DNA of 64,000 bases from Clostridia bacterium. Its GTDB lineage: Bacteria; Bacillota; Clostridia; Oscillospirales; CAG-272. The position numbers and the translations under genes were made by a program. The stretch is from NCBI GenBank assembly GCA_017461945.1, contig JAFTSB010000024.1, positions 56,592 to 120,591 of the forward strand, given 5' to 3'. Under the pieces are notes generated by a model. The model was given only the letters and a program-made list of their open reading frames with translations. It was not told where the DNA came from and made no database searches. Positions 1 to 64,000 of the stretch are shown here, one piece after another (the first letter of the stretch is position 1; each line of letters starts with the position of its first letter).

Positions 1-312
1 GTCCCGCTTTCTTATTGGTATTATCAATACAAGAGCAGCCAGTTTGATACCATCCAACAGTTGTATAGGCGTATATCCTGCTATGTGGTCGTGACAGACT
101 CATACATCAACGTGTATGACGCTCTCGATAATATGGGGCGTCCTACTGGCCCCGCAAGCATTTTTAAAAATGAGCTCAAAAAGCGTGATAAAGCGCAGGA
201 TAAAAAAACTGATTTCGGCCGGGTCTTTGGCAAGATATGCGAAGACGCTATGCCGGAATACCTTGAAGAAATGTGTAAAAAAGCTGCCCAGAAGGGTGGT
301 GGAATATATTAA
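1..312 (+). CDS. hypothetical protein, 5'-truncated by window edge
   Basis: Frame 1 has no stop from base 1 to TAA 310-312. The listed ORF 61..312 starts at an internal TTG, so the gene probably begins upstream of the window. Confidence 0.4.
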   Translation, partial: VPLSYWYYQYKSSQFDTIQQLYRRISCYVVVTDSYINVYDALDNMGRPTGPASIFKNELKKRDKAQDKKTDFGRVFGKICEDAMPEYLEEMCKKAAQKGGGIY

Positions 313-393
313 GGCGGTGATCGTATGACTTAGCACATAGCCCATTCTCAAAGCATATCCATATTCCAAAAATTAAAAACAAAGGAGAAAACA

Positions 394-573
394 ATGGCCA
401 GATATTCCAAAGAGGAAAAACGCGCCTACTATGCCGGTATGGGCTATCGTTATGGTAAGTTCGGCAAGGAAATGCGCGTGAAGAAAAAGAATGAGCGTTC
501 TTTCCAGAACGGCTACCGTAAAGCAAAAGCAGGATCCCAAAGAGCTCCCAAAGCCAGATGGGCAAAAAAGTAA
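394..573 (+). CDS. small highly basic protein (59 aa)
   Basis: ATG 394 follows AAAGGAGAA. Translation MARYSKEEKRAYYAGMGYRYGKFGKEMRVKKKNERSFQNGYRKAKAGSQRAPKARWAKK. Below the ORF-track length cutoff; found by reading. Tightly followed by the next gene. Confidence 0.5.
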   Translation: MARYSKEEKRAYYAGMGYRYGKFGKEMRVKKKNERSFQNGYRKAKAGSQRAPKARWAKK

Positions 574-588
574 AGTGAGGTATAAACC

Positions 589-1140
589 ATGAGCAGAAAA
601 ACCAAAAGAATTGCAATCATTGTTGCCGGCGTGCTGGCAGTTGTAATGCTGGTCGCCGTGCTGGGCAAGGCAACCGGCTCGTTTGAAAACCTTTTCCATC
701 CCGACGAATGGGAACTCCGTAAGCCCAATGAGGACAATATGTTTCAGCATGCCACCTTTGCAGGCGGCGAGGATGGCAAGATTGCTTCCGGCGAGAACGG
801 TGTGACCGTCACTCTTTCGGATGACAATGAGATCAAGATCAGCGGCACCGCCGAAAGCGATATGACCGTGGATATTGCCTCCCTTCCTCTGACCTCCGGT
901 GTATCTTACGTATTCGATTCCGGCTTGAACGATGGTTCCAAGGGTACCATGTACCTGGAAATCGTCAATGGTGATAGCACCGTAGCGGCTTGCTACAGCG
1001 CTCCCGTTGTCTTTGAAGGTGTAGCCGCAACCTGCACCGTCCGTCTGCATATTGCAAAGGATTGTGTGACCAATGTTACCCTTCGTCCTGTCATTTGCCA
1101 GGGTGCTGAAGCTGAGGATCTGATCAACTTCTGGAGCTGA
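589..1140 (+). CDS. hypothetical signal-anchored protein (183 aa)
   Basis: N-terminal basic stretch plus hydrophobic helix (RIAIIVAGVLAVVMLVAVLG). GTGAGGT RBS. 4-nt gap to the next gene. Confidence 0.6.
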   Translation: MSRKTKRIAIIVAGVLAVVMLVAVLGKATGSFENLFHPDEWELRKPNEDNMFQHATFAGGEDGKIASGENGVTVTLSDDNEIKISGTAESDMTVDIASLPLTSGVSYVFDSGLNDGSKGTMYLEIVNGDSTVAACYSAPVVFEGVAATCTVRLHIAKDCVTNVTLRPVICQGAEAEDLINFWS

Positions 1141-1144
1141 TCCT

Positions 1145-1900
1145 ATGAAGCTTTTGATTTTCATTGTTGCCGTGCTTGTAGCATTGAGCTTAACGGTGGG
1201 TCTTAGCAATGTGCAGGACCTGCTTCAATCCAATTCTAAAGCAGACGCCAACACTGGTGCTGCCGGGGATTCCGGCAGCACCGGGGATGGGGTAAACGAT
1301 TCGGATACAGAAGTGCCGGAAGTCGTTTTGTTTGACCCCGATGCGGTTACGTTAGATACGATTTCAAATTATAGCAATCAGCTTGAGACGGGCACTTCGT
1401 TGACTTTTTATGGAAGTAATGCAAGTATTTGGAATGTAACTGATGATCCCGATTATTCTTATGATTGGCAAAAGGTTTGCGAGGAGCATTCCAGCCAAAT
1501 TTTTGCCGAAATAAACGGTAATGTCATTTATGTGGATGATCGGATATATCCTACAGATGCTCCTGCAACAGCTGTGTGCACAAATTTTGCTCTTGGTAGT
1601 TTTTGTGCTACCGAAGGATATACATATTATGTGTATTATTGGCTTCGTTCAGGGGAGTTTGGTAGGTTGCGATCGGATAATTGGTACGATCCTAACGAAA
1701 TGGGAGATCAGCAGGTTTATTATCCCTTTGCATTGTACGATGAAGAAGGCAATTCGTATGATTTTACTAACGGTTTTAATCCCGAGGGGAATCTTGAATA
1801 TGAATTGTATTACGGTAGCGGTGTCAATCATGATACCATCGTTTATGGCGGCGAGTTCACAATTTGGATTGTAGGTGTACCTGCCGAATCGGTTGTATAA
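1145..1900 (+). CDS. hypothetical exported protein (251 aa)
   Basis: N-terminal hydrophobic signal/anchor MKLLIFIVAVLVALSLTVGL, then a Gly/Ser/Asp-rich linker and an aromatic-rich domain. Followed by a hairpin terminator. Confidence 0.6.
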   Translation: MKLLIFIVAVLVALSLTVGLSNVQDLLQSNSKADANTGAAGDSGSTGDGVNDSDTEVPEVVLFDPDAVTLDTISNYSNQLETGTSLTFYGSNASIWNVTDDPDYSYDWQKVCEEHSSQIFAEINGNVIYVDDRIYPTDAPATAVCTNFALGSFCATEGYTYYVYYWLRSGEFGRLRSDNWYDPNEMGDQQVYYPFALYDEEGNSYDFTNGFNPEGNLEYELYYGSGVNHDTIVYGGEFTIWIVGVPAESVV

Positions 1901-1902
1901 TC

Positions 1903-1936
1903 AAAGGCCTGCGGCCATGTGGGCCGCAGGCCTTTT
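1903..1936 (+). terminator. rho-independent terminator-like hairpin
   Basis: AAAGGCCTGCGGCC-atgt-GGGCCGCAGGCCTTTT immediately after the stop at 1900. Confidence 0.6.
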
Positions 1937-1953
1937 GTATAGGAGAAAAACGT

Positions 1954-3900
1954 ATGAAAAGAATTTTTTGCTTTATTCTCTGTGTGTTGACCCTGGTGCC
2001 CTTGTTTGCCTTGTGGCCCAGCGCAGAGACCACGGTAGATGTGGTTGGTCAGCTTCAAAATTACACCATTGATGGCAAACCCTTTGACCCCAACGATTAC
2101 CCCTTGAATACATCGGATAAAGGTATTTATTTGCTTGCTCTTCGGGAACGTGGATCCGTGCGCGGCCAGGAGCCTTCTGAATGGAAAAATTACAAATTGG
2201 ATTTGTATCTGTATAATCCTTCCGGCATTCCCATCGAGGACGGCACCGGTACGTTGTTGTGGACATACAGCGAGGAAGTGGATCCAGAGTGGGAGTGGGG
2301 CGAACACACGTTTGCAAGCAACGCCACGTACTATTCCGTGGATTACCGTTTTGTTCGTGTGACCGTTCCTTTTACCTCGGCGCGACCTATTCCTACTGGT
2401 GACAAACGCATTTTCCATTTTTATGAGTTGCGGTTCAATCACGTGATTGGTACGGGAACCGATACAACCTTGGAGGCTGTAATCAACGATACGGAATGTG
2501 TGTATACGGTTTACGGCTTTGAGAGTGACGGTACTATGTCGTATTCCGATGGCCAGACTCGCACTATGGAGCTGGAGCTTCGAGGTACAGCGTGGAGAGC
2601 TGAGAACCCCAAGTCTGAGCTTACCCCCAATATTTATACTGAGATCCCCTCAGTGTATTTCACCATCCCCAGCGAAATCTATAACAATTACGATCGCGTG
2701 GCGCAGATTGCGGCCAATTTCTGGATGTTTCATTCTAAGCCAATTGTGTTGACTAACTCTTCATCATTTGATGCTAAATACGCGGATTATTTAAAAGCCG
2801 GTGTTGATTATGCGGGATTTACAGATAGTCTACCGATGTTATCATATGGCAAACTAAAGTATCTTTTTAATCAAACTTTTGTTACACCTGAATGGGTATA
2901 TAATCCTAATACATACACCCAAAGTTTGTGCAATTATGTTAAAGAGCGCGGCGGTTCGTCTTATAATAAATTCGTCGAGTATGGGAATCACCTGAATTTA
3001 TATTTTTACCGTCAATCCATTGCAATCGACGATGAATCCAATCATTTTCATTTGGCGGTAAGTGATGCAGAATTTGAAAGTTATCTGCAGGGGTATACCG
3101 ATGCGTATTATTCGGATTTTGTAGGCCCTTTGCTTGGCGGCATTGCGCCGGATCTGTATGAATCCAGCTATCGCCACGAGGAAGTGTATTCGTATAACAA
3201 TCCCGAAACTGGCAAGGATGACGATGAAACCACATACAAGTTGACTGATTATAATTTTACGGGAAATTTGAAATGGTGGGATATCCTGGGGTTGTTTGGA
3301 GGTGTAGCCGGTGCAGAGACCGTGGATAAGATTTGTGAGATCACATCCCCTGCAGCCGTTGCTTCTGAATATGCCAATAACCTTGACGGCTTGTGCGACA
3401 AGTACAAGATCGGCAAGGATGATGCCGCAAGCTTTTTAAGTTATCTGCAGAATGCGGATGGCGTTGTGGTCCTGCTTCGCCTGGATGCAGTAGAATATGA
3501 GTGTCACGAGCTGAATGTGTCTCCTGCCATTGATGATGGACAGGCATGGCTTGTGGAAATGAATTTCTATCGCGAAGTGGACGTGACCGAGGTCACCTTT
3601 GAAAAGGATGGCAAATTGACCACTTATAAGGTAATTGCTGACCCGATCAATATCAACGGTGGCGTAGGTGTTAAAAATGATCCTCGACCAGTGGGCTCGC
3701 TTACGATGATTCCCGGGGCTATTTCTAACTGGTGGAAAGGGCTCACGGAAAGCGGAGAAGCATTGTCTATGGCTTTGAAAATGTTTATGGGTGTGGCAAT
3801 TGTGGCCGTTGTGGTTTTTGCAGTTATAAAGGTAGCCGGACTATTTAAGTCAAACAAAATAACGATCGAATACCCTCCCGACAAACGAAAACGAAAATAA
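1954..3900 (+). CDS. large exported protein with N-terminal signal peptide and C-terminal membrane anchor (648 aa)
   Basis: Start moved to ATG 1954 (RBS AGGAGAAAAA; MKRIFCFILCVLTLVPLFALWPSAE). C-terminus FMGVAIVAVVVFAVIKVAGLF followed by the basic tail KSNKITIEYPPDKRKRK. Confidence 0.65.
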   Translation: MKRIFCFILCVLTLVPLFALWPSAETTVDVVGQLQNYTIDGKPFDPNDYPLNTSDKGIYLLALRERGSVRGQEPSEWKNYKLDLYLYNPSGIPIEDGTGTLLWTYSEEVDPEWEWGEHTFASNATYYSVDYRFVRVTVPFTSARPIPTGDKRIFHFYELRFNHVIGTGTDTTLEAVINDTECVYTVYGFESDGTMSYSDGQTRTMELELRGTAWRAENPKSELTPNIYTEIPSVYFTIPSEIYNNYDRVAQIAANFWMFHSKPIVLTNSSSFDAKYADYLKAGVDYAGFTDSLPMLSYGKLKYLFNQTFVTPEWVYNPNTYTQSLCNYVKERGGSSYNKFVEYGNHLNLYFYRQSIAIDDESNHFHLAVSDAEFESYLQGYTDAYYSDFVGPLLGGIAPDLYESSYRHEEVYSYNNPETGKDDDETTYKLTDYNFTGNLKWWDILGLFGGVAGAETVDKICEITSPAAVASEYANNLDGLCDKYKIGKDDAASFLSYLQNADGVVVLLRLDAVEYECHELNVSPAIDDGQAWLVEMNFYREVDVTEVTFEKDGKLTTYKVIADPININGGVGVKNDPRPVGSLTMIPGAISNWWKGLTESGEALSMALKMFMGVAIVAVVVFAVIKVAGLFKSNKITIEYPPDKRKRK

Positions 3901-3926
3901 GAAAAGAGCCCATATGGGCTCTTTTC
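3901..3926. terminator. bidirectional terminator hairpin between convergent genes
   Basis: GAAAAGAGCCCA-tat-GGGCTCTTTTC, flanked by A/T runs on both strands. Confidence 0.7.
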
Positions 3927-4382
3927 TTATTTGTATTGATAGACTGTAAATGTTACATTATAAACGTTTATAAGTTGGGAAGGAGATAGGGAGTCTAATA
4001 TGTTATACGTGAATTGATATTCTTGGTTTGAAGCAAGATCTTTTTCTGTATAGATCTGCTGGCTGATAATTTCGTTATTGCTGTTGTATATGCATATTTT
4101 AAACGACAATTCTTTGTATTTGGCGTATGTTTTAGCATTTACTTGTATTTCACCAAGCTCCAAAACATTTTGATAAGATACGTTTGTTTCTATTTTGGGT
4201 GGGTGTTTTATTATTGCTGTCCATAATGTGGTTTCTTCACCCCAAACCATAGGCTGTTTTTTTAGATTTTTGGCAGTTGTTGCAATGTGGTTTCCAAGTA
4301 GAATTACTGCCAAAATACCAATACAAATAAGCAGTGTGAGTGCCAATATCAATATATTCATACCGTGTCTTTTTGCATCCAT
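3927..4382 (-). CDS. membrane-anchored hypothetical protein (151 aa), AT-rich cargo-like gene
   Basis: Start set at MDAKRHGMNILILALTLLICIGILAVILLG (RBS AGGAGGG, 7-nt spacer). Two 60-nt samples inside gave 28-32% G+C versus 57% in the neighbouring gene. Confidence 0.55.
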   Translation of the reverse strand: MDAKRHGMNILILALTLLICIGILAVILLGNHIATTAKNLKKQPMVWGEETTLWTAIIKHPPKIETNVSYQNVLELGEIQVNAKTYAKYKELSFKICIYNSNNEIISQQIYTEKDLASNQEYQFTYNILDSLSPSQLINVYNVTFTVYQYK

Positions 4383-4410
4383 ATATATCCCTCCTGTGAT
4401 GGCCACCCCC

Positions 4411-4440
4411 ATTATACACCCCCTCACAGCAAAAAGTCAA
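4411..4440 (-). promoter_or_regulatory. sigma-70-like promoter TTGACT-18-TATAAT for gene 3927..4382
   Basis: Minus strand reads TTGACT (4440-4435), an 18-nt spacer, then TATAAT (4416-4411), about 30 nt upstream of the start. Confidence 0.55.
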
Positions 4441-4472
4441 GCCCCGCGGGGACTCCCGTGGGGCCTTATCTT

Positions 4473-4490
4473 TTGAAAGTGCACTTTCAA
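4473..4490. repeat. 18-bp perfect palindrome TTGAAAGTGCACTTTCAA, copy 1
   Basis: Self-complementary. Overlaps the stop codon of mini-ORF 4487..4567 and lies ~33 nt upstream of the -35 above. Confidence 0.8.
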
Positions 4491-4567
4491 CTCGTGAGAC
4501 CAATATATAAACCAAATAAAATTGCGCCTATAGCGATCATTGCAAAAAATATTGTGATGTCATTCAT
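4487..4567 (-). CDS. 26-aa hydrophobic mini-protein (tentative)
   Basis: MNDITIFFAMIAIGAILFGLYIGLTS. Its ATG overlaps the TGA of the 768-aa gene (ATGA). A single predicted TM helix. Confidence 0.35.
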   Translation of the reverse strand: MNDITIFFAMIAIGAILFGLYIGLTS

Positions 4568-6870
4568 CGTTTCTTTTTCCTTTCCAGGTACTCACGCAAA
4601 GCGCGAGCGAGCTTTTGTTGCGCGGGGCGTATTTCAGTGTAGTATTTAAAATCATCCGGGTCCAGGTTCTCGTCGGTCTGCATCAGCGGATCAATGGGCT
4701 CCGGCTTGTCCGCGTCCACGTTGTAGTAGGTGAACAGATCCCGATTTAGGAAGGAATGCGCCTTTTTCATTTCGGGCACCGAGGCGTATTTGTCGCGGTA
4801 TGTGGGTATGTCGTTCAGCCCCACCTTGCACCGGGCGGTCTGCAGCTCAGCAAAGGCCTTGAAATAGTCGGTGGCATAGCGCTCTGCATAGGCCTTTTTG
4901 AACATGATAAAGTATTTTTTCTCCTCCACATCCTTGCTCTCCTTGCCGGCTTGTACGTTTGCCACAGTGGTGGTCTCACAGAGGATATTTTGTTGGTAGT
5001 AGCCGTATAGGTTTCTCCGCCGCAGAAGGTAGCGTGTAAGTACCGCTTGTATACCTTGACCCAGCCAGGTGATCAGATGGTTATTACCCCAGCGTAATCG
5101 ACTTTCGTTCCAGACTCCTCGCCACCATTTTACATATGCACCGAGGATACATTCCTCGATCCAGAATAGCGGCAGGGCCGTGTTGGTCTCCTTGTGCTTT
5201 TCTATGTGCATGATCTGGCAGAGCTCGTGGCCGTCCGCTCCCCAAGAGGATACGCGCTGTGCATTGCAGAATACGTGCATAAAACACCGATTGGCAAGCA
5301 TGGCCGGTTGGCCGGACATCTTGAACCAAGTGTTAAACATATCGTTTTTTTGGTTGCATTCGTCCTCCCTGGCCTTGACCTCCTTCAGCTGGTCCATGTT
5401 CTTGCGCTCCTTGTCGATCTCTGTGACCGATAGTACGCCAAATTCAAAGGCACCAACGTTGGGGTTGTCCTTCAGGATCTTGCGCCCCGGGCGTAGCATA
5501 TCATAGTCCAGAATGTGGCAATATTTGCCCTCGATGTGGATCCGTGCCGGGTCTCGGTGAAAAAAATCCACGTCCACTAAGGGAAAGTTCCCCTCATCCT
5601 CGATGATAAAATCGTCGCGGATCGGCAGATTGGCCAGGATGTAGGAGGTGGTCATGGTGTAGCTGAAATAGGCCTGCACGTATTCCTCCAGGGCATCCCA
5701 GATGGATATAATTTTGAGGTTGTCATCAAACTCGGTGGCATATTGCTCCACATCGTAATGCCAGATCAGCTCTGGCTTTTGGGTAAAAGCATAGGTGAGC
5801 CGCTGCACACGGACCCAGTTGCGAGCTGACACCCAATGCTTGATGGTGCCGTCGTGTATGCGGTCTTTGATGGTCAGCTCGAATGTGATCCACGGAAAGC
5901 GTGGGAATTTTTCTTGGTTTTCGTTCAGGATCGTCAGGTACTCCTTGCGGTCCATGGCCGCCCGGGTGATGGTCATATCGGTCTGTGCCATATCCTTGCC
6001 GGCACGCATGGGAGCCGCAAAGAAGGTGGCTTGTGGAGCCTCCTCCAGCATTCCCTTGTTGCGCGCCTCCATATGCTGCAAGCGGTCCATACCCTTGTGC
6101 TGCCGCCACTTATCAAATAGCCAAATGAAAAGCGCCGCCCAGCAGATCCCCGGCAGTACGTGCCAGGTCAGGAGCATATCCACCACCAGCTTTAGGCATT
6201 GCCGCCCAAGGGTGGAGAAATCCAGAAAATTGAGAATGTAAAAATAGTAGGCCAGAAATTCCAGTACCAGGGTGTATACGCCCAGGTATAGCAGCCATAT
6301 GGCAAGGAACGCGGTCCACCACCGGGAGCTGCGGAAAAAGTCCCAGAAATCCCAGAGCCAGTCCACCACGTGGCGCCAGGGCCGCACGATCCACCGTTTC
6401 CACCCTCGCAAGGACTTTGTGTCCTGGCCATAGTCGTTATTGATATCATCCCAGGTGATGGCCACCGGGATTGCAAGGATCAGTATCACGATCAAGGCAA
6501 TGGATAGATAATATAGAAATCGGGTCAGATGGTAGAGCAGAAAAATCAAGTATTGCAGAAAGTTTTGTCCTACCCAAATGTGGTCTTTCAGCTCGGTGAG
6601 CTTGCGGACGATCTCGGCCAGATCAATACCGATCTCGCTTTGCAAATTCACCGCCGAGAAGTCGTTGACCGTCTGCCGGAAGGGGAGACGGTCTCCCAGC
6701 TCGATCAGATCGGCAAAGGTGTAGGCGATGATGCGGCCAAAGTCGCTGATGCCCTCCAGGAGTCTGTAGAACGGATATTGATAAACGAATACTCCCAGGG
6801 CCACGGATCCCAGGATGATACCAAGGCACAGCCAGTGCCGCCAGTTAATGCTTTTGATCTTTTTCAGCAT
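4564..6870 (-). CDS. polytopic membrane protein with a large C-terminal soluble domain (768 aa); function unknown
   Basis: Start trimmed from TTG 6885 to ATG 6870 (MLKKIKS). At least 5 hydrophobic helices in the first ~260 aa, with a Trp-rich segment WKRWIVRPWRHVVDWLWDFWDFF. Walker-A-like AAPMRAGKD at nt 5992-6018. Confidence 0.7.
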   Translation of the reverse strand: MLKKIKSINWRHWLCLGIILGSVALGVFVYQYPFYRLLEGISDFGRIIAYTFADLIELGDRLPFRQTVNDFSAVNLQSEIGIDLAEIVRKLTELKDHIWVGQNFLQYLIFLLYHLTRFLYYLSIALIVILILAIPVAITWDDINNDYGQDTKSLRGWKRWIVRPWRHVVDWLWDFWDFFRSSRWWTAFLAIWLLYLGVYTLVLEFLAYYFYILNFLDFSTLGRQCLKLVVDMLLTWHVLPGICWAALFIWLFDKWRQHKGMDRLQHMEARNKGMLEEAPQATFFAAPMRAGKDMAQTDMTITRAAMDRKEYLTILNENQEKFPRFPWITFELTIKDRIHDGTIKHWVSARNWVRVQRLTYAFTQKPELIWHYDVEQYATEFDDNLKIISIWDALEEYVQAYFSYTMTTSYILANLPIRDDFIIEDEGNFPLVDVDFFHRDPARIHIEGKYCHILDYDMLRPGRKILKDNPNVGAFEFGVLSVTEIDKERKNMDQLKEVKAREDECNQKNDMFNTWFKMSGQPAMLANRCFMHVFCNAQRVSSWGADGHELCQIMHIEKHKETNTALPLFWIEECILGAYVKWWRGVWNESRLRWGNNHLITWLGQGIQAVLTRYLLRRRNLYGYYQQNILCETTTVANVQAGKESKDVEEKKYFIMFKKAYAERYATDYFKAFAELQTARCKVGLNDIPTYRDKYASVPEMKKAHSFLNRDLFTYYNVDADKPEPIDPLMQTDENLDPDDFKYYTEIRPAQQKLARALREYLERKKKR

Positions 6871-6877
6871 AGACACC

Positions 6878-6976
6878 TCATACAACGTAACGAAGCAGAA
6901 ATGCCAGATAGCCGAGGAACAAAGCCCCGGCTAAAATGGCAATAACGGTCAGCGTGCGCAGAACGATCTTTTTCAT
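6878..6976 (-). CDS. 32-aa hydrophobic mini-protein (tentative)
   Basis: MKKIVLRTLTVIAILAGALFLGYLAFLLRYVV. ATGA overlap with the upstream 61-aa ORF. Ends just before the start of the 768-aa gene. Confidence 0.4.
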   Translation of the reverse strand: MKKIVLRTLTVIAILAGALFLGYLAFLLRYVV

Positions 6977-7158
6977 TGCTCGTCCTCCTGAATTTCAGTA
7001 ATGGTAAACCATCCGGCACAAGGATACCCGGCGCAGTCCTTGCACCATTCCTCGCCATCAATGGCCGCCCGGATGGGATCGGTAAAGTCCTTGGTCATTG
7101 CCACGTGATCATTGTGGCAGCTCTCCAGCTCGGAGTAGTACGTGACACGGTAGATCAT
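6973..7158 (-). CDS. small Cys-containing hypothetical protein (61 aa)
   Basis: ORF-track entry. ATGA overlaps at both ends. Contains SCHNDH and CKDCAGYPC. Confidence 0.5.
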   Translation of the reverse strand: MIYRVTYYSELESCHNDHVAMTKDFTDPIRAAIDGEEWCKDCAGYPCAGWFTITEIQEDEQ

Positions 7159-7301
7159 GTGCCCCTCCTCTTGAATTTTGTCGTAGCGACTTTGTCGCCG
7201 GTTTCACGATCAAAGATCGCCAGATATCCATTTTCGTCCGCGGCATAGGTGAAATACTGTTCATCCCAATATCTTTGGGCGATGCATTCTTCTTTGGTCA
7301 T
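7155..7301 (-). CDS. small hypothetical protein (48 aa)
   Basis: MTKEECIAQRYWDEQYFTYAADENGYLAIFDRETGDKVATTKFKRRGT. RBS GGAGGTAACA before ATG 7301. Stop overlaps the next ATG. Confidence 0.45.
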   Translation of the reverse strand: MTKEECIAQRYWDEQYFTYAADENGYLAIFDRETGDKVATTKFKRRGT

Positions 7302-7318
7302 TGTTACCTCCTTTGATT

Positions 7319-7336
7319 TTGAAAGTGCACTTTCAA
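7319..7336. repeat. 18-bp perfect palindrome TTGAAAGTGCACTTTCAA, copy 2
   Basis: Identical to copy 1. Intergenic, between gene 7368..7760 and the RBS of 7155..7301. Confidence 0.8.
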
Positions 7337-7355
7337 GGGCGGCGCTGCCGCCCTT
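7335..7355 (-). terminator. GC-rich hairpin abutting palindrome copy 2 (attenuator/terminator-like)
   Basis: AAGGGCGGC-gct-GCCGCCCTT. No clean U-tract, so function is uncertain. Confidence 0.35.
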
Positions 7356-7367
7356 GGTGCGTGTAGA

Positions 7368-7760
7368 TTATCCGTATACGATTTTGCCAAACAATGCGTA
7401 TTGCAAGCAAGCATCGGCGCTGTCATCATCGTCCATAAGCGCCATGCCGATTCCGTCCAAAAGCTTTAGCAGGGTCAGCTCCCATTCCTCGTCTTCGTCC
7501 TCTATGTCAAACAGCGTGACCGCCTTTCCTTCCAAAAGGAGTTGGCAAGCGTATTGGCTGACCGGTAGTCCATGGGGCTTTTGGACCCATTCAGGCGTTG
7601 TGTTGTTGACTCCAACCCAATAATTGCTTTCGCATTCGAGGGCATCTACAACGATGTCCTCAATTTGTTCTGGTGTGATCTTGCATACCACGTTGAAGGT
7701 GCGCTCGCGGATTTCTTTTCTCAAAGAGTAGGTGCATCCGTTCTTTACATACATATCCAT
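7368..7760 (-). CDS. acidic hypothetical protein (130 aa)
   Basis: ORF-track entry. Acidic run DIEDEDEEWE and DDDDSAD. In an operon with the SprT-like gene. Confidence 0.6.
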   Translation of the reverse strand: MDMYVKNGCTYSLRKEIRERTFNVVCKITPEQIEDIVVDALECESNYWVGVNNTTPEWVQKPHGLPVSQYACQLLLEGKAVTLFDIEDEDEEWELTLLKLLDGIGMALMDDDDSADACLQYALFGKIVYG

Positions 7761-7806
7761 ATCAATTTCCTTTCTGCGGGGGAAAACCGCCCCCGCTCGG
7801 TATTTT

Positions 7807-8490
7807 TTAAACTTTCAAAAGGTGTACGATTTTGCCGCTGCTGGCATAGCAGCAGCCGCAGATCAGATTGACATCCTTTGTCGCTCTGATCCCTTGTCCA
7901 CATTCGGGGCAAGTGTATTTCCGAGTGCTGGAGGGCTTTTTAGTGTTGACTCCGTTCGGGTCATCCGTCCCGGTGGCGCCGGTTCCAGCCTTACCGCCCG
8001 GAGGGGGTAAAATCGTACGCACGCCATCGTGGCGGGTGATCCGGATTTCCTCCAGGCCGTTTTCGATACACCATTCAATCAATCGCTCCGAGGGCTCGGT
8101 GTGTGACCATCCGATCCGGTCATCATGGGTGATCACCAGATCACGCTTGACGGCTTCGTCACGAAACTTGGTATTGTGGTAGGTGTAACCGCGCGAGGTG
8201 TCCTTGATACCGTGGGCAAGGTTATAAAGGTGTACCATCTCGTGCAACATCGTTGCCACCACGTTTTCGATGGGGCGTGTCAGCGTGCCCGCCCCGATGT
8301 TCAACTCGTGCCTTTCCTCTTCCTCGCTGGTCCATACCTTTGTCACGGTCACGTGCCCATAGGCTTTGGGTGTGCTTTGAATGGTGATAACCGGTTTTGA
8401 AAGTGCATTTTCAAAATAGCTTGCATTCAGCAACGCAAAAATTTTGTTTAGGTAACCGGAAACGCGGTTGTATTCGGTCATTTGTTTCAT
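7807..8490 (-). CDS. SprT-like zinc metallopeptidase domain protein with C-terminal zinc ribbon (227 aa)
   Basis: HEMVH (HExxH) motif. C-terminal CPECG...CGCC. Start set at MKQMTEY (GGAGGA RBS, 7-nt spacer) rather than ORF-track 8505. Confidence 0.8.
   Translation of the reverse strand: MKQMTEYNRVSGYLNKIFALLNASYFENALSKPVITIQSTPKAYGHVTVTKVWTSEEEERHELNIGAGTLTRPIENVVATMLHEMVHLYNLAHGIKDTSRGYTYHNTKFRDEAVKRDLVITHDDRIGWSHTEPSERLIEWCIENGLEEIRITRHDGVRTILPPPGGKAGTGATGTDDPNGVNTKKPSSTRKYTCPECGQGIRATKDVNLICGCCYASSGKIVHLLKV
8397..8414. repeat. 18-bp palindrome, copy 3 (one mismatch: TTGAAAGTGCATTTTCAA)
   Basis: Lies inside the SprT-like CDS (codons ENALSK). Confidence 0.6.
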
Positions 8491-8601
8491 TTGTGCATCC
8501 TCCATAAAATCAAGGTGTAGTTAGTACCACAGCCATTTTGTGCAAGATTCCGAAAATCACGGATGACCCTTGCAAAAGGTCGTGCCGTATGGTAAGATAG
8601 T

Positions 8602-8638
8602 CACCGAGAGGAACGGGTGCGAGCCGTTCCCCTCGGTG
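8602..8638 (-). terminator. strong stem-loop downstream of mini-gene 8667..8846
   Basis: CACCGAGAGGAACGG-gtgcgag-CCGTTCCCCTCGGTG. Weak U-tract. Confidence 0.4.
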
Positions 8639-8666
8639 GGGCTTTCCCACTTTCGGCCGTTAGCCG

Positions 8667-8846
8667 TTAGCCGTCAGCTTGTTTCAAGTTGACGGCTTTT
8701 TTCTTGCCTTGCAATTCAAGGCAACGCTCGATGCGCGAGAGCAACACGTTGGCGCACTCCACGTTGTGCCCGGTCGGACGCGTTGTGTACTCCGCAAGAG
8801 CCGTGACAAGGGTTACAATCTCCTTGTCATTGACAAATAACTGCAT
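8667..8846 (-). CDS. small hypothetical protein (59 aa)
   Basis: MQLFVNDKEIVTLVTALAEYTTRPTGHNVECANVLLSRIERCLELQGKKKAVNLKQADG. RBS AAGGGGGTGAG. Below the ORF-track cutoff. Confidence 0.45.
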   Translation of the reverse strand: MQLFVNDKEIVTLVTALAEYTTRPTGHNVECANVLLSRIERCLELQGKKKAVNLKQADG

Positions 8847-8849
8847 ATT

Positions 8850-9338
8850 CTCACCCCCTTTCCCGGAACCCCAGAGCCCTTCGGGCTCCGCATCCCCACC
8901 GCCGGTGGCGGTGGAACTTCATGCTCCTTCGGTCCCTCGTTCCCCGCATCCTTTTGCTCGCGGTGGATATTTAGACCTCAGGTGTGATTCCTTCATGCTC
9001 CTTTCGGTTGCCCTGTTCCCGGAGATGAAGCAGCACTGTAGACTCGCAGGGTCAAGGGATCAGCTCGAAAAAATTTTCTTTCCTTTCAAATTCGTTCAAA
9101 GGAAAAATTTTTCGACCCCTTGACCCTGCGGGGATACTGTGCTACGATTCGGAGCGGAACTGGAAAACAGAAAGGAGTGTGAAGGATGCCGGAGGTTGAA
9201 ATATCCAACGCAAAAGAGCAAAATCCGCGTCCCGCCATCCGCAGATGGCGAAACCACAGCCAGGCCAAAACAACTTTTCAAGAAAACAAAGGACTCCCAC
9301 CCAACCAAGGACAAGGCGACGCGTCCGAGGGGGTGAGG
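8850..9338. repeat. ~490-bp imperfect palindrome (two ~240-bp inverted arms, loop at ~9090-9094)
   Basis: Mirror blocks: CTCACCCCCT 8850-8859 with AGGGGGTGAG 9328-9337. TGGATATTT 8964-8972 with AAATATCCA 9199-9207. CGCAGGGTCAAGGG 9046-9059 with CCCTTGACCCTGCG 9117-9130. TCGAAAAAATTTTC... with ...GAAAAATTTTTCGA around the centre. Confidence 0.8.
9120..9148 (+). promoter_or_regulatory. sigma-70-like promoter TTGACC-17-TACGAT (TGn extended -10) on the right palindrome arm
   Basis: TTGACC 9120-9125, 17-nt spacer, TGC-TACGAT 9140-9148. The mirror site on the left arm keeps the -35 (9055-9050) but has a poor -10 (TGCTTC). Confidence 0.45.
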
Positions 9339-9359
9339 GTCAAGCGGGTAGCGACCCCA

Positions 9360-10560
9360 CCCCCTCAGCGCGCCGCCCCGTGAAAAGTCTAAACGCAGCA
9401 TATGCAAAGAAAGGAGTCTATCCAAAATGCCGAGAACCACCAAACACTACAAGAACATCACCAAACCCATCCGGGATAAGCTTGAAGCGCTGTATAATGC
9501 AGGCGTACCCGTTAAGCAAATTTCGGAAGAACTCGGCTATACATTTCAAAGCATCTACCGTGAACTCAAGCGCGGTTACTATATGCACCTCAATTCTGAT
9601 TGGACAGAAACGCGGAAATACAGCGCAGATAAAGCTCAATATTTCGCAGACTTGAATGCCACCGCAAAAGGAGCTCCTCTTAAAATTGGAAATGATCAAC
9701 AGTTTGCAAAATTCGTGGAGGATATGGTGTTGAATGGATATTCTCCCGCTGCCATCCTTGATTTCATCAAAGATAACGGCCTAAAGTTCAATACGAAAGT
9801 GTGCCGTGGTACCCTCTATTCGTATATCGATAAAGGGCTTTTTTTGCGCATTACAAATAAAAACCTGCTTCGTAAAGGTAAGCGTAAAAGAAAACACAAA
9901 AAGGTAAAGGCAGCCAAGCAATTACCCAAAATAGAGCATAGTATAGAAAAACGCCCGCAGGAGATCGCAAAACGGATCACCTTCGGGCATTGGGAGCTTG
10001 ATTCGGTTGTAGGAACACAGAAAAAGGGTGAGACCCTTCTGTGTATGACAGAAAGGCTCACCCGTATGGAGATCATATTTAAATCCCCGGATAAGTCTGC
10101 CGCAAGTACGGTTACAATGTTGAACCGCCTGGAGTGCAAATTCGGAAGCCGTAACTTTCGTCAAATTTTCAAAAGCATTACTTGTGATAATGGAACGGAA
10201 TTTTCCAATACTACGGGAATGGAATACTCCCCGTACACCGGCAAAAAGCGAACCGCCGTGTATTACTGCCACCCGTATTGTTCCTCGGAACGTGGCTCTA
10301 ATGAGAACCAAAACGGTTTTATTCGTCGTTTTATCCCCAAAGGCACCAGAATAAGCAATTACACGAACCAACAGATACAAAGTATCCAGGATTTTATCAA
10401 CGGCTATCCTCGGCGCCTTTTTGACGGTGAAAGCAGCATAAAACGTTTCAAAAATGAGTTAGAAAAACTCAATATAAAAATTTTTGCCTAAAATTCACTC
10501 AACCTCTTGACATTTGCAAACTTTTTTAACTTTTTTTGCCGCAGAGTGCGAAAAAATGTG
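9360..10560 (+). mobile_element. IS30-family insertion sequence (ends approximate)
   Basis: A single transposase ORF of the IS30 type. Only weak candidate terminal inverted repeats seen (about 9365-9393 versus 10525-10553), so boundaries are provisional. Confidence 0.6.
9427..10491 (+). CDS. IS30-family DDE transposase (354 aa)
   Basis: N-terminal HTH region. GHWELDSV, CDNGTEF and SERGSNENQNGFIRRFIPKG motifs typical of IS30 transposases. RBS AAAGGAG. Confidence 0.9.
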   Translation: MPRTTKHYKNITKPIRDKLEALYNAGVPVKQISEELGYTFQSIYRELKRGYYMHLNSDWTETRKYSADKAQYFADLNATAKGAPLKIGNDQQFAKFVEDMVLNGYSPAAILDFIKDNGLKFNTKVCRGTLYSYIDKGLFLRITNKNLLRKGKRKRKHKKVKAAKQLPKIEHSIEKRPQEIAKRITFGHWELDSVVGTQKKGETLLCMTERLTRMEIIFKSPDKSAASTVTMLNRLECKFGSRNFRQIFKSITCDNGTEFSNTTGMEYSPYTGKKRTAVYYCHPYCSSERGSNENQNGFIRRFIPKGTRISNYTNQQIQSIQDFINGYPRRLFDGESSIKRFKNELEKLNIKIFA

Positions 10561-10691
10561 TTTTTGTTTTTGTTTGACTGAAATATCAAAGACAGAGCTT
10601 TACAGAAAAGAAAATCCTTCATTTCCGCTTTACAGAATGTTCATTATATGATATAATATTATTATCCAGTTTAAAAATATAGAAAAAAGTA

Positions 10692-10720
10692 TTGACAATG
10701 CTTCTTTATCGTGGTAATAT
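10692..10720 (+). promoter_or_regulatory. promoter TTGACA-17-TAATAT for the acyltransferase/GT8 operon
   Basis: TTGACA 10692-10697, 17-nt spacer, TAATAT 10715-10720, ~48 nt upstream of ATG 10769. Confidence 0.55.
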
Positions 10721-10768
10721 AGTATCGAAAACCACATATTGTAGTTCTTTACAATAAACGGAGGCTCC

Positions 10769-11563
10769 ATGACCAAAAACAAGCACCCCGATCCCCCCGT
10801 GATCTATTACCAAAATGAGCTGACGGATGAATTTTCCACCGCCGTGATCGAACCCCGTCGCATTGATGCCTCGTATCGATACGACCGCAGCCACGGCATT
10901 CACCGATTGCTACGCTTCTTCTGGTATGGCATCGTCGCCCCCCTCCCTGCATTCTTGTACAGAAAGTTTAAATTTCATCACAAGATCGTAGGGCGCGAAA
11001 AGCTGAAGGCCCACAAAAAGGATGCTATTTTTCTTTTCGGAAATCACACTCAGCCCATTGGCGATGCGGTAATTCCTTCTTTTATTCGTTACCCGGCCTA
11101 TGTCATCGTTCACCCCAATAACGTTTCGATGCCTTATCTTGGGCGTGTTACGCCATATATGGGTGCGATTCCGCTGCCCGATGATCTGACAGCCGCCAAA
11201 GGTTTTGTGGCCACGATTAAAGCCAAGGTAGAAAAGAATCGTGCGATCTTTATTTATCCCGAAGCACACATTTGGCCATATTACACGGGCATTCGTCCCT
11301 TTGGTGATGAATCCTTTCAATACCCCATTAAGTACAACGCCCCTGTATATTCCTTTACTAACACCTATCAAAAACGCCGTTTTTCCAAAAAGCCGCGTAT
11401 GGTGACCTATATTGACGGCCCTTTTTATCCGGATGCTTCACTCCCTCTACGGGAACGCCGCCGCGCTCTGCGCGATGCGGTTTATGCCCAAATGACCGAG
11501 CGCAGTCAACTCTCGGATTGCGTGGTCATAGAATACCGTAAGGCTTCAAAGGAGACTTTATGA
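10769..11563 (+). CDS. lysophospholipid/glycerolipid acyltransferase-family protein (PlsC-like, divergent motifs)
   Basis: GNHTQPIGD (an NHxxxxD-like block with one extra residue) and IYPEAH (variant of the FPEGT block). Stop overlaps the next start (ATGA). Confidence 0.65.
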   Translation: MTKNKHPDPPVIYYQNELTDEFSTAVIEPRRIDASYRYDRSHGIHRLLRFFWYGIVAPLPAFLYRKFKFHHKIVGREKLKAHKKDAIFLFGNHTQPIGDAVIPSFIRYPAYVIVHPNNVSMPYLGRVTPYMGAIPLPDDLTAAKGFVATIKAKVEKNRAIFIYPEAHIWPYYTGIRPFGDESFQYPIKYNAPVYSFTNTYQKRRFSKKPRMVTYIDGPFYPDASLPLRERRRALRDAVYAQMTERSQLSDCVVIEYRKASKETL

Positions 11564-12393
11564 TCCATATTCTGTTCTGCGGAAACCAAGGCGTGTTCGA
11601 CGGCATGCTGACCTGCGCCTTATCCATTTTCCGCCGCTCACAATTAACCGAAGGAATCACTTTTCATCTGATGACGATGGATGTCAGCCATCTGAATCCC
11701 AATTTTGTGCCCATTCAGCCAGAGCAGATCGCGTTCTTTGAACGCGTGATCCAATCGTATCACCCCGATAATACTGTCGCGTGCTATGATGTCAGCGATC
11801 TTTATCAGCAGGAGTTTGCAGGTTGCCCCAATGAAGGTGCTTACTGCTCTCCCTATACGCTGATCCGCTTGCTGGCAGACCGCATCGATGCCCTGCCCGA
11901 CAAGCTGCTTTATCTGGATGTGGATGTAATGTTCAACCGCGACATTCACCTGCTTTGGGATATCGATGTTTCCGGCGTGGAATACGCCGCCGCTCGCGAT
12001 CACTATGGCAAATATCTGATCTACCCCAATTACATCAACGCAGGCGTTCTTTTGTGGAATCTGAAAAAGATGCGCGAAACCGGTATTTTGGCCCGAGCCC
12101 GAGTTTTGTTGCGCAAAAAGAAGCTCACCTTTGCCGACCAAAGCGCTCTGATCCGCTCCACCACAAAAAAGAAAATGCTCCCGCAGAAATTCAACGACCA
12201 AAAGTTTTTACACAAAAGCACGGTCGTGAGACATTTTTCAAAGCGTCTTTTCTATCTTCCCTACCCCCACACTGAAAACATCAAGCAATGGCATGTTGAC
12301 CGCGTGCATCAAGTATTTGGCTATCATTGCTTTGACGATATTTTTGATGAATATCAATCCCTAATCCAACAGTACAGAGGAGAGTTTCAATGA
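11560..12393 (+). CDS. glycosyltransferase family 8-like protein
   Basis: LLYLDVDVMF (DxD), NAGVLLWNL and ADQSAL blocks typical of GT8 retaining glycosyltransferases. ATGA overlaps at both ends. Confidence 0.75.
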   Translation: MIHILFCGNQGVFDGMLTCALSIFRRSQLTEGITFHLMTMDVSHLNPNFVPIQPEQIAFFERVIQSYHPDNTVACYDVSDLYQQEFAGCPNEGAYCSPYTLIRLLADRIDALPDKLLYLDVDVMFNRDIHLLWDIDVSGVEYAAARDHYGKYLIYPNYINAGVLLWNLKKMRETGILARARVLLRKKKLTFADQSALIRSTTKKKMLPQKFNDQKFLHKSTVVRHFSKRLFYLPYPHTENIKQWHVDRVHQVFGYHCFDDIFDEYQSLIQQYRGEFQ

Positions 12394-14150
12394 GCAAGAC
12401 CATTCCGATTTTTTACGCTTGCGACAATAACTTTTTTAAATATACCGTGGTATCCTTGGCTTCTATGATTGCCAATGCCTCTCCGCGTCATCAGTACGAG
12501 GTGCATATCCTGCACACCGATATCACCCCCGAAAATCAGGCCATTGCCAAGCGTTTGGAAACTAAGCAATTTACTGTGACCTTTGATGATGTGACCGAGT
12601 ATCTGCATTCCATCAAGGATAAAATGCCCATCCGCGATTACTACTCCAAAACCACTTATTACCGACTGTTCATTGCCGATATGTTTCCCGAAATCAAAAA
12701 GACAATCTACATTGACAGTGACACCATTGTTCAAGGTAACATTGCCGAGCTCTATGACCACAACATCAGCGATTATGCTGTTGGCGCTTGCCACGAGCAG
12801 GCTATGGTTCAAGAGAACGTATACGGTACCTATGTAGAAAAATGCATCGGTATTGACCGCAACTCCTTCTTCAATGCGGGCGTTTTGCTGATCAACTGTG
12901 AGTATTTCCGCGAGAACAAGGTGCTGGGGCAGTTTATGGAGCTGCTTGGCTTTTACAATTTCCGCGTCACGCAGGATGAGGACTATCTCAATGTTATTTG
13001 CCGTGACAAGGTCTTGTTCCTACATCAAAAATGGAACACCGAGGTCTTTGGTGATATTTTTGTCCCCCTGGAGGAGGCCTGCGTGATCCATTACATCATG
13101 GTCGCCAAGCCCTGGCACTTCCACGATTGCCATTGGGGTGATATCTTTTGGAAATACGCCGAACAAACCGAGGTGTATGGCGATCTGAAGGAAATCCTTG
13201 ACACCTATACAGACGAGCAAAGAGCCGAGGATATGGCCTCTTGCGACCGCCTTGCACAGCTTGCTATTGAAGAAACCAATCGCCCCGATACCTATGTGGC
13301 CCGTGTTAAGGAAAAGGTCCGTGAAGAACGTATGCGCGTGTTGGAAAAGATCGAACAGTATGAGCGCGAAGGTCGCTTTGATGAGGATGTGGAGGATGAC
13401 CCGCCCGGACGCCAGATTCGCCCCGGTGAGGTGGATTATCTGCGCAAAAAGCCCATCAGCCGCGTCAATCGTCGCATTGCCTACAATATGGCAAAGCACT
13501 TTTTGGACAAGATTTTAAAAGAGAAAAAGATGATTGTAAAAGACATCATTGGCGCCGAGCATTTCGCAGAGCTGGAAAGCGGCGCGATGATCACCTGCAA
13601 CCATTTTAACGCTTTTGACAGCTTTGCTATGCAAATGGCTTATGAAAAGGCCGATGTCAAAGGGCGTGCCCTTTTCCGGATCATTCGCGAGGGCAATTAT
13701 ACCTCTTTCCCCGGCTTTTACGGCTACCTTATGCGCAATTACAACACCCTGCCCCTTTCTTCCAACGCCAAGGTCATGCAGGAATTTATGCGTGCCACCA
13801 GCCTGCTTTTGCAAAAGGGGCATTTTATCCTGATCTATCCCGAGCAAAGTATGTGGTGGAACTATCGTAAGCCTAAGCCCCTGCAAAAGGGTGGTTATTA
13901 TATTGCCGCCAGAAACAACGTGCCCGTTCTCCCCTGCTTTATCACAATGGAGGATAGCGATCTGATCGGCGAAGACGGATTCCCCATTCAGGAATACACC
14001 ATTCACGTCTGCACTCCCATTTATCCCGATCCCGAAAAAACAGTCAAGGAAAATACCGCCATGATGATGGAGAAAAACGCAGAGATCTGGAAGGACATTT
14101 ACGAAACCACCTACGGCATTCCGCTCTCGTATACCACCGAGCAAAAATAA
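12390..14150 (+). CDS. fusion protein: N-terminal GT8 glycosyltransferase + C-terminal PlsC-like acyltransferase (586 aa)
   Basis: N-terminal half: IYIDSDTIV (DxD), NAGVLLIN, QDEDYLN. C-terminal half: CNHFNAFD (H-x4-D) and IYPEQSMWW. Confidence 0.75.
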   Translation: MSKTIPIFYACDNNFFKYTVVSLASMIANASPRHQYEVHILHTDITPENQAIAKRLETKQFTVTFDDVTEYLHSIKDKMPIRDYYSKTTYYRLFIADMFPEIKKTIYIDSDTIVQGNIAELYDHNISDYAVGACHEQAMVQENVYGTYVEKCIGIDRNSFFNAGVLLINCEYFRENKVLGQFMELLGFYNFRVTQDEDYLNVICRDKVLFLHQKWNTEVFGDIFVPLEEACVIHYIMVAKPWHFHDCHWGDIFWKYAEQTEVYGDLKEILDTYTDEQRAEDMASCDRLAQLAIEETNRPDTYVARVKEKVREERMRVLEKIEQYEREGRFDEDVEDDPPGRQIRPGEVDYLRKKPISRVNRRIAYNMAKHFLDKILKEKKMIVKDIIGAEHFAELESGAMITCNHFNAFDSFAMQMAYEKADVKGRALFRIIREGNYTSFPGFYGYLMRNYNTLPLSSNAKVMQEFMRATSLLLQKGHFILIYPEQSMWWNYRKPKPLQKGGYYIAARNNVPVLPCFITMEDSDLIGEDGFPIQEYTIHVCTPIYPDPEKTVKENTAMMMEKNAEIWKDIYETTYGIPLSYTTEQK

Positions 14151-14212
14151 CAAAAAAAGACCGGCTATTGCGTGATATCCTTAGCGGGAAATTTGCACCA
14201 ATCATAATAAAG

Positions 14213-14250
14213 AAAAAGTCATTACGAAACTGTTCGTAATGACTTTTTCT
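14213..14250. terminator. bidirectional terminator
   Basis: AAAAAGTCATTACGAA-actg-TTCGTAATGACTTTTT between convergent gene ends. Confidence 0.75.
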
Positions 14251-14264
14251 TTTAAGTCTTTTTA

Positions 14265-14402
14265 TTACCATGGCTTGTTCTTTTTCTTTTCTTCAGCCCG
14301 CTTCTTCGTATAATATCCTATGATAGCAGCCCTTTGCTTTTGCTTTGCCTCCGGCGTTTTTGCTTTCACATATTTTCCTTTTCCAAGAGGTTTCTTTTTC
14401 AT
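14265..14402 (-). CDS. 45-aa lysine-rich mini-protein (tentative)
   Basis: MKKKPLGKGKYVKAKTPEAKQKQRAAIIGYYTKKRAEEKKKNKPW. Its ATG overlaps the TGA of the upstream 253-aa gene (ATGA). Confidence 0.4.
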   Translation of the reverse strand: MKKKPLGKGKYVKAKTPEAKQKQRAAIIGYYTKKRAEEKKKNKPW

Positions 14403-15160
14403 TGTATTTCCTCCTCATAAGAAATGACCGTGTCGTATTCTTCGTTTTCATAGTATTTTTGCAACAATCCTATCAACTTTTCAGATGGCTTATATTTTCT
14501 TTCAACAAGATACGAATCGCGCATCTTGCATAGAGGAATTGCACCAATTACTTTGTTTGTTAAATCATATCCAATCAAGTAATTGCTTTGGTCATATGTA
14601 AAGCCGTAAACATAGTGAAAAGCAAACACTCTGATTGACTTACTGTTTACTGTTTCGTGAAAAATTCTGCCTGTTTCACACGCCTTTGCAAAATTGCAAA
14701 GTTCGTCATCAAATGCTATCATTTCACGCTTGTATTGAGGCAATCTTGAATACTCGTTTAACAGTCCGCGTATGTACTCAGTGGTTGTTTGTCCTGTTAT
14801 TTTCGTTTCAGATTGCTCAATTTCATCAAACACTGCATTTTGCTTTGTTGATGGTCTAAACCATATTACCTCATCTAAAATTTCCAATTCCGCATCCGAA
14901 AAATACACTTGATCTATAACGGTGTTTACACACTCGTAAATGGCTTCCGTGTCATTTCTTGCAAAATCTGTGTTCAATATTCTGTGAATTTCATCACGCC
15001 TTGTTTTTCGGAAATATAACAAATTCGGTATAAGCTTATTAAGCAGTCCATTCAAATTTGGCTCTTTTTCTTTTTTCAGAAATCCAAACCTTTCTGCATC
15101 GTTTTGAAGAATTTGAAACACAAAATCCGATACGGATAGCTTTATAATAGAAGAAATCAT
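14399..15160 (-). CDS. hypothetical protein with a WYL-like C-terminal segment (253 aa)
   Basis: C-terminal IRVFAFHYVYGFTYDQSNYLIGYDLTNKVIGAIPLCKMRDSY resembles the WYL-domain pattern (aromatic-YL...hydrophobic...R-[DI]). RBS GAGGTGA. The assignment is by eye only. Confidence 0.6.
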   Translation of the reverse strand: MISSIIKLSVSDFVFQILQNDAERFGFLKKEKEPNLNGLLNKLIPNLLYFRKTRRDEIHRILNTDFARNDTEAIYECVNTVIDQVYFSDAELEILDEVIWFRPSTKQNAVFDEIEQSETKITGQTTTEYIRGLLNEYSRLPQYKREMIAFDDELCNFAKACETGRIFHETVNSKSIRVFAFHYVYGFTYDQSNYLIGYDLTNKVIGAIPLCKMRDSYLVERKYKPSEKLIGLLQKYYENEEYDTVISYEEEIQ

Positions 15161-15340
15161 TTCATCACCTCATAACTATTTTACACTATGTAAACCTAAA
15201 AATCAACATATTATTAGAAAATATACCCATTTTGTAAACCACCAAATTCAAAATACAGAGGACAGACAAACAAAAGAATTTATGATAGACTATTGTTGCA
15301 GGGTAAAAATCTTGACTTTATTTCAAGGAGGTGATATACT

Positions 15341-15652
15341 ATGAGCAGAAAACCTTATAAGCAGTTTCATCACGGCAAAGAATTTCCAAAGACGCAGTAC
15401 AAAAGCAAACCGTTCAAATGGATTCCGTTCAGTTATATAGACACTTACAATGCCTATACTGGAAGGTTTCGTTCAAGAAGAAAATTCGGTTCGGACGGTT
15501 GGGCGTATAAAGATTTGGATACGCCCGATAATCACAAGCCATATGATCATGTGCACGACATTAAAAACGGGAAGAGAGCAAAAGACCGTAAGCCAAACAG
15601 GCAAGAACGTAAAGAATTTGAAAAAGCTAAAAAGAAAAGGAGATTTATGTAA
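15341..15652 (+). CDS. small strongly basic protein (103 aa), toxin-like candidate
   Basis: RBS AAGGAGGTGA. About 30 K/R residues out of 103. His/Asp-rich core DTPDNHKPYDHVHD. Lys/Arg tail. Confidence 0.65.
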   Translation: MSRKPYKQFHHGKEFPKTQYKSKPFKWIPFSYIDTYNAYTGRFRSRRKFGSDGWAYKDLDTPDNHKPYDHVHDIKNGKRAKDRKPNRQERKEFEKAKKKRRFM

Positions 15653-15918
15653 TGCTTGATTTAACAAAATACAACCTCGATGATGATGACATTGAGTTTG
15701 TAAAAGATATGAAGGAAGATATTGAAAACCAGAACGAAATTATATTGGCATACCAAGGAAAATCGTTTGTTTTGGAGCCAAGCGGCGAAGCTGTGCATGT
15801 TTATGCCTATGGTGAGGATTTGGGAGATTACGAGAGCTTTGATGATTTACTTCTTAACCATAAAATTGATGGCAAACCTTTAATCGAGCTTGTAAAAGAG
15901 ATTGAATACGGTGACTGA
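15652..15918 (+). CDS. small strongly acidic protein (88 aa), antidote/immunity-like candidate
   Basis: Start shares one nucleotide with the upstream stop (TAATG). Rich in D/E (LDDDDIEF, EDLGDYESFDD). Confidence 0.65.
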   Translation: MLDLTKYNLDDDDIEFVKDMKEDIENQNEIILAYQGKSFVLEPSGEAVHVYAYGEDLGDYESFDDLLLNHKIDGKPLIELVKEIEYGD

Positions 15919-16130
15919 TTCAAAAACAACATCACTTCTGCAATATTAAACATTCCTAACATAGAAAAGAGAGAACATTCCGGATTTGAGCCGTTTTGTT
16001 CCCTCTTTTTGCTTTTGATAGGGGTTTGAGCTTAACCCATTTTTCATTCGACTGGTCAAATGAGACGCTTGCGCTTTTGGCAAGCAATAAATGATCGGAT
16101 AAGGACATCACCCCTTGGCCGGCCCTGCTT

Positions 16131-17291
16131 TTATTTTCTTTTAAATCCGGTGCGCTTATCCTCCATCACACGAGGGCGAAAATACTGATATAAATTGCAA
16201 GGGATCATGCCGTTATACAGCTTACGTATCTTATCAGCGCGGCGACCGTACAGCATTTCGAATTTCTCGTGAGAGGTCAATACATAGATCTGCCAAGGCT
16301 CCAGCGCCGCAAAGGCGCGTCCAAGATCGCGATATAGGTCCTCCACCTCCTGTAGTTCCATCATACGCTCGCCGTAAGGCGGATTGCAAACAACGGTTCC
16401 CCGGCGATCAGGTCCTGGCTTTTTGATGTTTCTGGCATCAGCCTTGAAAAATCGGATGCAGTCAGCCACGCCGGCGCGCTCGGCATTTTCCTTGGCATAT
16501 TGCAGCACCTTTTCATCCACATCCGAGCCGTAAATATCCAAATGCACATCCTGCCGCACCAAATCGCAGGCCTCCTCGGCAGCATTCAACCATGCCGAAC
16601 GTTCGACCCAGGGGAAATCCATTGCAGAAAAACGGCGATCAAGGCCCGGCGCTATGTTTTTCAGAATCATAGCAGCCTCGATCACAATGGTACCGGAGCC
16701 ACAAAAGGGATCCCAAAACAAAATATCCTCTCGCGGACGGGCATTCAATGCCAGGGCGGCCCCCAATGTTTCACGCAAAGGGGCAGCGCCTGCCGCAGGT
16801 CTGTAGCCGCGTTTGTGCAGCGCCACACCGCTGGTATCGATCATCAGTGTTGCGACATCTTTAAAAATGAAAAACTCGATCTGATATTTCACACCGGTTT
16901 CGGCAAACCATTTGATGCCATACGCAGAGGAAAGCCGTTCGACCACGGCCTTTTTCACGATGCTCTGGCAGTCCGGAACAGAAAACAAGGTACTTTTAAT
17001 CGCGTGACCCTTGACAGGAAAGGCATCTTCCTTGCCAATGAACTGCTCAAAGGGCAACGCCCTTACCCCATCAAACAGCTCTGTAAAGGTACGGGCAGGA
17101 AATTGCCCCACACGCACAAAAACGCGCTCTGCACATCGTAACCGGATGTTGGCTCTGGCAACATCCGCCATCTCTCCTTGAAAGGTCACACGACCGTCCA
17201 TCGTCTCCAAGCGCTTGCAGCCGAGAGCATCGATCTCCTCGCCAAGCTGCTTTTCCAAGCCGAACAGACAGGTTGCAACAAACTCGATCAT
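16131..17291 (-). CDS. THUMP-domain class I SAM-dependent RNA methyltransferase (RlmL/YpsC-like)
   Basis: DPFCGSGT (SAM motif I) and NPPYGER (motif IV). Start set at MIEFVATC, overlapping the uvrA stop (ATGA). An alternative ATG lies at 17309. Confidence 0.85.
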
Positions 17292-20125
17292 TGATTTCTC
17301 ACCAACCATTTCTTCAGATATTCACCCGTATAAGACACAGGATTTTCAGCCACCTGCTCGGGGGTGCCGGTCGCAACCAGCGTTCCGCCGCCCTCGCCGC
17401 CCTCGGGGCCAAGATCGATGATATAGTCGGCGGTCTTGATCACATCCAGATTGTGCTCGATGACCAGCACGGTATTCCCTGCCTCGACCAATCGGTTCAG
17501 CATCTGGATCAGTTTTGCCACATCGGCGCTGTGCAGACCGGTCGTGGGCTCGTCCAAAATATAAATGGTTTTACCAGTGGAACGTCTCGACAATTGCTCT
17601 GCCAGCTTAATGCGTTGTGCTTCGCCGCCGGATAGCGTCGTGGAGGATTGACCGATGGAAATATATCCCAGTCCCACATCATATAGGGCCTGCAGCTTGC
17701 GCTTGATAGAAGGAATCCCATCAAAGAAGGACAAGCCTTCTTCTACCGTCATATCCAGCACATCGGAAATATTTTTGCCCTTATAATGCACATCAAGAGT
17801 ATCCCGATTGTAGCGCTTGCCCTTGCAAACATCACATTTTACGTATACATCGGGCAAGAAATGCATTTCGATCTTTTTAACACCGTCACCCTCACAGGAT
17901 TCGCAGCGACCACCCTTTACGTTAAAGGAAAATCGCCCTGCTGTGTAGCCGTGCGCCTTCGCATCGGAGGTTTTGGCAAAGAGATCGCGGATCTCATTAA
18001 ACAACCCCGTATAGGTGGCCGGATTGGAGCGCGGTGTTCTACCAATGGGGCTTTGATCAATGGAAATGACCTTATCCAGATGCTCTGCCCCTTCAATGGA
18101 ATCGTGAGGGCCGGGATACATCACGGCACGATTCAGCTTGTGCGCCAAGTAAGGGTAAAGAATACCGTTGACCAAGGAGGATTTTCCCGAGCCCGAAACA
18201 CCGGTCACGCACACAAAACACCCCAGCGGCACATCAACATTCAGGCTCTTCAGATTATTTTGCCGCGCCCCCTTTACCGACAGCACGAAACCGTTTCCAA
18301 CTCTGCGCTCCTTAGGAACAGCAATCTTTTCCCTGCCCGACAGATACGCGCCGGTCAAGGATTCCTTGCAGGCCATAATCTCCGCAGGCGTTCCCTGTGC
18401 CACAATATATCCACCATGAATGCCCGCGCCGGGACCCACGTCTACAATATAATCGGCGGCCTCCATTGTCTCCTCGTCGTGTTCAACAACAATAACACTG
18501 TTCCCCAGGTCGCGCAAGCGCTGCAGGGTGCGGATCAGCTTGATATTATCGCGTTGATGTAAACCGATACTAGGCTCGTCCAAAATATACAGTACGCCCA
18601 TCAAAGCAGAGCCGATCTGGGTCGCCAAGCGAATACGCTGAGCCTCACCACCCGAGAGTGTTCCCGCTTTACGGGAAAGGGTCAGATAATCCAAACCTAC
18701 GCTGATCAAAAAGCCCAGTCGTGAGCGTACCTCCTTAAGGATCTCCTTGGCAATGGTCAATTCGGTTTCGTTCAGCTCCAGGCCATTGACAAAATCCAAG
18801 GCATCCTTCACAGACATGCTACAGAACTCGTGAATGTTCTTGCCTCCAACGGTCACTGCCAAAATGTTAGGGGCCAATCGTTTACCGTGACATTCGGGGC
18901 ACGGTGCATCCTCCAAAAATTCGTCGTAATATTCGTTGGAATACATCCGCATGCGTTTTTCAATCATATTGACCAAGCCATCAAAGGGTACGATCTGTTC
19001 ATGACGTTCACCGCCAAAATAACGCACAACGTGATAACGCTCATCTCCGGAGCCGTAGTATAGCACGTTCAACTGTTCTTTGGTAAACTCCTTAACGGGC
19101 GTATCCAACGTAAAGCCATATTTTTCACCAACAGCCGCAAACAAAGGGCCGTTCCAGCTCATCGTTTCCAAGGTTTTAAAGCCATTGACCGCAATCGCTC
19201 CCTTTGCCAAGGTCAAGCTATCATCCGGTATCAGCTTATATACCGCAATGCGTCTCATTTCGCCAAGACCGGCACAATGAGGGCAAGCGCCTTGAGGATT
19301 ATTGAAGGAGAACATACGGGGCTCTAACTCGCCGAAGGAAATATTGTGCTCCTCGCAGGCATAGTTTTGGGAAAAGGCCAATTCTTCGACCGTTTCCTCC
19401 TCTCCTCTTGCCACGGGCGAGATCAGCAGATTGCCGTCTGCCAGGTTCAGCGCCGTTTCCACGGAGTCACCCAAACGCGCGCGAATGTCTCCGCGATTGA
19501 TCAAACGGTCTACCACCACCTCAATGGTGTGTTTTTTGTTCTTATCCAGCTTGATCTCCTCAGAAAGCTCGTACATATTGCCGTCCACACGCACACGGGA
19601 ATAGCCGCTTTTGCGCGCATCGGCAAATACCTTTTCGTGCATACCCTTTTGCGCACGCACAACGGGAGCAAGCACCATAAATCGCGCACCTTCTGGCAAA
19701 GAAAGAATGCGATCTACGATCTGATCCTTGCTTTGCTGACGGATTTCCTTGCCGCAAATCGGGCAATGCGGTACACCGATACGAGCGTACAGCAAACGCA
19801 GATAATCATAGATCTCGGTTACAGTACCCACGGTAGAGCGAGGATTTTTAGAGGTGGTCTTCTGATCAATCGAAATGGCGGGAGACAACCCCTCAATGCT
19901 ATCCAGATCGGGCTTATCCAGCTGTCCCAAAAACATGCGGGCATAGGAGGAAAGCGACTCCACAAAACGGCGATGGCCCTCGGCATAAATGGTATCAAAG
20001 GCCAGCGACGACTTGCCAGAGCCAGAAAGGCCGGTAAACACCACCAGCTTATCGCGCGGAATGGTGATGTCGATATTTTTCATATTATGGACGCGAACGC
20101 CCTTTAAAATCAATTCGTTTGCCAT
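17288..20125 (-). CDS. uvrA: excinuclease ABC subunit A
   Basis: 945 aa. Two ABC ATPase modules ([28 protein letters not shown] twice) and zinc-finger Cys clusters. Confidence 0.97.
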
Positions 20126-20127
20126 AT

Positions 20128-22104
20128 TTACTTCTCTTCTCGCAATTGCTTGATCTTATCACGCAGAAATGCCGCCTGCTCGAACTCCAGCTTTTTGGCG
20201 GCCTCCTTCATTTCGGCGGTCAGGGTATCGATCAGCTTTTGGCGCTGGGTCGGTGTTAACTTTTCCTTGCCCTTCTTCTTGGCAGCATCATCAGCGGCCT
20301 TGCCGATCTCAATGATATCGTGTACGCCCTTCACAATGGTTTTGGGCACAATACCGTGCTCTTTGTTGTAAGCATCTTGAATACCACGGCGGCGGTTGGT
20401 TTCGCCAATGGCTTTGGCCATGGATTTGGTCACGGTATCAGCGTACATGATCACTTTGCCCTCGGCATTGCGCGCCGCACGACCAATGGTTTGGATCAGT
20501 GAGGTTTCGGTGCGCAAAAAGCCCTCTTTGTCGGCATCCAGTATGGCTACCAAAGAGACCTCCGGCAAATCCAGACCTTCCCGCAACAAATTGATACCAA
20601 CCAGTACGTCAAATTCTCCAAGGCGTAGATCGCGAATGATCTCCATACGTTCAATGGTCTCCACGTTATGATGGATATACCGCACGCGCACGCCGTTTTC
20701 CTCCAAATAAGAGGTCAGATCCTCGGCCATTTGCTTGGTTAGCGTTGTAACCAACACACGCTCCTTTTTGGTTGCACGCAGGCGAATCTCACCAAGAAGA
20801 TCATCCACCTGCCCCTCAATGGGTCGAACCTCCACCTCGGGGTCCAAAAGACCCGTGGGACGAATGATCTGCTCTACCACTTGTTCGGAATGCTCTTTTT
20901 CAAAATCGGCAGGCGTAGCGCTGACCAAAACTGCCTGTCCTACGCGTGCTTCAAACTCGTTAAAATACAAGGGGCGGTTGTCATAAGCCGAAGGCAAACG
21001 AAAACCGAAATCCACCAAATTCTGCTTTCTGGCGGTATCTCCGCCGCTCATACCCCGTACCTGCGGAATCATCACGTGCGATTCGTCTACGATCATCAGA
21101 TAATCGTCCGGAAAAAAATCCAACAACGTATAGGGAGTAGAGCCCGCAGGTCGTCCTGCCAGAACCCGGGAATAGTTTTCCACGCCGGAGCAATACCCTA
21201 CCTCGCGCAGCATTTCCAGATCGTATTTGACACGCTCTTGAATCCGCTGTGCTTCGATCAGTTTCCCTTGGCTTTCAAAAAAGAGGACACGCTCCTGCAT
21301 CTCGTTATGAATCTGTGTCAATGCCGCTTCGCGTTTTTCGTCTGACACCGCATAATGGGTGGCAGGAAATAAGCTGAAATGATGCAATTCTCGCAAAATT
21401 TGCCCCGTTACCACGCGAAATTCACACACGCGATCGATCTCATCACCAAAAAACTCCACACGAACAGCCGTATCGGCAGGGCCGCCGGTGGGATAAATAT
21501 CCACGGTATCCCCTCGCACACGAAATTTGGTGCGCACAAAATTCAGATCATTGCGCTCGTACTGAATATGCACCAAGCGCCGTAAAAGCTCGTCCCTGCT
21601 GATCTCCATGCCCGGGCGCAGTGAGAGCATCATATTTCTGTAATCGACAGGATCACCCAAGGAATAAATGCAGGAGACACTTGCCACGATAATCACATCG
21701 CGCCGCTCCAACAAAGCAGCGGTTGCCGAATGGCGAAGGCGGTCGATCTCGTCGTTGATGGAAGCATCCTTCTCGATATACATATCCTTGCCCGGAATAT
21801 AGGCCTCCGGCTGATAGTAGTCGTAGTACGATACAAAGAATTCTACTGCCGCATCCGGAAAAAACTCTCTCATTTCCGAACAAAGTTGGGCGGCAAGCGT
21901 CTTATTGGGCTCCAAGATCAAGGTAGGACGGTTCATGCGCTCGATCACGTTTGCCATGGTAAAGGTTTTGCCGGAACCGGTAACGCCCAGTAATGTCTGA
22001 TAACGCATGCCGGCGTTCAGCCCTTCACAAATAGCATCAATGGCCTGGGGCTGATCGCCCGTAGGTTGAAATGGACTTTTCAAGTGAAATTCACCCTTTA
22101 GCAT
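20128..22104 (-). CDS. uvrB: excinuclease ABC subunit B
   Basis: 658 aa from [22 protein letters not shown] (RBS AAGGAGGA). [12 protein letters not shown] box, C-terminal UVR motif. The ORF-track N-terminal extension was trimmed. Confidence 0.97.
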
Positions 22105-22276
22105 TGCACATCCTCCTTTTTTCCAAAATCCGAAAACACTTGTCAAAACAAGCCTAAAATAGTATATCACATTATAGAGAAAAAGTAAAGTTGGAATAGA
22201 AAATTTCCGCTTTTGGATTGACACAATCCCTACAAGATGTTAAAATGGTTTCATTGCCGAAAAGGAGCATTCACAC

Positions 22277-22864
22277 ATGGATAAAATCGTTTATTTTTTG
22301 CGTCACGGGCAGGCCGAAAGCAACGCGCGGCATTTTTTTGCAGGACATTCAGATGTGCCGCTGACCGAGCTGGGTATACAGCAAGCCAAGGACACAGCCC
22401 CCATTTTGGCGCACATCGTCTTTGATAAGGTCTATTGCAGCGATCTGCAGCGCGCACGCAACACGGCTGCTTTGGCTCTGCCGCATTATACGTGCGAATA
22501 CACGAAGGAGATCCGCGAGGTAGATGTCGGAGCGCTTGCGTATCAACCCACGGCGGATTGCGAAAAGAAATACGGCGACCTATATTGGCAATGCCGCAAA
22601 AAACGGGATTACTCCCCTTTTGGCGGCGAGAGCCGAGAACAGTTTAACGGGCGCGTGCACGGATTTTTGAACCGATTGGCCCAAAACGATCAAGGCCCCA
22701 CCGTGGCCGTTGTTTGTCACGGAGGCGCTATTCAAAGTGCCGTTCAATACGTTTTGGGTGACTGTCAGAATATGGCGCAGCCGGATAACTGCAGTATTAC
22801 AAAATTCTCTTATACCAACGGCGTTTGGAAGTTGGAAGCCTGGAATGTAACTGCAAAATTGTGA
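22277..22864 (+). CDS. histidine phosphatase family protein (phosphoglycerate-mutase-like)
   Basis: RHGQAESN catalytic RHG motif near the N-terminus and CHGG near the C-terminus. Confidence 0.85.
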   Translation: MDKIVYFLRHGQAESNARHFFAGHSDVPLTELGIQQAKDTAPILAHIVFDKVYCSDLQRARNTAALALPHYTCEYTKEIREVDVGALAYQPTADCEKKYGDLYWQCRKKRDYSPFGGESREQFNGRVHGFLNRLAQNDQGPTVAVVCHGGAIQSAVQYVLGDCQNMAQPDNCSITKFSYTNGVWKLEAWNVTAKL

Positions 22865-22867
22865 TTA

Positions 22868-22918
22868 TGCGCAACAAAGGCGAACTGTTTTACACAGTTC
22901 GCCTTTGTTGCGTTTTAT
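22868..22918. terminator. bidirectional terminator
   Basis: CGCAACAAAGGCGAACTG-ttttaca-CAGTTCGCCTTTGTTGCG followed by TTTT. Confidence 0.75.
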
Positions 22919-22920
22919 TT

Positions 22921-23547
22921 TTAAAAAATAGGATGAATGAAAAAATAGCAAAGCACAGCAGACAGCGTGGAAGAAAGGCTGCCCAGCAGGAATTCGCGCA
23001 CGGTGTGGCGTTTCATATAAATCGAAGCCCAGAAGGATGCAACATACACCACCAGCGAGATCGGAATTGCGTACCATCCTACAAACAAACTGGCCAGCAC
23101 CAGAGGGCCCATTAGACTACAGGCGTGACCGCTGGCGTGCCAAGGGGTAAGACAGTTGATAGCTGTTAAGATCACAACAGAAACCAAATACACAACTGCG
23201 ATATACAGCTGATTAGGAACCGCATCGCAAAGAGCGCAAACCACAACGGCAGCACCATAGCCCAAAAAGCTGAACACAAAGGCGAGCTTACGTTGCGCCT
23301 TCTGCCCGCCCTCGCGAAATCCAGACAACAATTTCTGCGCTATATACGCCAAAACCGGCACAACTGCCAGCAGCAACAGCATCCAAGCAAATTCCCAAAC
23401 AGAAGAAAACACATTGGTGCCGAACCAAAGCACGATCAGTAAGGATGCCACCATAACCGGCGGCACGGTAACCCCACGAATCACTTTTGCAATTTTATGA
23501 AGAAGGCTCCCCTTCTCTTTTTGTTCCAACGGGCAAACGCAGTTCAT
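22921..23547 (-). CDS. integral membrane protein, unknown function
   Basis: At least 5 hydrophobic helices. Start chosen at MNCVCPLEQ (GGAGA RBS). An alternative ATG lies at 23565. Confidence 0.6.
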   Translation of the reverse strand: MNCVCPLEQKEKGSLLHKIAKVIRGVTVPPVMVASLLIVLWFGTNVFSSVWEFAWMLLLLAVVPVLAYIAQKLLSGFREGGQKAQRKLAFVFSFLGYGAAVVVCALCDAVPNQLYIAVVYLVSVVILTAINCLTPWHASGHACSLMGPLVLASLFVGWYAIPISLVVYVASFWASIYMKRHTVREFLLGSLSSTLSAVLCYFFIHPIF

Positions 23548-23733
23548 AACCGATCTCCGTTTCATGATTCATTTTCCGATTCCAGTTTTTGCGGTTTTTG
23601 AAACCACATCTTGCGGTATTTGAATGTTATCATGAGTTTGTGTATGCCATATGTCGTGATTGTGAATATATTGTAAATAGGAAAAGGCACTGAAGCGAAC
23701 TCGCTACAGCGCCTTTTTTCTCAACAAAACAAA

Positions 23734-24678
23734 TTATTTTTCGAGCTTAGCAATGACGTTCTCTGCATACACGCCAAAGCCCAAATCATTCGGATGCACG
23801 GCATCCGCCATAAAATCACCATGATACGGCACCAATTCCATGCCATCGATCAAGGTAAAGCCATGAGAAGCAGCCTCCTCCTTTACCACCGCACAAGCCT
23901 CAAGAAAGCTACCCATTTTCTTTTGCTTTTGCCAGTCAGAACGATAAATGGGAGAGATTACATACACCCTTTTATCGCCAAACTGTGCGAATATGCTATC
24001 CAGAAATTTAGCCGCATGGCCACGCATTTCCTCCAGAGTGGAATAATGGCCGAAATCGTTGGTGCCATAAGCCACCAAAACCGTGTCGGCATCAAAATCA
24101 ACACAGTCCCAAGTGCCCTCATGGAAATAAGCACCGCCAATGCCCTGAATGATACTGTCTGCGTCATAATACTGCGTTACACGCCACGCCCAAGACAAGG
24201 AGTCATATCGGCTGTTCCAACCTTGCGTAATTGAGTCACCAATAAATAGCATCTTGGTAGCATGCTTATGAGGGGTGATATACGAGCCATCGTCCAATTC
24301 TACATCACCCAGAACGCCACGACTGTGGCTGGGAAAAATCAGCGTAACGCGCTTCTCTCCTTCTTCTAAATCAAAGGTCGGTTTTTCGCACTTGGCGCGA
24401 TAGGCCTCCGCGTGAATACGATAGCGTTGTAAGCCATTGATCAAAACCTCGAATTTATCGCCGTCAACGGCCGTAAAGGACAGGGTTTTTGAATTGGTAT
24501 GGAAATCCAAACGGATGCCGGTAGTGGTTTCTGATCGGACACCAAGTGTCTGCGATAGCGCATACCATGCTGCCACCTGCTTTTCGGTGCATTTTGCAAA
24601 ATGAATGCCGTCGCTCTCCTCTTTTACCGAAAGAGCGCCAAAGGTCGAGCGTTTGATCTGCTCAAAGGACAGTTTCAT
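23734..24678 (-). CDS. SGNH/GDSL-family hydrolase
   Basis: LFIGDSITQGW (block I GDS), GTND, and a C-terminal DAVHP (D-x-x-H). Confidence 0.8.
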   Translation of the reverse strand: MKLSFEQIKRSTFGALSVKEESDGIHFAKCTEKQVAAWYALSQTLGVRSETTTGIRLDFHTNSKTLSFTAVDGDKFEVLINGLQRYRIHAEAYRAKCEKPTFDLEEGEKRVTLIFPSHSRGVLGDVELDDGSYITPHKHATKMLFIGDSITQGWNSRYDSLSWAWRVTQYYDADSIIQGIGGAYFHEGTWDCVDFDADTVLVAYGTNDFGHYSTLEEMRGHAAKFLDSIFAQFGDKRVYVISPIYRSDWQKQKKMGSFLEACAVVKEEAASHGFTLIDGMELVPYHGDFMADAVHPNDLGFGVYAENVIAKLEK

Positions 24679-25298
24679 AATTCCACCTCATCCAAAAGTT
24701 TTATAATGTCTGACAAACAATTCACGCGAAATTCAGCTTTGCAATCGGAATAATAGCCTTCTGGGTCAAACAAGCAACCCTTCATACCTGCATTATGTCC
24801 AACTTCAATATCTATGTCGCGGTCACCAACCATTAGGGCGGTGGAAGCATCGATATCAAACTTTTCACAAAGAAAATGCAACGCCGTAGGGTCGGGCTTG
24901 CGTGGAAAACCGTGAGAGAAATCCAAGGTGTAGGTGACATAAGGGGTAAATCCCCATTTTTCGATCACATCATGTACAAATTTGCCGGAATGGGTGTAGA
25001 TAAAATTGCGTTTACCGGTCAAAGCGGCACTTCTTAACAGCTCCAAGGCCTCAGCAAACGGCTTTTGGTCCACCATGGCTGCGGCTGCGCACCGTTGATC
25101 CAGAAGCGCGCGAAACTCGGGAGTATACAAGCCGTAATGCTTCAGTGCATGGCCATAGGACACCTTCAAAAGATCGTAGACTTCCTGATAGGTAGCCGAG
25201 ATCCCCTGCTCCTTTAAAATACCCAAAAACACCTTTGTTACCACAGGATATGTATCCGACAACGTACCATCAAAATCATAAATCAAATTCTCGATCAT
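24675..25298 (-). CDS. HAD-superfamily hydrolase (phosphoglycolate-phosphatase-like)
   Basis: IYDFDGTLSDT (DxDGT) and VGDRDIDIE motifs. Stop overlaps the downstream start. Confidence 0.85.
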   Translation of the reverse strand: MIENLIYDFDGTLSDTYPVVTKVFLGILKEQGISATYQEVYDLLKVSYGHALKHYGLYTPEFRALLDQRCAAAAMVDQKPFAEALELLRSAALTGKRNFIYTHSGKFVHDVIEKWGFTPYVTYTLDFSHGFPRKPDPTALHFLCEKFDIDASTALMVGDRDIDIEVGHNAGMKGCLFDPEGYYSDCKAEFRVNCLSDIIKLLDEVEL

Positions 25299-25343
25299 TG
25301 TTCCACCTTCTCAATAGTCTGTCAACGCACATTGTATATTTTT

Positions 25344-25928
25344 TCATTCAGGACGTCCGTTGTTCTTGACATCTTTGTTTTTTGGGATTAAAATATTAGT
25401 AGCGTGCAAATTATAGCTGCCAAGCACATAGGCGAGACCGCTGATCAAAATGGCAGGGACAACAATCGCAAAATAAACCCAAGCAAAATCGTGCAGCTGC
25501 AGACCACGGAAGGGTGCTGCGAGAATACCTTGATACATGCCCTCCAGCATCAAAGCAATGCTGCGGCAAATCGCACCCATTTTAGAAAGTCCGGAACCGG
25601 CAGATGCAAAATCGCGGAACAGCGATAATAATGCAAGTAACAGATTGACCGAATTGGCCAAAGCGGCAATCACAAAGCCCTTCCACAAGCCGCGGGATTG
25701 CTTTTTAGCAACGGCACTGATACCATCCTTGGCCCCAACCTCCCACATAACGGCATATTGCAAAAAGAGGTAAAACACCACGGCAAAAATGCTGGTAACG
25801 TAAAGCAACGTTTCCTTTTGAGCGCGTGCGCAAGCAAAGGAGAGGCCAACGCCAAACAAGGCAATGGCAAACTGATTTAAAAACAGTTTGACCGCTGTAT
25901 AGGAATAGCGAGAGAAAAAATCTTTCAT
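25344..25928 (-). CDS. integral membrane protein, unknown function (194 aa)
   Basis: ORF-track entry with 4-5 hydrophobic helices. Confidence 0.6.
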   Translation of the reverse strand: MKDFFSRYSYTAVKLFLNQFAIALFGVGLSFACARAQKETLLYVTSIFAVVFYLFLQYAVMWEVGAKDGISAVAKKQSRGLWKGFVIAALANSVNLLLALLSLFRDFASAGSGLSKMGAICRSIALMLEGMYQGILAAPFRGLQLHDFAWVYFAIVVPAILISGLAYVLGSYNLHATNILIPKNKDVKNNGRPE

Positions 25929-26056
25929 TGCATGATCCTTTCGGAATAAATGTTCACTTTCATTATAACTGACATCTATCTGTATTGCAAGAAATAAGCG
26001 AAATATTTACATTTTATCTACTAAAATATCACGACAATCGTCGAAAAGGAGGAAGA

Positions 26057-27079
26057 ATGAGCAAGATCTATGCTGTTTCTCTAACCGAAATGCCCACCCT
26101 TGTGCAAGACTTTGCTGCCTATAAATCCGGCATTCAAAACTGCTCGCCCAAAACGGTATCCGAATATCTTTTGGATCTGCGAACATTTTTTCGATACATC
26201 GTTGCTACAAGAGACGGAATCGACCCGGAATCCGACGAATTTACCGCGATCGACATCCGTCAACTGGATCTGAGCTTTATGGGCTCCATCCGCACCTCCG
26301 AGATCTATGCGTTTTTGCAGTACTCCGGTTCAGTTCGCAAGAATCTATGGGCAGCTAAAGCCAGAAAACTGGTTACCATCCGCATGTTTTACCGGTATTT
26401 GGTCAACAAAACCAAGCAGCTTGAAATCAATCCGGCAGCCGAAATTGAATCCCCCAAGCCCCGCAAAAGTCTGCCAAAATTTCTCTCTTTACAAGAATCA
26501 CTTACCTTGCTGGAAACCATTAAAAATGATCGCTCATCGCGCACCGTTCCCCGTGATTTTGCCATTGTAACGTTGTTTTTGAATTGCGGAATGCGTGTGT
26601 CTGAGCTGGTTGGCATCAACCTGTCCGACATCAACCGCGACATGAAATCCCTGCGCGTAACCGGTAAGGGTGCCAAGGAGCGCATCATTTACCTCAATGA
26701 TGCTTGCCGCGAAGCACTAACAGAATACCTCCCCATCCGTATGGCGGATGAAAAGGGATATTCATCAAAAGAAAAAGCACTGTTTTTAAGCGGGCAACGA
26801 AAACGCATCAGCGTAAAGACCGTGCAATGGATGGTCTACAAATATCTGGATATGGCCGGTCTTGGCGAACGACATCTTTCGGTGCACAAGCTCCGGCACA
26901 CAGCAGCCACTCTCATGTATCAGCAAGGCGGCGTTGATGTTCGCGTCCTCAAAGAAATTCTGGGACACGAGCAGCTGAATACCACACAGATCTACACCCA
27001 TGTCAGCGACTCCAATATGGAGGAGGCTATGACAAAAAACCCCTTGGCCCATATCAAACCCCGTAGCAAAAATGAATAG
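26057..27079 (+). CDS. tyrosine site-specific recombinase, XerC/XerD-like (340 aa)
   Basis: RBS AAAGGAGGAAG. GMRVSEL, HKLRHTAAT and LGHEQLNTTQIYTHV (R..HxxR..Y catalytic set). Start trimmed from the ORF-track TTG at 25985. Confidence 0.88.
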   Translation: MSKIYAVSLTEMPTLVQDFAAYKSGIQNCSPKTVSEYLLDLRTFFRYIVATRDGIDPESDEFTAIDIRQLDLSFMGSIRTSEIYAFLQYSGSVRKNLWAAKARKLVTIRMFYRYLVNKTKQLEINPAAEIESPKPRKSLPKFLSLQESLTLLETIKNDRSSRTVPRDFAIVTLFLNCGMRVSELVGINLSDINRDMKSLRVTGKGAKERIIYLNDACREALTEYLPIRMADEKGYSSKEKALFLSGQRKRISVKTVQWMVYKYLDMAGLGERHLSVHKLRHTAATLMYQQGGVDVRVLKEILGHEQLNTTQIYTHVSDSNMEEAMTKNPLAHIKPRSKNE

Positions 27080-27119
27080 AATAAGCCTGTGCACTGCAAT
27101 GCACAGGCTTATTCTATTC
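27074..27119. terminator. long perfect hairpin, bidirectional terminator
   Basis: GAATAGAATAAGCCTGTGCA-ctgcaa-TGCACAGGCTTATTCTATTC, overlapping the recombinase stop codon. Confidence 0.7.
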
Positions 27120-27122
27120 CGC

Positions 27123-28892
27123 TCACGGAATAATATTGGTCACGGTATCGGTGGCAAGCGTATACATATCCACACGATTGCTGTCGGGATATTCGATGAT
27201 CAGATCACCGTAATACGTTGCATATTTATCTCCGTGATAGGAAAGCGGGCTAATATACAGTTGAGCATGCAAGCCTGCAAAATTTTCTGCATCCTGTTTC
27301 GTTCCAAATATCACCTTTAACACGCTTGCGCCATCCGGAATCAGATTGATAAAGCCTCCATATGCCACCGTTGGGCAATGCTCCAGGATCATCGTGTCGG
27401 GGATTTCCGCCTCTAAAACAGCTATGCCAAGGCGCTCGAAAAGCGCCTGTTTTTCGGCATTGAAGGCCATTGGGGCATCGGCATGATCCTTGTAGTAAAT
27501 TTGGTACGCATTGCCAAAATAAGTGTGCAAATAGGAAAGATAAGCCTCTAAAGCTTGTTCTTGGATGACGTTTCCGCCCATAATGACTAAAACCTGTTTT
27601 TCAAGCAAAGAAGCTTGTCTAAACAGATCTGTTTCCAGACAATACAATTGGTCAAAAGAAATGCGGTCAACGGATGTAAGACCTTTGTAAAGCTCCTTTA
27701 GCGACGGAGAAATCAGTTTCAATCGATCGCCTTTTTCGTTCAGGCCAGAGGCGTTTGTCCCATTCAGGAGGTCTTGAATAAAGACATTATTCTCTGCAAG
27801 CGTTATAAAATGGCTGATATCGGCGCTCCACCACGTTACATTTTCCTCTAACGTGGCAATGACAAAGGGATAATTCGCAAAAACACCGTCATTTCCGCCG
27901 TGCATATACAGATCCGTATAGTTTGCCCCGAATCCGTTGGCGCAAGTTGTTTTAACACGAATCCATTCCTTGGCCATTTGACGATAAACGGCATAAGAAC
28001 TTTCTCCAACAGACGAAGCTGGCGTTGCAATGCGAGCATAGCGCAACAAAGAGCGGTTGCCGTCAGCGATCAGAGTCACACGATAGCGGGTAATCCCCTG
28101 CATTTCAAACATTCGCAAGATCAGATCTGCTTTGACATCATCACAATACAGATGAAAAACAGTATCCGGCGCAATCTCATACAATTCACGTATATAGCTC
28201 TGAGTTAAAGTGATTTGATCTTCAAAAGATACTCCTTCGGTAGGAAAAGGCAGCGTATATGTATTTTGAGGCAAAAGTCCCCATGTGTAAGCGTCGGCAT
28301 GTTCCAGCACCATAAAAGCCGGTGCCTCCTGCATAACAGGTAACGCACTGTTTTCATCGAATACGGAAGCCCCTTGCGCTCTATCGTTTCCTCTACTGAA
28401 AGCGGCCATTGAAAATTTCATAACAGCCATAGGATCGGACAAAACAGCAAAATGATACGCAGAAGCGGTCACCGGCACGGCGCATTCACGGATCAGGACA
28501 ACTCCCTGCTCTGCAGTGGCAGTTATCCTTACATTAATGCAGCCATAACAGACACTTTGTGCCAAAAAGGAGGAATGGTCATCCAATGCTCTTTGTCCTA
28601 ACAGCCGGCCGTTGTGATAGAATTCAACAGTCGGATTTTTGTACGCATCAAAATCAAAGCTTAAGTATTGATACGACACTTGAAGCATCGGAGTTTCGTC
28701 CATTTGAACGGCCTGCATCGCAAAGGTATCTCCAACTTCCTTTTCCACCGATATAATGGGCGTAATGGGTGTGTTTTCTGTGGCGGGTGGCGCATTATCG
28801 CCAGAAGTCAGAGGTGTTTCTTCTTCCTTCTGACATCCGAAAAAGCATAGAAACGCTAAAAGTAGCATCAAAACAATCCGATATCTTCTCAT
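27123..28892 (-). CDS. hypothetical lipoprotein (589 aa)
   Basis: MRRYRIVLMLLLAFLCFFGC signal with a lipobox-like FFGC. RBS AAAGGAGA. No catalytic motif recognised. Confidence 0.7.
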   Translation of the reverse strand: MRRYRIVLMLLLAFLCFFGCQKEEETPLTSGDNAPPATENTPITPIISVEKEVGDTFAMQAVQMDETPMLQVSYQYLSFDFDAYKNPTVEFYHNGRLLGQRALDDHSSFLAQSVCYGCINVRITATAEQGVVLIRECAVPVTASAYHFAVLSDPMAVMKFSMAAFSRGNDRAQGASVFDENSALPVMQEAPAFMVLEHADAYTWGLLPQNTYTLPFPTEGVSFEDQITLTQSYIRELYEIAPDTVFHLYCDDVKADLILRMFEMQGITRYRVTLIADGNRSLLRYARIATPASSVGESSYAVYRQMAKEWIRVKTTCANGFGANYTDLYMHGGNDGVFANYPFVIATLEENVTWWSADISHFITLAENNVFIQDLLNGTNASGLNEKGDRLKLISPSLKELYKGLTSVDRISFDQLYCLETDLFRQASLLEKQVLVIMGGNVIQEQALEAYLSYLHTYFGNAYQIYYKDHADAPMAFNAEKQALFERLGIAVLEAEIPDTMILEHCPTVAYGGFINLIPDGASVLKVIFGTKQDAENFAGLHAQLYISPLSYHGDKYATYYGDLIIEYPDSNRVDMYTLATDTVTNIIP

Positions 28893-29001
28893 ATTGTCTC
28901 CTTTGAGATCATTTTCCACCATTGTATCATATCACCACCCATAGGTCAAGTAAATTTGACAAAAAAAGAGCCTTGTGCAAAGTACAAGACTCTCTTTTGC
29001 A

Positions 29002-30765
29002 TTATTTGACACGAAGCTGTGCAATCTTCTCTTTATTAGGACTAACGATAGCACTCCAATTGGTGTGATAGATCACAAAGCCGGGCTTGCCACCCGGGGC
29101 CTTTTTCAACTGGCGAACCAGTGTATAGTCCACCTCGGTCATAGGAGCGCCCTCGGCCGCCGAAAAAAGTGCGGCGATCGACGCCGCCTCGGTAAAATCA
29201 GTAGCCTCCGGTTCACCCTTTCCCTCCAGCAGCATCACTACATGAGAGCCGGGCATGTTTTTGACATGGAACCAATAATCGGTTTTGGTGGCAATTTTAT
29301 GGGTTATATACTCGTTTTGTAGATTATTTTTACCGCAAAGCACCCGATAGCCACCGGTGGTACGGTATTCTGCATATCCGGGCGCGGCATTTTTCTTTTG
29401 GCCGTTGGGTATCATCTTGCTTTTGGAAGCATATCCGCTGCGAGCCAGCTCCTCACGAATCTCCACAAGATCCGTTGGTGTCTCTGCTGTGTTAAGCGCC
29501 GCTTGTACCGATTCCAGGTAAGCCAACTCCCCTTCTCCAATGGCAATCTGCTTGGTCAACTCCACACGGGCGTTTTTGCTTTTGTTGTACTTTTTGTAAA
29601 ATCGCTGGGCATTGGCAGTAGGAGTCAGGCGTGGATCCAGTTCAATCTCGACCTCTCCGAAGCTGCCATCTTCATGCATATCTTCATAATCCGTCAAAGA
29701 GACTTTGGTCATCCCGCGCTCCAAGCGATAGCAGTTCGCTACGATCAAATCACCCATTTTGCGATATCGCTCCCCCTCTTCGCATTGGGCAAGCTCGCCG
29801 CGTTGCAGCTCCAGCTTGTGCAACACACGGGTTAAGGCATTGTTCACGATATGAAGCACATCTGCCGCGCGCTGCTTGACGCGTGCTTCTTTATCGCGTT
29901 TTCCAAACCATTCGTCCAACACCGCCGAAGGGCTTTTTATGCTTTGATACCGGCCATAATGGGTCAACGGAATAAATGCATATTCCACAAATTTCCCATT
30001 TTCGTCCGATACAAGAGAAGGCTCGAAGCGCTCTTCTTTCACCGCCGCAAATACTTGGTCAAACACCGCAAACAGCTTTTTATCATTCACTTCGGAAAGC
30101 AATGCGTCGCTCTTGCCGGCAACTCGATAGGTGATCTCTCGCGCTATGCCAGAACTAATACCTAAAAAAGTGGCGGTGATCCATTTATCCACAGGACGCT
30201 CTCCGCCTGCTTTTACAAGTGTCAAAAAAGTATGGGCATCGCAAGTTAAAGGGTTGATCTTATCCTGTGCCGGCGGCATTTCATAGCGCATACCCGGTAA
30301 CACCTGGCGCTTGGTGCTGGTTGTAAAATCAACCGGACGCAGAACAGCCAGAATCTTTTCATCACCATCGGTGAAAATCAAATTGCTGTATTTGCCCATG
30401 ATCTCGGCAATCAGCTTTCGTGTACACAAAAAGCCCATTTCATCTCGTGTTTCCCACTCGAATACAAGGACACGCTCAAACGCGGGTTGCGACACCGAAA
30501 TCAATTTTGCACCGGAAAGGTGCTTACGCAGCAACACGCAGAACTGGGGAGGATTTTGCGGATTTTCCAGACTAACTGCCGTAAATCCCACACGCGGATT
30601 GGCAGATCCCGCATTGATAAGCAGTCTTTTTCCGCCCTCAAAGGTGCGCATTTGCAGCACCACCGTGTCACGCTCGGGTTGATAAACCTTTTCAATGCGT
30701 GCTCCCATGGCAATCTGTTTCAATTCGGCGGCAACAGCTGCCAAAAAGCCTGCATCTAACGCCAT
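29002..30765 (-). CDS. rqcH: ribosome quality-control protein RqcH (NFACT / FbpA family)
   Basis: 587 aa. N-terminal NFACT-N pattern (MALDAGFL...IEKVYQPERDTVVLQMR), a coiled-coil middle region, and C-terminal NFACT-R (WFHVKNMPGSHVV). Confidence 0.85.
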   Translation of the reverse strand: MALDAGFLAAVAAELKQIAMGARIEKVYQPERDTVVLQMRTFEGGKRLLINAGSANPRVGFTAVSLENPQNPPQFCVLLRKHLSGAKLISVSQPAFERVLVFEWETRDEMGFLCTRKLIAEIMGKYSNLIFTDGDEKILAVLRPVDFTTSTKRQVLPGMRYEMPPAQDKINPLTCDAHTFLTLVKAGGERPVDKWITATFLGISSGIAREITYRVAGKSDALLSEVNDKKLFAVFDQVFAAVKEERFEPSLVSDENGKFVEYAFIPLTHYGRYQSIKSPSAVLDEWFGKRDKEARVKQRAADVLHIVNNALTRVLHKLELQRGELAQCEEGERYRKMGDLIVANCYRLERGMTKVSLTDYEDMHEDGSFGEVEIELDPRLTPTANAQRFYKKYNKSKNARVELTKQIAIGEGELAYLESVQAALNTAETPTDLVEIREELARSGYASKSKMIPNGQKKNAAPGYAEYRTTGGYRVLCGKNNLQNEYITHKIATKTDYWFHVKNMPGSHVVMLLEGKGEPEATDFTEAASIAALFSAAEGAPMTEVDYTLVRQLKKAPGGKPGFVIYHTNWSAIVSPNKEKIAQLRVK

Positions 30766-30828
30766 GTTGTTCCCCCTTCCTGAAAAATTGCTCCCGCAAA
30801 TTTTGCGGGAGCAAAATCATTGGCCCAA

Positions 30829-31650
30829 TCAGCCAAACATTTCCAAATCTACGTTATCCAGAGAATCGTATACAAAATCGGGTTTATCAGCAACCTCTGC
30901 AGCATCTACATCTGCAGGAGTGGTCTCACCGGAAAGCACCAGAACCGCCGTAACGCCGTGGCGTTTACCAACGGCAATATCGGTATACAAACGGTCACCA
31001 AAAATGCACATTTCATCGCAGCTAAAGCCAGTTGCCTCACAGATCATCTCAATGGTTTCTTTGTAAGGCTTGCCGAAGTAGGTGGGCTTTTTGCCGGTAG
31101 AGGCAGTTACAAAAGCGGCAATGGCGCCACTATCCGGAATGAATCCGGTCTCCGTGGGGCAGTTGAAATCGGGGTGAGTGGAAAGATACTCCGCACCGTT
31201 GCGCACCATGCGGCAAGCGTTATCCATTTTCTCATAAGTAAGCGTGGTGTCAAAGCTGGTAACCACGATATCGGCATTTTCCTCTTTGCCGGTCAGCATC
31301 GGAATGCCGTTCTCGCGGAAGTTCTCCACCAGCTCGTCGGTCCCTACAAGATAAACGGATTTGCCGGCGCGATGACGCTTCAAAAATTCAATAGTCACAT
31401 CGCCGGATGTCATAATTTCATCCTTTGTGGGAGAAAAACCCAGCTTGGAAAGCTTCTGTACGTAAAAATCAGTGGTATGAGAGGCGTTGTTGGTAAAGAA
31501 CAGCACCTTTTTTCCTGCAGCGCGCAGGTTGTTGATAAAGCGAATGGCAAAGGGGAAAACCTGATAGCCCAGATAAATAGTTCCATCCATATCAAAGATG
31601 TAAAGCTTTTTATCCTTCAGAATTTTAGAATCGGGGTTTTTGAAGTCCAT
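30829..31650 (-). CDS. HAD-IIA family sugar-phosphate phosphatase (NagD/YutF-like)
   Basis: IFDMDGTIYLG, FFTNNAS and FGDRLYTDI motifs. Confidence 0.85.
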   Translation of the reverse strand: MDFKNPDSKILKDKKLYIFDMDGTIYLGYQVFPFAIRFINNLRAAGKKVLFFTNNASHTTDFYVQKLSKLGFSPTKDEIMTSGDVTIEFLKRHRAGKSVYLVGTDELVENFRENGIPMLTGKEENADIVVTSFDTTLTYEKMDNACRMVRNGAEYLSTHPDFNCPTETGFIPDSGAIAAFVTASTGKKPTYFGKPYKETIEMICEATGFSCDEMCIFGDRLYTDIAVGKRHGVTAVLVLSGETTPADVDAAEVADKPDFVYDSLDNVDLEMFG

Positions 31651-31761
31651 AGTAAGATCCTCGCTTTTTTATTATTCCCCCATATTATACCATGTACTTG
31701 ATTTTTTTGCAAGGTTATGATAAAATAATCTTAATATTTATTTCTACAAGGAGTGTGACCT

Positions 31762-32619
31762 ATGGGAAAAGCCATTTTAGGTATTGATGTGGGCGGTAGC
31801 ACCACTAAAATCGTGGGCTTTCGCGAAGAGAACGGAAAACGTGTTCTCATCGAGCCCCAATGTGTCCGTGCCACCGATCCTCTGACCTCCATTTACGGCG
31901 CCTTTGGCAAATTCACCATGCAAAACGGACTTGCCCTTTCGGATATAGAACGTGTAATGATGACCGGCGCAGGGGCCACCTTTTTGGATAAACCTCTTTA
32001 CGAAGGATTGGATTGCCGTGCCGTGCCCGAATTCAACAGTGTAGGACTTGGTGGCCTTTATCTCTCGAATTTGGATGAAGCTGTTGTAGTCAGCATGGGA
32101 ACCGGCACGGCACTGATTCACGCCAAGCAAAAAGACGAAAAAACCTCCATTCGGTATTTGGGTGGAACCGGTGTCGGCGGCGGCACCTTAGTAGGCCTCT
32201 CACGCAAAATTTTGGGCGTAGACACCATCGAACACATTGAGCAGCTGTGCGAGGGCGGCGACCTCAGCAATATCGACCTGCGCATTAAAGACATTTCCAC
32301 GCAAAACATCTATCACGGCGTCAACACCGAGCTGACAGCCTCCAATTTCGGCAAGCTGAGTGATTTGGCCAACAAGCATGACATTGCCCTTGGCATTGTC
32401 AATATGGTGGCAGAAACCATCGGTATGCTGGCCGTCTTCGCCGCGCGAAATTTCCAATTGGATCGCGTTGTACTTACCGGCAATCTGACCGCCATTGCCC
32501 CCATCCGCCATGTTTTTGACGTCATGGAAAAGAATTTTGGTATTCGCTTTATCATTCCTCAAAATGCGCAATACGGTACCGTAATTGGTGCAGCGCTCTG
32601 CCCTACCGAAGATCTTTAA
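31762..32619 (+). CDS. coaW: type II pantothenate kinase
   Basis: GIDVGGSTTKIV, SMGTGTA, GGTGVGGGTLVGLS, NIDLRIKDI and LTASNFG parallel the staphylococcal type II CoaA/CoaW motifs. Confidence 0.8.
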   Translation: MGKAILGIDVGGSTTKIVGFREENGKRVLIEPQCVRATDPLTSIYGAFGKFTMQNGLALSDIERVMMTGAGATFLDKPLYEGLDCRAVPEFNSVGLGGLYLSNLDEAVVVSMGTGTALIHAKQKDEKTSIRYLGGTGVGGGTLVGLSRKILGVDTIEHIEQLCEGGDLSNIDLRIKDISTQNIYHGVNTELTASNFGKLSDLANKHDIALGIVNMVAETIGMLAVFAARNFQLDRVVLTGNLTAIAPIRHVFDVMEKNFGIRFIIPQNAQYGTVIGAALCPTEDL

Positions 32620-32705
32620 ACCCAAACAGGAGCTATCCTAGAACAGTACTCTAAAGTACAGTTTTACGATCATATGATATTTCTTTAACGAAAGGAAAAA
32701 GAAAA

Positions 32706-33656
32706 ATGAGCAATTTGGCATTTCCCAAAAGGCCCTTCATTCGCAAGCTAGGCACGATTGGGTGTAATAACATCGTGGAAACAACGCCGTTGGTCTATCG
32801 TGGCGAGCTTTATCGCTTCGAAGTAGTCAGAAGAAAGAGTTTTACTTCCGAAAACGCGCGTGCAGATTGGAAAAACATCAATGATCTTCCTTGCTTGCGA
32901 TTTGTACATGTCAGAACCAATACAACCACACCGTGCTTTGCAGATGGACACAGTTTCGGCTGTGCATATGCCGAAGGTGATGTGATGTACGTTGTAACAG
33001 GTTCTTCCGCTACTTGGGGCAGCGATGGATTGGTATTTTATCGCTCAACCGATCTTGTTAATTGGGAGCAGTATACTACACTCAATCTACCTGGGTGGAA
33101 AATCTTTAACATGAACATTGCTAAAATGGGTGATGTCTACACATTGCTTATTGAAATCAGTGCTCCGATTGAAGAATGCGGTCAACCCTTCACTTTCCGA
33201 TTTTTACAATCCACCGACTTGACAAATTGGACCTTAACATCAACCGATTGCGTTTTCCAAAAAGATCGCTACGCGGGAGCTCCCTCCATATATGCTTTTG
33301 ATGGAGATCCCTACTATTATGTTGGCTATCTGGAGGCATACCCGAATCATTGTTATGCGAACTGCGTGGCACGCTCAAAGGATCTCAAAAACTGGGAATA
33401 CAGCCCGATCAATCCCGTGTTAATGTACGACGAATTTGAGGACAAAAAGATTGGCAATCCTTTTCTCACTCCTGCTGATCGTGAACGCGTGAAGGCTGCA
33501 CTGGATATCAACAACAGTGATATGGAGCTTTGCGAATATCTCGGCAGAACTATTATTTACTATAGCTGGGGAGACCAAAAGGGTACAGAATTTTTGGCAG
33601 AAGCCTGTTACGAGGGCAGAATGCATGATTTCTTCAAAGCTTTTTTTGAAGCATAA
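32706..33656 (+). CDS. beta-propeller glycoside-hydrolase-like protein (family unresolved)
   Basis: Three spaced [ST]xDLxNW motifs (STDLVNWEQ, STDLTNWTL, SKDLKNWEY), as seen in 5-bladed propeller GH families. Confidence 0.5.
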   Translation: MSNLAFPKRPFIRKLGTIGCNNIVETTPLVYRGELYRFEVVRRKSFTSENARADWKNINDLPCLRFVHVRTNTTTPCFADGHSFGCAYAEGDVMYVVTGSSATWGSDGLVFYRSTDLVNWEQYTTLNLPGWKIFNMNIAKMGDVYTLLIEISAPIEECGQPFTFRFLQSTDLTNWTLTSTDCVFQKDRYAGAPSIYAFDGDPYYYVGYLEAYPNHCYANCVARSKDLKNWEYSPINPVLMYDEFEDKKIGNPFLTPADRERVKAALDINNSDMELCEYLGRTIIYYSWGDQKGTEFLAEACYEGRMHDFFKAFFEA

Positions 33657-33725
33657 AGAAAAACCACATATCATATTGACCATGTAATGCCGTGTTTGTA
33701 TTCACAAACGCAGTACTTAACAAGA

Positions 33726-33765
33726 AAAAGACAGAGAGTGTAGCAAAACACTCTCTGTCTTTTTC
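33726..33765. terminator. bidirectional terminator
   Basis: AAAAAGACAGAGAGTG-tagcaaaa-CACTCTCTGTCTTTTT. Confidence 0.75.
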
Positions 33766-33842
33766 ATATCAGCGGGTTTTGTATTCCATTGAACTAAAAG
33801 CTTCCTTTATGGCACTCTCCCACCGAAACTCCTATTTTTTCT

Positions 33843-36329
33843 TTAAGTGATCGGTTGCTTTAACAGCACGCTGTTTTGTTTGGCCGTGCTGGAGGCGCGC
33901 AGCGCTTCCCCGTCATAGACCTTTGTATATTTGATGGTGCTGTTATCAGGGTCCGCCACATTGATCAAACGGATCATATCCTGATCCTCACCCGTAATCT
34001 CCATGGTGGTATTATACAGACCGGAAAGAACGATCATTTTCACGCTTGCCAAATGATAAGCAATCTGGTAGTCAACCTCATAATACCAGGTCTTGGTGCG
34101 ATTCGATTCATTGGTATAGCCACGGAAATCACCGCAGCTGGTGGGCCACCAAAGCACGTCGGGTGCAACGGTTTCATAGAACTGAAGCGTTACACCGGTA
34201 TGACCGTGGTGGGCAACTTGACAATGATCCGATTTCAGCGTATCACCATACATTGCCAGCATTCTGCGGCCTCCGATGCGCTCAACGTCACCCAGCCAAA
34301 TGCAGGTGCTGGTATCCTTGGTGCCATCCTTGTGCTTGGTTTCCATTGTGGTGCGAACCACGGTGGAGCTGTTATTGAAGTACTCCAAACGTTGAGGATA
34401 AGTATCCTCATGGGTATAGAGCACATCCATCTTCAAATTGGCAAAGTAGAATACCTGACCGGTATGTACAGTAACTACATCAAAACCGCCCTTGACATAG
34501 CTCTGCAGATTTTTCATATCCGTCTGTACAGTGCTTTGAGGGTTGTTGGAGTTTACACGCTCCGATGCCGAGCAAAGATTGGTCAGCAAGCGATCGAACT
34601 GCAGCTCCTCATACTTACCGTATGTCTGCAGGAATTTGCGGAACACCTGGAAATGGTCAGTATGCTCGTGCGTCAGGATCCACGCCCGGATGCGAATGGG
34701 ATGCTGCTTGCTGGGCGCAACACCGTTGTAAGCGATCTTATGCAGCTCATTGAGCGTATTCCACAGGTTTGCAACATCATCGCTGGCGCGACCGGAGCCG
34801 CCGTCATAAATGATGAAACTGCCATCTGCCAACGTAATAACAAAGGACATGCCGAAATTGCCCAGTTTCTTGCCTTCACTATCATAGGTCGTACTATCTA
34901 GCAACTGAATTTGGGTGATCTTGGGATCGGTTCGCCATTCATAGGTCTGCTTGGGATTCAGCATTTCCGCATCGGGCAGCGTGCTGTATTTGGCATTGGT
35001 AGCAATAATGCGAATACTTTTGAGAGCATCCGTAATATTCTTGTTTTCTGCATGCTTGTAGGCGGCATGATAAACGTGAAGCGCCGTACCGGTGTCTTTA
35101 TTATAGTAGGTGCGGAAACTGCTTCCCTCCACCTGATTTTCGGCGGCCAGAGTAGCAAAACCGGCGGCCTCCAGCTGCTGACAATATGCCACATAGGAGT
35201 CACGGCTGATGCCGTCACCGGTATAAATATATTCTACGGAATAATCGCCAACTTCAGCCGTACCGTCCAGCTGAATACCCTCGCCCGTGGGCTTGGGGAA
35301 ATCCACCTCCCATTCGGCGGCGGTACTACCCTTAACGGTACAGTTTACAGGAATATTATACACGGTGGTGCCGTCGGCGCTCTCCTCGGCACAACCTTTC
35401 AGCACATCCTCAAACAAGGCGTAGGTGGGATCCAGGGTCACATCGTTCCATGCAGCCAGAACGATATTGCCATTGATAGTGCTAACAGCATACTCATTGG
35501 CTTCAAGAGTGTTCAAGATCTGTCTGGATTCCTCACGAGTGGTGTTGCCGATCTGCACCTCGCGTTCCCCTTCCACTGGGTCAACTTTATCTGTCATAAA
35601 AGGGAAAGTAGAGGCTCTCGCCGCAGTCTTTTCAATCAACAGTTTTTGTATGTTCTGGCTGAATGTATAAGGGAAATCCACATCGGGACCGCCCTGCGTG
35701 GGATTGGGATCAGCGTGATATCCCAGCGCGTTCACCGTATCGTCCACGCGATCGCTGTATACCAAAGTGTACTGCCCTTCGCCGGCCTCATCCTTCAGCT
35801 GAACCGTTTCCAGCTTGGCAAGACGAATCTCCTCAGGCATGGTAACAACCGTACCCCTTACATTATCTGCTTTGAGACAGTTTTCTACAAAATAATCCAA
35901 TGCCACGCGGGTCAAAAAGGGCGTCGTACCAAGGATCACGATCTTAAATTCGAAAACCTGAATACCCCAACCGTAGCCTTCGATGGCGTTGTTGAGCTTG
36001 ACAGTTTCTTCACGGTTGGTGTTTCCGATCAGAATCTCCAGATCCTCGGTTTCCACAACCTCACTATATTCGTCGCTGGAGGCGCGCAAAGAAAGCGTTG
36101 TAATCTTTTTCAGCATTTTAGCAAAGGTAGAGACCTGTGCCCTGCCCCCATCGGTCAGTTCATCCGAATAAACGATGGTATAATCGGTCAAGTCCACCTC
36201 TACGGTTTTCTCGCTAATGGCCGGATTTACTCCATCACCATTTCCAATATCCTTGGCACAGGAAGAGAGTAGCGTAGCCGCAGACAACAGCATCGCAAAG
36301 CACAAAAGCAAGCTAATGATCTTTTTCAT
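33843..36329 (-). CDS. lipoprotein with C-terminal ComEC-type MBL-fold domain, paralogue A (828 aa)
   Basis: MKKIISLLLCFAMLLSAATLLSSC (lipobox). THEHTDH, YTHED, WLGDVER, VAHHGH. Start trimmed from 36359 (RBS AAAGGAG). Confidence 0.85.
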   Translation of the reverse strand: MKKIISLLLCFAMLLSAATLLSSCAKDIGNGDGVNPAISEKTVEVDLTDYTIVYSDELTDGGRAQVSTFAKMLKKITTLSLRASSDEYSEVVETEDLEILIGNTNREETVKLNNAIEGYGWGIQVFEFKIVILGTTPFLTRVALDYFVENCLKADNVRGTVVTMPEEIRLAKLETVQLKDEAGEGQYTLVYSDRVDDTVNALGYHADPNPTQGGPDVDFPYTFSQNIQKLLIEKTAARASTFPFMTDKVDPVEGEREVQIGNTTREESRQILNTLEANEYAVSTINGNIVLAAWNDVTLDPTYALFEDVLKGCAEESADGTTVYNIPVNCTVKGSTAAEWEVDFPKPTGEGIQLDGTAEVGDYSVEYIYTGDGISRDSYVAYCQQLEAAGFATLAAENQVEGSSFRTYYNKDTGTALHVYHAAYKHAENKNITDALKSIRIIATNAKYSTLPDAEMLNPKQTYEWRTDPKITQIQLLDSTTYDSEGKKLGNFGMSFVITLADGSFIIYDGGSGRASDDVANLWNTLNELHKIAYNGVAPSKQHPIRIRAWILTHEHTDHFQVFRKFLQTYGKYEELQFDRLLTNLCSASERVNSNNPQSTVQTDMKNLQSYVKGGFDVVTVHTGQVFYFANLKMDVLYTHEDTYPQRLEYFNNSSTVVRTTMETKHKDGTKDTSTCIWLGDVERIGGRRMLAMYGDTLKSDHCQVAHHGHTGVTLQFYETVAPDVLWWPTSCGDFRGYTNESNRTKTWYYEVDYQIAYHLASVKMIVLSGLYNTTMEITGEDQDMIRLINVADPDNSTIKYTKVYDGEALRASSTAKQNSVLLKQPIT

Positions 36330-36366
36330 AATATGCTCCTTTCGTTGTGAATTTTTCACCGATTAT

Positions 36367-36395
36367 ATTGTAACACGCCACCGCTGCTTTGTCAA
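36367..36395 (-). promoter_or_regulatory. promoter TTGACA-17-TACAAT for paralogue A
   Basis: Minus strand: TTGACA 36395-36390, 17-nt spacer, TACAAT 36372-36367. Confidence 0.6.
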
Positions 36396-36445
36396 CGATT
36401 AACAATTGCGATACGTTTAAGTTTAAAAATTTGTTCACGATTCGT

Positions 36446-36476
36446 AAAAAAAGAGGGTGCAAAGCACCCTCTTTTC
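36446..36476 (-). terminator. terminator after paralogue B
   Basis: AGAGGGTGC-aaa-GCACCCTCT with an A-run on the plus strand (a U-run on the minus-strand transcript). Confidence 0.7.
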
Positions 36477-36478
36477 GC

Positions 36479-38875
36479 TTATTCTGTAGGCTGTTTGTGA
36501 ATAACCACACCACCGTTGGTGGCGAAAACAGCTTCAATTTCTTTGTTTCCAACAAGGTCAAAGAGCGCGGTATAATCGTTTTCGCTACCCTTAATGATCA
36601 TTGTCGTATTATAGGTATCCGCCACAAGAATTGTCTTTACGGATGCTACATTATAGGCAAGCTCGTAGTTCACGCGATAGTACCAGACCTTATGATTTGC
36701 GTTAGAAATACGATCGGCATAAGCACTAAAGCGCGTGGGCCACCACAGTACAGAAGGCGAAATGATGCGATACAGCTCAATCTCAACACCTGCGTGACCG
36801 TGATGTGCCACCTGCACATGCTCGGCCTGCAACAAAGCGGTATTTCCATACATAGAACGAAGACGGCGGCTGACAATACGCTCAGCATCGCCCAGCCAAA
36901 TGCAGGTAGAGACGGCCTCGTCCTCTGCACCGGCCAAAGCTGTCATCGTGGTACGCACAACAGAGGTGCTGTTATTGAAATATTCCAGGCCCTTGGGATA
37001 GGCATCCTCGTGCGTATAGAGAACCTCCATCTTCATGTTGGCAAAATAGAAGACCTGACCCGTGTGGATCTTAATGATGTCCAGTCCATCCTTCACCTGG
37101 CTTTTCAGCGTATCAAAATTGTCACGCACCGTGCTCTCGGGGTTGTGGCAGTTATACTGCTGGCTGGCAGAGGTCGTATTGAACAACAATCTTTCAAACT
37201 TTAACGCTTTATCTTGACCATAGCCTTTAACAAACTCTCGGAAGGTGCCAAAATGATCCTGATGTTCGTGGGTCATGACCCAGGCGCGAATATGAATGGG
37301 ATCGCCGCTGCTGGGATCTGCATTGTTGTGCGTCTTGCGATACAGCTCGGTCAACATCTGCCAAAGCTCCTTGGCGCTATTGGCGAATTTGTAACCACCA
37401 TCAAACAGCACAAAGCTGCCGTCAGCCAGAGTGACGATATATGACATACCGCCGTCGCTGGCGCCATCAAGGCTGCTCTGCGTGATCATGGGAGAGGTTC
37501 TCCACGTATATTCCTGATTGGGATTCAGCATTTCGGCATCGGGCAATGTCACATATTCCGTAGAGGAAGCAATCACACGAATGCTTTTCAGCGAATCCTT
37601 GACCTCCTGCTCTTTGGCGTGGGTGTATGCGGCATAATACACGTGCAAGGTCACACCGGTTTCTTCATTGAAATAGGTGCGGAAAGCACTTCCCTCCCAC
37701 TGGGTTTCGGCTGCAATGGTCTTAAATCCGGCAGCTTCCAACGCATCGCAATAAGAGGTATAAGCCCCCATCGTCACGCCGTCGCCGGTATAAACATACT
37801 CCACGGAATGATCGCTGACATCCACCGTGCCATTCAAAGAGATATCCGCCCCCTCGGGCTTGGGAAAATCCACACTCCAACCGTTGTTCAAGGTCTCCTT
37901 CAAGCAGCAGTTGGCCGGGATCAGCAGGGTTTCGTTCCCTGCCTCATCTGTAATAACCGAACCGGCAAACATATCCTCAAAGGCAGCATATGCACTTTTC
38001 AGCATTTCATCATTCCATGCGGCAACCAAAATATTGCCGTCACGAATGGCAACTGCATAGTCGTTGACATTCATCTGCGCCAGCTCTTGCTTCATCAGCT
38101 CACGATCCATATTGCCGATCATGACCTCTTTTCCGGTGGCTTCGGTGGTATCTTCCACATAGGGGAAGGTAGAGGCCTTCGCGCCAGACTTTTCGGCCAG
38201 CATATCGCGGGTCTGCACGCATAGATCGTAAATATAGTCGGTTGCATTGCCGCCCTTGGTGGGATTGGCGTCGCTGGCGTAATGCACGGTGTTGACGGTG
38301 TCATCCACCAAATGGCTATACACAACGTGGTACTGTCCAACCGAATCAGCGGCCAGCGCAATGGTTTCCATATCCGAAACAACGACCTTTTGGTTTAAGG
38401 TCATAACCGAGCCTTTTACCGCTTCACTCTTGACATAATTCTGTACAAAGTAGGCCAACGCCACACGGGTAAGGAACGGCGTTGTTCCTACGATTACAAT
38501 CTTATTGTCAAAGGCGCGAACGGTCCAACCCAAAGCGCCGGTTTCCTTCAATGCTTTTTCGGTCTCTTTTCTGGCAGTTTGGCCAATAAGGATCTCCAGG
38601 TCCTCGGTCTCCATTACCTCGTCCGCATCGTCTCCTTGAGGGCGGAAGGTCACATTAGTAAGAGCCTTGAGCTGATTGGCCAGTTCAATTGCTTGCTGCT
38701 TGCCACTGTTCGTCAGCTCAGCGCTGTAAACAATGGTATAATCGGCCAAATCTACTTCTACCGTTTTCTTGCTGACCACGATCTCGCCATCCTCGCTCTT
38801 TGAGCATGAAGCCAAAAGCGTAACGGTGGATAGCACCATGACCAAAGTTAAGACGATACAAATGATTCTTTTCAT
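36479..38875 (-). CDS. lipoprotein with ComEC-type MBL-fold domain, paralogue B (798 aa)
   Basis: MKRIICIVLTLVMVLSTVTLLASC. THEHQDH, YTHED, WLGDAER, VAHHGH. Only 5 nt after the stop of paralogue C. Confidence 0.88.
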   Translation of the reverse strand: MKRIICIVLTLVMVLSTVTLLASCSKSEDGEIVVSKKTVEVDLADYTIVYSAELTNSGKQQAIELANQLKALTNVTFRPQGDDADEVMETEDLEILIGQTARKETEKALKETGALGWTVRAFDNKIVIVGTTPFLTRVALAYFVQNYVKSEAVKGSVMTLNQKVVVSDMETIALAADSVGQYHVVYSHLVDDTVNTVHYASDANPTKGGNATDYIYDLCVQTRDMLAEKSGAKASTFPYVEDTTEATGKEVMIGNMDRELMKQELAQMNVNDYAVAIRDGNILVAAWNDEMLKSAYAAFEDMFAGSVITDEAGNETLLIPANCCLKETLNNGWSVDFPKPEGADISLNGTVDVSDHSVEYVYTGDGVTMGAYTSYCDALEAAGFKTIAAETQWEGSAFRTYFNEETGVTLHVYYAAYTHAKEQEVKDSLKSIRVIASSTEYVTLPDAEMLNPNQEYTWRTSPMITQSSLDGASDGGMSYIVTLADGSFVLFDGGYKFANSAKELWQMLTELYRKTHNNADPSSGDPIHIRAWVMTHEHQDHFGTFREFVKGYGQDKALKFERLLFNTTSASQQYNCHNPESTVRDNFDTLKSQVKDGLDIIKIHTGQVFYFANMKMEVLYTHEDAYPKGLEYFNNSTSVVRTTMTALAGAEDEAVSTCIWLGDAERIVSRRLRSMYGNTALLQAEHVQVAHHGHAGVEIELYRIISPSVLWWPTRFSAYADRISNANHKVWYYRVNYELAYNVASVKTILVADTYNTTMIIKGSENDYTALFDLVGNKEIEAVFATNGGVVIHKQPTE

Positions 38876-38880
38876 TGCGT

Positions 38881-41250
38881 TTATTCCTCCCTCATATCAA
38901 TCACAGCAATATTATCCGGAACGATAGCGTTTCCGCTCTTTGCATCGTAGAGGTTTTGCCCACTATAATCCAATCCCTTCGCGGTGATCACCAACGTGGT
39001 ATTATACGAGTCAGACATAATCACCAGATCCACATTGGGATTGTGTGTTGCTGCATAGTTGGCCTGCTGGATCCAGCTGCCGTTGGGTTTATTAAAGGCA
39101 TCTGAGGCAAAATCTTCTTTTTTGGTGGGCACCCATACAACACGAGCGTCAATCAGGTTATAAAGCCGCGCTTCTGCGCCGTTGTAGCCGTGATGCGCAA
39201 CCTGTACCATATCGGATTTCATAAAATCGCCGTACATAGCGCGCATTCTGCGGCTGCCTACGCGCTCTACGTCACCAAGCCATACGCATCCGCTTTCATA
39301 AGTCTCACCGCTCTCTTTATCGGTCTCAACCAAAACGGTGCGAATCACGGAGGTGCTGTTGTTAAAGGTTCCGATCTTGGTGGGATAGGTATCCTCATGG
39401 GTGTAGAGAACCTCCAGCCGACAATTGGCCATATAGAGCACCTGACCGGTGTGCACCTTGAGATATTTAAAGCCATTTTTAACCTTGGATTGCAGACTCT
39501 TAACATCCTTCCATACTGCCACAGAAGGATTATTGGTGTTATAGCGTTCACTTTCGGAGGTGGTATTCATCAGCAGATAGTCAAACTGAAAATCAGTGCG
39601 ATGACCATAGGTGTTGATAAACTTCTTGAACACATTGTAATGGTCATAATGCTCGTGAGTCATGATCCAACCTCTGATGTGCAAGGGCTTGTTATCGCTG
39701 GGCGTAGCGCCGGGGCCGTGTGCATCCTCATAAAGCTTGCACAGCACGTTCCACAGATTGGTCTGGTCGTCACTCAAATTACCAACACCGCCGTCAATGA
39801 CGATAAAGGTGCCATCCACCAGGGTGACGATACAAGCAAGGCCCCAGTTGTCCTTTGTGTGCTCGATATCCAGCTGAGTCACCTTGGATTGCGTAATCAC
39901 CTGATAATCGTTTTGGGGCGAAAGAATGGAAGCGTCGGGGACGGTAACGTTTTTGGTAGAAGCTGCAACAATCCGCAGACTGTTCAAAACATCCTTTACC
40001 CCCTGCTTTTTCGCATACTTATAGGCTGCGTGGTATACGTGAAGTACAACATCCGTTTCCTCGTTGATATAAGTGCGGAAACTGCTTCCTTCCCATTGCG
40101 TCTCGGCAGCCAATGCGCGATATCCGGCATTTTCAAGCTTGGTGCAATAAGCCACAAAAGAATCGCGGTTGACACCGTCGCCGGCATAAATGTATTCGAT
40201 AGAGTTATCGCCTACATCCACCATGCCGTCCAGAGCAATGCCCTCCCCTTCAGGCTTCGGAAAATCCACTACCCACTCCACGGCCATAGTACCCTTCACC
40301 GTGCAGTTCATGGGAATCAGGCAAACCGAATTGCCATTCTCGTCTTCCTCGACACAGGAATTCATCATATCTTCAAAAATGGGATAGGTCAAGGGGAGAG
40401 TCGCATCGCTCCACGCAGCCAGCATAATTTTGCCGTCACGCACGCTGACAGCATACTGATCACCGTTGAGCTTATACAGCTCCTCCTTCATTTCAGGGCG
40501 ACTCATATTGCCAACCAACACCTCTTCAGCAACGCCATCGGCAGAATCAACCTTGCCCTTAAAAGTGTTTTCGCGCGCACCTGTTACCTTAGACATCAGC
40601 GTACGAACCTCGCAGCTCAGGTCATAAGCATAATCCGTTGAAGCACCGGAGCTGACCTGGCCCGGAGTGGTATCCAGATCCTCGTCGATAACGATCGAAT
40701 AGGTACCCGCTCCCTCCCCGTCCACCAAGGCCGTCATAGGCATATTGGAAAGCACAACCTTTTTGTTAACGGTCAAAGGGGTAGGCGTAGTTGCTTTGGA
40801 GGTCAGATACATATCTGCAAACCAACAAAGAGCGACACGAGTCAAAAAGCTGTTGGTCCCCACAATAACCAGCTTATTATCAAACACGCGCACGGCCCAA
40901 CCGTGTCCGTCAATATCTCTTAGTGTTTGGACAGTTTCCTTTCGATTGGTCTGTCCAACCAGGATTTCAAGATCCTCGGTTTTCACAGGTTCGGTTTCGA
41001 GATCCTCCTCCGAGCGCAGGCCAACGGTCGTGGCGGTCTTCAGTTCTTTGGAAAAATCGATCACGTGTTGTTTTGCCAGAGCGGAAAGGTTTGCATCGTA
41101 AACGATCTTATACTCTGCAAGATCAATGGTTGCTGTTTTCTCGCTGACTACGGGCGTATTCGGATCGTCGCTTTTTTTGCAAGAAGAAAGAAGCGCTACC
41201 ACAGAAAGCAGCATAACTGCACACAGAGCTAATGCAAGAATCCGTTTCAT
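38881..41250 (-). CDS. lipoprotein with ComEC-type MBL-fold domain, paralogue C (789 aa)
   Basis: MKRILALALCAVMLLSVVALLSSC. THEHYDH, YTHED, WLGDVER, VAHHGY. Confidence 0.88.
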   Translation of the reverse strand: MKRILALALCAVMLLSVVALLSSCKKSDDPNTPVVSEKTATIDLAEYKIVYDANLSALAKQHVIDFSKELKTATTVGLRSEEDLETEPVKTEDLEILVGQTNRKETVQTLRDIDGHGWAVRVFDNKLVIVGTNSFLTRVALCWFADMYLTSKATTPTPLTVNKKVVLSNMPMTALVDGEGAGTYSIVIDEDLDTTPGQVSSGASTDYAYDLSCEVRTLMSKVTGARENTFKGKVDSADGVAEEVLVGNMSRPEMKEELYKLNGDQYAVSVRDGKIMLAAWSDATLPLTYPIFEDMMNSCVEEDENGNSVCLIPMNCTVKGTMAVEWVVDFPKPEGEGIALDGMVDVGDNSIEYIYAGDGVNRDSFVAYCTKLENAGYRALAAETQWEGSSFRTYINEETDVVLHVYHAAYKYAKKQGVKDVLNSLRIVAASTKNVTVPDASILSPQNDYQVITQSKVTQLDIEHTKDNWGLACIVTLVDGTFIVIDGGVGNLSDDQTNLWNVLCKLYEDAHGPGATPSDNKPLHIRGWIMTHEHYDHYNVFKKFINTYGHRTDFQFDYLLMNTTSESERYNTNNPSVAVWKDVKSLQSKVKNGFKYLKVHTGQVLYMANCRLEVLYTHEDTYPTKIGTFNNSTSVIRTVLVETDKESGETYESGCVWLGDVERVGSRRMRAMYGDFMKSDMVQVAHHGYNGAEARLYNLIDARVVWVPTKKEDFASDAFNKPNGSWIQQANYAATHNPNVDLVIMSDSYNTTLVITAKGLDYSGQNLYDAKSGNAIVPDNIAVIDMREE

Positions 41251-41293
41251 AACAAATCTCCTTCAAAGGATTAACTTTTAAAAAGTTAATCTC

Positions 41294-41322
41294 ATTTTAT
41301 CACCATTCCGCCTCTTTGTCAA
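41294..41322 (-). promoter_or_regulatory. promoter TTGACA-17-TAAAAT for the C-B pair
   Basis: Minus strand: TTGACA 41322-41317, 17-nt spacer, TAAAAT 41299-41294. Confidence 0.6.
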
Positions 41323-41378
41323 TGTAAACCAAAACAAACGAAATGAAAATTTGAAATTTGTTCATTTTTACAGCACAT

Positions 41379-41410
41379 AAAAAGAACTCCCGTGCTTTCA
41401 CGGGAGTTCT
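41379..41410 (-). terminator. terminator after paralogue D
   Basis: AGAACTCCCGTG-cttt-CACGGGAGTTCT preceded by AAAAA on the plus strand. Confidence 0.7.
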
Positions 41411-41420
41411 TGAAGAAAGA

Positions 41421-43838
41421 TCAGTCGCGCTGATCAATGATGCCGTTGAGATTATTCTGGAAGGTCTCCTCCGGAATGGGGAGACCGGTCTTGGCATCAA
41501 ACATATTCTTATAATCGGCTTCACGGCCGGCTTCGGTGATATACATCGTCTGGGTCGCCTTATCGGACATAATCACGATTTCGGCAGAAGCACTGTTGCA
41601 GGCAGTCCAGCTGGCCTTGTTGTACCAAGCGCCGCCGGGAGCCTGTGCGGGAGCGCCCTGCGAATTAAATCTGCCGGAATCGCTGGGGAACCAAACGACC
41701 TCTGCCTGAATCAGCTCATACAAAGCAGCTTCGCAGCCGTTGCCACCGTGGTGAGCGACCTGTACCATTTCGCTATCCAAGGTAGGACCATACATAGCGC
41801 GCAGTCTACGGCTACCATTACGCTCCATATCGCCAAGCCAGATGCAGGTAGACTCGCGAGAGCCGGAGGTGATGGTGGTGCGTACCACGGTACCGCTGTT
41901 ATTGAAGTACTCTACATGCTTGGGATACAGATCCTCATGAGTATAAAGCACTTCCATTTTCAAGTTGGCAAAGTAGAATACTTGACCGGTGTGAGCCTTG
42001 ATGTAGTTAAAGCCACCGTTGACCCACCCCTTCATTGTAGAAAAGTTGGTTTGTACAGCAGTTTCGGGGTTGTTGGAGTTAATGCGTTCGCTTGCAGAAA
42101 TTGCATTAAAGACCAGATAGTCCATTTTGAAATTCTGCTTGCCATAGGTCTGCAAGAACTTCTTAAAGACCGTAAAGTGGTCGGAATGCTCGTGCGTCAA
42201 CACCCAAGCGCGCACACGAATGGGATCGGAGGAGCTGGGAACGGTAGGCAGATTAGCCGCTGCACGGGTCTTTTTGTATAGATTATTCAAAACGCTCCAC
42301 AAATAGCTGCAGTCGTCGGTATAACCACGGCCAATACCACCGTCAAAGATCACAAAGCTACCGTCTTCAAGCGTGATGACATAAGACAGACCCCAGCTAT
42401 AAAGATTTTCGGGGTCGGGCGTGTTTTTGTAATCATGCTTCAAGGAGGTGATCATAGAATCGGTAATTTTGGTCCATGCGCCTTCCGTCAGGATCTCCTT
42501 GCCGGGCAACGAGGATTCGTTGTTTTCCAAATTGGTAGAAATGATACGAATGCTGGGCAGTACATCGGTGATCTTCTGCTCGGCTGCATACTGATAGGCA
42601 GAATGATACACATACAAGGAAATGTTGTCGTCCGCATCTACATATTGACGGAAGCTGCTCTCGCCCCAAACGGTCTCAGTGCCGTAAAGAGTATAGCCTG
42701 CATCCTCCAACGTATCACAATATGCCTCGAAAGAAGCATCGTTTACACCTTCGCCGGAGTAAATGTATTCGATGGAGTTGTCGTTTACATCCACCGTTCC
42801 TTCCAGTCGGATATCTGCACCCTCAGGCTTGGGGAAATCGATAAACCAATTATTGCTTACAGATTCCTTTACAAAGCAATTAGCGGGAATGGCATAGCTA
42901 TCATTTCCCTCGTCATCTGTAATTACAGAACCTTTGAACATATCCTGGAACAATGCGTATGCGGCGGGGAGAGTGGCCTCGTTCCATGCCAAAAGCATAA
43001 TCTTACCATTGCGAACGGCAACAGCATACTCTTTTACATTTAAGGTCTCAAGTTCTGCGCGGTACTCCTCGCGCTCCATATTGCCGACAAGTACTTCGTA
43101 GTCGGATTTTTCCACAGATGCCTTCTTGTAAAGTACCTTGGCACCAATTGCTTTTCTTAAATCGCCTTGTACGCTTGCGGCGATATTATAGATCTCATCG
43201 GTAGACATGCCACCGGTAGGATTGGAGTTGGTAGCATATTCCTGTGTCTCGACCGTGTCATCCACCGAGTCATCGTAAACAACGGAATACAAGGAATTGC
43301 CCTCTTCGTCGGCCAGGGTGGTGATCATTTCCATCTTGGAAAGAACAACCTTTTGATTTACCGACATCACCGTTTTTTCGATGGCGGCATCCTGTACGTA
43401 ATGCTCCACAAAATAGGACAGTGCCACAGCAGTCAAAAAGGGTGTGGTACCGACAATGACGATCTTATTGTCAAACACACGAATGGCCCAACCGTGATCC
43501 TTGATACCGGAAAGGGTCTTAGTGGTCTCAGTACGCATGGTCTGACCAACCAGAATTTCCAGATCCTCGGTCTCAACCTCTTCACTTTCGACGTCGCGCT
43601 GAACGCGCACATTGGCACCGGTCAACGTACGTAGGGTGGCAGACATATTGTTCACCTGCCCCAACGCTACGTTAGTAAGCTCACTGGAGGTCACAATCGA
43701 ATACCCAGTCAGATCTACCTCAGCAATCTTCTTATCAACCTTGGGCTCAGTCCCCCCTCCCTTGGAGCAGGAAGAAAGAATGCCTACAGCAGAAACGATC
43801 ATGACAAGGCAAAGTAAAAGACTAACGATTCTTTTCAT
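41421..43838 (-). CDS. lipoprotein with ComEC-type MBL-fold domain, paralogue D (805 aa)
   Basis: MKRIVSLLLCLVMIVSAVGILSSC. THEHSDH, YTHED, WLGDMER, VAHHGG. Confidence 0.88.
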   Translation of the reverse strand: MKRIVSLLLCLVMIVSAVGILSSCSKGGGTEPKVDKKIAEVDLTGYSIVTSSELTNVALGQVNNMSATLRTLTGANVRVQRDVESEEVETEDLEILVGQTMRTETTKTLSGIKDHGWAIRVFDNKIVIVGTTPFLTAVALSYFVEHYVQDAAIEKTVMSVNQKVVLSKMEMITTLADEEGNSLYSVVYDDSVDDTVETQEYATNSNPTGGMSTDEIYNIAASVQGDLRKAIGAKVLYKKASVEKSDYEVLVGNMEREEYRAELETLNVKEYAVAVRNGKIMLLAWNEATLPAAYALFQDMFKGSVITDDEGNDSYAIPANCFVKESVSNNWFIDFPKPEGADIRLEGTVDVNDNSIEYIYSGEGVNDASFEAYCDTLEDAGYTLYGTETVWGESSFRQYVDADDNISLYVYHSAYQYAAEQKITDVLPSIRIISTNLENNESSLPGKEILTEGAWTKITDSMITSLKHDYKNTPDPENLYSWGLSYVITLEDGSFVIFDGGIGRGYTDDCSYLWSVLNNLYKKTRAAANLPTVPSSSDPIRVRAWVLTHEHSDHFTVFKKFLQTYGKQNFKMDYLVFNAISASERINSNNPETAVQTNFSTMKGWVNGGFNYIKAHTGQVFYFANLKMEVLYTHEDLYPKHVEYFNNSGTVVRTTITSGSRESTCIWLGDMERNGSRRLRAMYGPTLDSEMVQVAHHGGNGCEAALYELIQAEVVWFPSDSGRFNSQGAPAQAPGGAWYNKASWTACNSASAEIVIMSDKATQTMYITEAGREADYKNMFDAKTGLPIPEETFQNNLNGIIDQRD

Positions 43839-43877
43839 AATCTAACTCCTTTTATAGTTGAATTTATGATCAAGAGA

Positions 43878-46265
43878 TCATCTCTTGTCGATAATGGTGG
43901 TGGCATTGGGGGAAATATCCTCCAAATTATCTGCATTAAAGAGTTTATCAAATGCAAATCCGGTAGCGCTAATGGGTAGCGTGGCATCATAACCATCGGC
44001 CACAAAGATCATTTCTACGCTTTCCATTTCTACACACAAATTGTAATCAACGTGCTTGCGCCAGTCGCTTTTTGCGGTAGGAGCGGTCGCGCACCAGTTC
44101 TTATAGCGGCCTTTATCGGTGGGAAGCCACACGATCTTGGGAGCGATCAAATTGTAAAGCTCTTTTTCCACACCGTTGGATGCGTGATGAGAAACCTGCA
44201 CCATATCGGTTTTCATAAAATCACCGTACATAGCACGCATACGGCTACTACCGATGCGCTCTACATCGCCAAGCCAGACACAACCGGTCTCAAAGCTGTT
44301 CCCCGCTTCATCCTTTTGTGTCAACATTGTGCGGATAACCGATGTGGTATTGTTGAAGTATTCCGTTTTTCTCGGATAAATATCCTCGTGAGTATACAAC
44401 ACCTCAAGCCTTGCATTTGCCAGATAAAACACCTGACCGGTATGTACCTTGATGTATTTAAATCCGCCGGTGACGCTCTTTTGAAGCGTTTCCATATTGT
44501 TATTTACAACCCAACCGGGGTTCGTGGAATTATAGCATTCCGTTTTCGAGGGAGAATTGAAGAACAGGTAATCGAATTTGAATTCCTTATACTTACCGTA
44601 TTTCTTGATGAATTTTGAAAACACACCGTAATGATCACCGTGATCGTGGGTCACGATCCAACCTCTGACATGGATCTGATTGTCAGAGTCGGGCGCTTTG
44701 TTGTGAACTTTTTGGTATAGTTTTTTGAGTAAGTTCCACAAATTATCCTCGTTATCGGACAGACCGCCCTGACCGCCGTCGATGATAATAAAGGTTCCAT
44801 CGGCCAGCGTAATGATTTGACCAAGACCAAAATTGGATTTGTCTCCATACTGATAGTCCAGATCAATGGCGGTGATCATCGTATCCGTAATGGTTGTATA
44901 CGCTTGAGGAGAAAGAATGGTAGCATCGGGAATCGTCACGTGATCGGTAGTCGAGGCCACAATGCGCAAGCTGTTCAATGCATCCTTTACGCCCTGTTCT
45001 TCGGCATGGGTATATGCAGCGTGGTATACGTGCAAGGTCACGCCGGTCTCTTGATTGAGATACGTGCGGAAGCTGCTGCCCTCCCATTGAGTTTCGGCGG
45101 CAATTGCTGCAAACCCTTCGGATTCCAGTTTTTCATAATAGGAAACAAAGGCCTCGCGGTTCACACCGCTACCGCTATAAATATATTCAATGGAGTTGTT
45201 ATTGACATCTACCGTGCCATCCAGCACAATATTTTCGCTCTCCGGCTTCGGGAAATCAAGCACCCAATCATTGACCAGGACTTCTTTTAATGTGCAATTC
45301 GCAGGGATTCGCAGAATACTGTTGCCCTCGCTATCTTCCACGCTACTACCGGCAAGCACATCCTCCAGCAAAGCATACGTACACTCCAGCGTTACATCGT
45401 TCCAAGCAACCAGCATAATCTTGCCGTTTCGCACGCTGACCGCATATTCGTTTGCCTGCAGCTTTTGCATTTCCTCCTTCATTTCGGTGCGATTCATAGT
45501 TCCCACAAGAAGCTCTTGGTCTACACCCTCAGAAGAAGCCAATTTAAACGGAAATGTACGCGCGTTGGCGCCTCCGGTTTTGGCGCACATCAATTCGCGA
45601 ATCTTAACACTCAAATCATAAATGTAATCGGTAGCCTGACCTCCGGTAGGCTTAGAATCAACGGCGTAATTTTTTTCATTGGTTACGGTGTCTACGGAAT
45701 CGTCATAAACAATGGCATATTGCCCTGCTCCGTCAGCATCCACCAAGGAAACTTCCTCCATATTGGCAGAAACCACCTTTTGGTTGACTGTAATAGTTGT
45801 TCCGCTCACGCAATTCGCATTCAAATACGCATCGATGAACCAAGAAAGTGCTACTCTGGTCAAAAAAGGCGTCGTACCCACAATTACGATTTTGGTGTCG
45901 AACACACGGATCGTCCAACCAAAGGAGCCGACATCCTTTAAAGCCTTTTGCGTTTCAGCGCGAGCTGTTTGGCCGATCAGGATCTCGCAATCATCCGTTT
46001 CCAGCACCTCGTCAGCATCATCCATTTGAGGGCGGAAGGTCACGGTGGTCAATTCCTTCAGCGTTGTAACAAAGCTGTTGGCGTGTTGTTTACCTCCGCT
46101 TGTCAGCTCCGTTCCATACACCACCGAATAATTGGCAAGGTCAACCTCAACCGTCTTTTTGCTAACAACAGTGCCGGTTCCGCTTTCTTTTTGGCAAGAA
46201 GCCAAAAGGCACACGGCGGAAAACACCATCGCCAAGCACAAACATAAACCGATAATTCTTTTCAT
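43878..46265 (-). CDS. lipoprotein with ComEC-type MBL-fold domain, paralogue E (795 aa)
   Basis: MKRIIGLCLCLAMVFSAVCLLASC. THDHGDH, YTHED, WLGDVER, VSHHAS. Confidence 0.88.
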   Translation of the reverse strand: MKRIIGLCLCLAMVFSAVCLLASCQKESGTGTVVSKKTVEVDLANYSVVYGTELTSGGKQHANSFVTTLKELTTVTFRPQMDDADEVLETDDCEILIGQTARAETQKALKDVGSFGWTIRVFDTKIVIVGTTPFLTRVALSWFIDAYLNANCVSGTTITVNQKVVSANMEEVSLVDADGAGQYAIVYDDSVDTVTNEKNYAVDSKPTGGQATDYIYDLSVKIRELMCAKTGGANARTFPFKLASSEGVDQELLVGTMNRTEMKEEMQKLQANEYAVSVRNGKIMLVAWNDVTLECTYALLEDVLAGSSVEDSEGNSILRIPANCTLKEVLVNDWVLDFPKPESENIVLDGTVDVNNNSIEYIYSGSGVNREAFVSYYEKLESEGFAAIAAETQWEGSSFRTYLNQETGVTLHVYHAAYTHAEEQGVKDALNSLRIVASTTDHVTIPDATILSPQAYTTITDTMITAIDLDYQYGDKSNFGLGQIITLADGTFIIIDGGQGGLSDNEDNLWNLLKKLYQKVHNKAPDSDNQIHVRGWIVTHDHGDHYGVFSKFIKKYGKYKEFKFDYLFFNSPSKTECYNSTNPGWVVNNNMETLQKSVTGGFKYIKVHTGQVFYLANARLEVLYTHEDIYPRKTEYFNNTTSVIRTMLTQKDEAGNSFETGCVWLGDVERIGSSRMRAMYGDFMKTDMVQVSHHASNGVEKELYNLIAPKIVWLPTDKGRYKNWCATAPTAKSDWRKHVDYNLCVEMESVEMIFVADGYDATLPISATGFAFDKLFNADNLEDISPNATTIIDKR

Positions 46266-46297
46266 GCTGTACTCCTTTTAAAAATATCATCCAACTT

Positions 46298-46326
46298 ATT
46301 TTACCATTTTCTCATCCGCTTGTCAA
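46298..46326 (-). promoter_or_regulatory. promoter TTGACA-17-TAAAAT for the E-D pair
   Basis: Minus strand: TTGACA 46326-46321, 17-nt spacer, TAAAAT 46303-46298. Confidence 0.6.
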
Positions 46327-46381
46327 TGATAAACAACCCAAAAGCTAAGATGTTTTAAATTTTGTTCATATATCATAAGAA

Positions 46382-46409
46382 AAGCGCCGCACCCGAGGGT
46401 GCGGCGCTT
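46382..46409 (-). terminator. terminator after paralogue F
   Basis: AAGCGCCGCACCC-gag-GGTGCGGCGCTT. Confidence 0.65.
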
Positions 46410-46414
46410 GGGGT

Positions 46415-48928
46415 TTATGCAGCAGGAACGGCGCCCTTGTTCACAACGCAATCGCTGGAGAAAGGAACCGGATTACCGTAACCGGTATTGCCCTGGTGTT
46501 GGGTGCCCTCGTTATGGCAAGCATCAAACAGCTTGTCGTACTGCGGGCCATTTTCGTTGATGATCAACGTAGTGTGATAGTCGTCAGCCATTACCACCAA
46601 TTTCACATTGGGAGCATTGGCGGCGGCATAGTTTGCCTGCACAGACCAGTTGGTAGAGGTGGCGTTGGTGTAGTTCTTGTAGGTGTTCTTGGGAGCAGGA
46701 ACCCATACGACCTCTGCGTTGATCAACTCATAGAGCTGTGCGGCAACGCCGTTGTAACCATGATGCGCCACCTGCACCATAGAGGTGAGCGGTACATTAT
46801 CCTTAAAGGTCTTAGCAAAATTAACACCAGCAAGGGATTCACCGTACATGGCGGTCATGCAGTAACCGCCAATTCTCTCCAAGTCGCCCAACCAGATGCA
46901 GGAGGAGCGCGCTTCGGTCACAAACTGACCGTTGGTGCTATCGAGAGTAATGCGGAAGATGGTGGAGGTGTTGTTGAAATACTCCAATCTCTGGGGATAA
47001 ATATCCTCGTGAGTATAAAGCACCTCAAGCTTTGCATTTGCCAGATAGAAGGTGTCGCCGGTGTGTACCTTGACGTAATCAAAACCGCCGTTTACATAGC
47101 CCTGCAACGTTTTAATACCCTTGCCCACAGAGGTGTTGGGGTTGTATACGTTAACAAGCTCGGTGTCAGAGGCAAAGTTTGCAAACAATTGATCAAAGCG
47201 CAGGTTCTTGTTCTTGCCAAAGTTCTTGAGGAACAGCTCCATCGTTCTGTAATGGTCCTGATGCTCGTGCGTCAAAATCCAAGCGCGGATATGAATAGGG
47301 TCATTTTCGGTAGGAATGGCGGTAGGATCGTTACGAACCTTGCGATACAGGTTGAGCAGTACGTTGTACATTGCCTGATAATCGTAGCTCTCGGATTGAG
47401 CATTATCTGACTCGAAATTAATGCCGCCGCCGTCAAAGAGGATAAAGCTACCATCCTCCAGAGTAATCGCGTAGGACAGACCAAAGGCTGCAGCAGCATG
47501 GTTCAGCTCCAAAGAAGTGATCATAGGCGCAGTCAGATAAGTGTAGGACTGCTTATCATCCAAAACCAGCTTGTTGGGGAGTGTGACGCTGTCCGTGGTG
47601 GAGGCCACAATTCGGAAGCACTTTTCAAACATATCGATCTTCTGCGCTTCAGCGTGAGCGTACGCATAATGAGATACGCGCAGAGTGGTGGTGCTGTTGC
47701 GATCAACGTAAGTACGGAAGCTACTGCCCTCAAGCTGAGTTTCGGGGCTGTAAAGCTCATAACCTGCCGCCTCAAGCTGCTGGCAATACGCAACGTAATT
47801 CTCACGGGTGATACCATCTCCGGTGTAAACATACTCCAGGGAGTTGTTGCCAACGTCAACGGTGCCACTGAGTGCAACGCCTTCAAGCTCAGGTCTGGGG
47901 AAATCGGTCACCCAGGTACCTGCGATAGCACCCTTGATGGTGCAGTTAGCAGGAATCAGCAGGGTGATGTTCCCTTCCTCATCCTCAACGGCAGACTCGT
48001 TGATCATGGCCTCAAACAACATATAAGCACTAGCCAAAGTAGTATCATTCCAGCCTGCAACCATAATGCGGCCATTCTTGATAACCAAAGCGTATTCGGT
48101 TACGGCAAGGCCGGCCAAAACCTCTTTCATCTCGGTGCGATCCATTGAGCCGACCAAAATTTCGCGATCGCTGGCCTCAACGCTATCGTCCTTCAACGCA
48201 AAAACATTGCCCTTTGCTCCGGTAGCCTTGTTGAGTACCGCCTTCATGTTGTTACACAAAGTTACAGGGTAGTCGGTGGTGTCACCGGCAGGCTCGGTAC
48301 CGTACTGACGGGGCCAATCCTTACTATTACTACCGGTGACGTCGTCAAGACGGTCGTCAAATACCAGCGTGTAACCGGTAATCGAGTCCCCATTCTCCTC
48401 CAGCAAGGTGACGGTATCCATCTTAGAGGCCACGATCTTTTCGTTAACAGAAAGCTTGGCCTCTTTGATTGCCTCGGTGTTGAGGAAATTTTCGGTAAAG
48501 TAAGAAAGTGCCACAAGGGTCATAAAGTTGGTGGTGCCAACGATGACGATTTTGTTTTCAAACACGCGGATCGCCCAGCCAAGGCCCTTGATGCCGCTGA
48601 GAGTCTTTGTGGTTTCGGTGCGTAGGGTGTTGCCGATCAGGATCTCGCAATCCGCAGTCTCAAGCTCCTCGGTTGCATTATCCTGTATGGAAGTCATTTT
48701 CAGGGTGGTCAGCGCATTCAGTTGCTGAACCAACTTATTGACCTCGTTCTTGGCGGTAGCGGTGGTAAAGTCGTAACCATAAACAACGTTATAGTTAGAC
48801 AAGTCGACATCCAATACCTTTTTGCTAACCTTGGGTACGCCATCCTCCGTCTTCGAGCAGGAAGACAGGAGTGCAACGGAAGAAAGCAGCAAGGCAAGGC
48901 ACAGGAATAAGCTCAATACTCTTTTCAT
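46415..48928 (-). CDS. lipoprotein with ComEC-type MBL-fold domain, paralogue F (837 aa)
   Basis: Start trimmed to MKRVLSLFLCLALLLSSVALLSSC (RBS AAAGGAG). THEHQDH, YTHED, WLGDLER, VAHHGY. Extra insert between the GD and HH motifs. Confidence 0.85.
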   Translation of the reverse strand: MKRVLSLFLCLALLLSSVALLSSCSKTEDGVPKVSKKVLDVDLSNYNVVYGYDFTTATAKNEVNKLVQQLNALTTLKMTSIQDNATEELETADCEILIGNTLRTETTKTLSGIKGLGWAIRVFENKIVIVGTTNFMTLVALSYFTENFLNTEAIKEAKLSVNEKIVASKMDTVTLLEENGDSITGYTLVFDDRLDDVTGSNSKDWPRQYGTEPAGDTTDYPVTLCNNMKAVLNKATGAKGNVFALKDDSVEASDREILVGSMDRTEMKEVLAGLAVTEYALVIKNGRIMVAGWNDTTLASAYMLFEAMINESAVEDEEGNITLLIPANCTIKGAIAGTWVTDFPRPELEGVALSGTVDVGNNSLEYVYTGDGITRENYVAYCQQLEAAGYELYSPETQLEGSSFRTYVDRNSTTTLRVSHYAYAHAEAQKIDMFEKCFRIVASTTDSVTLPNKLVLDDKQSYTYLTAPMITSLELNHAAAAFGLSYAITLEDGSFILFDGGGINFESDNAQSESYDYQAMYNVLLNLYRKVRNDPTAIPTENDPIHIRAWILTHEHQDHYRTMELFLKNFGKNKNLRFDQLFANFASDTELVNVYNPNTSVGKGIKTLQGYVNGGFDYVKVHTGDTFYLANAKLEVLYTHEDIYPQRLEYFNNTSTIFRITLDSTNGQFVTEARSSCIWLGDLERIGGYCMTAMYGESLAGVNFAKTFKDNVPLTSMVQVAHHGYNGVAAQLYELINAEVVWVPAPKNTYKNYTNATSTNWSVQANYAAANAPNVKLVVMADDYHTTLIINENGPQYDKLFDACHNEGTQHQGNTGYGNPVPFSSDCVVNKGAVPAA

Positions 48929-49013
48929 ACCTATTACTCCTTTGAAAATATTGCCGACACGGTCGGCTTGTATTTGGTATATGTTCCCAAATGCACATAC
49001 CAAGGACTTATAT

Positions 49014-49042
49014 ATTATATCATTGATCTTTTCATTTTGCAA
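49014..49042 (-). promoter_or_regulatory. promoter TTGCAA-17-TATAAT for paralogue F
   Basis: Minus strand: TTGCAA 49042-49037, 17-nt spacer, TATAAT 49019-49014. About 80-nt leader. Confidence 0.6.
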
Positions 49043-49273
49043 GCATCGCCGAAATCTTTCACTTTTCAAACGTTAAATTCATCCTTTTTCACAAAAAAAA
49101 CAAGGCGCTTTTTGTGATAAGCAACAAGCAAAAAAGCATTTTGTGTTCTTCGCTATAGAAAAAATGAACACTTCGTGTCCAAGCCGCATCGTGTGCTTCC
49201 CTTGCGTTTTTTAACAAATGTCGTCTCGTCCCTCGTTGATAAAAAAGATTAGCGTCACTCGCAAAAAATTCTC

Positions 49274-49302
49274 TTGACAGTTATGGCTCCAAATGTTATA
49301 AT
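49274..49302 (+). promoter_or_regulatory. consensus promoter TTGACA-17-TATAAT for alaS
   Basis: TTGACA 49274-49279, 17-nt spacer, TATAAT 49297-49302, ~40 nt upstream of ATG 49343. Confidence 0.7.
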
Positions 49303-49342
49303 AAAACGTAATGCTTATTACAGTAATGAAAGGCTGTTTACT

Positions 49343-51988
49343 ATGAAATGGACATCTCTTAACGAGCTGCGCGAGAAATACCTCGCATTCTTTGAATCCA
49401 AGGGGCACCTCCGTCTGCCCTCCTACCCCCTCGTTCCCATCAATGACAAATCCCTGTTGCTGATCAACTCCGGCATGGCACCGATGAAAAAGTTTTTCAC
49501 CGGCGAAGAAGAACCACCCCGCAACCGTGTAACCACCTGTCAGAAGTGCATCCGCACCCCTGACCTGGAGCGTGTAGGACACACCGCACGTCACGGCACC
49601 TTCTTTGAAATGCTGGGCAATTTCTCCTTTGGCGATTATTTCAAAAATGAGGCTATTCCGTGGGCTTGGGAATTTTTGACCAAAACGTTGGAAATTCCCG
49701 GCGAGCTGCTCTGGCCCTCGGTTTATGAGCAGGACGACGAGGCCTTTGAGTTGTGGAACAAGGTAATTGGCGTTCCTGCCGAGCGCATCACCAAGCTGGG
49801 TAAGGCCGACAACTTCTGGGAACACGGCACCGGCCCCTGCGGCCCCTGCTCCGAGATCTATTTTGACCGTGGCATCAAGTATGGCTGCGGCTCTCCCGAT
49901 TGCCGTCCTGGCTGCGATTGCGACCGTTTTATGGAGATCTGGAACAACGTATTCTCCCAGTTCAACAACGACGGCAAGGGTAATTACACCGAGTTGGCAC
50001 AGAAGAACATCGACACCGGTATGGGCCTGGAGCGTCTGGCTTGCGTATTGCAGGGCGTGGACAACATGTTTGAAGTGGATACCATCCGCAAGATCCTTGA
50101 TACCGTCTGCACCATCGCCGGCAAAACCTATGGCCAGGATAAGAGCGACGACATTTCCATCCGCGTATGCACTGACCACATCAAGAGCTCCATGTTCATG
50201 ATCGCCGATGGTGTGATTCCCTCTAACGAGGGCCGTGGCTATGTGCTGCGCCGCATCATTCGCCGCGCTTGCCGCCACGGTAAGCTGTTGGGCATTAACC
50301 GCCCCTTCCTTTCCGAGCTTTGCGTGGTAGCCATTGGCGAGAACAAGGATGCCTATCCCGAGCTTTCTGAAAAGCAGGATTATATTTTGAAGGTCATCTC
50401 CCTGGAGGAGGAAAGATTTGATGCCACCATTGACGCCGGCCTTTCGATTCTTTCCAATCTGATTCGGGATGCCATTAAGAACGGCAAGGATTCGATTCTG
50501 GGTGAGGATGTCTTTAAGCTTTATGACACCTTTGGCTTCCCTTTGGATCTGACCAAGGAAATTTTGGCTGAAAACCATCTGTCGGTAGATGAAGAAACCT
50601 TTAAAAAGCTGATGACCGCCCAGCGCGAGCGCGCCCGTGCCGCACGCGGTAACGTTAGCGGTTGGGATAATGCCACCAAGTCTTTGCTGGGCGAGCTACC
50701 CAAAACCGTTTTCCGCGGCTATGACAGCTACCGCACCGATGATGCCAAGGTGCTGGCCATCATCGTTGAAGACGAGGATGGCGCACGCAGCGTAAACGAG
50801 ATCGGCGAGGGCGACTGCACCGTTGTTCTTGAAAAAACCGTATTTTACGGCGAAGGCGGCGGTCAGATCGGTGACCGCGGCACGCTGGAGGGCGCAGATC
50901 TTTTGCTGAACGTTCGCGACACTAAGAAAAACGACGGCGTATATCTGCATCTTTGCACCCTTGTCAACGGCACCTTGCGCGTAGGCGATACCGTGTGCGC
51001 CCGCATTGACGGTGGTCGTCGCGATGCCATCGCACGTAACCATTCTGTGGCTCACCTTCTGCAAGCCGCCCTGCGCGAAGTCCTTGGCACTCATGTTGAG
51101 CAGGCAGGCTCTTTGGTCGATAGTGACAAGTGCCGCTTCGACTTTACGCACTTCTCTGCCCTGACCGCAGAAGAAATCGCCAAGGTTGAAGCCCTGGTAA
51201 ACGTCCACGTGTTTGCCGGACTGCCCATCACTATGACCGAAATGCCTTTGGATGAAGCCAAAAAGCTTGGTGCTATGGCCCTGTTTGGCGAAAAATACGG
51301 CAAGACCGTTCGTGTCGTTCGCATGGGTAACTTCTCCACCGAGCTTTGCGGCGGTACGCACATTGATAATACTGCGCGTATTGGTCTGTTTAAGATCGTA
51401 TCCGAAACCTCTGTTGCTGCCGGTGTTCGCCGTATTGAAGCTTGTACAGGCCTTGGCGTATTGCGCCTGCTGGAAAGCAAGGACAAGCTTTTGGCCGATA
51501 CCGCAGATGTATTGAAGGCACAGAACGTTGCCGACGTAGCCAAGCGTGCCGCACAGCTGCAGGACGAGCTGAAGGCAGCACATCGAGAGCTGGAAGCCTT
51601 GAATGCCAAGCTGGCCGGCTCCAAGAAGGATGAATTGCTGCAAAATGCCGTCTGTGTTGGCTCCGTCAAATTGGCCGCTGCACGCTTCGATGGCATGGCA
51701 CAAGACATTGCACGTAGCCTTGCAGACGAGATCAAGGCAAGCTGCCCTGATACGGTCGCTCTGATTGCTACCGTAAATGGCACTGATATCAAATTCCTGG
51801 CTGTTGCAGGCAAAGATGCCGTTGCTGCAGGCGCTCATGCCGGCAAGTTGGTTGGCGCAGTCGCTGCCGTAACCGGCGGCAAGGGCGGCGGACGCCCTGA
51901 CAACGCTATGGCCGGTGGACGAGAGGCTGCAAAAGTAGACGAAGCACTTTCCACCGCCGCTGCTCTGCTGCAGGGTCAGCTGAAATAA
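49343..51988 (+). CDS. alaS: alanine--tRNA ligase
   Basis: 881 aa from MKWTSLNELREKYLAFFESKGH. Class II core, editing-domain HSVAHLL and CGGTH motifs, C-terminal DHHA1-like tail. The ORF-track TTG start at 49274 lies inside the promoter and was trimmed. Confidence 0.97.
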   Translation: MKWTSLNELREKYLAFFESKGHLRLPSYPLVPINDKSLLLINSGMAPMKKFFTGEEEPPRNRVTTCQKCIRTPDLERVGHTARHGTFFEMLGNFSFGDYFKNEAIPWAWEFLTKTLEIPGELLWPSVYEQDDEAFELWNKVIGVPAERITKLGKADNFWEHGTGPCGPCSEIYFDRGIKYGCGSPDCRPGCDCDRFMEIWNNVFSQFNNDGKGNYTELAQKNIDTGMGLERLACVLQGVDNMFEVDTIRKILDTVCTIAGKTYGQDKSDDISIRVCTDHIKSSMFMIADGVIPSNEGRGYVLRRIIRRACRHGKLLGINRPFLSELCVVAIGENKDAYPELSEKQDYILKVISLEEERFDATIDAGLSILSNLIRDAIKNGKDSILGEDVFKLYDTFGFPLDLTKEILAENHLSVDEETFKKLMTAQRERARAARGNVSGWDNATKSLLGELPKTVFRGYDSYRTDDAKVLAIIVEDEDGARSVNEIGEGDCTVVLEKTVFYGEGGGQIGDRGTLEGADLLLNVRDTKKNDGVYLHLCTLVNGTLRVGDTVCARIDGGRRDAIARNHSVAHLLQAALREVLGTHVEQAGSLVDSDKCRFDFTHFSALTAEEIAKVEALVNVHVFAGLPITMTEMPLDEAKKLGAMALFGEKYGKTVRVVRMGNFSTELCGGTHIDNTARIGLFKIVSETSVAAGVRRIEACTGLGVLRLLESKDKLLADTADVLKAQNVADVAKRAAQLQDELKAAHRELEALNAKLAGSKKDELLQNAVCVGSVKLAAARFDGMAQDIARSLADEIKASCPDTVALIATVNGTDIKFLAVAGKDAVAAGAHAGKLVGAVAAVTGGKGGGRPDNAMAGGREAAKVDEALSTAAALLQGQLK

Positions 51989-52010
51989 CCCAAACAAATA
52001 CAACAAAAGG

Positions 52011-52034
52011 AGCCCATGGGAAATTCCATGGGCT
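52011..52034 (+). terminator. alaS terminator hairpin
   Basis: AGCCCATGG-gaaatt-CCATGGGCT followed by TCTTCT. Confidence 0.6.
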
Positions 52035-52049
52035 TCTTCTGATACATAG

Positions 52050-52080
52050 AAAAACGAGCGCAATTTTAGCGCTCGTTTTT
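52050..52080. terminator. bidirectional terminator (serves ftsZ on the minus strand)
   Basis: AAAAACGAGCGC-aatttta-GCGCTCGTTTTT. Confidence 0.75.
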
Positions 52081-52088
52081 CTTATGTT

Positions 52089-53354
52089 TTATCTTCTGTC
52101 ACGGCGAGCACGATTCTTGAAAATGCTCATAATGGTGTCAAAATCGTCTTCGGAAATGGAGGAATCCTCTCCATCCGTGTCATATTTAGGCGCGTGAGTC
52201 ACAGGAGCAGCCTCTGCCGCAGGAGCAGCAGGCGCTTCGGCAACTGTGGGTGCCTGAGTTTCTTCTGCCACGGCGGGAGCGGGCTCCGTAACAGGCTCCT
52301 CCTCTACAACGGGTGCCGGCTGAGGAGCAACAAAGGAGGTTGCAACCTTAACAGGCTCTTCCTTTTTGGGTTCCTCGGGGGAAGCCTCTGCGTCATCTTG
52401 ATTTTCAAAACCGGTCGCAATAATGGTCACACGCATTTCATCCTCCAAAGAGTCGTCAAATGCAAGACCCCAAATCACGTTCGCATCGGGATGAGCCTGC
52501 TTGGAAATCATAGAAGATGCCATGTCGACATCCTCCAAACCCACATCGTGAGATGCGGTAATGCTGATCAGAATGCCGCGTGCACCGTGAATAGAAGTCT
52601 CAAGCAACGGGCTGGAAATAGCAGCCTTAGCGGCAAGTTCGGCCTTGTCGGCGCCGGTGGCGCCACCTACGCCCATATGTGCATACCCGGCATTCTTCAT
52701 AACCGAGGTTACATCCGCAAAATCAAGGTTGATAAACCCGGGGGCATTTATCAGTTCAGAAATGCTCTGTACACCACGACGCAGCACATCGTCGGCAATT
52801 TCAAAGGCATTGCCCAGGGTGATGCGAGTATCAGAAACCTCTTTCAGCTTTTCGTTGGGAATGATCACTAACGAATCCACATACTGGCGAAGCTCCTTAA
52901 TGCCACGCTCAGCCTGTTCCATACGGCGCTTGCCCTCAAAGGAGAAGGGCTTGGTCACGATGCCGATGGTGAGAATTCCCATTTCACGGGCAACACGAGC
53001 CACAATGGGAGCCGCGCCGGTACCCGTTCCACCGCCCATGCCGGCAGTGACAAATACCATGTCCGCACCTTGCAAAGCCTGCTTAATGGAATCCAGGGAT
53101 TCCTCTGCAGAGCGAGCGCCGATTTCGGGATTGGCGCCGGCACCGAAGCCGCGAGTCATCTTTTCGCCAATCACCATCTGGATCGGTGCATCGGATTTGC
53201 GCAACGCCTGACGGTCTGTATTGATGGCAACAAATTCTACACCGCGGATATTGGCCGAGATCATGCGATTAACGGCATTGTTTCCACCACCGCCCACGCC
53301 AATCACGCGAATTACTACGCCACTTTCAAAATTATTATCGGGTTCAAAAGTCAT
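52089..53354 (-). CDS. ftsZ: cell division GTPase FtsZ
   Basis: [13 protein letters not shown] and [10 protein letters not shown] tubulin signature. Pro/Ala/Glu-rich linker and a conserved C-terminal peptide. Start at MTFEPDN (RBS GGAGGAAACC). Confidence 0.97.
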
Positions 53355-53422
53355 TTTGGTTTCCTCCGTTTTTATCAATCCTGCGCGATGATCCGCGCTA
53401 CTTCATTTACATGCTATTTTAT

Positions 53423-53451
53423 ATTTTAATATATTTCTGCTTTTTTTGCAA
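53423..53451 (-). promoter_or_regulatory. promoter TTGCAA-17-TAAAAT upstream of ftsZ
   Basis: Minus strand: TTGCAA 53451-53446, 17-nt spacer, TAAAAT 53428-53423. Confidence 0.5.
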
Positions 53452-53545
53452 GATGTTTTGAGAATATTTTTCAAGAATCGCAGAAAAAGATACGACCGTG
53501 TGCGAAATTTTTTGACATTTTCCTTTTTTCGTATCGTCCACATTT

Positions 53546-54637
53546 TCAGATTTTGATCAGCTTTGTAATATCCTCAAAAATCAATCGGTTCGCATCGGGA
53601 TGTGAAAAACGCAAAATGTTACGTTGAAGACCTTCCAACTCCTCTTTGTTCTTTAACAGTGAAAGCACCATTCCCGGCAATGCCCCTGCACACAAAAGGG
53701 CTTCCGGCAGCAGCTTCGCGGCGCCGACGCGCTCCAACGCTTCAGCATTTTTAAATTGATGATTCCCCGTTACGTTGGGCGAAGGCACCAAAATAGCGGC
53801 GCACCCCAGATTGGCCAATTCACTGATGCTCATTGCGCCGGCACGACATATTACCAGATCAGCCGCAGCCATCTGTTCTGTCATATCGTGAATGAATGGA
53901 ACGACTCGAAACCGTTTGCAATCATCCAAGCCCTTGCCCAAAAACTCCTTCATAAACCCCTCGTACTCCCGCTCACCGGTTGCGTGAAGATGCGAGATGT
54001 GTGGCATATTCAATTCTCTTTCCATTAGGGAAAGTACCGCTCGATTCAGTTCCCTTGCTCCCAGGCTCCCACCAAAAGAAAGAACCCTTTTTTCTTTGGT
54101 GTTTGTGTTTCTTTTCCTGTCCACGATCCGATATCCGCGCGGCAAGGGATTTCCCACAATGGCAATCTTAGCTTTCGGTGACAGGCCCTGCGCAGCAGAA
54201 GGAAAATTCAACCACACTCGATCCACATGGGAAGCAAGATTTTTTACAGCAAGGCCCGGTATGGCATTGGACTCATGAACAGCGGTTGGGATCCCCAGCC
54301 GCGCGGCTGCCATTAAAGAAGGATAGCAAGCATATCCCCCTGTGCCAATCACAAGATTTGGATGGAATTCCTCTGCGATCCTTTTGGCGTGCCCGATCGC
54401 GCGGATCGTCAGCCAAGCTGCGTGCAGATTTTGAAAGGAACAACTACGGCTGATCCCCTCCACCCGTAATTGCTTGATAGGATAACCCGACCTGGGAACC
54501 AGTTCTTTTTCCATTCCTTTTTCGCTTCCAACAAATAGGATTTTCGTATGTGGTAAATTCTCTTTTATCATATCAGCAATCGCAATAGCGGGCATAATGT
54601 GCCCGCCTGTTCCGCCACACGTGATCATCACATTCAT
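53546..54637 (-). CDS. murG: UDP-N-acetylglucosamine--N-acetylmuramyl-(pentapeptide) pyrophosphoryl-undecaprenol GlcNAc transferase
   Basis: MNVMITCGGTGGHIMPAIAIA N-terminal G-loop. GT28 architecture. dcw context. Confidence 0.95.
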   Translation of the reverse strand: MNVMITCGGTGGHIMPAIAIADMIKENLPHTKILFVGSEKGMEKELVPRSGYPIKQLRVEGISRSCSFQNLHAAWLTIRAIGHAKRIAEEFHPNLVIGTGGYACYPSLMAAARLGIPTAVHESNAIPGLAVKNLASHVDRVWLNFPSAAQGLSPKAKIAIVGNPLPRGYRIVDRKRNTNTKEKRVLSFGGSLGARELNRAVLSLMERELNMPHISHLHATGEREYEGFMKEFLGKGLDDCKRFRVVPFIHDMTEQMAAADLVICRAGAMSISELANLGCAAILVPSPNVTGNHQFKNAEALERVGAAKLLPEALLCAGALPGMVLSLLKNKEELEGLQRNILRFSHPDANRLIFEDITKLIKI

Positions 54638-55825
54638 TCAACGCTTTTGCGTACTGTAGCGTGATATCGCCAGTACGATCCCCATTTCAAAAATTTGCAT
54701 GGCCAGAAAAGTCCCCCCCGAGCTAAAGAAAGGCAAGGACACCCCCGTGTTTGGCATGGAATTTGTCACAACAGCCACGTTAAGTATAGTCTGTAAGGCA
54801 AGTTTCAAAGATATACCATATACCACCAAAGAAGAAAAGCGGTCCGGAGCACGCGATGCAATATGAAAGCCGCGCAATACCAAAAATGCAAACAATAGCA
54901 AAATCAATGCGGCCCCTACAAAGCCAAGCTCCTCACAGATCACTGTAAAAATGAAATCATTTTGGGGCTGTGATACATACCCATGCTTTTGGCGCCCGTG
55001 TCCATATCCAAGGCCAAAAAGGCCGCCCGACCCTATGGCATACAGTCCTTGTAAGGTCTGCCAAGCGCTGCCAAGCGGATCCACCTCTTCGATATGTAGC
55101 CATGTATCCACCCGCACCTGCGCATAAGAGGAAACAAAAATCAGCAAGCAACCGGCCGCAGCAACGGCTACACCCATAAAACCGAGATAACGCAATCTGG
55201 TACCACCAAGAAACATAATGCAGACCCCGAGCATAGCAATAATCAAAAGTCCAGAGATGTGCTTTTCGGCAGCCACCAGCAAGCAAATGAGTCCTATCAA
55301 TCCCCCCGGCAGCAAAATGCCATAACGGATACTCCCCCCATGTTTTTTGACACTGGTTACCTGATTCTCATATTTACTCATAATCAAGGCCAACATCATA
55401 ATCAAAGCCAGCTTTGCGATTTCCGATGGCTGAACGGTAAACGGACCCAACACCAACCATCTTTGAGCGCCACCGCCAACCGTGCCGATCAACAACACCA
55501 AAATGAGCAAAAAAACCGATACGGTATACAAAAAAACCGACAAAAATCGAAAAAATTCCGGTTTTGCAAACAAGATAAGCGGCACCGTGAACAAAACGGA
55601 TACGATTGCAAAAAGAAGATAGCGTTTTAAAAAATACGTACTATCGTCATAGAACTGCAAACCATAAACGGCGCTGGCACTATACGACATAACCGCCCCA
55701 CAAGCCAGCATCATCAAAACCAGCACCACAAATACCGTATCCGGGCTACCGACTTCCGCCGTGCCACTTCGGATGCCTTTTCTGCTTGTAAAAAACAAAC
55801 GGCGCCAACCTTGGCCGCTATCCAT
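54638..55825 (-). CDS. ftsW: SEDS-family peptidoglycan polymerase FtsW/SpoVE
   Basis: About 10 TM helices. GGAQRW, SEIAKL, QPQNDFIF and SSGGT motifs. Start set at MDSGQGW, 2 nt after the mraY stop. Confidence 0.9.
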   Translation of the reverse strand: MDSGQGWRRLFFTSRKGIRSGTAEVGSPDTVFVVLVLMMLACGAVMSYSASAVYGLQFYDDSTYFLKRYLLFAIVSVLFTVPLILFAKPEFFRFLSVFLYTVSVFLLILVLLIGTVGGGAQRWLVLGPFTVQPSEIAKLALIMMLALIMSKYENQVTSVKKHGGSIRYGILLPGGLIGLICLLVAAEKHISGLLIIAMLGVCIMFLGGTRLRYLGFMGVAVAAAGCLLIFVSSYAQVRVDTWLHIEEVDPLGSAWQTLQGLYAIGSGGLFGLGYGHGRQKHGYVSQPQNDFIFTVICEELGFVGAALILLLFAFLVLRGFHIASRAPDRFSSLVVYGISLKLALQTILNVAVVTNSMPNTGVSLPFFSSGGTFLAMQIFEMGIVLAISRYSTQKR

Positions 55826-55827
55826 TT

Positions 55828-56820
55828 TTACACCCCCAACAGAGAAACTGTAGCGCACGCCAGCGATACAAAAGCAAAAACCGCTACCACACGCCACTCG
55901 CTCCAACCGCATTTTTCAAAATGATGATGTAGCGGCGCCATGCGCAACAACCGCTTTCCCTTTGACACCTTAAACCACACCACCTGAAGGATCACCGAAA
56001 TCGCCTCTAATGCAAACACACCACATGCAAGCAACACAATGATGGGATTTGCAGACACAACACCGATTGCTGAGACTACAGCCCCTAAAAACAATGAGCC
56101 CGTGTCACCCATAAACACCTTTGCGGGGTGTGCATTAAAGCACAAAAATCCACAGCAGCCGCCCAAAAGAGCGCTGCCGATCGCCGTTTGAACTTCTCCG
56201 CCACCCAAAACGCCCCAAGCAATAAAAAAGATAGAAAGTACCCCCACGGTGGTCGAGAGAAGTCCATCGACACCATCGGTCAAATTGCAAGCGTTTACAA
56301 GACCGGTCAAGTATAAAAGCGACAAAGGATAGTAAAAAATACCAAGCTCCAACACACGATTTGAGAATGGAATTATAACCGCCGTTCCCGTTCCAAGCCA
56401 CACTTTTGCAAGCACCAAAAAGAGCGCTGAGACAATCAGCTGCAATACATATTTTTGCGTGGCGGTAAGTCCTTTATTTTCTCGCTTTACCAGTTTTTGA
56501 TAATCATCGATAAAGCCAATGGCTCCGCATAACACACCATATACAAAAACCAGAGCAATGCTTTTAATATTACCCTGTTTATGGTTCAAAACAAGATAAA
56601 GCCCGAATATGAGTAATGTCAAGCCAATGCCTGCAACAAATCCTAGTCCCCCCAAGGTAGGTGTCCCTGCCTTGGAAAGATGCCAACGGGGACCAATCTC
56701 CAGGATAGGTTGAGCAGCGCGATGTTTTTTTAAAATCGGCAATAGAATTCTCTCAAAAATCAACGTAAAAGCAAACGCCATTAAAAAAATAACAAGAACG
56801 GTATAGAAATTTGGGTTCAT
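55828..56820 (-). CDS. mraY: phospho-N-acetylmuramoyl-pentapeptide transferase
   Basis: TPTLGG, DDYQK, NLTDGVDGL, MGDTGSL and APLHHHFE motifs. Confidence 0.97.
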   Translation of the reverse strand: MNPNFYTVLVIFLMAFAFTLIFERILLPILKKHRAAQPILEIGPRWHLSKAGTPTLGGLGFVAGIGLTLLIFGLYLVLNHKQGNIKSIALVFVYGVLCGAIGFIDDYQKLVKRENKGLTATQKYVLQLIVSALFLVLAKVWLGTGTAVIIPFSNRVLELGIFYYPLSLLYLTGLVNACNLTDGVDGLLSTTVGVLSIFFIAWGVLGGGEVQTAIGSALLGGCCGFLCFNAHPAKVFMGDTGSLFLGAVVSAIGVVSANPIIVLLACGVFALEAISVILQVVWFKVSKGKRLLRMAPLHHHFEKCGWSEWRVVAVFAFVSLACATVSLLGV

Positions 56821-58196
56821 ATCTGTCCTCCAAGCATTTCTTTTACTTTTTCTATTTTCATAGCGCGAGAAGCCTTAAACAGCACCACAGCGTGGGGCTC
56901 TATGCATTTTTTTAACGCTGCCACCATTGCCTTTTCTTCCCCTTGCAAAAAAGTCCTTATAGCGTGCTGCGGCATCCCCGCTTTTCGCGCACCTTCTGCA
57001 TACCGTAAAGCGCCGGTACCGTATGTAAAAAGCATTGAAACGCCATTCTTTACTGCCGCTTCACCAGCCTGAAGATGAAAAGATTTGCTATATGGTCCAA
57101 GCTCCAGCATATCCCCTAAAACCGCTACCGTTTGCCGCCCTTTTCCGCGAATGCTTAAAAACTCCAATGCGGCTGCCATCGACTCCGGCGATGCGTTATA
57201 CGAATCGTCGATAAAGATTCGCTCACCGTGCTTTTCCTGTTTTATACGGGGCGCATGCTCGCCCGCCTTTTTCAACCCTTCTCGAATCGATCTGTCACTG
57301 CATCCAGCCAACACGCCGACCGCAGACGCAATGGCCATGGTAGAAATACCAGTTCTACCCGGGATCGGCCAACGCAGATCCTCGATTACACGGTGTGGAC
57401 ACACCAACCGACCACGGATACCATTTTGCCCAACCGACAATGCATCCATATAAAAGTCTCCACCCTCCTTTTCCCCAATGCGACAGATCGCCGCCGGGGG
57501 ACAACGCAATCCGATAGTGGGGAGATCGTTGGGCACTATCACGCATCCGTCGCGACAAAGTCCTGCTGTGATTTTCATCTTTTCTTGCCGCAGCTGCTCC
57601 CAGCTTTCAAAATTTCCAATGTGTGCGTTCCCTACATTGGTCAGCACTGCAAGATCCGGAAGTGCTGCCTTGGATAGTTGTTCCATTTCGCCGGGATGAT
57701 TGATGCCAAGCTCCAAAACCCAAAATTGAGCATTTTCAAAAGAAAGGATCGATAAGGGCAATCCAATCATGCTATTATAATTCCCAGCTGTTTTTTCTAC
57801 GCTCCCGCACTCGGCCAATATATGCGACACCGCTTCCTTTACGGTCGTCTTACCCGTGCTGCCACTAACGGCTATCACATAAGCATTGCTTTTTCGACGG
57901 CGAAAGAACGCAGCGCGCAACAATGCTTGGATAGGGTCCCTCACCATAAAACGCATACACGGCCAGTCGATATTCTGTGCTGTAATCACGCCGGATGCCC
58001 CCTTTTCAAGGGCAGCCATCACATAATCGTTTCCGTCTGATTTTTCCCCAGGTAAAGCAATAAAAATGTCGTTTTTTTTCACTTCTTCGGAGTTGGTAGC
58101 TATACCAACGACCGGTGCAGTTCCTTTTCTTCTGGCTCCAAGTGCAACAGCTAAAATGGCAGGATCCTGCAAGCTTTTACACAGATCAATTCTCAT
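56817..58196 (-). CDS. murF: UDP-N-acetylmuramoyl-tripeptide--D-alanyl-D-alanine ligase
   Basis: Mur ligase with VSGSTGKTT P-loop and a DDSYNASP block. Position between murE and mraY. Confidence 0.9.
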   Translation of the reverse strand: MRIDLCKSLQDPAILAVALGARRKGTAPVVGIATNSEEVKKNDIFIALPGEKSDGNDYVMAALEKGASGVITAQNIDWPCMRFMVRDPIQALLRAAFFRRRKSNAYVIAVSGSTGKTTVKEAVSHILAECGSVEKTAGNYNSMIGLPLSILSFENAQFWVLELGINHPGEMEQLSKAALPDLAVLTNVGNAHIGNFESWEQLRQEKMKITAGLCRDGCVIVPNDLPTIGLRCPPAAICRIGEKEGGDFYMDALSVGQNGIRGRLVCPHRVIEDLRWPIPGRTGISTMAIASAVGVLAGCSDRSIREGLKKAGEHAPRIKQEKHGERIFIDDSYNASPESMAAALEFLSIRGKGRQTVAVLGDMLELGPYSKSFHLQAGEAAVKNGVSMLFTYGTGALRYAEGARKAGMPQHAIRTFLQGEEKAMVAALKKCIEPHAVVLFKASRAMKIEKVKEMLGGQI

Positions 58197-59655
58197 GCTT
58201 CCTCCGTCGTTGCAAAATACATTCTCTCACAATATCACGTTCTGCAAAGGGCAACCGGCGGTTCCCTATAATCTCATATTCCTCATGCCCTTTGCCTGCA
58301 AGCAGTATCACGTCATTTTTTTTGGCGCTTTCAATGGCATAAGAAATGGCCGCACGTCGATCTGGAATGACTTTATAAGGCTTTTCTTTGTTGGTGCCTC
58401 TTAAAATATCCCGTAGGATATCCTCGGTTCGCTCACTTCTGCTATTATCGGCGGTCAAAATCAAAAAGTCAGCAAGCTTTGAGGCCACACGTCCCATTTC
58501 CGCGCGTTTTCCGCGATCGCGGTCTCCGCCACACCCAAACACGACTACGACTCGTCCATCCCGTGGGCAAAAGCTTCTGGCGCTGTAAAGCAGCTTTTCT
58601 AATGCATCGGGCGTATGTGCATAATCAATGAATACCGAAAAATCCACATCGCCTTCATCTACACGTTCCATTCTTCCCTTTACGCCTGTGAATTGTCGTA
58701 ACCCCGCTTGGATTTGCTCTGTTTGAAGGCCAAGGCTCATTGCCGTTAACGCCGCAAGAGCGCCGTTCTCAACAGAAAACTCCCCCGGAATCGGCAAATA
58801 AAACCGCTCCCTTTGACCGTTCTCTGTTTTTAAGGAAAAAGAAACACCGTCACAGCCCTGTTGTTGAACAGAATTCAAGCAAGCATCATCCAATCGCCAC
58901 AATGGAGCTTCCAGTTCGTTGGCCAATCGTTCTCCATATGAACCCAGACACGAAACAACAGCGCCGCGACAGGAAGCGAACAGCTTTTTCTTTTCCATGA
59001 AATAGCTTTCCATATCACCGTGCAGATCCAGATGATCCGGAGTCAAATTGGTAAAGATGGCTCTTTCATAGATCAAAGGAGCTACCTTAGAAAAAGCCAA
59101 CGCGTGTGAGGAGACCTCCATAATTACATATTCAGCCCCGCCATCGCGCATATCCCCCAAAAGTCGATACAGTTCCGCAGGATCGGGAGTGGTCATATTG
59201 GCCAAAATACTTGGATTAGGCGAAGATAATACTTGATCGTTCAAACGACATTCCACTGTTCCAATCAGCCCACAAGAATACCCTGCCTGCCGCAATAGCG
59301 ACCATACCATATAAGAAACAGAAGTTTTCCCATTGGTCCCCGTAATACCAATCAGTCTCAGTTTCTTTGCGGGATGCCCATACCACGCATCCAATAAACG
59401 AGCCAAAGCCTCTCTCGTATCAGGAACCACCAGCACATTGGCGCATTCCAATGCACGCTCGGCAACAACGGCGACCGCTCCCTTTTCAATGGCACGATGC
59501 ACAAAGAGGTGTCCATCGTGATGCAATCCTCGAATCGCCACAAAAAGGTTGCCTTTTTGAACGTTTTCTGAATTCGAAGTAATTCCCGTGATCTCACGCG
59601 CGGGAAGGAAGTGATCCGAATATCCTGCTTGCTGCAGCAGCTCTGCTATTAACAT
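58186..59655 (-). CDS. murE: UDP-N-acetylmuramoyl-L-alanyl-D-glutamate--2,6-diaminopimelate (or L-lysine) ligase
   Basis: Mur ligase ITGTNGKTS P-loop, DYAHTPDALE, and a DNSR-type block (ADNSRSE) suggesting the DAP-adding type. Confidence 0.92.
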   Translation of the reverse strand: MLIAELLQQAGYSDHFLPAREITGITSNSENVQKGNLFVAIRGLHHDGHLFVHRAIEKGAVAVVAERALECANVLVVPDTREALARLLDAWYGHPAKKLRLIGITGTNGKTSVSYMVWSLLRQAGYSCGLIGTVECRLNDQVLSSPNPSILANMTTPDPAELYRLLGDMRDGGAEYVIMEVSSHALAFSKVAPLIYERAIFTNLTPDHLDLHGDMESYFMEKKKLFASCRGAVVSCLGSYGERLANELEAPLWRLDDACLNSVQQQGCDGVSFSLKTENGQRERFYLPIPGEFSVENGALAALTAMSLGLQTEQIQAGLRQFTGVKGRMERVDEGDVDFSVFIDYAHTPDALEKLLYSARSFCPRDGRVVVVFGCGGDRDRGKRAEMGRVASKLADFLILTADNSRSERTEDILRDILRGTNKEKPYKVIPDRRAAISYAIESAKKNDVILLAGKGHEEYEIIGNRRLPFAERDIVRECILQRRRKHEN

Positions 59656-59676
59656 ATTCCCACCTCAAAGCTTCTT

Positions 59677-61746
59677 TTATTCCAATTTTCTCTCATATGA
59701 ACCATTCGTTGTCGATAGCAAGGAGCGATCCCCCAGAATTAGAACGATCTCCTCTTTTGCGGGAGAAATCAGCGTTCCAACAGCAATGCTTTGCTCTACA
59801 ACGGTATCGCCGACACCTTGAAAGGAAAAACGCAAGCCGGATGCGGCCAACATTCTATTCGCATCCTCTGCATTCCACCCCACAAAATCAGGCACTCTGA
59901 AGGTTATTTGTTCCCTTTCTTCATCGGTATAGATGGCTTCTATGCCCATATAAGGCAAAATGCGCTCCAGCGTATCTGCAACATACGGTGCTGCAACAAC
60001 ACTACCATATTTACTGCCGTCGGTAGGCTCATCTACCACAATAATGATAGCCACCTGCGGATCATCCGCAGGCGCAAAAGCGACACAGGACCCAATTCTG
60101 GCATTGCGATCGTCGCCGATTTTTTCGGAGGTTCCGGTTTTGGCCGCAACACGATAACCGGCCACATAAGCATTTTTGGCACCACCATCTCCTGCAACAC
60201 CGCCAGCCAAAATATCAGCAATCGTTCTTGCGGTCTCATCACTAATGACATTGCGCCGAACTGTTTTCTCGTGCTCGTACACCACATTGCCGTCGGCATC
60301 GGTCACACGATGCACCACATAGGGGGTTAACAGTTCGCCACCGTTTGCAATAGCACTGATCGCGGTGATCATTTGGAGAATGGAAACCTTAAAATTTTGC
60401 CCAAAGGAAGCCGTTGCCAAGTCTAATTCTGTGAAATTGGAAGCTGCGTGGAAAATGGAATTTCCTTCGCCGGGCAGATCAATTCCCGTCTTTTCCAGCA
60501 TACCAAAGCTTTTTACATATTCATAAAAGGCATCACACCCCAACCGCGCAGCAATGGTCATCATAACGGGATTGCATGAATTTTGCAATCCTTCGCGAAA
60601 AGTGATGCTGCCGTGTCCGCCTTTTTTGTGACAATGTATGATACGGTCAGCCACTTGATGCGCTCCGCTACAAAAAAATCGTTCATCCAAATCAATGACC
60701 TTATTTTCCTCCAACACCGCAGAGCAAGTCAGCGCCTTAAAGGTTGACCCCGGCATATAGATCTCTGTCACCGCCTTATTGGACCAGGTCTCCAACAACA
60801 GGCGATTTTTGGCAGCTTTATAATCATCGCTACCCATCTCATATCCCAGTGCTCGCAACTCATTTACAGCACTTTCATTTAACGAAAACGGATCGTTAAG
60901 ATCAAAAGACGGCCCCGTTGCCATAGCCAGAATCGCGCCGCTGTTAACATCCATTACAATACCGCAAACCCGATTGGCGGCCCCGGATTCGATCAACGTC
61001 CGCTCTAATTGCTCCTCCAGAACGGCTTGAATATAAGCGTCGATGGTAGTTTGTACCGTACATCCATCTACAGCAGGAATATAATTCTCATACGGCACGG
61101 GAAGTTCGTTCCCCGTAGAATCTCGAGCAGTAATATAAGAGCCGTTTTCGCCTGCTAAATAGCTGTTGTATTGCAGTTCCAGACCATACAACCCCTGCCC
61201 ATCGCTGCCAGTAAATCCAAGCAAATGTGCCGCCAGGTCACCATAGGGATAATACCGTGTATTGATAGCCTCCACGGCTACTTGGTCGTACAGATTGTTC
61301 TGATGAATCCATTCCAAAACAGCATTCGCCGTTTCTACATCCACCGCTGCTGCAACGGTGCGTTCCAGTTCATGGATGTGTGAAAGGTGATCCAACACCT
61401 TCTCTTGCGTTATTCCCTCGATTGTTTGAGTAAGCCCCTCTGCAATAACACTCTTTAACCGCTCTTTATCCTCCGCACCGTTGATCAAACTGGGAAAGAC
61501 CGATATACGATATACCGTACGATTGGTGGCCAATACACGCCCTGCCACATCCAAAATTTCACCACGGGCAGCTCGCACAGGAGATTCGGTGGTTAACTGA
61601 TCGATCACTTTTTTCTGATATCGAAAAAAATCAAACACCTGAATACAAAATATACGCACGGATAACAGCAAAAAAGCAAGTAAAACAAGCAACGCCATCA
61701 CCGAGGATCGCTGAATGGTACGGCGACTGACAGATAAGCGATTCAT
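59677..61746 (-). CDS. class B penicillin-binding protein (FtsI/SpoVD/PBP2B-like) with C-terminal PASTA-like domain
   Basis: Signal anchor, then STFK (SxxK), SCN (SxN) and KTGT motifs. Start at MNRLSVS (RBS GAAGGAGGGG). Confidence 0.9.
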   Translation of the reverse strand: MNRLSVSRRTIQRSSVMALLVLLAFLLLSVRIFCIQVFDFFRYQKKVIDQLTTESPVRAARGEILDVAGRVLATNRTVYRISVFPSLINGAEDKERLKSVIAEGLTQTIEGITQEKVLDHLSHIHELERTVAAAVDVETANAVLEWIHQNNLYDQVAVEAINTRYYPYGDLAAHLLGFTGSDGQGLYGLELQYNSYLAGENGSYITARDSTGNELPVPYENYIPAVDGCTVQTTIDAYIQAVLEEQLERTLIESGAANRVCGIVMDVNSGAILAMATGPSFDLNDPFSLNESAVNELRALGYEMGSDDYKAAKNRLLLETWSNKAVTEIYMPGSTFKALTCSAVLEENKVIDLDERFFCSGAHQVADRIIHCHKKGGHGSITFREGLQNSCNPVMMTIAARLGCDAFYEYVKSFGMLEKTGIDLPGEGNSIFHAASNFTELDLATASFGQNFKVSILQMITAISAIANGGELLTPYVVHRVTDADGNVVYEHEKTVRRNVISDETARTIADILAGGVAGDGGAKNAYVAGYRVAAKTGTSEKIGDDRNARIGSCVAFAPADDPQVAIIIVVDEPTDGSKYGSVVAAPYVADTLERILPYMGIEAIYTDEEREQITFRVPDFVGWNAEDANRMLAASGLRFSFQGVGDTVVEQSIAVGTLISPAKEEIVLILGDRSLLSTTNGSYERKLE

Positions 61747-61861
61747 AGCCCCTCCTTCAAACAAAAAAGACGGCTAAGCTTGCCCCAATGGCAAGCTCAG
61801 CCGTCGGACAGCGACCAAACGTCGCATCCCTATTTTATTCAAAAGGAGTTCGCTTTAGACC

Positions 61862-62560
61862 TTATTTTCCAAGAGAGGCCAAAGCATTCAACAAGGCAGC
61901 CATTTCTACGCCGCCGCCATTTTGTGCAGGATAGATCTCGACAGAATCGCCACCTGCCATATCGGGATATTCGATAGCCGGAGCAGACTCGGATGTCGTA
62001 TTATACTGGTCGGCCGAAGCAACACCTTGGGCAGTTTCCAGCATAGCAACCTCCTCCTCCAAAGCAAGAACCTCGTTTTGCGTGTTCTCCAGCAATGCAG
62101 AAGTACCGGTCAGAATACCAATGGAGATCACAAGCATCACTGCAAAAATAGCATTTAAAAATGCTAATTTGGGTCTGGCAGAGCGCAAGGGCTGAAAGCC
62201 GCGTCTCTCTTGCTTTTGTCTCGCAGCAAGCTCGGCACCGCGTCTTTCCTCTGCCTCGCGTCGGGTTTCAACCTTGCGAACGGCATTGGAAATGGAGCGC
62301 TGCATAGCGCCGATACGGTCGTAGCCACCAAAGCGATTGTTGAAATACTCAACAAAATCTCCGGTGGTGATATGAGTGCCGCCATTTTCATCGTCGTGCA
62401 GATAAACGATTGTAGTGGCGTTGGCAATGGGATTGTGATCTACCTTTCTGCCTCGCAGAGCCTCTTGGGTGCGAGTGCGATAACGGTTGCGCAGAGTCTC
62501 GAACTGCTCCTTATAATTCTCGCTGAAATATTCTTTTTCGTAAGTCTCGGTGCGGTTCAT
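61862..62560 (-). CDS. ftsL: FtsL-like septum-formation protein with extended N-terminal cytoplasmic region
   Basis: Single TM (FLNAIFAVMLVISIGILTG) followed by a short coiled coil (NEVLALEEEVAMLE). Sits at the canonical position between rsmH and the PBP gene. Confidence 0.6.
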   Translation of the reverse strand: MNRTETYEKEYFSENYKEQFETLRNRYRTRTQEALRGRKVDHNPIANATTIVYLHDDENGGTHITTGDFVEYFNNRFGGYDRIGAMQRSISNAVRKVETRREAEERRGAELAARQKQERRGFQPLRSARPKLAFLNAIFAVMLVISIGILTGTSALLENTQNEVLALEEEVAMLETAQGVASADQYNTTSESAPAIEYPDMAGGDSVEIYPAQNGGGVEMAALLNALASLGK

Positions 62561-62595
62561 CGTTGCGCCTCCTTTCTTTTCTTCTTTCTTCTCTC

Positions 62596-63531
62596 TTAAA
62601 GTTTTTCCGCCACTCGCAGTTTAGCACTGTGCGAACGAGGATTTTCGTTTAACTCAATTTCACCCGGCAGAATGGGCTTTTTGGTTAAGATTTTGATCTT
62701 AGGTTGATTGCCACACACACACACCGGCAATGATTTGGGGCAAGTGCAACCAGCTGCAAGCTTTTGGAAAGCCTGCTTTACAATGCGGTCCTCCAACGAG
62801 TGGAAGGTGATGATAGCAATACGACCGCCTTTATTCATACGGGCAACGGCGTTCTGAATGGTTGGCTCAATCACATCAAGTTCACCGTTCACTTCAATTC
62901 GGATTGCTTGAAAGGATCGCTTGGCCGGATGACCGCCATCCTTGGCAGCGGCAGGCATCGCGCTTTTGATCAGTTCAGATAGCTGAAAAGTGGTTTTAAT
63001 GGGAGCTTTTTCGCGCTCTTGAACAATGCGAGCTGCGATACGACCGGAAAACCGCTCTTCACCGTATTCATAAAGGATGCGCTTCAATTCTTGTTCGCTA
63101 TAGGTGTTTACTACCTCAAAGGCACTCTTAGCTTGTCTGCGATCCATACGCATATCCAAGGGCGCATCCGAACGATATGAGAAGCCGCGTTCAGCCTCAT
63201 CAAACTGATGAGAGGATACCCCCAGATCCAGCAGAATGCCATCTATCTTGACGATTTCTAAGGAATCCAGCACATCGGCAAAATCCGAGAAATTGCTGCG
63301 CACTACGCGCGCGCGTGCGCCTAACGGCGCTAAACGAGCTCCGGCAGCGGCAATGGCCGCTTCGTCTCGGTCAATGGCGATCAATTGCCCTGTTGTTAAA
63401 TGACTTGCAATGTGAAAGGAGTGGCCACCGCCGCCAGCGGTTCCATCCACATAAATACCATCCGGACGAATGGCCAATGCTTCGATACATTCATCAAGAA
63501 GAACCGAGCGATGAGAAAAAATTTCAGACAT
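62596..63531 (-). CDS. rsmH: 16S rRNA (cytosine1402-N4)-methyltransferase
   Basis: [18 protein letters not shown] and [10 protein letters not shown] motifs. Start at MSEIFSH, 1 nt after the mraZ stop. ORF-track extension trimmed. Confidence 0.95.
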
Positions 63532-63532
63532 A

Positions 63533-63973
63533 TTACAGCCCGCTTTCTTCCAAAGAGCGACGAATCTCGTCGATATCCATTTCCTCGACATGCTTGTTGT
63601 ACAAGTTCTCGGACCAGATCTCTCCAAAATCACCGCAACCAACAATCACGACGTTGCGATTCCCTTCACCGTCGGGCTCGATTTTTGCAAAATCAAGCAA
63701 GCCTTTGGTCAGCAGTACACGGCCCAGCGAGTCGGGGGAGACCTGCGCGGCATCGTGATACAAAAACCAAAAGGTTTTTTCAGAAACGGCTCTGGGCAAT
63801 TTTTTCAAGGGCTCAATGTATTCTTTCCATGCGGGAATGGAGAAGAATCGAAGGCATTCACCGCGAAGGCTACGAACAACCATAAATTCGTTGCCAAGCT
63901 CTTCGCGCAATTTGGCGGGAACAGAAACACGATTTTTGGCGTCTATTGAATGATGAAACTCGCCGGACAGCAT
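63533..63973 (-). CDS. mraZ: transcriptional regulator MraZ
   Basis: [24 protein letters not shown] with the duplicated SpoVT/AbrB-like halves. First gene of the dcw cluster. Confidence 0.95.
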
Positions 63974-64000
63974 ATTTCGTTCCCCCCTTTTTTAGATTTC

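Follow-up and report, generated by a model that had tools for sequence, protein, structure and literature searches.

What does an extended imperfect palindrome do upstream of an SprT-like protease gene in a mobile element of a gut Clostridia bacterium? A first-pass annotation of the window, by which we mean the whole 64,000-nt stretch analyzed, had proposed that the plus strand folds on itself as single-stranded DNA (ssDNA) so that the right arm becomes the non-template strand and the left arm is copied, sending RNA leftwards into the SprT-like operon. The proposed parallel was with Frpo and ssi, elements of IncF and IncI1 conjugative plasmids that act as promoters in ssDNA (Masai & Arai 1997; PMC11541004; PMC12672017). 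Every computational test available to us supported this geometry, and we consider it likely that the palindrome is a single-strand-specific promoter and initiation site that works like Frpo/ssi elements and sso origins.

The palindrome itself is real and centered at 9090-9094, where its loop had been placed, but it is smaller than the ~490 bp with ~240-bp arms originally described. Its significant core spans 8952-9223 (272 nt, arms of ~130 nt) and would form a long hairpin if the + strand, which is Rep-sense and antisense to SprT, were single-stranded. Complementarity between the core arms reached a Smith-Waterman score of 66, compared with 16.1 +/- 2.4 in shuffles (0 of 500 dinucleotide shuffles reached 66), and alignment of the inner arms (8952-9089 with 9095-9223) gave 99 identical columns out of 146, or 68% with small indels, close to the ~70% that had been estimated by eye. 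The matching blocks reported for the outer arms did not hold up in the same way. Complementarity between the outer ~100 nt on each side (8850-8951 and 9224-9338) is not significant, as 21 of 500 shuffles scored equally well, and the best alignment of these flanks is the perfect 10-mer alone. That 10-mer (8850-8859 with 9328-9337) is present as annotated; it competes with a local hairpin formed by 9327-9338 and 9355-9366, and we rejected it as the base of a 490-nt hairpin on account of this competition and the chance-level score. The outer left flank (8850-8951) forms local hairpins only, at 8873-8887 and at the previously noted 8896-8914.

Folded as ssDNA, the palindrome is far more stable than shuffled sequence. 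The core reaches -79.5 kcal/mol on the + strand (z -11.5) and -68.9 kcal/mol on the - strand (z -10.5), leaving the Rep-sense hairpin 10.6 kcal/mol more stable, and the full span originally claimed (8850-9338) gives -119.9 (z -9.8) and -113.8 kcal/mol (z -8.0), respectively. Among all 300-nt segments of the surrounding element, the one containing the palindrome is the most stable (-86.7 kcal/mol, against a mean of -39.0 and a standard deviation of 8.9). It is also the sole segment under -75 kcal/mol, the threshold applied when mining ssDNA promoters (PMC12672017). Rfam searches (gathering threshold, E <= 1) assigned no family to the region and returned sub-threshold microRNA-type hairpins and a weak mmgR-like match, and a blastn search with 8600-9420 against 72,556 plasmids and 50,697 phage records found nothing.

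The right (3') arm carries a promoter on the + strand at 9120-9148, consisting of the -35 hexamer TTGACC (9120-9125), a 17-nt spacer, a TG at 9140-9141, and the -10 hexamer TACGAT (9143-9148). As annotated, it was recovered by a promoter scan of 8400-9500, where it is the sole strong sigma-70-type match; the minus strand of that interval gave no match, and no duplex promoter for the SprT operon was found there. In duplex DNA the promoter is directed at the transposase gene, which it would serve. In the + strand hairpin, the same nucleotides form the non-template strand of a leftward-reading promoter. According to the minimum free energy (MFE) pair table, the left (5') arm opposite it (9027-9055, + strand), which would be the template, begins with GGTCAA (9050-9055) paired with the -35, continues with the complement of the spacer, and ends with GAAGCA (9027-9032) mismatched opposite the -10. 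Read on the minus strand, this arm gives TTGACC-17-TGCTTC, so that the mirror site keeps the -35 and has no -10, again as first described. In the MFE fold the -35 is fully paired and 14 of the 17 spacer positions are paired, with A9144, C9145, A9147, and 9152-9154 unpaired; the -10 is thus partly open and the start region unpaired. On this model, an RNA start is predicted near 9028, and the transcript would run towards 8846. Upstream of the -35 stands an A+T-rich, UP-element-like apical hairpin (9065-9115, + strand; inverted repeats I4 and I16), the apex of which is formed by two GAAAAA(A)TTTT(T)C boxes, GAAAAAATTTTC and GAAAAATTTTTC, at 9067-9078 and 9102-9113.

The palindrome lies inside a 12.2-kb integrated element. 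Rolling-circle machinery, the lack of which would have told against the original claim, is present in the form of a 343-aa Rep that starts 719 nt left of the window and ends at 312 (1-312, + strand), encoded on the hairpin-forming strand and preceded by iterons. Its Pfam domains, Rep_OBD (2.6e-10) and RNA_helicase (4.7e-08), both score above cut-off and correspond to an HUH origin-binding domain and an SF3 helicase. Past the hairpin, the first gene on the minus strand encodes a 59-aa protein of unassigned function (8667-8846), taken from the ORF list and called as a gene in related locus L001; a homologue precedes SprT in locus L003 (38% tblastn match). Next comes the SprT-like zinc metalloprotease (7807-8505, minus strand; Pfam SprT-like, phrog_6361), with an HEMVH motif, a C-terminal zinc ribbon, and 2979 homologues. 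It had been likened to ArdC, but its best PDB fold match is SPRTN (6mdw, probability 1.0), with ArdC (6sna) only marginal. The rest of the minus-strand block (3927-7760) comprises ORFs of 130, 48, 61, and 32 aa, a 768-aa NTPase, and a 144-aa membrane protein, and could also be transcribed from + strand ssDNA. The 768-aa protein (4564-6870, minus strand) is a membrane P-loop NTPase with Walker A/B motifs in the family alignment and an AF2 model of pLDDT 77.9. It had no Pfam hit, the PDB search returned a generic P-loop fold only, and against BFVD it gave a weak Zot-like match (probability 0.97, E 0.02, TM 0.46 on target).

On the other side of the palindrome, at the right end of the element, is an outward-facing DDE transposase gene of the IS30 family (9427-10491, + strand; NCBIfam transpos_IS30, E 4.6e-67). 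At the right end itself (10493-10536), the terminal inverted repeat is ATTCACTCAAC (10493-10503); to its right comes TTTGCAAACTTTTTTAACTTTTTT (10513-10536), a direct repeat of 24 bp that was found by comparing L001 with the window; the left-end partners of both lie left of the window, beside hrcA, and the repeats enclose the whole 12.2 kb. The suggestion that a neighboring IS had created the palindrome was rejected, because no inverted repeats flanking 9427-10491 alone were found, the repeats lie outside the gene and enclose the element, and in 39 related loci an IS30-type transposase gene likewise precedes SprT in divergent orientation. The enzyme belongs to the element and serves its integration. 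We found no relaxase, oriT, type IV secretion system (T4SS), or coupling protein in the element, and the idea that the palindrome belongs to the leading region of a conjugative plasmid was therefore not borne out.

Homologous palindromes beside SprT-like genes, which the first-pass annotation had suggested looking for, were sought in 135 related loci. A relaxed scan recovered the module in 49 of these loci, about a third, mostly 60-100 nt before the SprT start codon. Its association with SprT is specific: of the 63 distinct inverted TTGAC pairs that lie within 700 nt on the upstream side of SprT, 21 show flank complementarity at 12 or more of 18 positions, and none of the 232 pairs elsewhere in 1.97 Mb exceeds 10. 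The resulting 21 distinct related modules have the promoter layout of the window. In 18 of them the module lies 72-83 nt from the SprT start, compared with 546 nt in the window, where the distance to the 59-aa gene is ~100 nt. Paired arms range from 23 to 130 nt in length, and those of the window, which run ~70 nt beyond the promoter, are much longer than those of its relatives. The A+T-rich type of apex recurs in L034, L018, L007, L035, L015, and others. Some of the related loci come from isolates, namely Oscillibacter sp. 1-3 (L016), Lawsonibacter faecis NSJ-52 (L018), and Gemmiger formicilis (L039, L044).

The 17-nt spacers differ among these loci yet pair within each. We counted 132 double-sided changes, compared with 52 in shuffles (0 of 500 reached the observed value), and a spacer covariation of 0.594 against 0.187; slid controls were only 33-36% paired. 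Pairing ends at the -10 hexamer, which is unpaired in 8 to 15 of 17 distinct sequences. A -10 starting with TA is present in 9 of the 21 modules on the arm that points away from SprT and in none on the SprT-facing arm, and about a third of related modules have no recognizable -10 at the expected spacing. The modules are also asymmetric between strands. On the strand antisense to SprT, G.T pairs outnumber A.C pairs 41 to 4 (23 to 4 with one module per cluster, p = 3e-4), a bias that within the window palindrome is weak by itself (7 to 3). In 20 of 21 modules that strand has the more stable fold, and in 18 of 18 loci it is the one encoding Rep.

The genetic surroundings of the module vary. The upstream gene is often co-directional with SprT, leaving the away-facing promoter without a gene to serve in duplex DNA, and about half of the loci have no divergent gene. 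Some carriers of the module are elements with tyrosine integrases, and one is L122, a mobilizable plasmid in which a MOBV relaxase (Mob_Pre), a T4 coupling protein, and an orphan methylase beside SprT were identified; an analogy with pMV158 that bears on the T-strand of L122 was given no weight. Locus L003 resembles an inovirus and has a true Zot and Rep_trans. At the module position, L003, L024, L025, and L031 carry a gene for an RHH-like repressor and perfect divergent TTGACA-17-TATAAT promoters with short operator repeats.

Approximately 25 relatives carry CCGTGGAATAA, a TAGCGA-type loop, and TTATGCCGCGAAAG in succession at the apex, all on the same strand. These match TGGAATAA, CS-6, and RSB (TTATGCCGAGAAAA) in the ssoA sequences of pT181 and pE194, which we took from the plasmid records; all three are established ssoA motifs (PMC4598088). 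In these relatives, 4-6 nt separate the -35 from the RSB-like motif upstream of it, and in this one module subclass the ssoA motifs stand in an everted layout. The 12.2-kb element itself has no copy of RSB TTATGCCGAGAAAA at one mismatch or fewer, and its palindrome core (8952-9223) contains no TAGCG, the start of the CS-6 motif (TAGCGT/A) found in some related modules, pT181, and pE194. A rolling-circle single-strand origin, which had been listed as an alternative to an ssDNA promoter, is probably the same thing and no rival to it. The orientation of Rep (18 of 18), the G.T bias, and the orientation of the ssoA motifs all point to the + strand as the single strand. From these we infer that the + strand becomes single-stranded; RNA polymerase would initiate there, with either priming or expression as the main role. 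The module of the window appears to represent a class of Gram-positive single-strand promoters and origins that is widespread and had not been described before.

A second related element, found in two public runs and only in Logan contigs of DNA metagenomes, has exactly 8854-9253 in common with the window at ~90% identity. Because the same span occurs there between different flanks, it marks the extent of the mobile cassette. In the variant, the promoter is preserved and the hairpin still folds (-83.2 kcal/mol), with three double compensatory changes, where ~0.6 would be expected by a rough estimate. Its outer stem is decaying quickly, with ~10 disruptive changes, and part of the window palindrome may consequently be a drifting inverted duplication. 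A 65-aa ORF in the right arm (9186-9383) is unlikely to be a gene, since the variant changes 9185, 9187, and 9188 and destroys the ATG.

This decay bears on one of the explanations that compete with a single-strand promoter, namely that the palindrome is a recent inverted duplication of a promoter or leader, produced by template switching or transposase action and now drifting, in which only the transposase promoter functions. In each arm the RBS-like GAAAGGAG stands before an ATG or GTG (direct repeats D3 and D7), and the excess length of the window arms and the uncompensated changes in the outer stem would follow naturally from such an event. The promoter-proximal part, however, must be old and maintained because its architecture is common to loci whose SprT proteins are only 50-60% identical, and the compensatory changes and the presence of the cassette in two elements with different flanks also argue against recent drift, which we regard as distinctly unlikely to account for the whole. 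The position of the palindrome between divergent genes suggests instead an ordinary duplex regulatory region for the transposase gene and the SprT operon, with the symmetry supplied by a dimeric regulator or mirrored promoters. In duplex DNA the right-arm promoter would serve the transposase well, and the four loci with repressor genes have a classical switch at that very position. An ordinary duplex regulatory region is nevertheless an unlikely explanation: the SprT-facing arm has no -10 in 21 of 21 modules, about half of the loci offer no divergent gene, and the arm sequences are, unlike operators, free to vary as long as they stay complementary. In addition, the excess of G.T over A.C pairs reflects selection on one strand, which neither duplex binding nor cruciform symmetry can yield.

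One-strand wobble of the G.U-compatible kind would be equally expected if the hairpin acted in RNA, as a structured antisense RNA, leader, or terminator, and terminator-like and hairpin elements do lie nearby, along with a sub-threshold Rfam match at 8622-8712. The favored strand, though, is antisense to SprT, and no promoter is placed to transcribe both arms of it because the sole promoter lies inside the 3' arm and points away. Invariant -35 boxes, a -10 at 17 nt, and ssoA DNA motifs that have no role in RNA likewise speak for DNA, as does the lack of any Rfam family above threshold, making an RNA element very unlikely. Phages of the CTXphi type integrate via a folded ssDNA hairpin, and the palindrome adjoins a transposase gene near one end of the element, so it could conceivably be a recombination substrate, either such a folded attachment site or an end or junction bound by the IS30-type transposase. 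We find this exceedingly improbable, as the direct and terminal inverted repeats are located not at the palindrome but 1.3 kb to its right and, at the other end of the element, beyond the left edge of the window, the terminal repeat sequence is absent from it, and the module also occurs in tyrosine-integrase elements and a plasmid.

If the palindrome is indeed a single-strand promoter, rolling-circle replication by the HUH and SF3-helicase Rep would give the 12.2-kb element a single-stranded stage, and the element may also be packaged or transferred as ssDNA. The arms of the Rep-sense (+) strand would then pair into a duplex -35 TTGACC and spacer, with the UP-like A+T apical hairpin upstream and the -10 TACGAT, preceded by its TG, held in a partly open bubble on the non-template arm. 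Host sigma-A RNA polymerase would bind this pre-melted promoter and copy the left arm, starting near 9028 and moving leftwards. The resulting RNA could prime complementary-strand synthesis and, acting as mRNA, could also express the 59-aa gene together with the SprT-like protease and the genes that follow, with the single strand serving as their template. Formation of the duplex would abolish the leftward promoter, since its own strand has no -10, and the same hexamers would then drive rightward transcription of the integrating IS30-type transposase.

It is possible, although we hold this broader reading only tentatively, that mobile elements of gut Clostridia share an undescribed ssDNA promoter class evolutionarily tied to ssoA (an 'everted ssoA'), with the hairpin acting as a strand-state switch, and that its carriers include rolling-circle integrative elements, a mobilizable plasmid, and tyrosine-integrase elements. 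In the everted arrangement, an RSB-TGGAATAA duplex at the apex, just upstream of the -35, would make the polymerase run outwards and not into the loop. The single-stranded state would express the SPRTN-like protease and prime the second strand; the protease might remove covalently attached Rep or relaxase, or attack host defense proteins. In the duplex state, the same -35 and -10 would drive the integration enzyme.

The single-strand promoters demonstrated so far come only from enterobacterial IncF and IncI plasmids, where they time the expression of anti-defense genes in the first minutes after DNA entry. In Gram-positive bacteria, attempts to find them have so far failed or the idea was rejected: the authors of the pLS20 study ruled it out (PMC8708921), and a Streptococcus island yielded no Frpo-like sequence (PMC11541004). 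If our reading is correct, the single-strand promoter principle would extend to another phylum and to rolling-circle and integrative elements, and promoter-type hairpins would be connected with classical ssoA origins by common motifs. It would also provide a testable model in which one set of hexamers serves different genes in ssDNA and dsDNA, and would mark the SprT/SPRTN-like protease as a candidate for an early role in the establishment of mobile elements that abound in the gut.

Like IScream phages, which are gut Clostridia prophages mobilized by an outward-facing IS30 transposase (PMC12823448), the 12.2-kb element is an integrated element of gut Clostridia with an outward-facing IS30-family transposase at one end as its integration enzyme. 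IScream phages differ in being dsDNA phages, longer than 10 kb, that carry genes for structure and lysis and, at the opposite end, a second IS30 copy that has decayed; a hairpin promoter is not described for them. The 12.2-kb element has an HUH Rep and only one transposase gene. Its protease resembles ArdC and SPRTN/Wss1 as an SprT-type HExxH zinc protease on mobile DNA that enters as ssDNA, and ArdC acts early in the recipient after transfer (PMC7213743). Unlike ArdC, the SprT-like protein has no N-terminal ssDNA-binding domain, and its closest fold is that of SPRTN. The minus-strand origin of Ff phages (hairpins [B] and [C]) also uses ssDNA hairpins that mimic -35 and -10 elements for host RNA polymerase and so start complementary-strand synthesis. 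The Ff origin yields a short primer only, and no gene is known to be expressed from it. Among the related loci, L003 is inovirus-like; the Zot-like fold match of the 12.2-kb element is weak.

The ssoA origins (palA; pT181, pE194, pMV158) are orientation-specific hairpins on the displaced Rep-sense strand that host RNA polymerase recognizes, features that the window palindrome would share, and relatives of the window carry RSB (TTATGCCGxGAAA), TGGAATAA, and a CS-6-like TAGCGA on that same strand. The duplex of RSB with TGGAATAA forms the hairpin base in ssoA and the apex in these relatives. RNA synthesis at ssoA probably proceeds into the loop and ends at CS-6, which yields a primer of ~20 nt; the promoter of the relatives reads outwards and would permit run-off into SprT. 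The window palindrome differs further in its A+T-rich apex, which has neither RSB nor CS-6.

The likeness to Frpo/ssi elements is found in architecture and not in sequence: the window palindrome has no sequence similarity to them, and no oriT that would place it in a leading region was found. It belongs to a Gram-positive Clostridia bacterium and to a rolling-circle, IS30-mobilized integrated element without relaxase or T4SS. Its long imperfect stem-loop, in the strand predicted to be single-stranded, is exceptionally stable; it pairs the -35 and the spacer into a duplex, leaves the -10 at 17 nt imperfectly paired, and has an A+T-rich UP-like part upstream, a component that belongs to descriptions of Frpo (PMC11541004). 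As in Frpo/ssi, the promoter would read away from the loop into genes templated by the single strand, stands upstream of an establishment-type gene, is expected to shut off once the duplex is made, and would have a dual role in priming and transcription, which has been proposed for Frpo as well. In most relatives of the window, the stem stops at the -10 in a fork-junction shape and does not continue past it as in Frpo/ssi, and the hexamers of the window, unlike those of its enterobacterial counterparts, double as a duplex promoter for the opposite gene.

The first-pass annotation described an imperfect palindrome of ~490 bp upstream of the SprT-like gene, and its core proved to be real. The palindrome lies within 8850-9338 and is centred at 9090-9094, but its significant portion is 8952-9223 (~272 nt), where the arms 8952-9089 and 9095-9223 are identical in 99/146 columns (68%), with a small number of short indels. 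The arms score 66 in local alignment, compared with 16.1 +/- 2.4 for 500 dinucleotide-shuffled controls, and no control scored as high. Outside the core, however, the ~100 nt flanking either arm showed no mirroring above chance (21/500 shuffles scored equally) beyond the perfect 10-mer reported at the extreme ends, which is present but has a competing local hairpin at 9327-9366. As single-stranded DNA (ssDNA), the palindrome folds far more stably than shuffled controls: the core reaches -79.5 (+ strand, z = -11.5) and -68.9 kcal/mol (- strand, z = -10.5), and the full 489 nt -119.9 (z = -9.8) and -113.8 kcal/mol (z = -8.0), respectively. Among 300-nt ssDNA windows of the element, the palindrome is the most stable (-86.7 kcal/mol versus a mean of -39.0 +/- 8.9) and the only one to pass -75 kcal/mol, the cut-off applied in mining the ssDNA promoters of pESBL (PMC12672017).

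A promoter scan of 8400-9500 recovered the annotated right-arm promoter, TTGACC-17-(TGc)TACGAT at 9120-9148, as the only strong sigma-70-type match, and no such match was found for the SprT operon on the minus strand. The left-arm mirror likewise agrees with the earlier description, as it retains TTGACC and the spacer but has TGCTTC at the -10 position. In the predicted + strand fold, the -35 (TTGACC, 9120-9125) is fully paired with GGTCAA at 9050-9055, and 14 of the 17 spacer bases between the -35 and -10 are paired, while A9144, C9145, and A9147 of the + strand -10 (TACGAT) and the expected start region (9152-9154) are unpaired. With the right arm as non-template and the left arm as template, an RNA would start near 9028 and run leftward, crossing the 59-aa gene, whose start codon is at 8846, before reaching SprT; the + strand is the template of both genes. 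In the duplex, no -10 exists for leftward transcription, and the identical hexamers face the transposase gene rightwards. The outward promoter has no divergent gene to serve at roughly half of the related loci, where what lies upstream is co-directional: a gene for a tyrosine integrase, genes for SLH-domain proteins, or Rep_3 together with a TetR-like gene. Judged by this gene order, the outward promoter would be maintained for a role in the hairpin.

The SprT-like protein has ~3000 homologues, and 150 loci were gathered from genomes, viral contigs, and metagenomes, mostly of Oscillospiraceae, Christensenellaceae, and other Clostridia. These were scanned for inverted TTGAC boxes 20-130 nt apart without requiring pairing. 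Within 700 nt upstream of SprT there were 63 distinct TTGAC pairs, 21 of them with at least 12 of 18 complementary flanking nucleotides and 20 more with 9-11, whereas the 232 pairs elsewhere in the 1.97 Mb of loci had a maximum flank complementarity of 10 and a mode of 4. Eighteen of the 21 modules are located 72-83 nt ahead of the start codon of SprT; at 546 nt, and separated from SprT by the 59-aa gene, the window module is an outlier. A relaxed scan found the module in 49/135 loci. On the arm facing away from SprT, TGn plus a TA-starting hexamer occurs in 9/21 modules (TACGAT, TACTCA, TACTTG, TATTTC, TATCTC, TATCTG, TACTTC, TACCTT, and TATATC) and CATACT or CAAACT in a further six, all of one family, but the arm facing SprT has no such -10 hexamer in any of the 21.

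Covariation was assessed in an alignment of 17 distinct arm pairs with the apex swapped for a fixed GAAA loop. Spacer columns held 132 cells with double-sided changes compared with 52 +/- 6 in shuffles (0/500 as high), and the covariation score was 0.594 versus 0.187. Paired cells made up 75.6% in register and 33-36% when partners were slid by 1-3 columns, a percentage that is partly circular since the 17 sequences were picked for pairing. Circularity does not extend to the pair-type diversity, the unbiased TTGAC-pair count (at least 12 of 18 complementary flanking nucleotides in 21 of 63 pairs upstream of SprT versus none of 232 elsewhere), or the sharp stop at the -10 hexamer, where pairing ends exactly and the six columns are unpaired in 8-15 of the 17 sequences.

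Other palindromes of 130-180 nt lie just upstream of SprT in four loci that also carry an IS30-type transposase (L010 9788-9950, L013 6392-6573, L042 9768-9899, and L062 1250-1431). They have no exact TTGAC boxes (e.g., CTCAAGGG...CCCTTGAG), were missed by the module scan, and are probably diverged versions of the module. In the window, 8506-8700, between the 59-aa gene and SprT, contains a second cluster of stable hairpins (8602-8638 and a terminator-like one at 8669-8697), a weak inverted promoter-like pair (+ strand TTGCAA(8570)-17-TGgTAAGAT, - strand TTGCAC-16-TAACTA), and a sub-threshold Rfam mmgR-like match at 8622-8712. This cluster may be what is left of a module once proximal to SprT.

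The mismatches in the stems bear on which strand folds. On the strand antisense to SprT, non-Watson-Crick stem positions are G.T in 41 cases and A.C, which is a wobble on the opposite strand, in 4; counting one sequence per cluster, the numbers are 23 and 4 (binomial p = 3e-4). The same strand gives the more stable fold in 20/21 modules, in the window (where it is the + strand) by 10.6 kcal/mol, and it carries the Rep homologues in 18/18 loci. Because this skew affects one strand, a duplex operator or cruciform cannot yield it, and a duplex divergent regulatory region, with which the bias is incompatible, is an unlikely reading of the palindrome. What the mismatches indicate instead is a structure into which a single strand, the Rep-sense one, folds on its own.

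A close variant occurs in a second element present in two public sequencing runs, X2 and X4. Only 8854-9253 (400 nt) is common to the two elements, at ~90% identity and with different flanking genes, which indicates that the hairpin region moves as an exchangeable cassette. Its 38 substitutions include three double compensatory pairs (8955/9220 and 8972/9199, T-A to C-G; 9086/9098, T-A to A-T), five one-sided changes that preserve pairing, and ~10 that disrupt pairing, chiefly in the outer stem (9176-9199). Neither promoter hexamer is altered, and the predicted fold of the variant is still at -83.2 kcal/mol. From these substitutions, the promoter-proximal part of the hairpin thus appears to be constrained and the outer stem less so. 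An inverted duplication that is drifting is probably part of the story for the outer stem, but as an account of the palindrome it is quite improbable. We consider a structure acting in RNA very unlikely and a recombination site hardly credible. The palindrome is, in our judgment, probably a single-strand-specific promoter and initiation hairpin, Frpo/ssi-like and a family-level relative of ssoA origins. If the + strand becomes single-stranded, RNA polymerase would initiate on it, and priming and early SprT expression would follow.

The source of the window is a 126-kb metagenome scaffold that reaches further left. A 24-bp direct repeat encloses 12,234 bp, with one copy at 10513-10536 and the other left of the window (20179-20203 of locus L001), adjoining the hrcA CIRCE/promoter region as the insertion site of the 12.2-kb element. 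Short terminal inverted repeats, GTTGAGTGAAT and ATTCACTCAAC, lie immediately inside the direct repeats (right end region 10493-10536). A + strand Rep of 343 aa crosses the window's left end; it is of the plasmid type, with HUH Rep_OBD and SF3 helicase Pfam matches both above cut-off, and has iterons (GGTGCAAAA) upstream. Since the direct repeats, terminal repeats, and Rep enclose or accompany it, the palindrome is internal to an integrated rolling-circle element. Left of it, minus-strand genes encode the 59-aa protein, the SprT-like protease, several small proteins, a 768-aa P-loop NTPase, and a 144-aa membrane protein, and four + strand genes further left encode proteins of 59 to 648 aa, three with hydrophobic N-termini. 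Right of it, an IS30-family transposase (9427-10491, +) faces outward at the element's right end. The first-pass annotation spoke of a neighbouring IS, but an IS30-type gene is divergently upstream of a SprT homologue in 39 related loci, so its placement is not fortuitous. IScream phages of gut Clostridia are integrated elements with an outward-facing transposase (PMC12823448), and the same mobilisation logic is seen here on a small HUH-Rep element.

The N-terminal half of the 768-aa protein (4564-6870, -) is a helical membrane region, and the protein also has a P-loop NTPase domain. Its family of 69 homologues has no Pfam model. The window copy gives only a weak Zot-like fold match and has a degenerate Walker A motif (APMRAGKD), which takes the canonical form in relatives. 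Elsewhere in the window are six tandem paralogous minus-strand ORFs of ~790-880 aa (33843-49069), two of which share 48% identity. Their N-termini are of the lipoprotein type (..LLASCSK), their C-terminal THEHxDH motif resembles that of metallo-beta-lactamase-fold enzymes, and none of the six matched in a Pfam search. Low GC content (34-37% versus ~48% elsewhere) marks 14001-16000, between glycosyltransferase genes and RlmL/UvrA genes, where a 253-aa ORF (14399-15160) has no Pfam match.

The module accompanies SprT on several backbones. In the window element, L065, and L070, a HUH-SF3 Rep occurs together with an IS30-type transposase; L048 is a circular contig of 8.7 kb encoding a tyrosine integrase and an SF3 Rep; and L122 is a circular mobilizable plasmid of 8930 bp with a 55-nt terminal overlap. 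Besides Rep_3, the plasmid encodes a relaxase of the MOBV type and a T4 coupling protein, and downstream of SprT it has genes for an HTH protein and an orphan C5 DNA methylase. A gene set of this kind is typical of anti-defence leading regions (PMC11541004), and by gene content this one looks like a Gram-positive "leading region." An inovirus-like locus with Zot and Rep_trans (L003) has a repressor-controlled classical divergent promoter at the module position and no hairpin module. The best structural match of the SprT-like protein is the ssDNA-activated protease SPRTN (6mdw, probability 1.0), while its match to ArdC is marginal. Speculatively, it could free the incoming strand of a Rep or relaxase attached covalently to it, or it could attack host defence proteins.

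The promoter-hairpin idea of the first-pass annotation is the best supported, but the window palindrome has no sequence homology to Frpo proper and does not lie in a conjugative leading region. The published ssoA motifs are RSB (TTATGCCGAGAAAATTT) and CS-6 (TAGCGT) (PMC4598088). On inspection of its sequence, the window palindrome has neither; it belongs to an apex class with two GAAAAATTTTTC-type boxes that form an A+T-rich hairpin. Given both Frpo results and the lack of ssoA motifs, we file it as a variant outside both families.

A second apex type occurs ~117-151 nt upstream of SprT in ~25 loci, including L113, L122, L129, L008, L019, and L138. On the strand antisense to SprT, it consists of CCGTGGAATAA, a small hairpin with AGCG or TAGCGA, TTATGCCGCGAAAG, 4-6 nt, and TTGAC. 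These loci were chosen by the RSB motif alone, and nearly all have a -35-like hexamer (TTGAC, TTTAC, or TTGAT) at a fixed distance, which independently supports the promoter reading. In the + strands of the pT181 and pE194 ssoA (plasmid records), the base of a long hairpin is formed by pairing between TTTATGCCGAGAAAAC and GGAAATTGGAATAAA, and TAGCGA lies near its tip. All three motifs are common to ssoA and the second-apex modules of Clostridia, on the equivalent strand. Their order is everted in the modules, however: the RSB-TGGAATAA duplex forms the apex, RSB keeps its place just upstream of the -35, and, unlike in the ssoA layout, the promoter is directed away from the loop.
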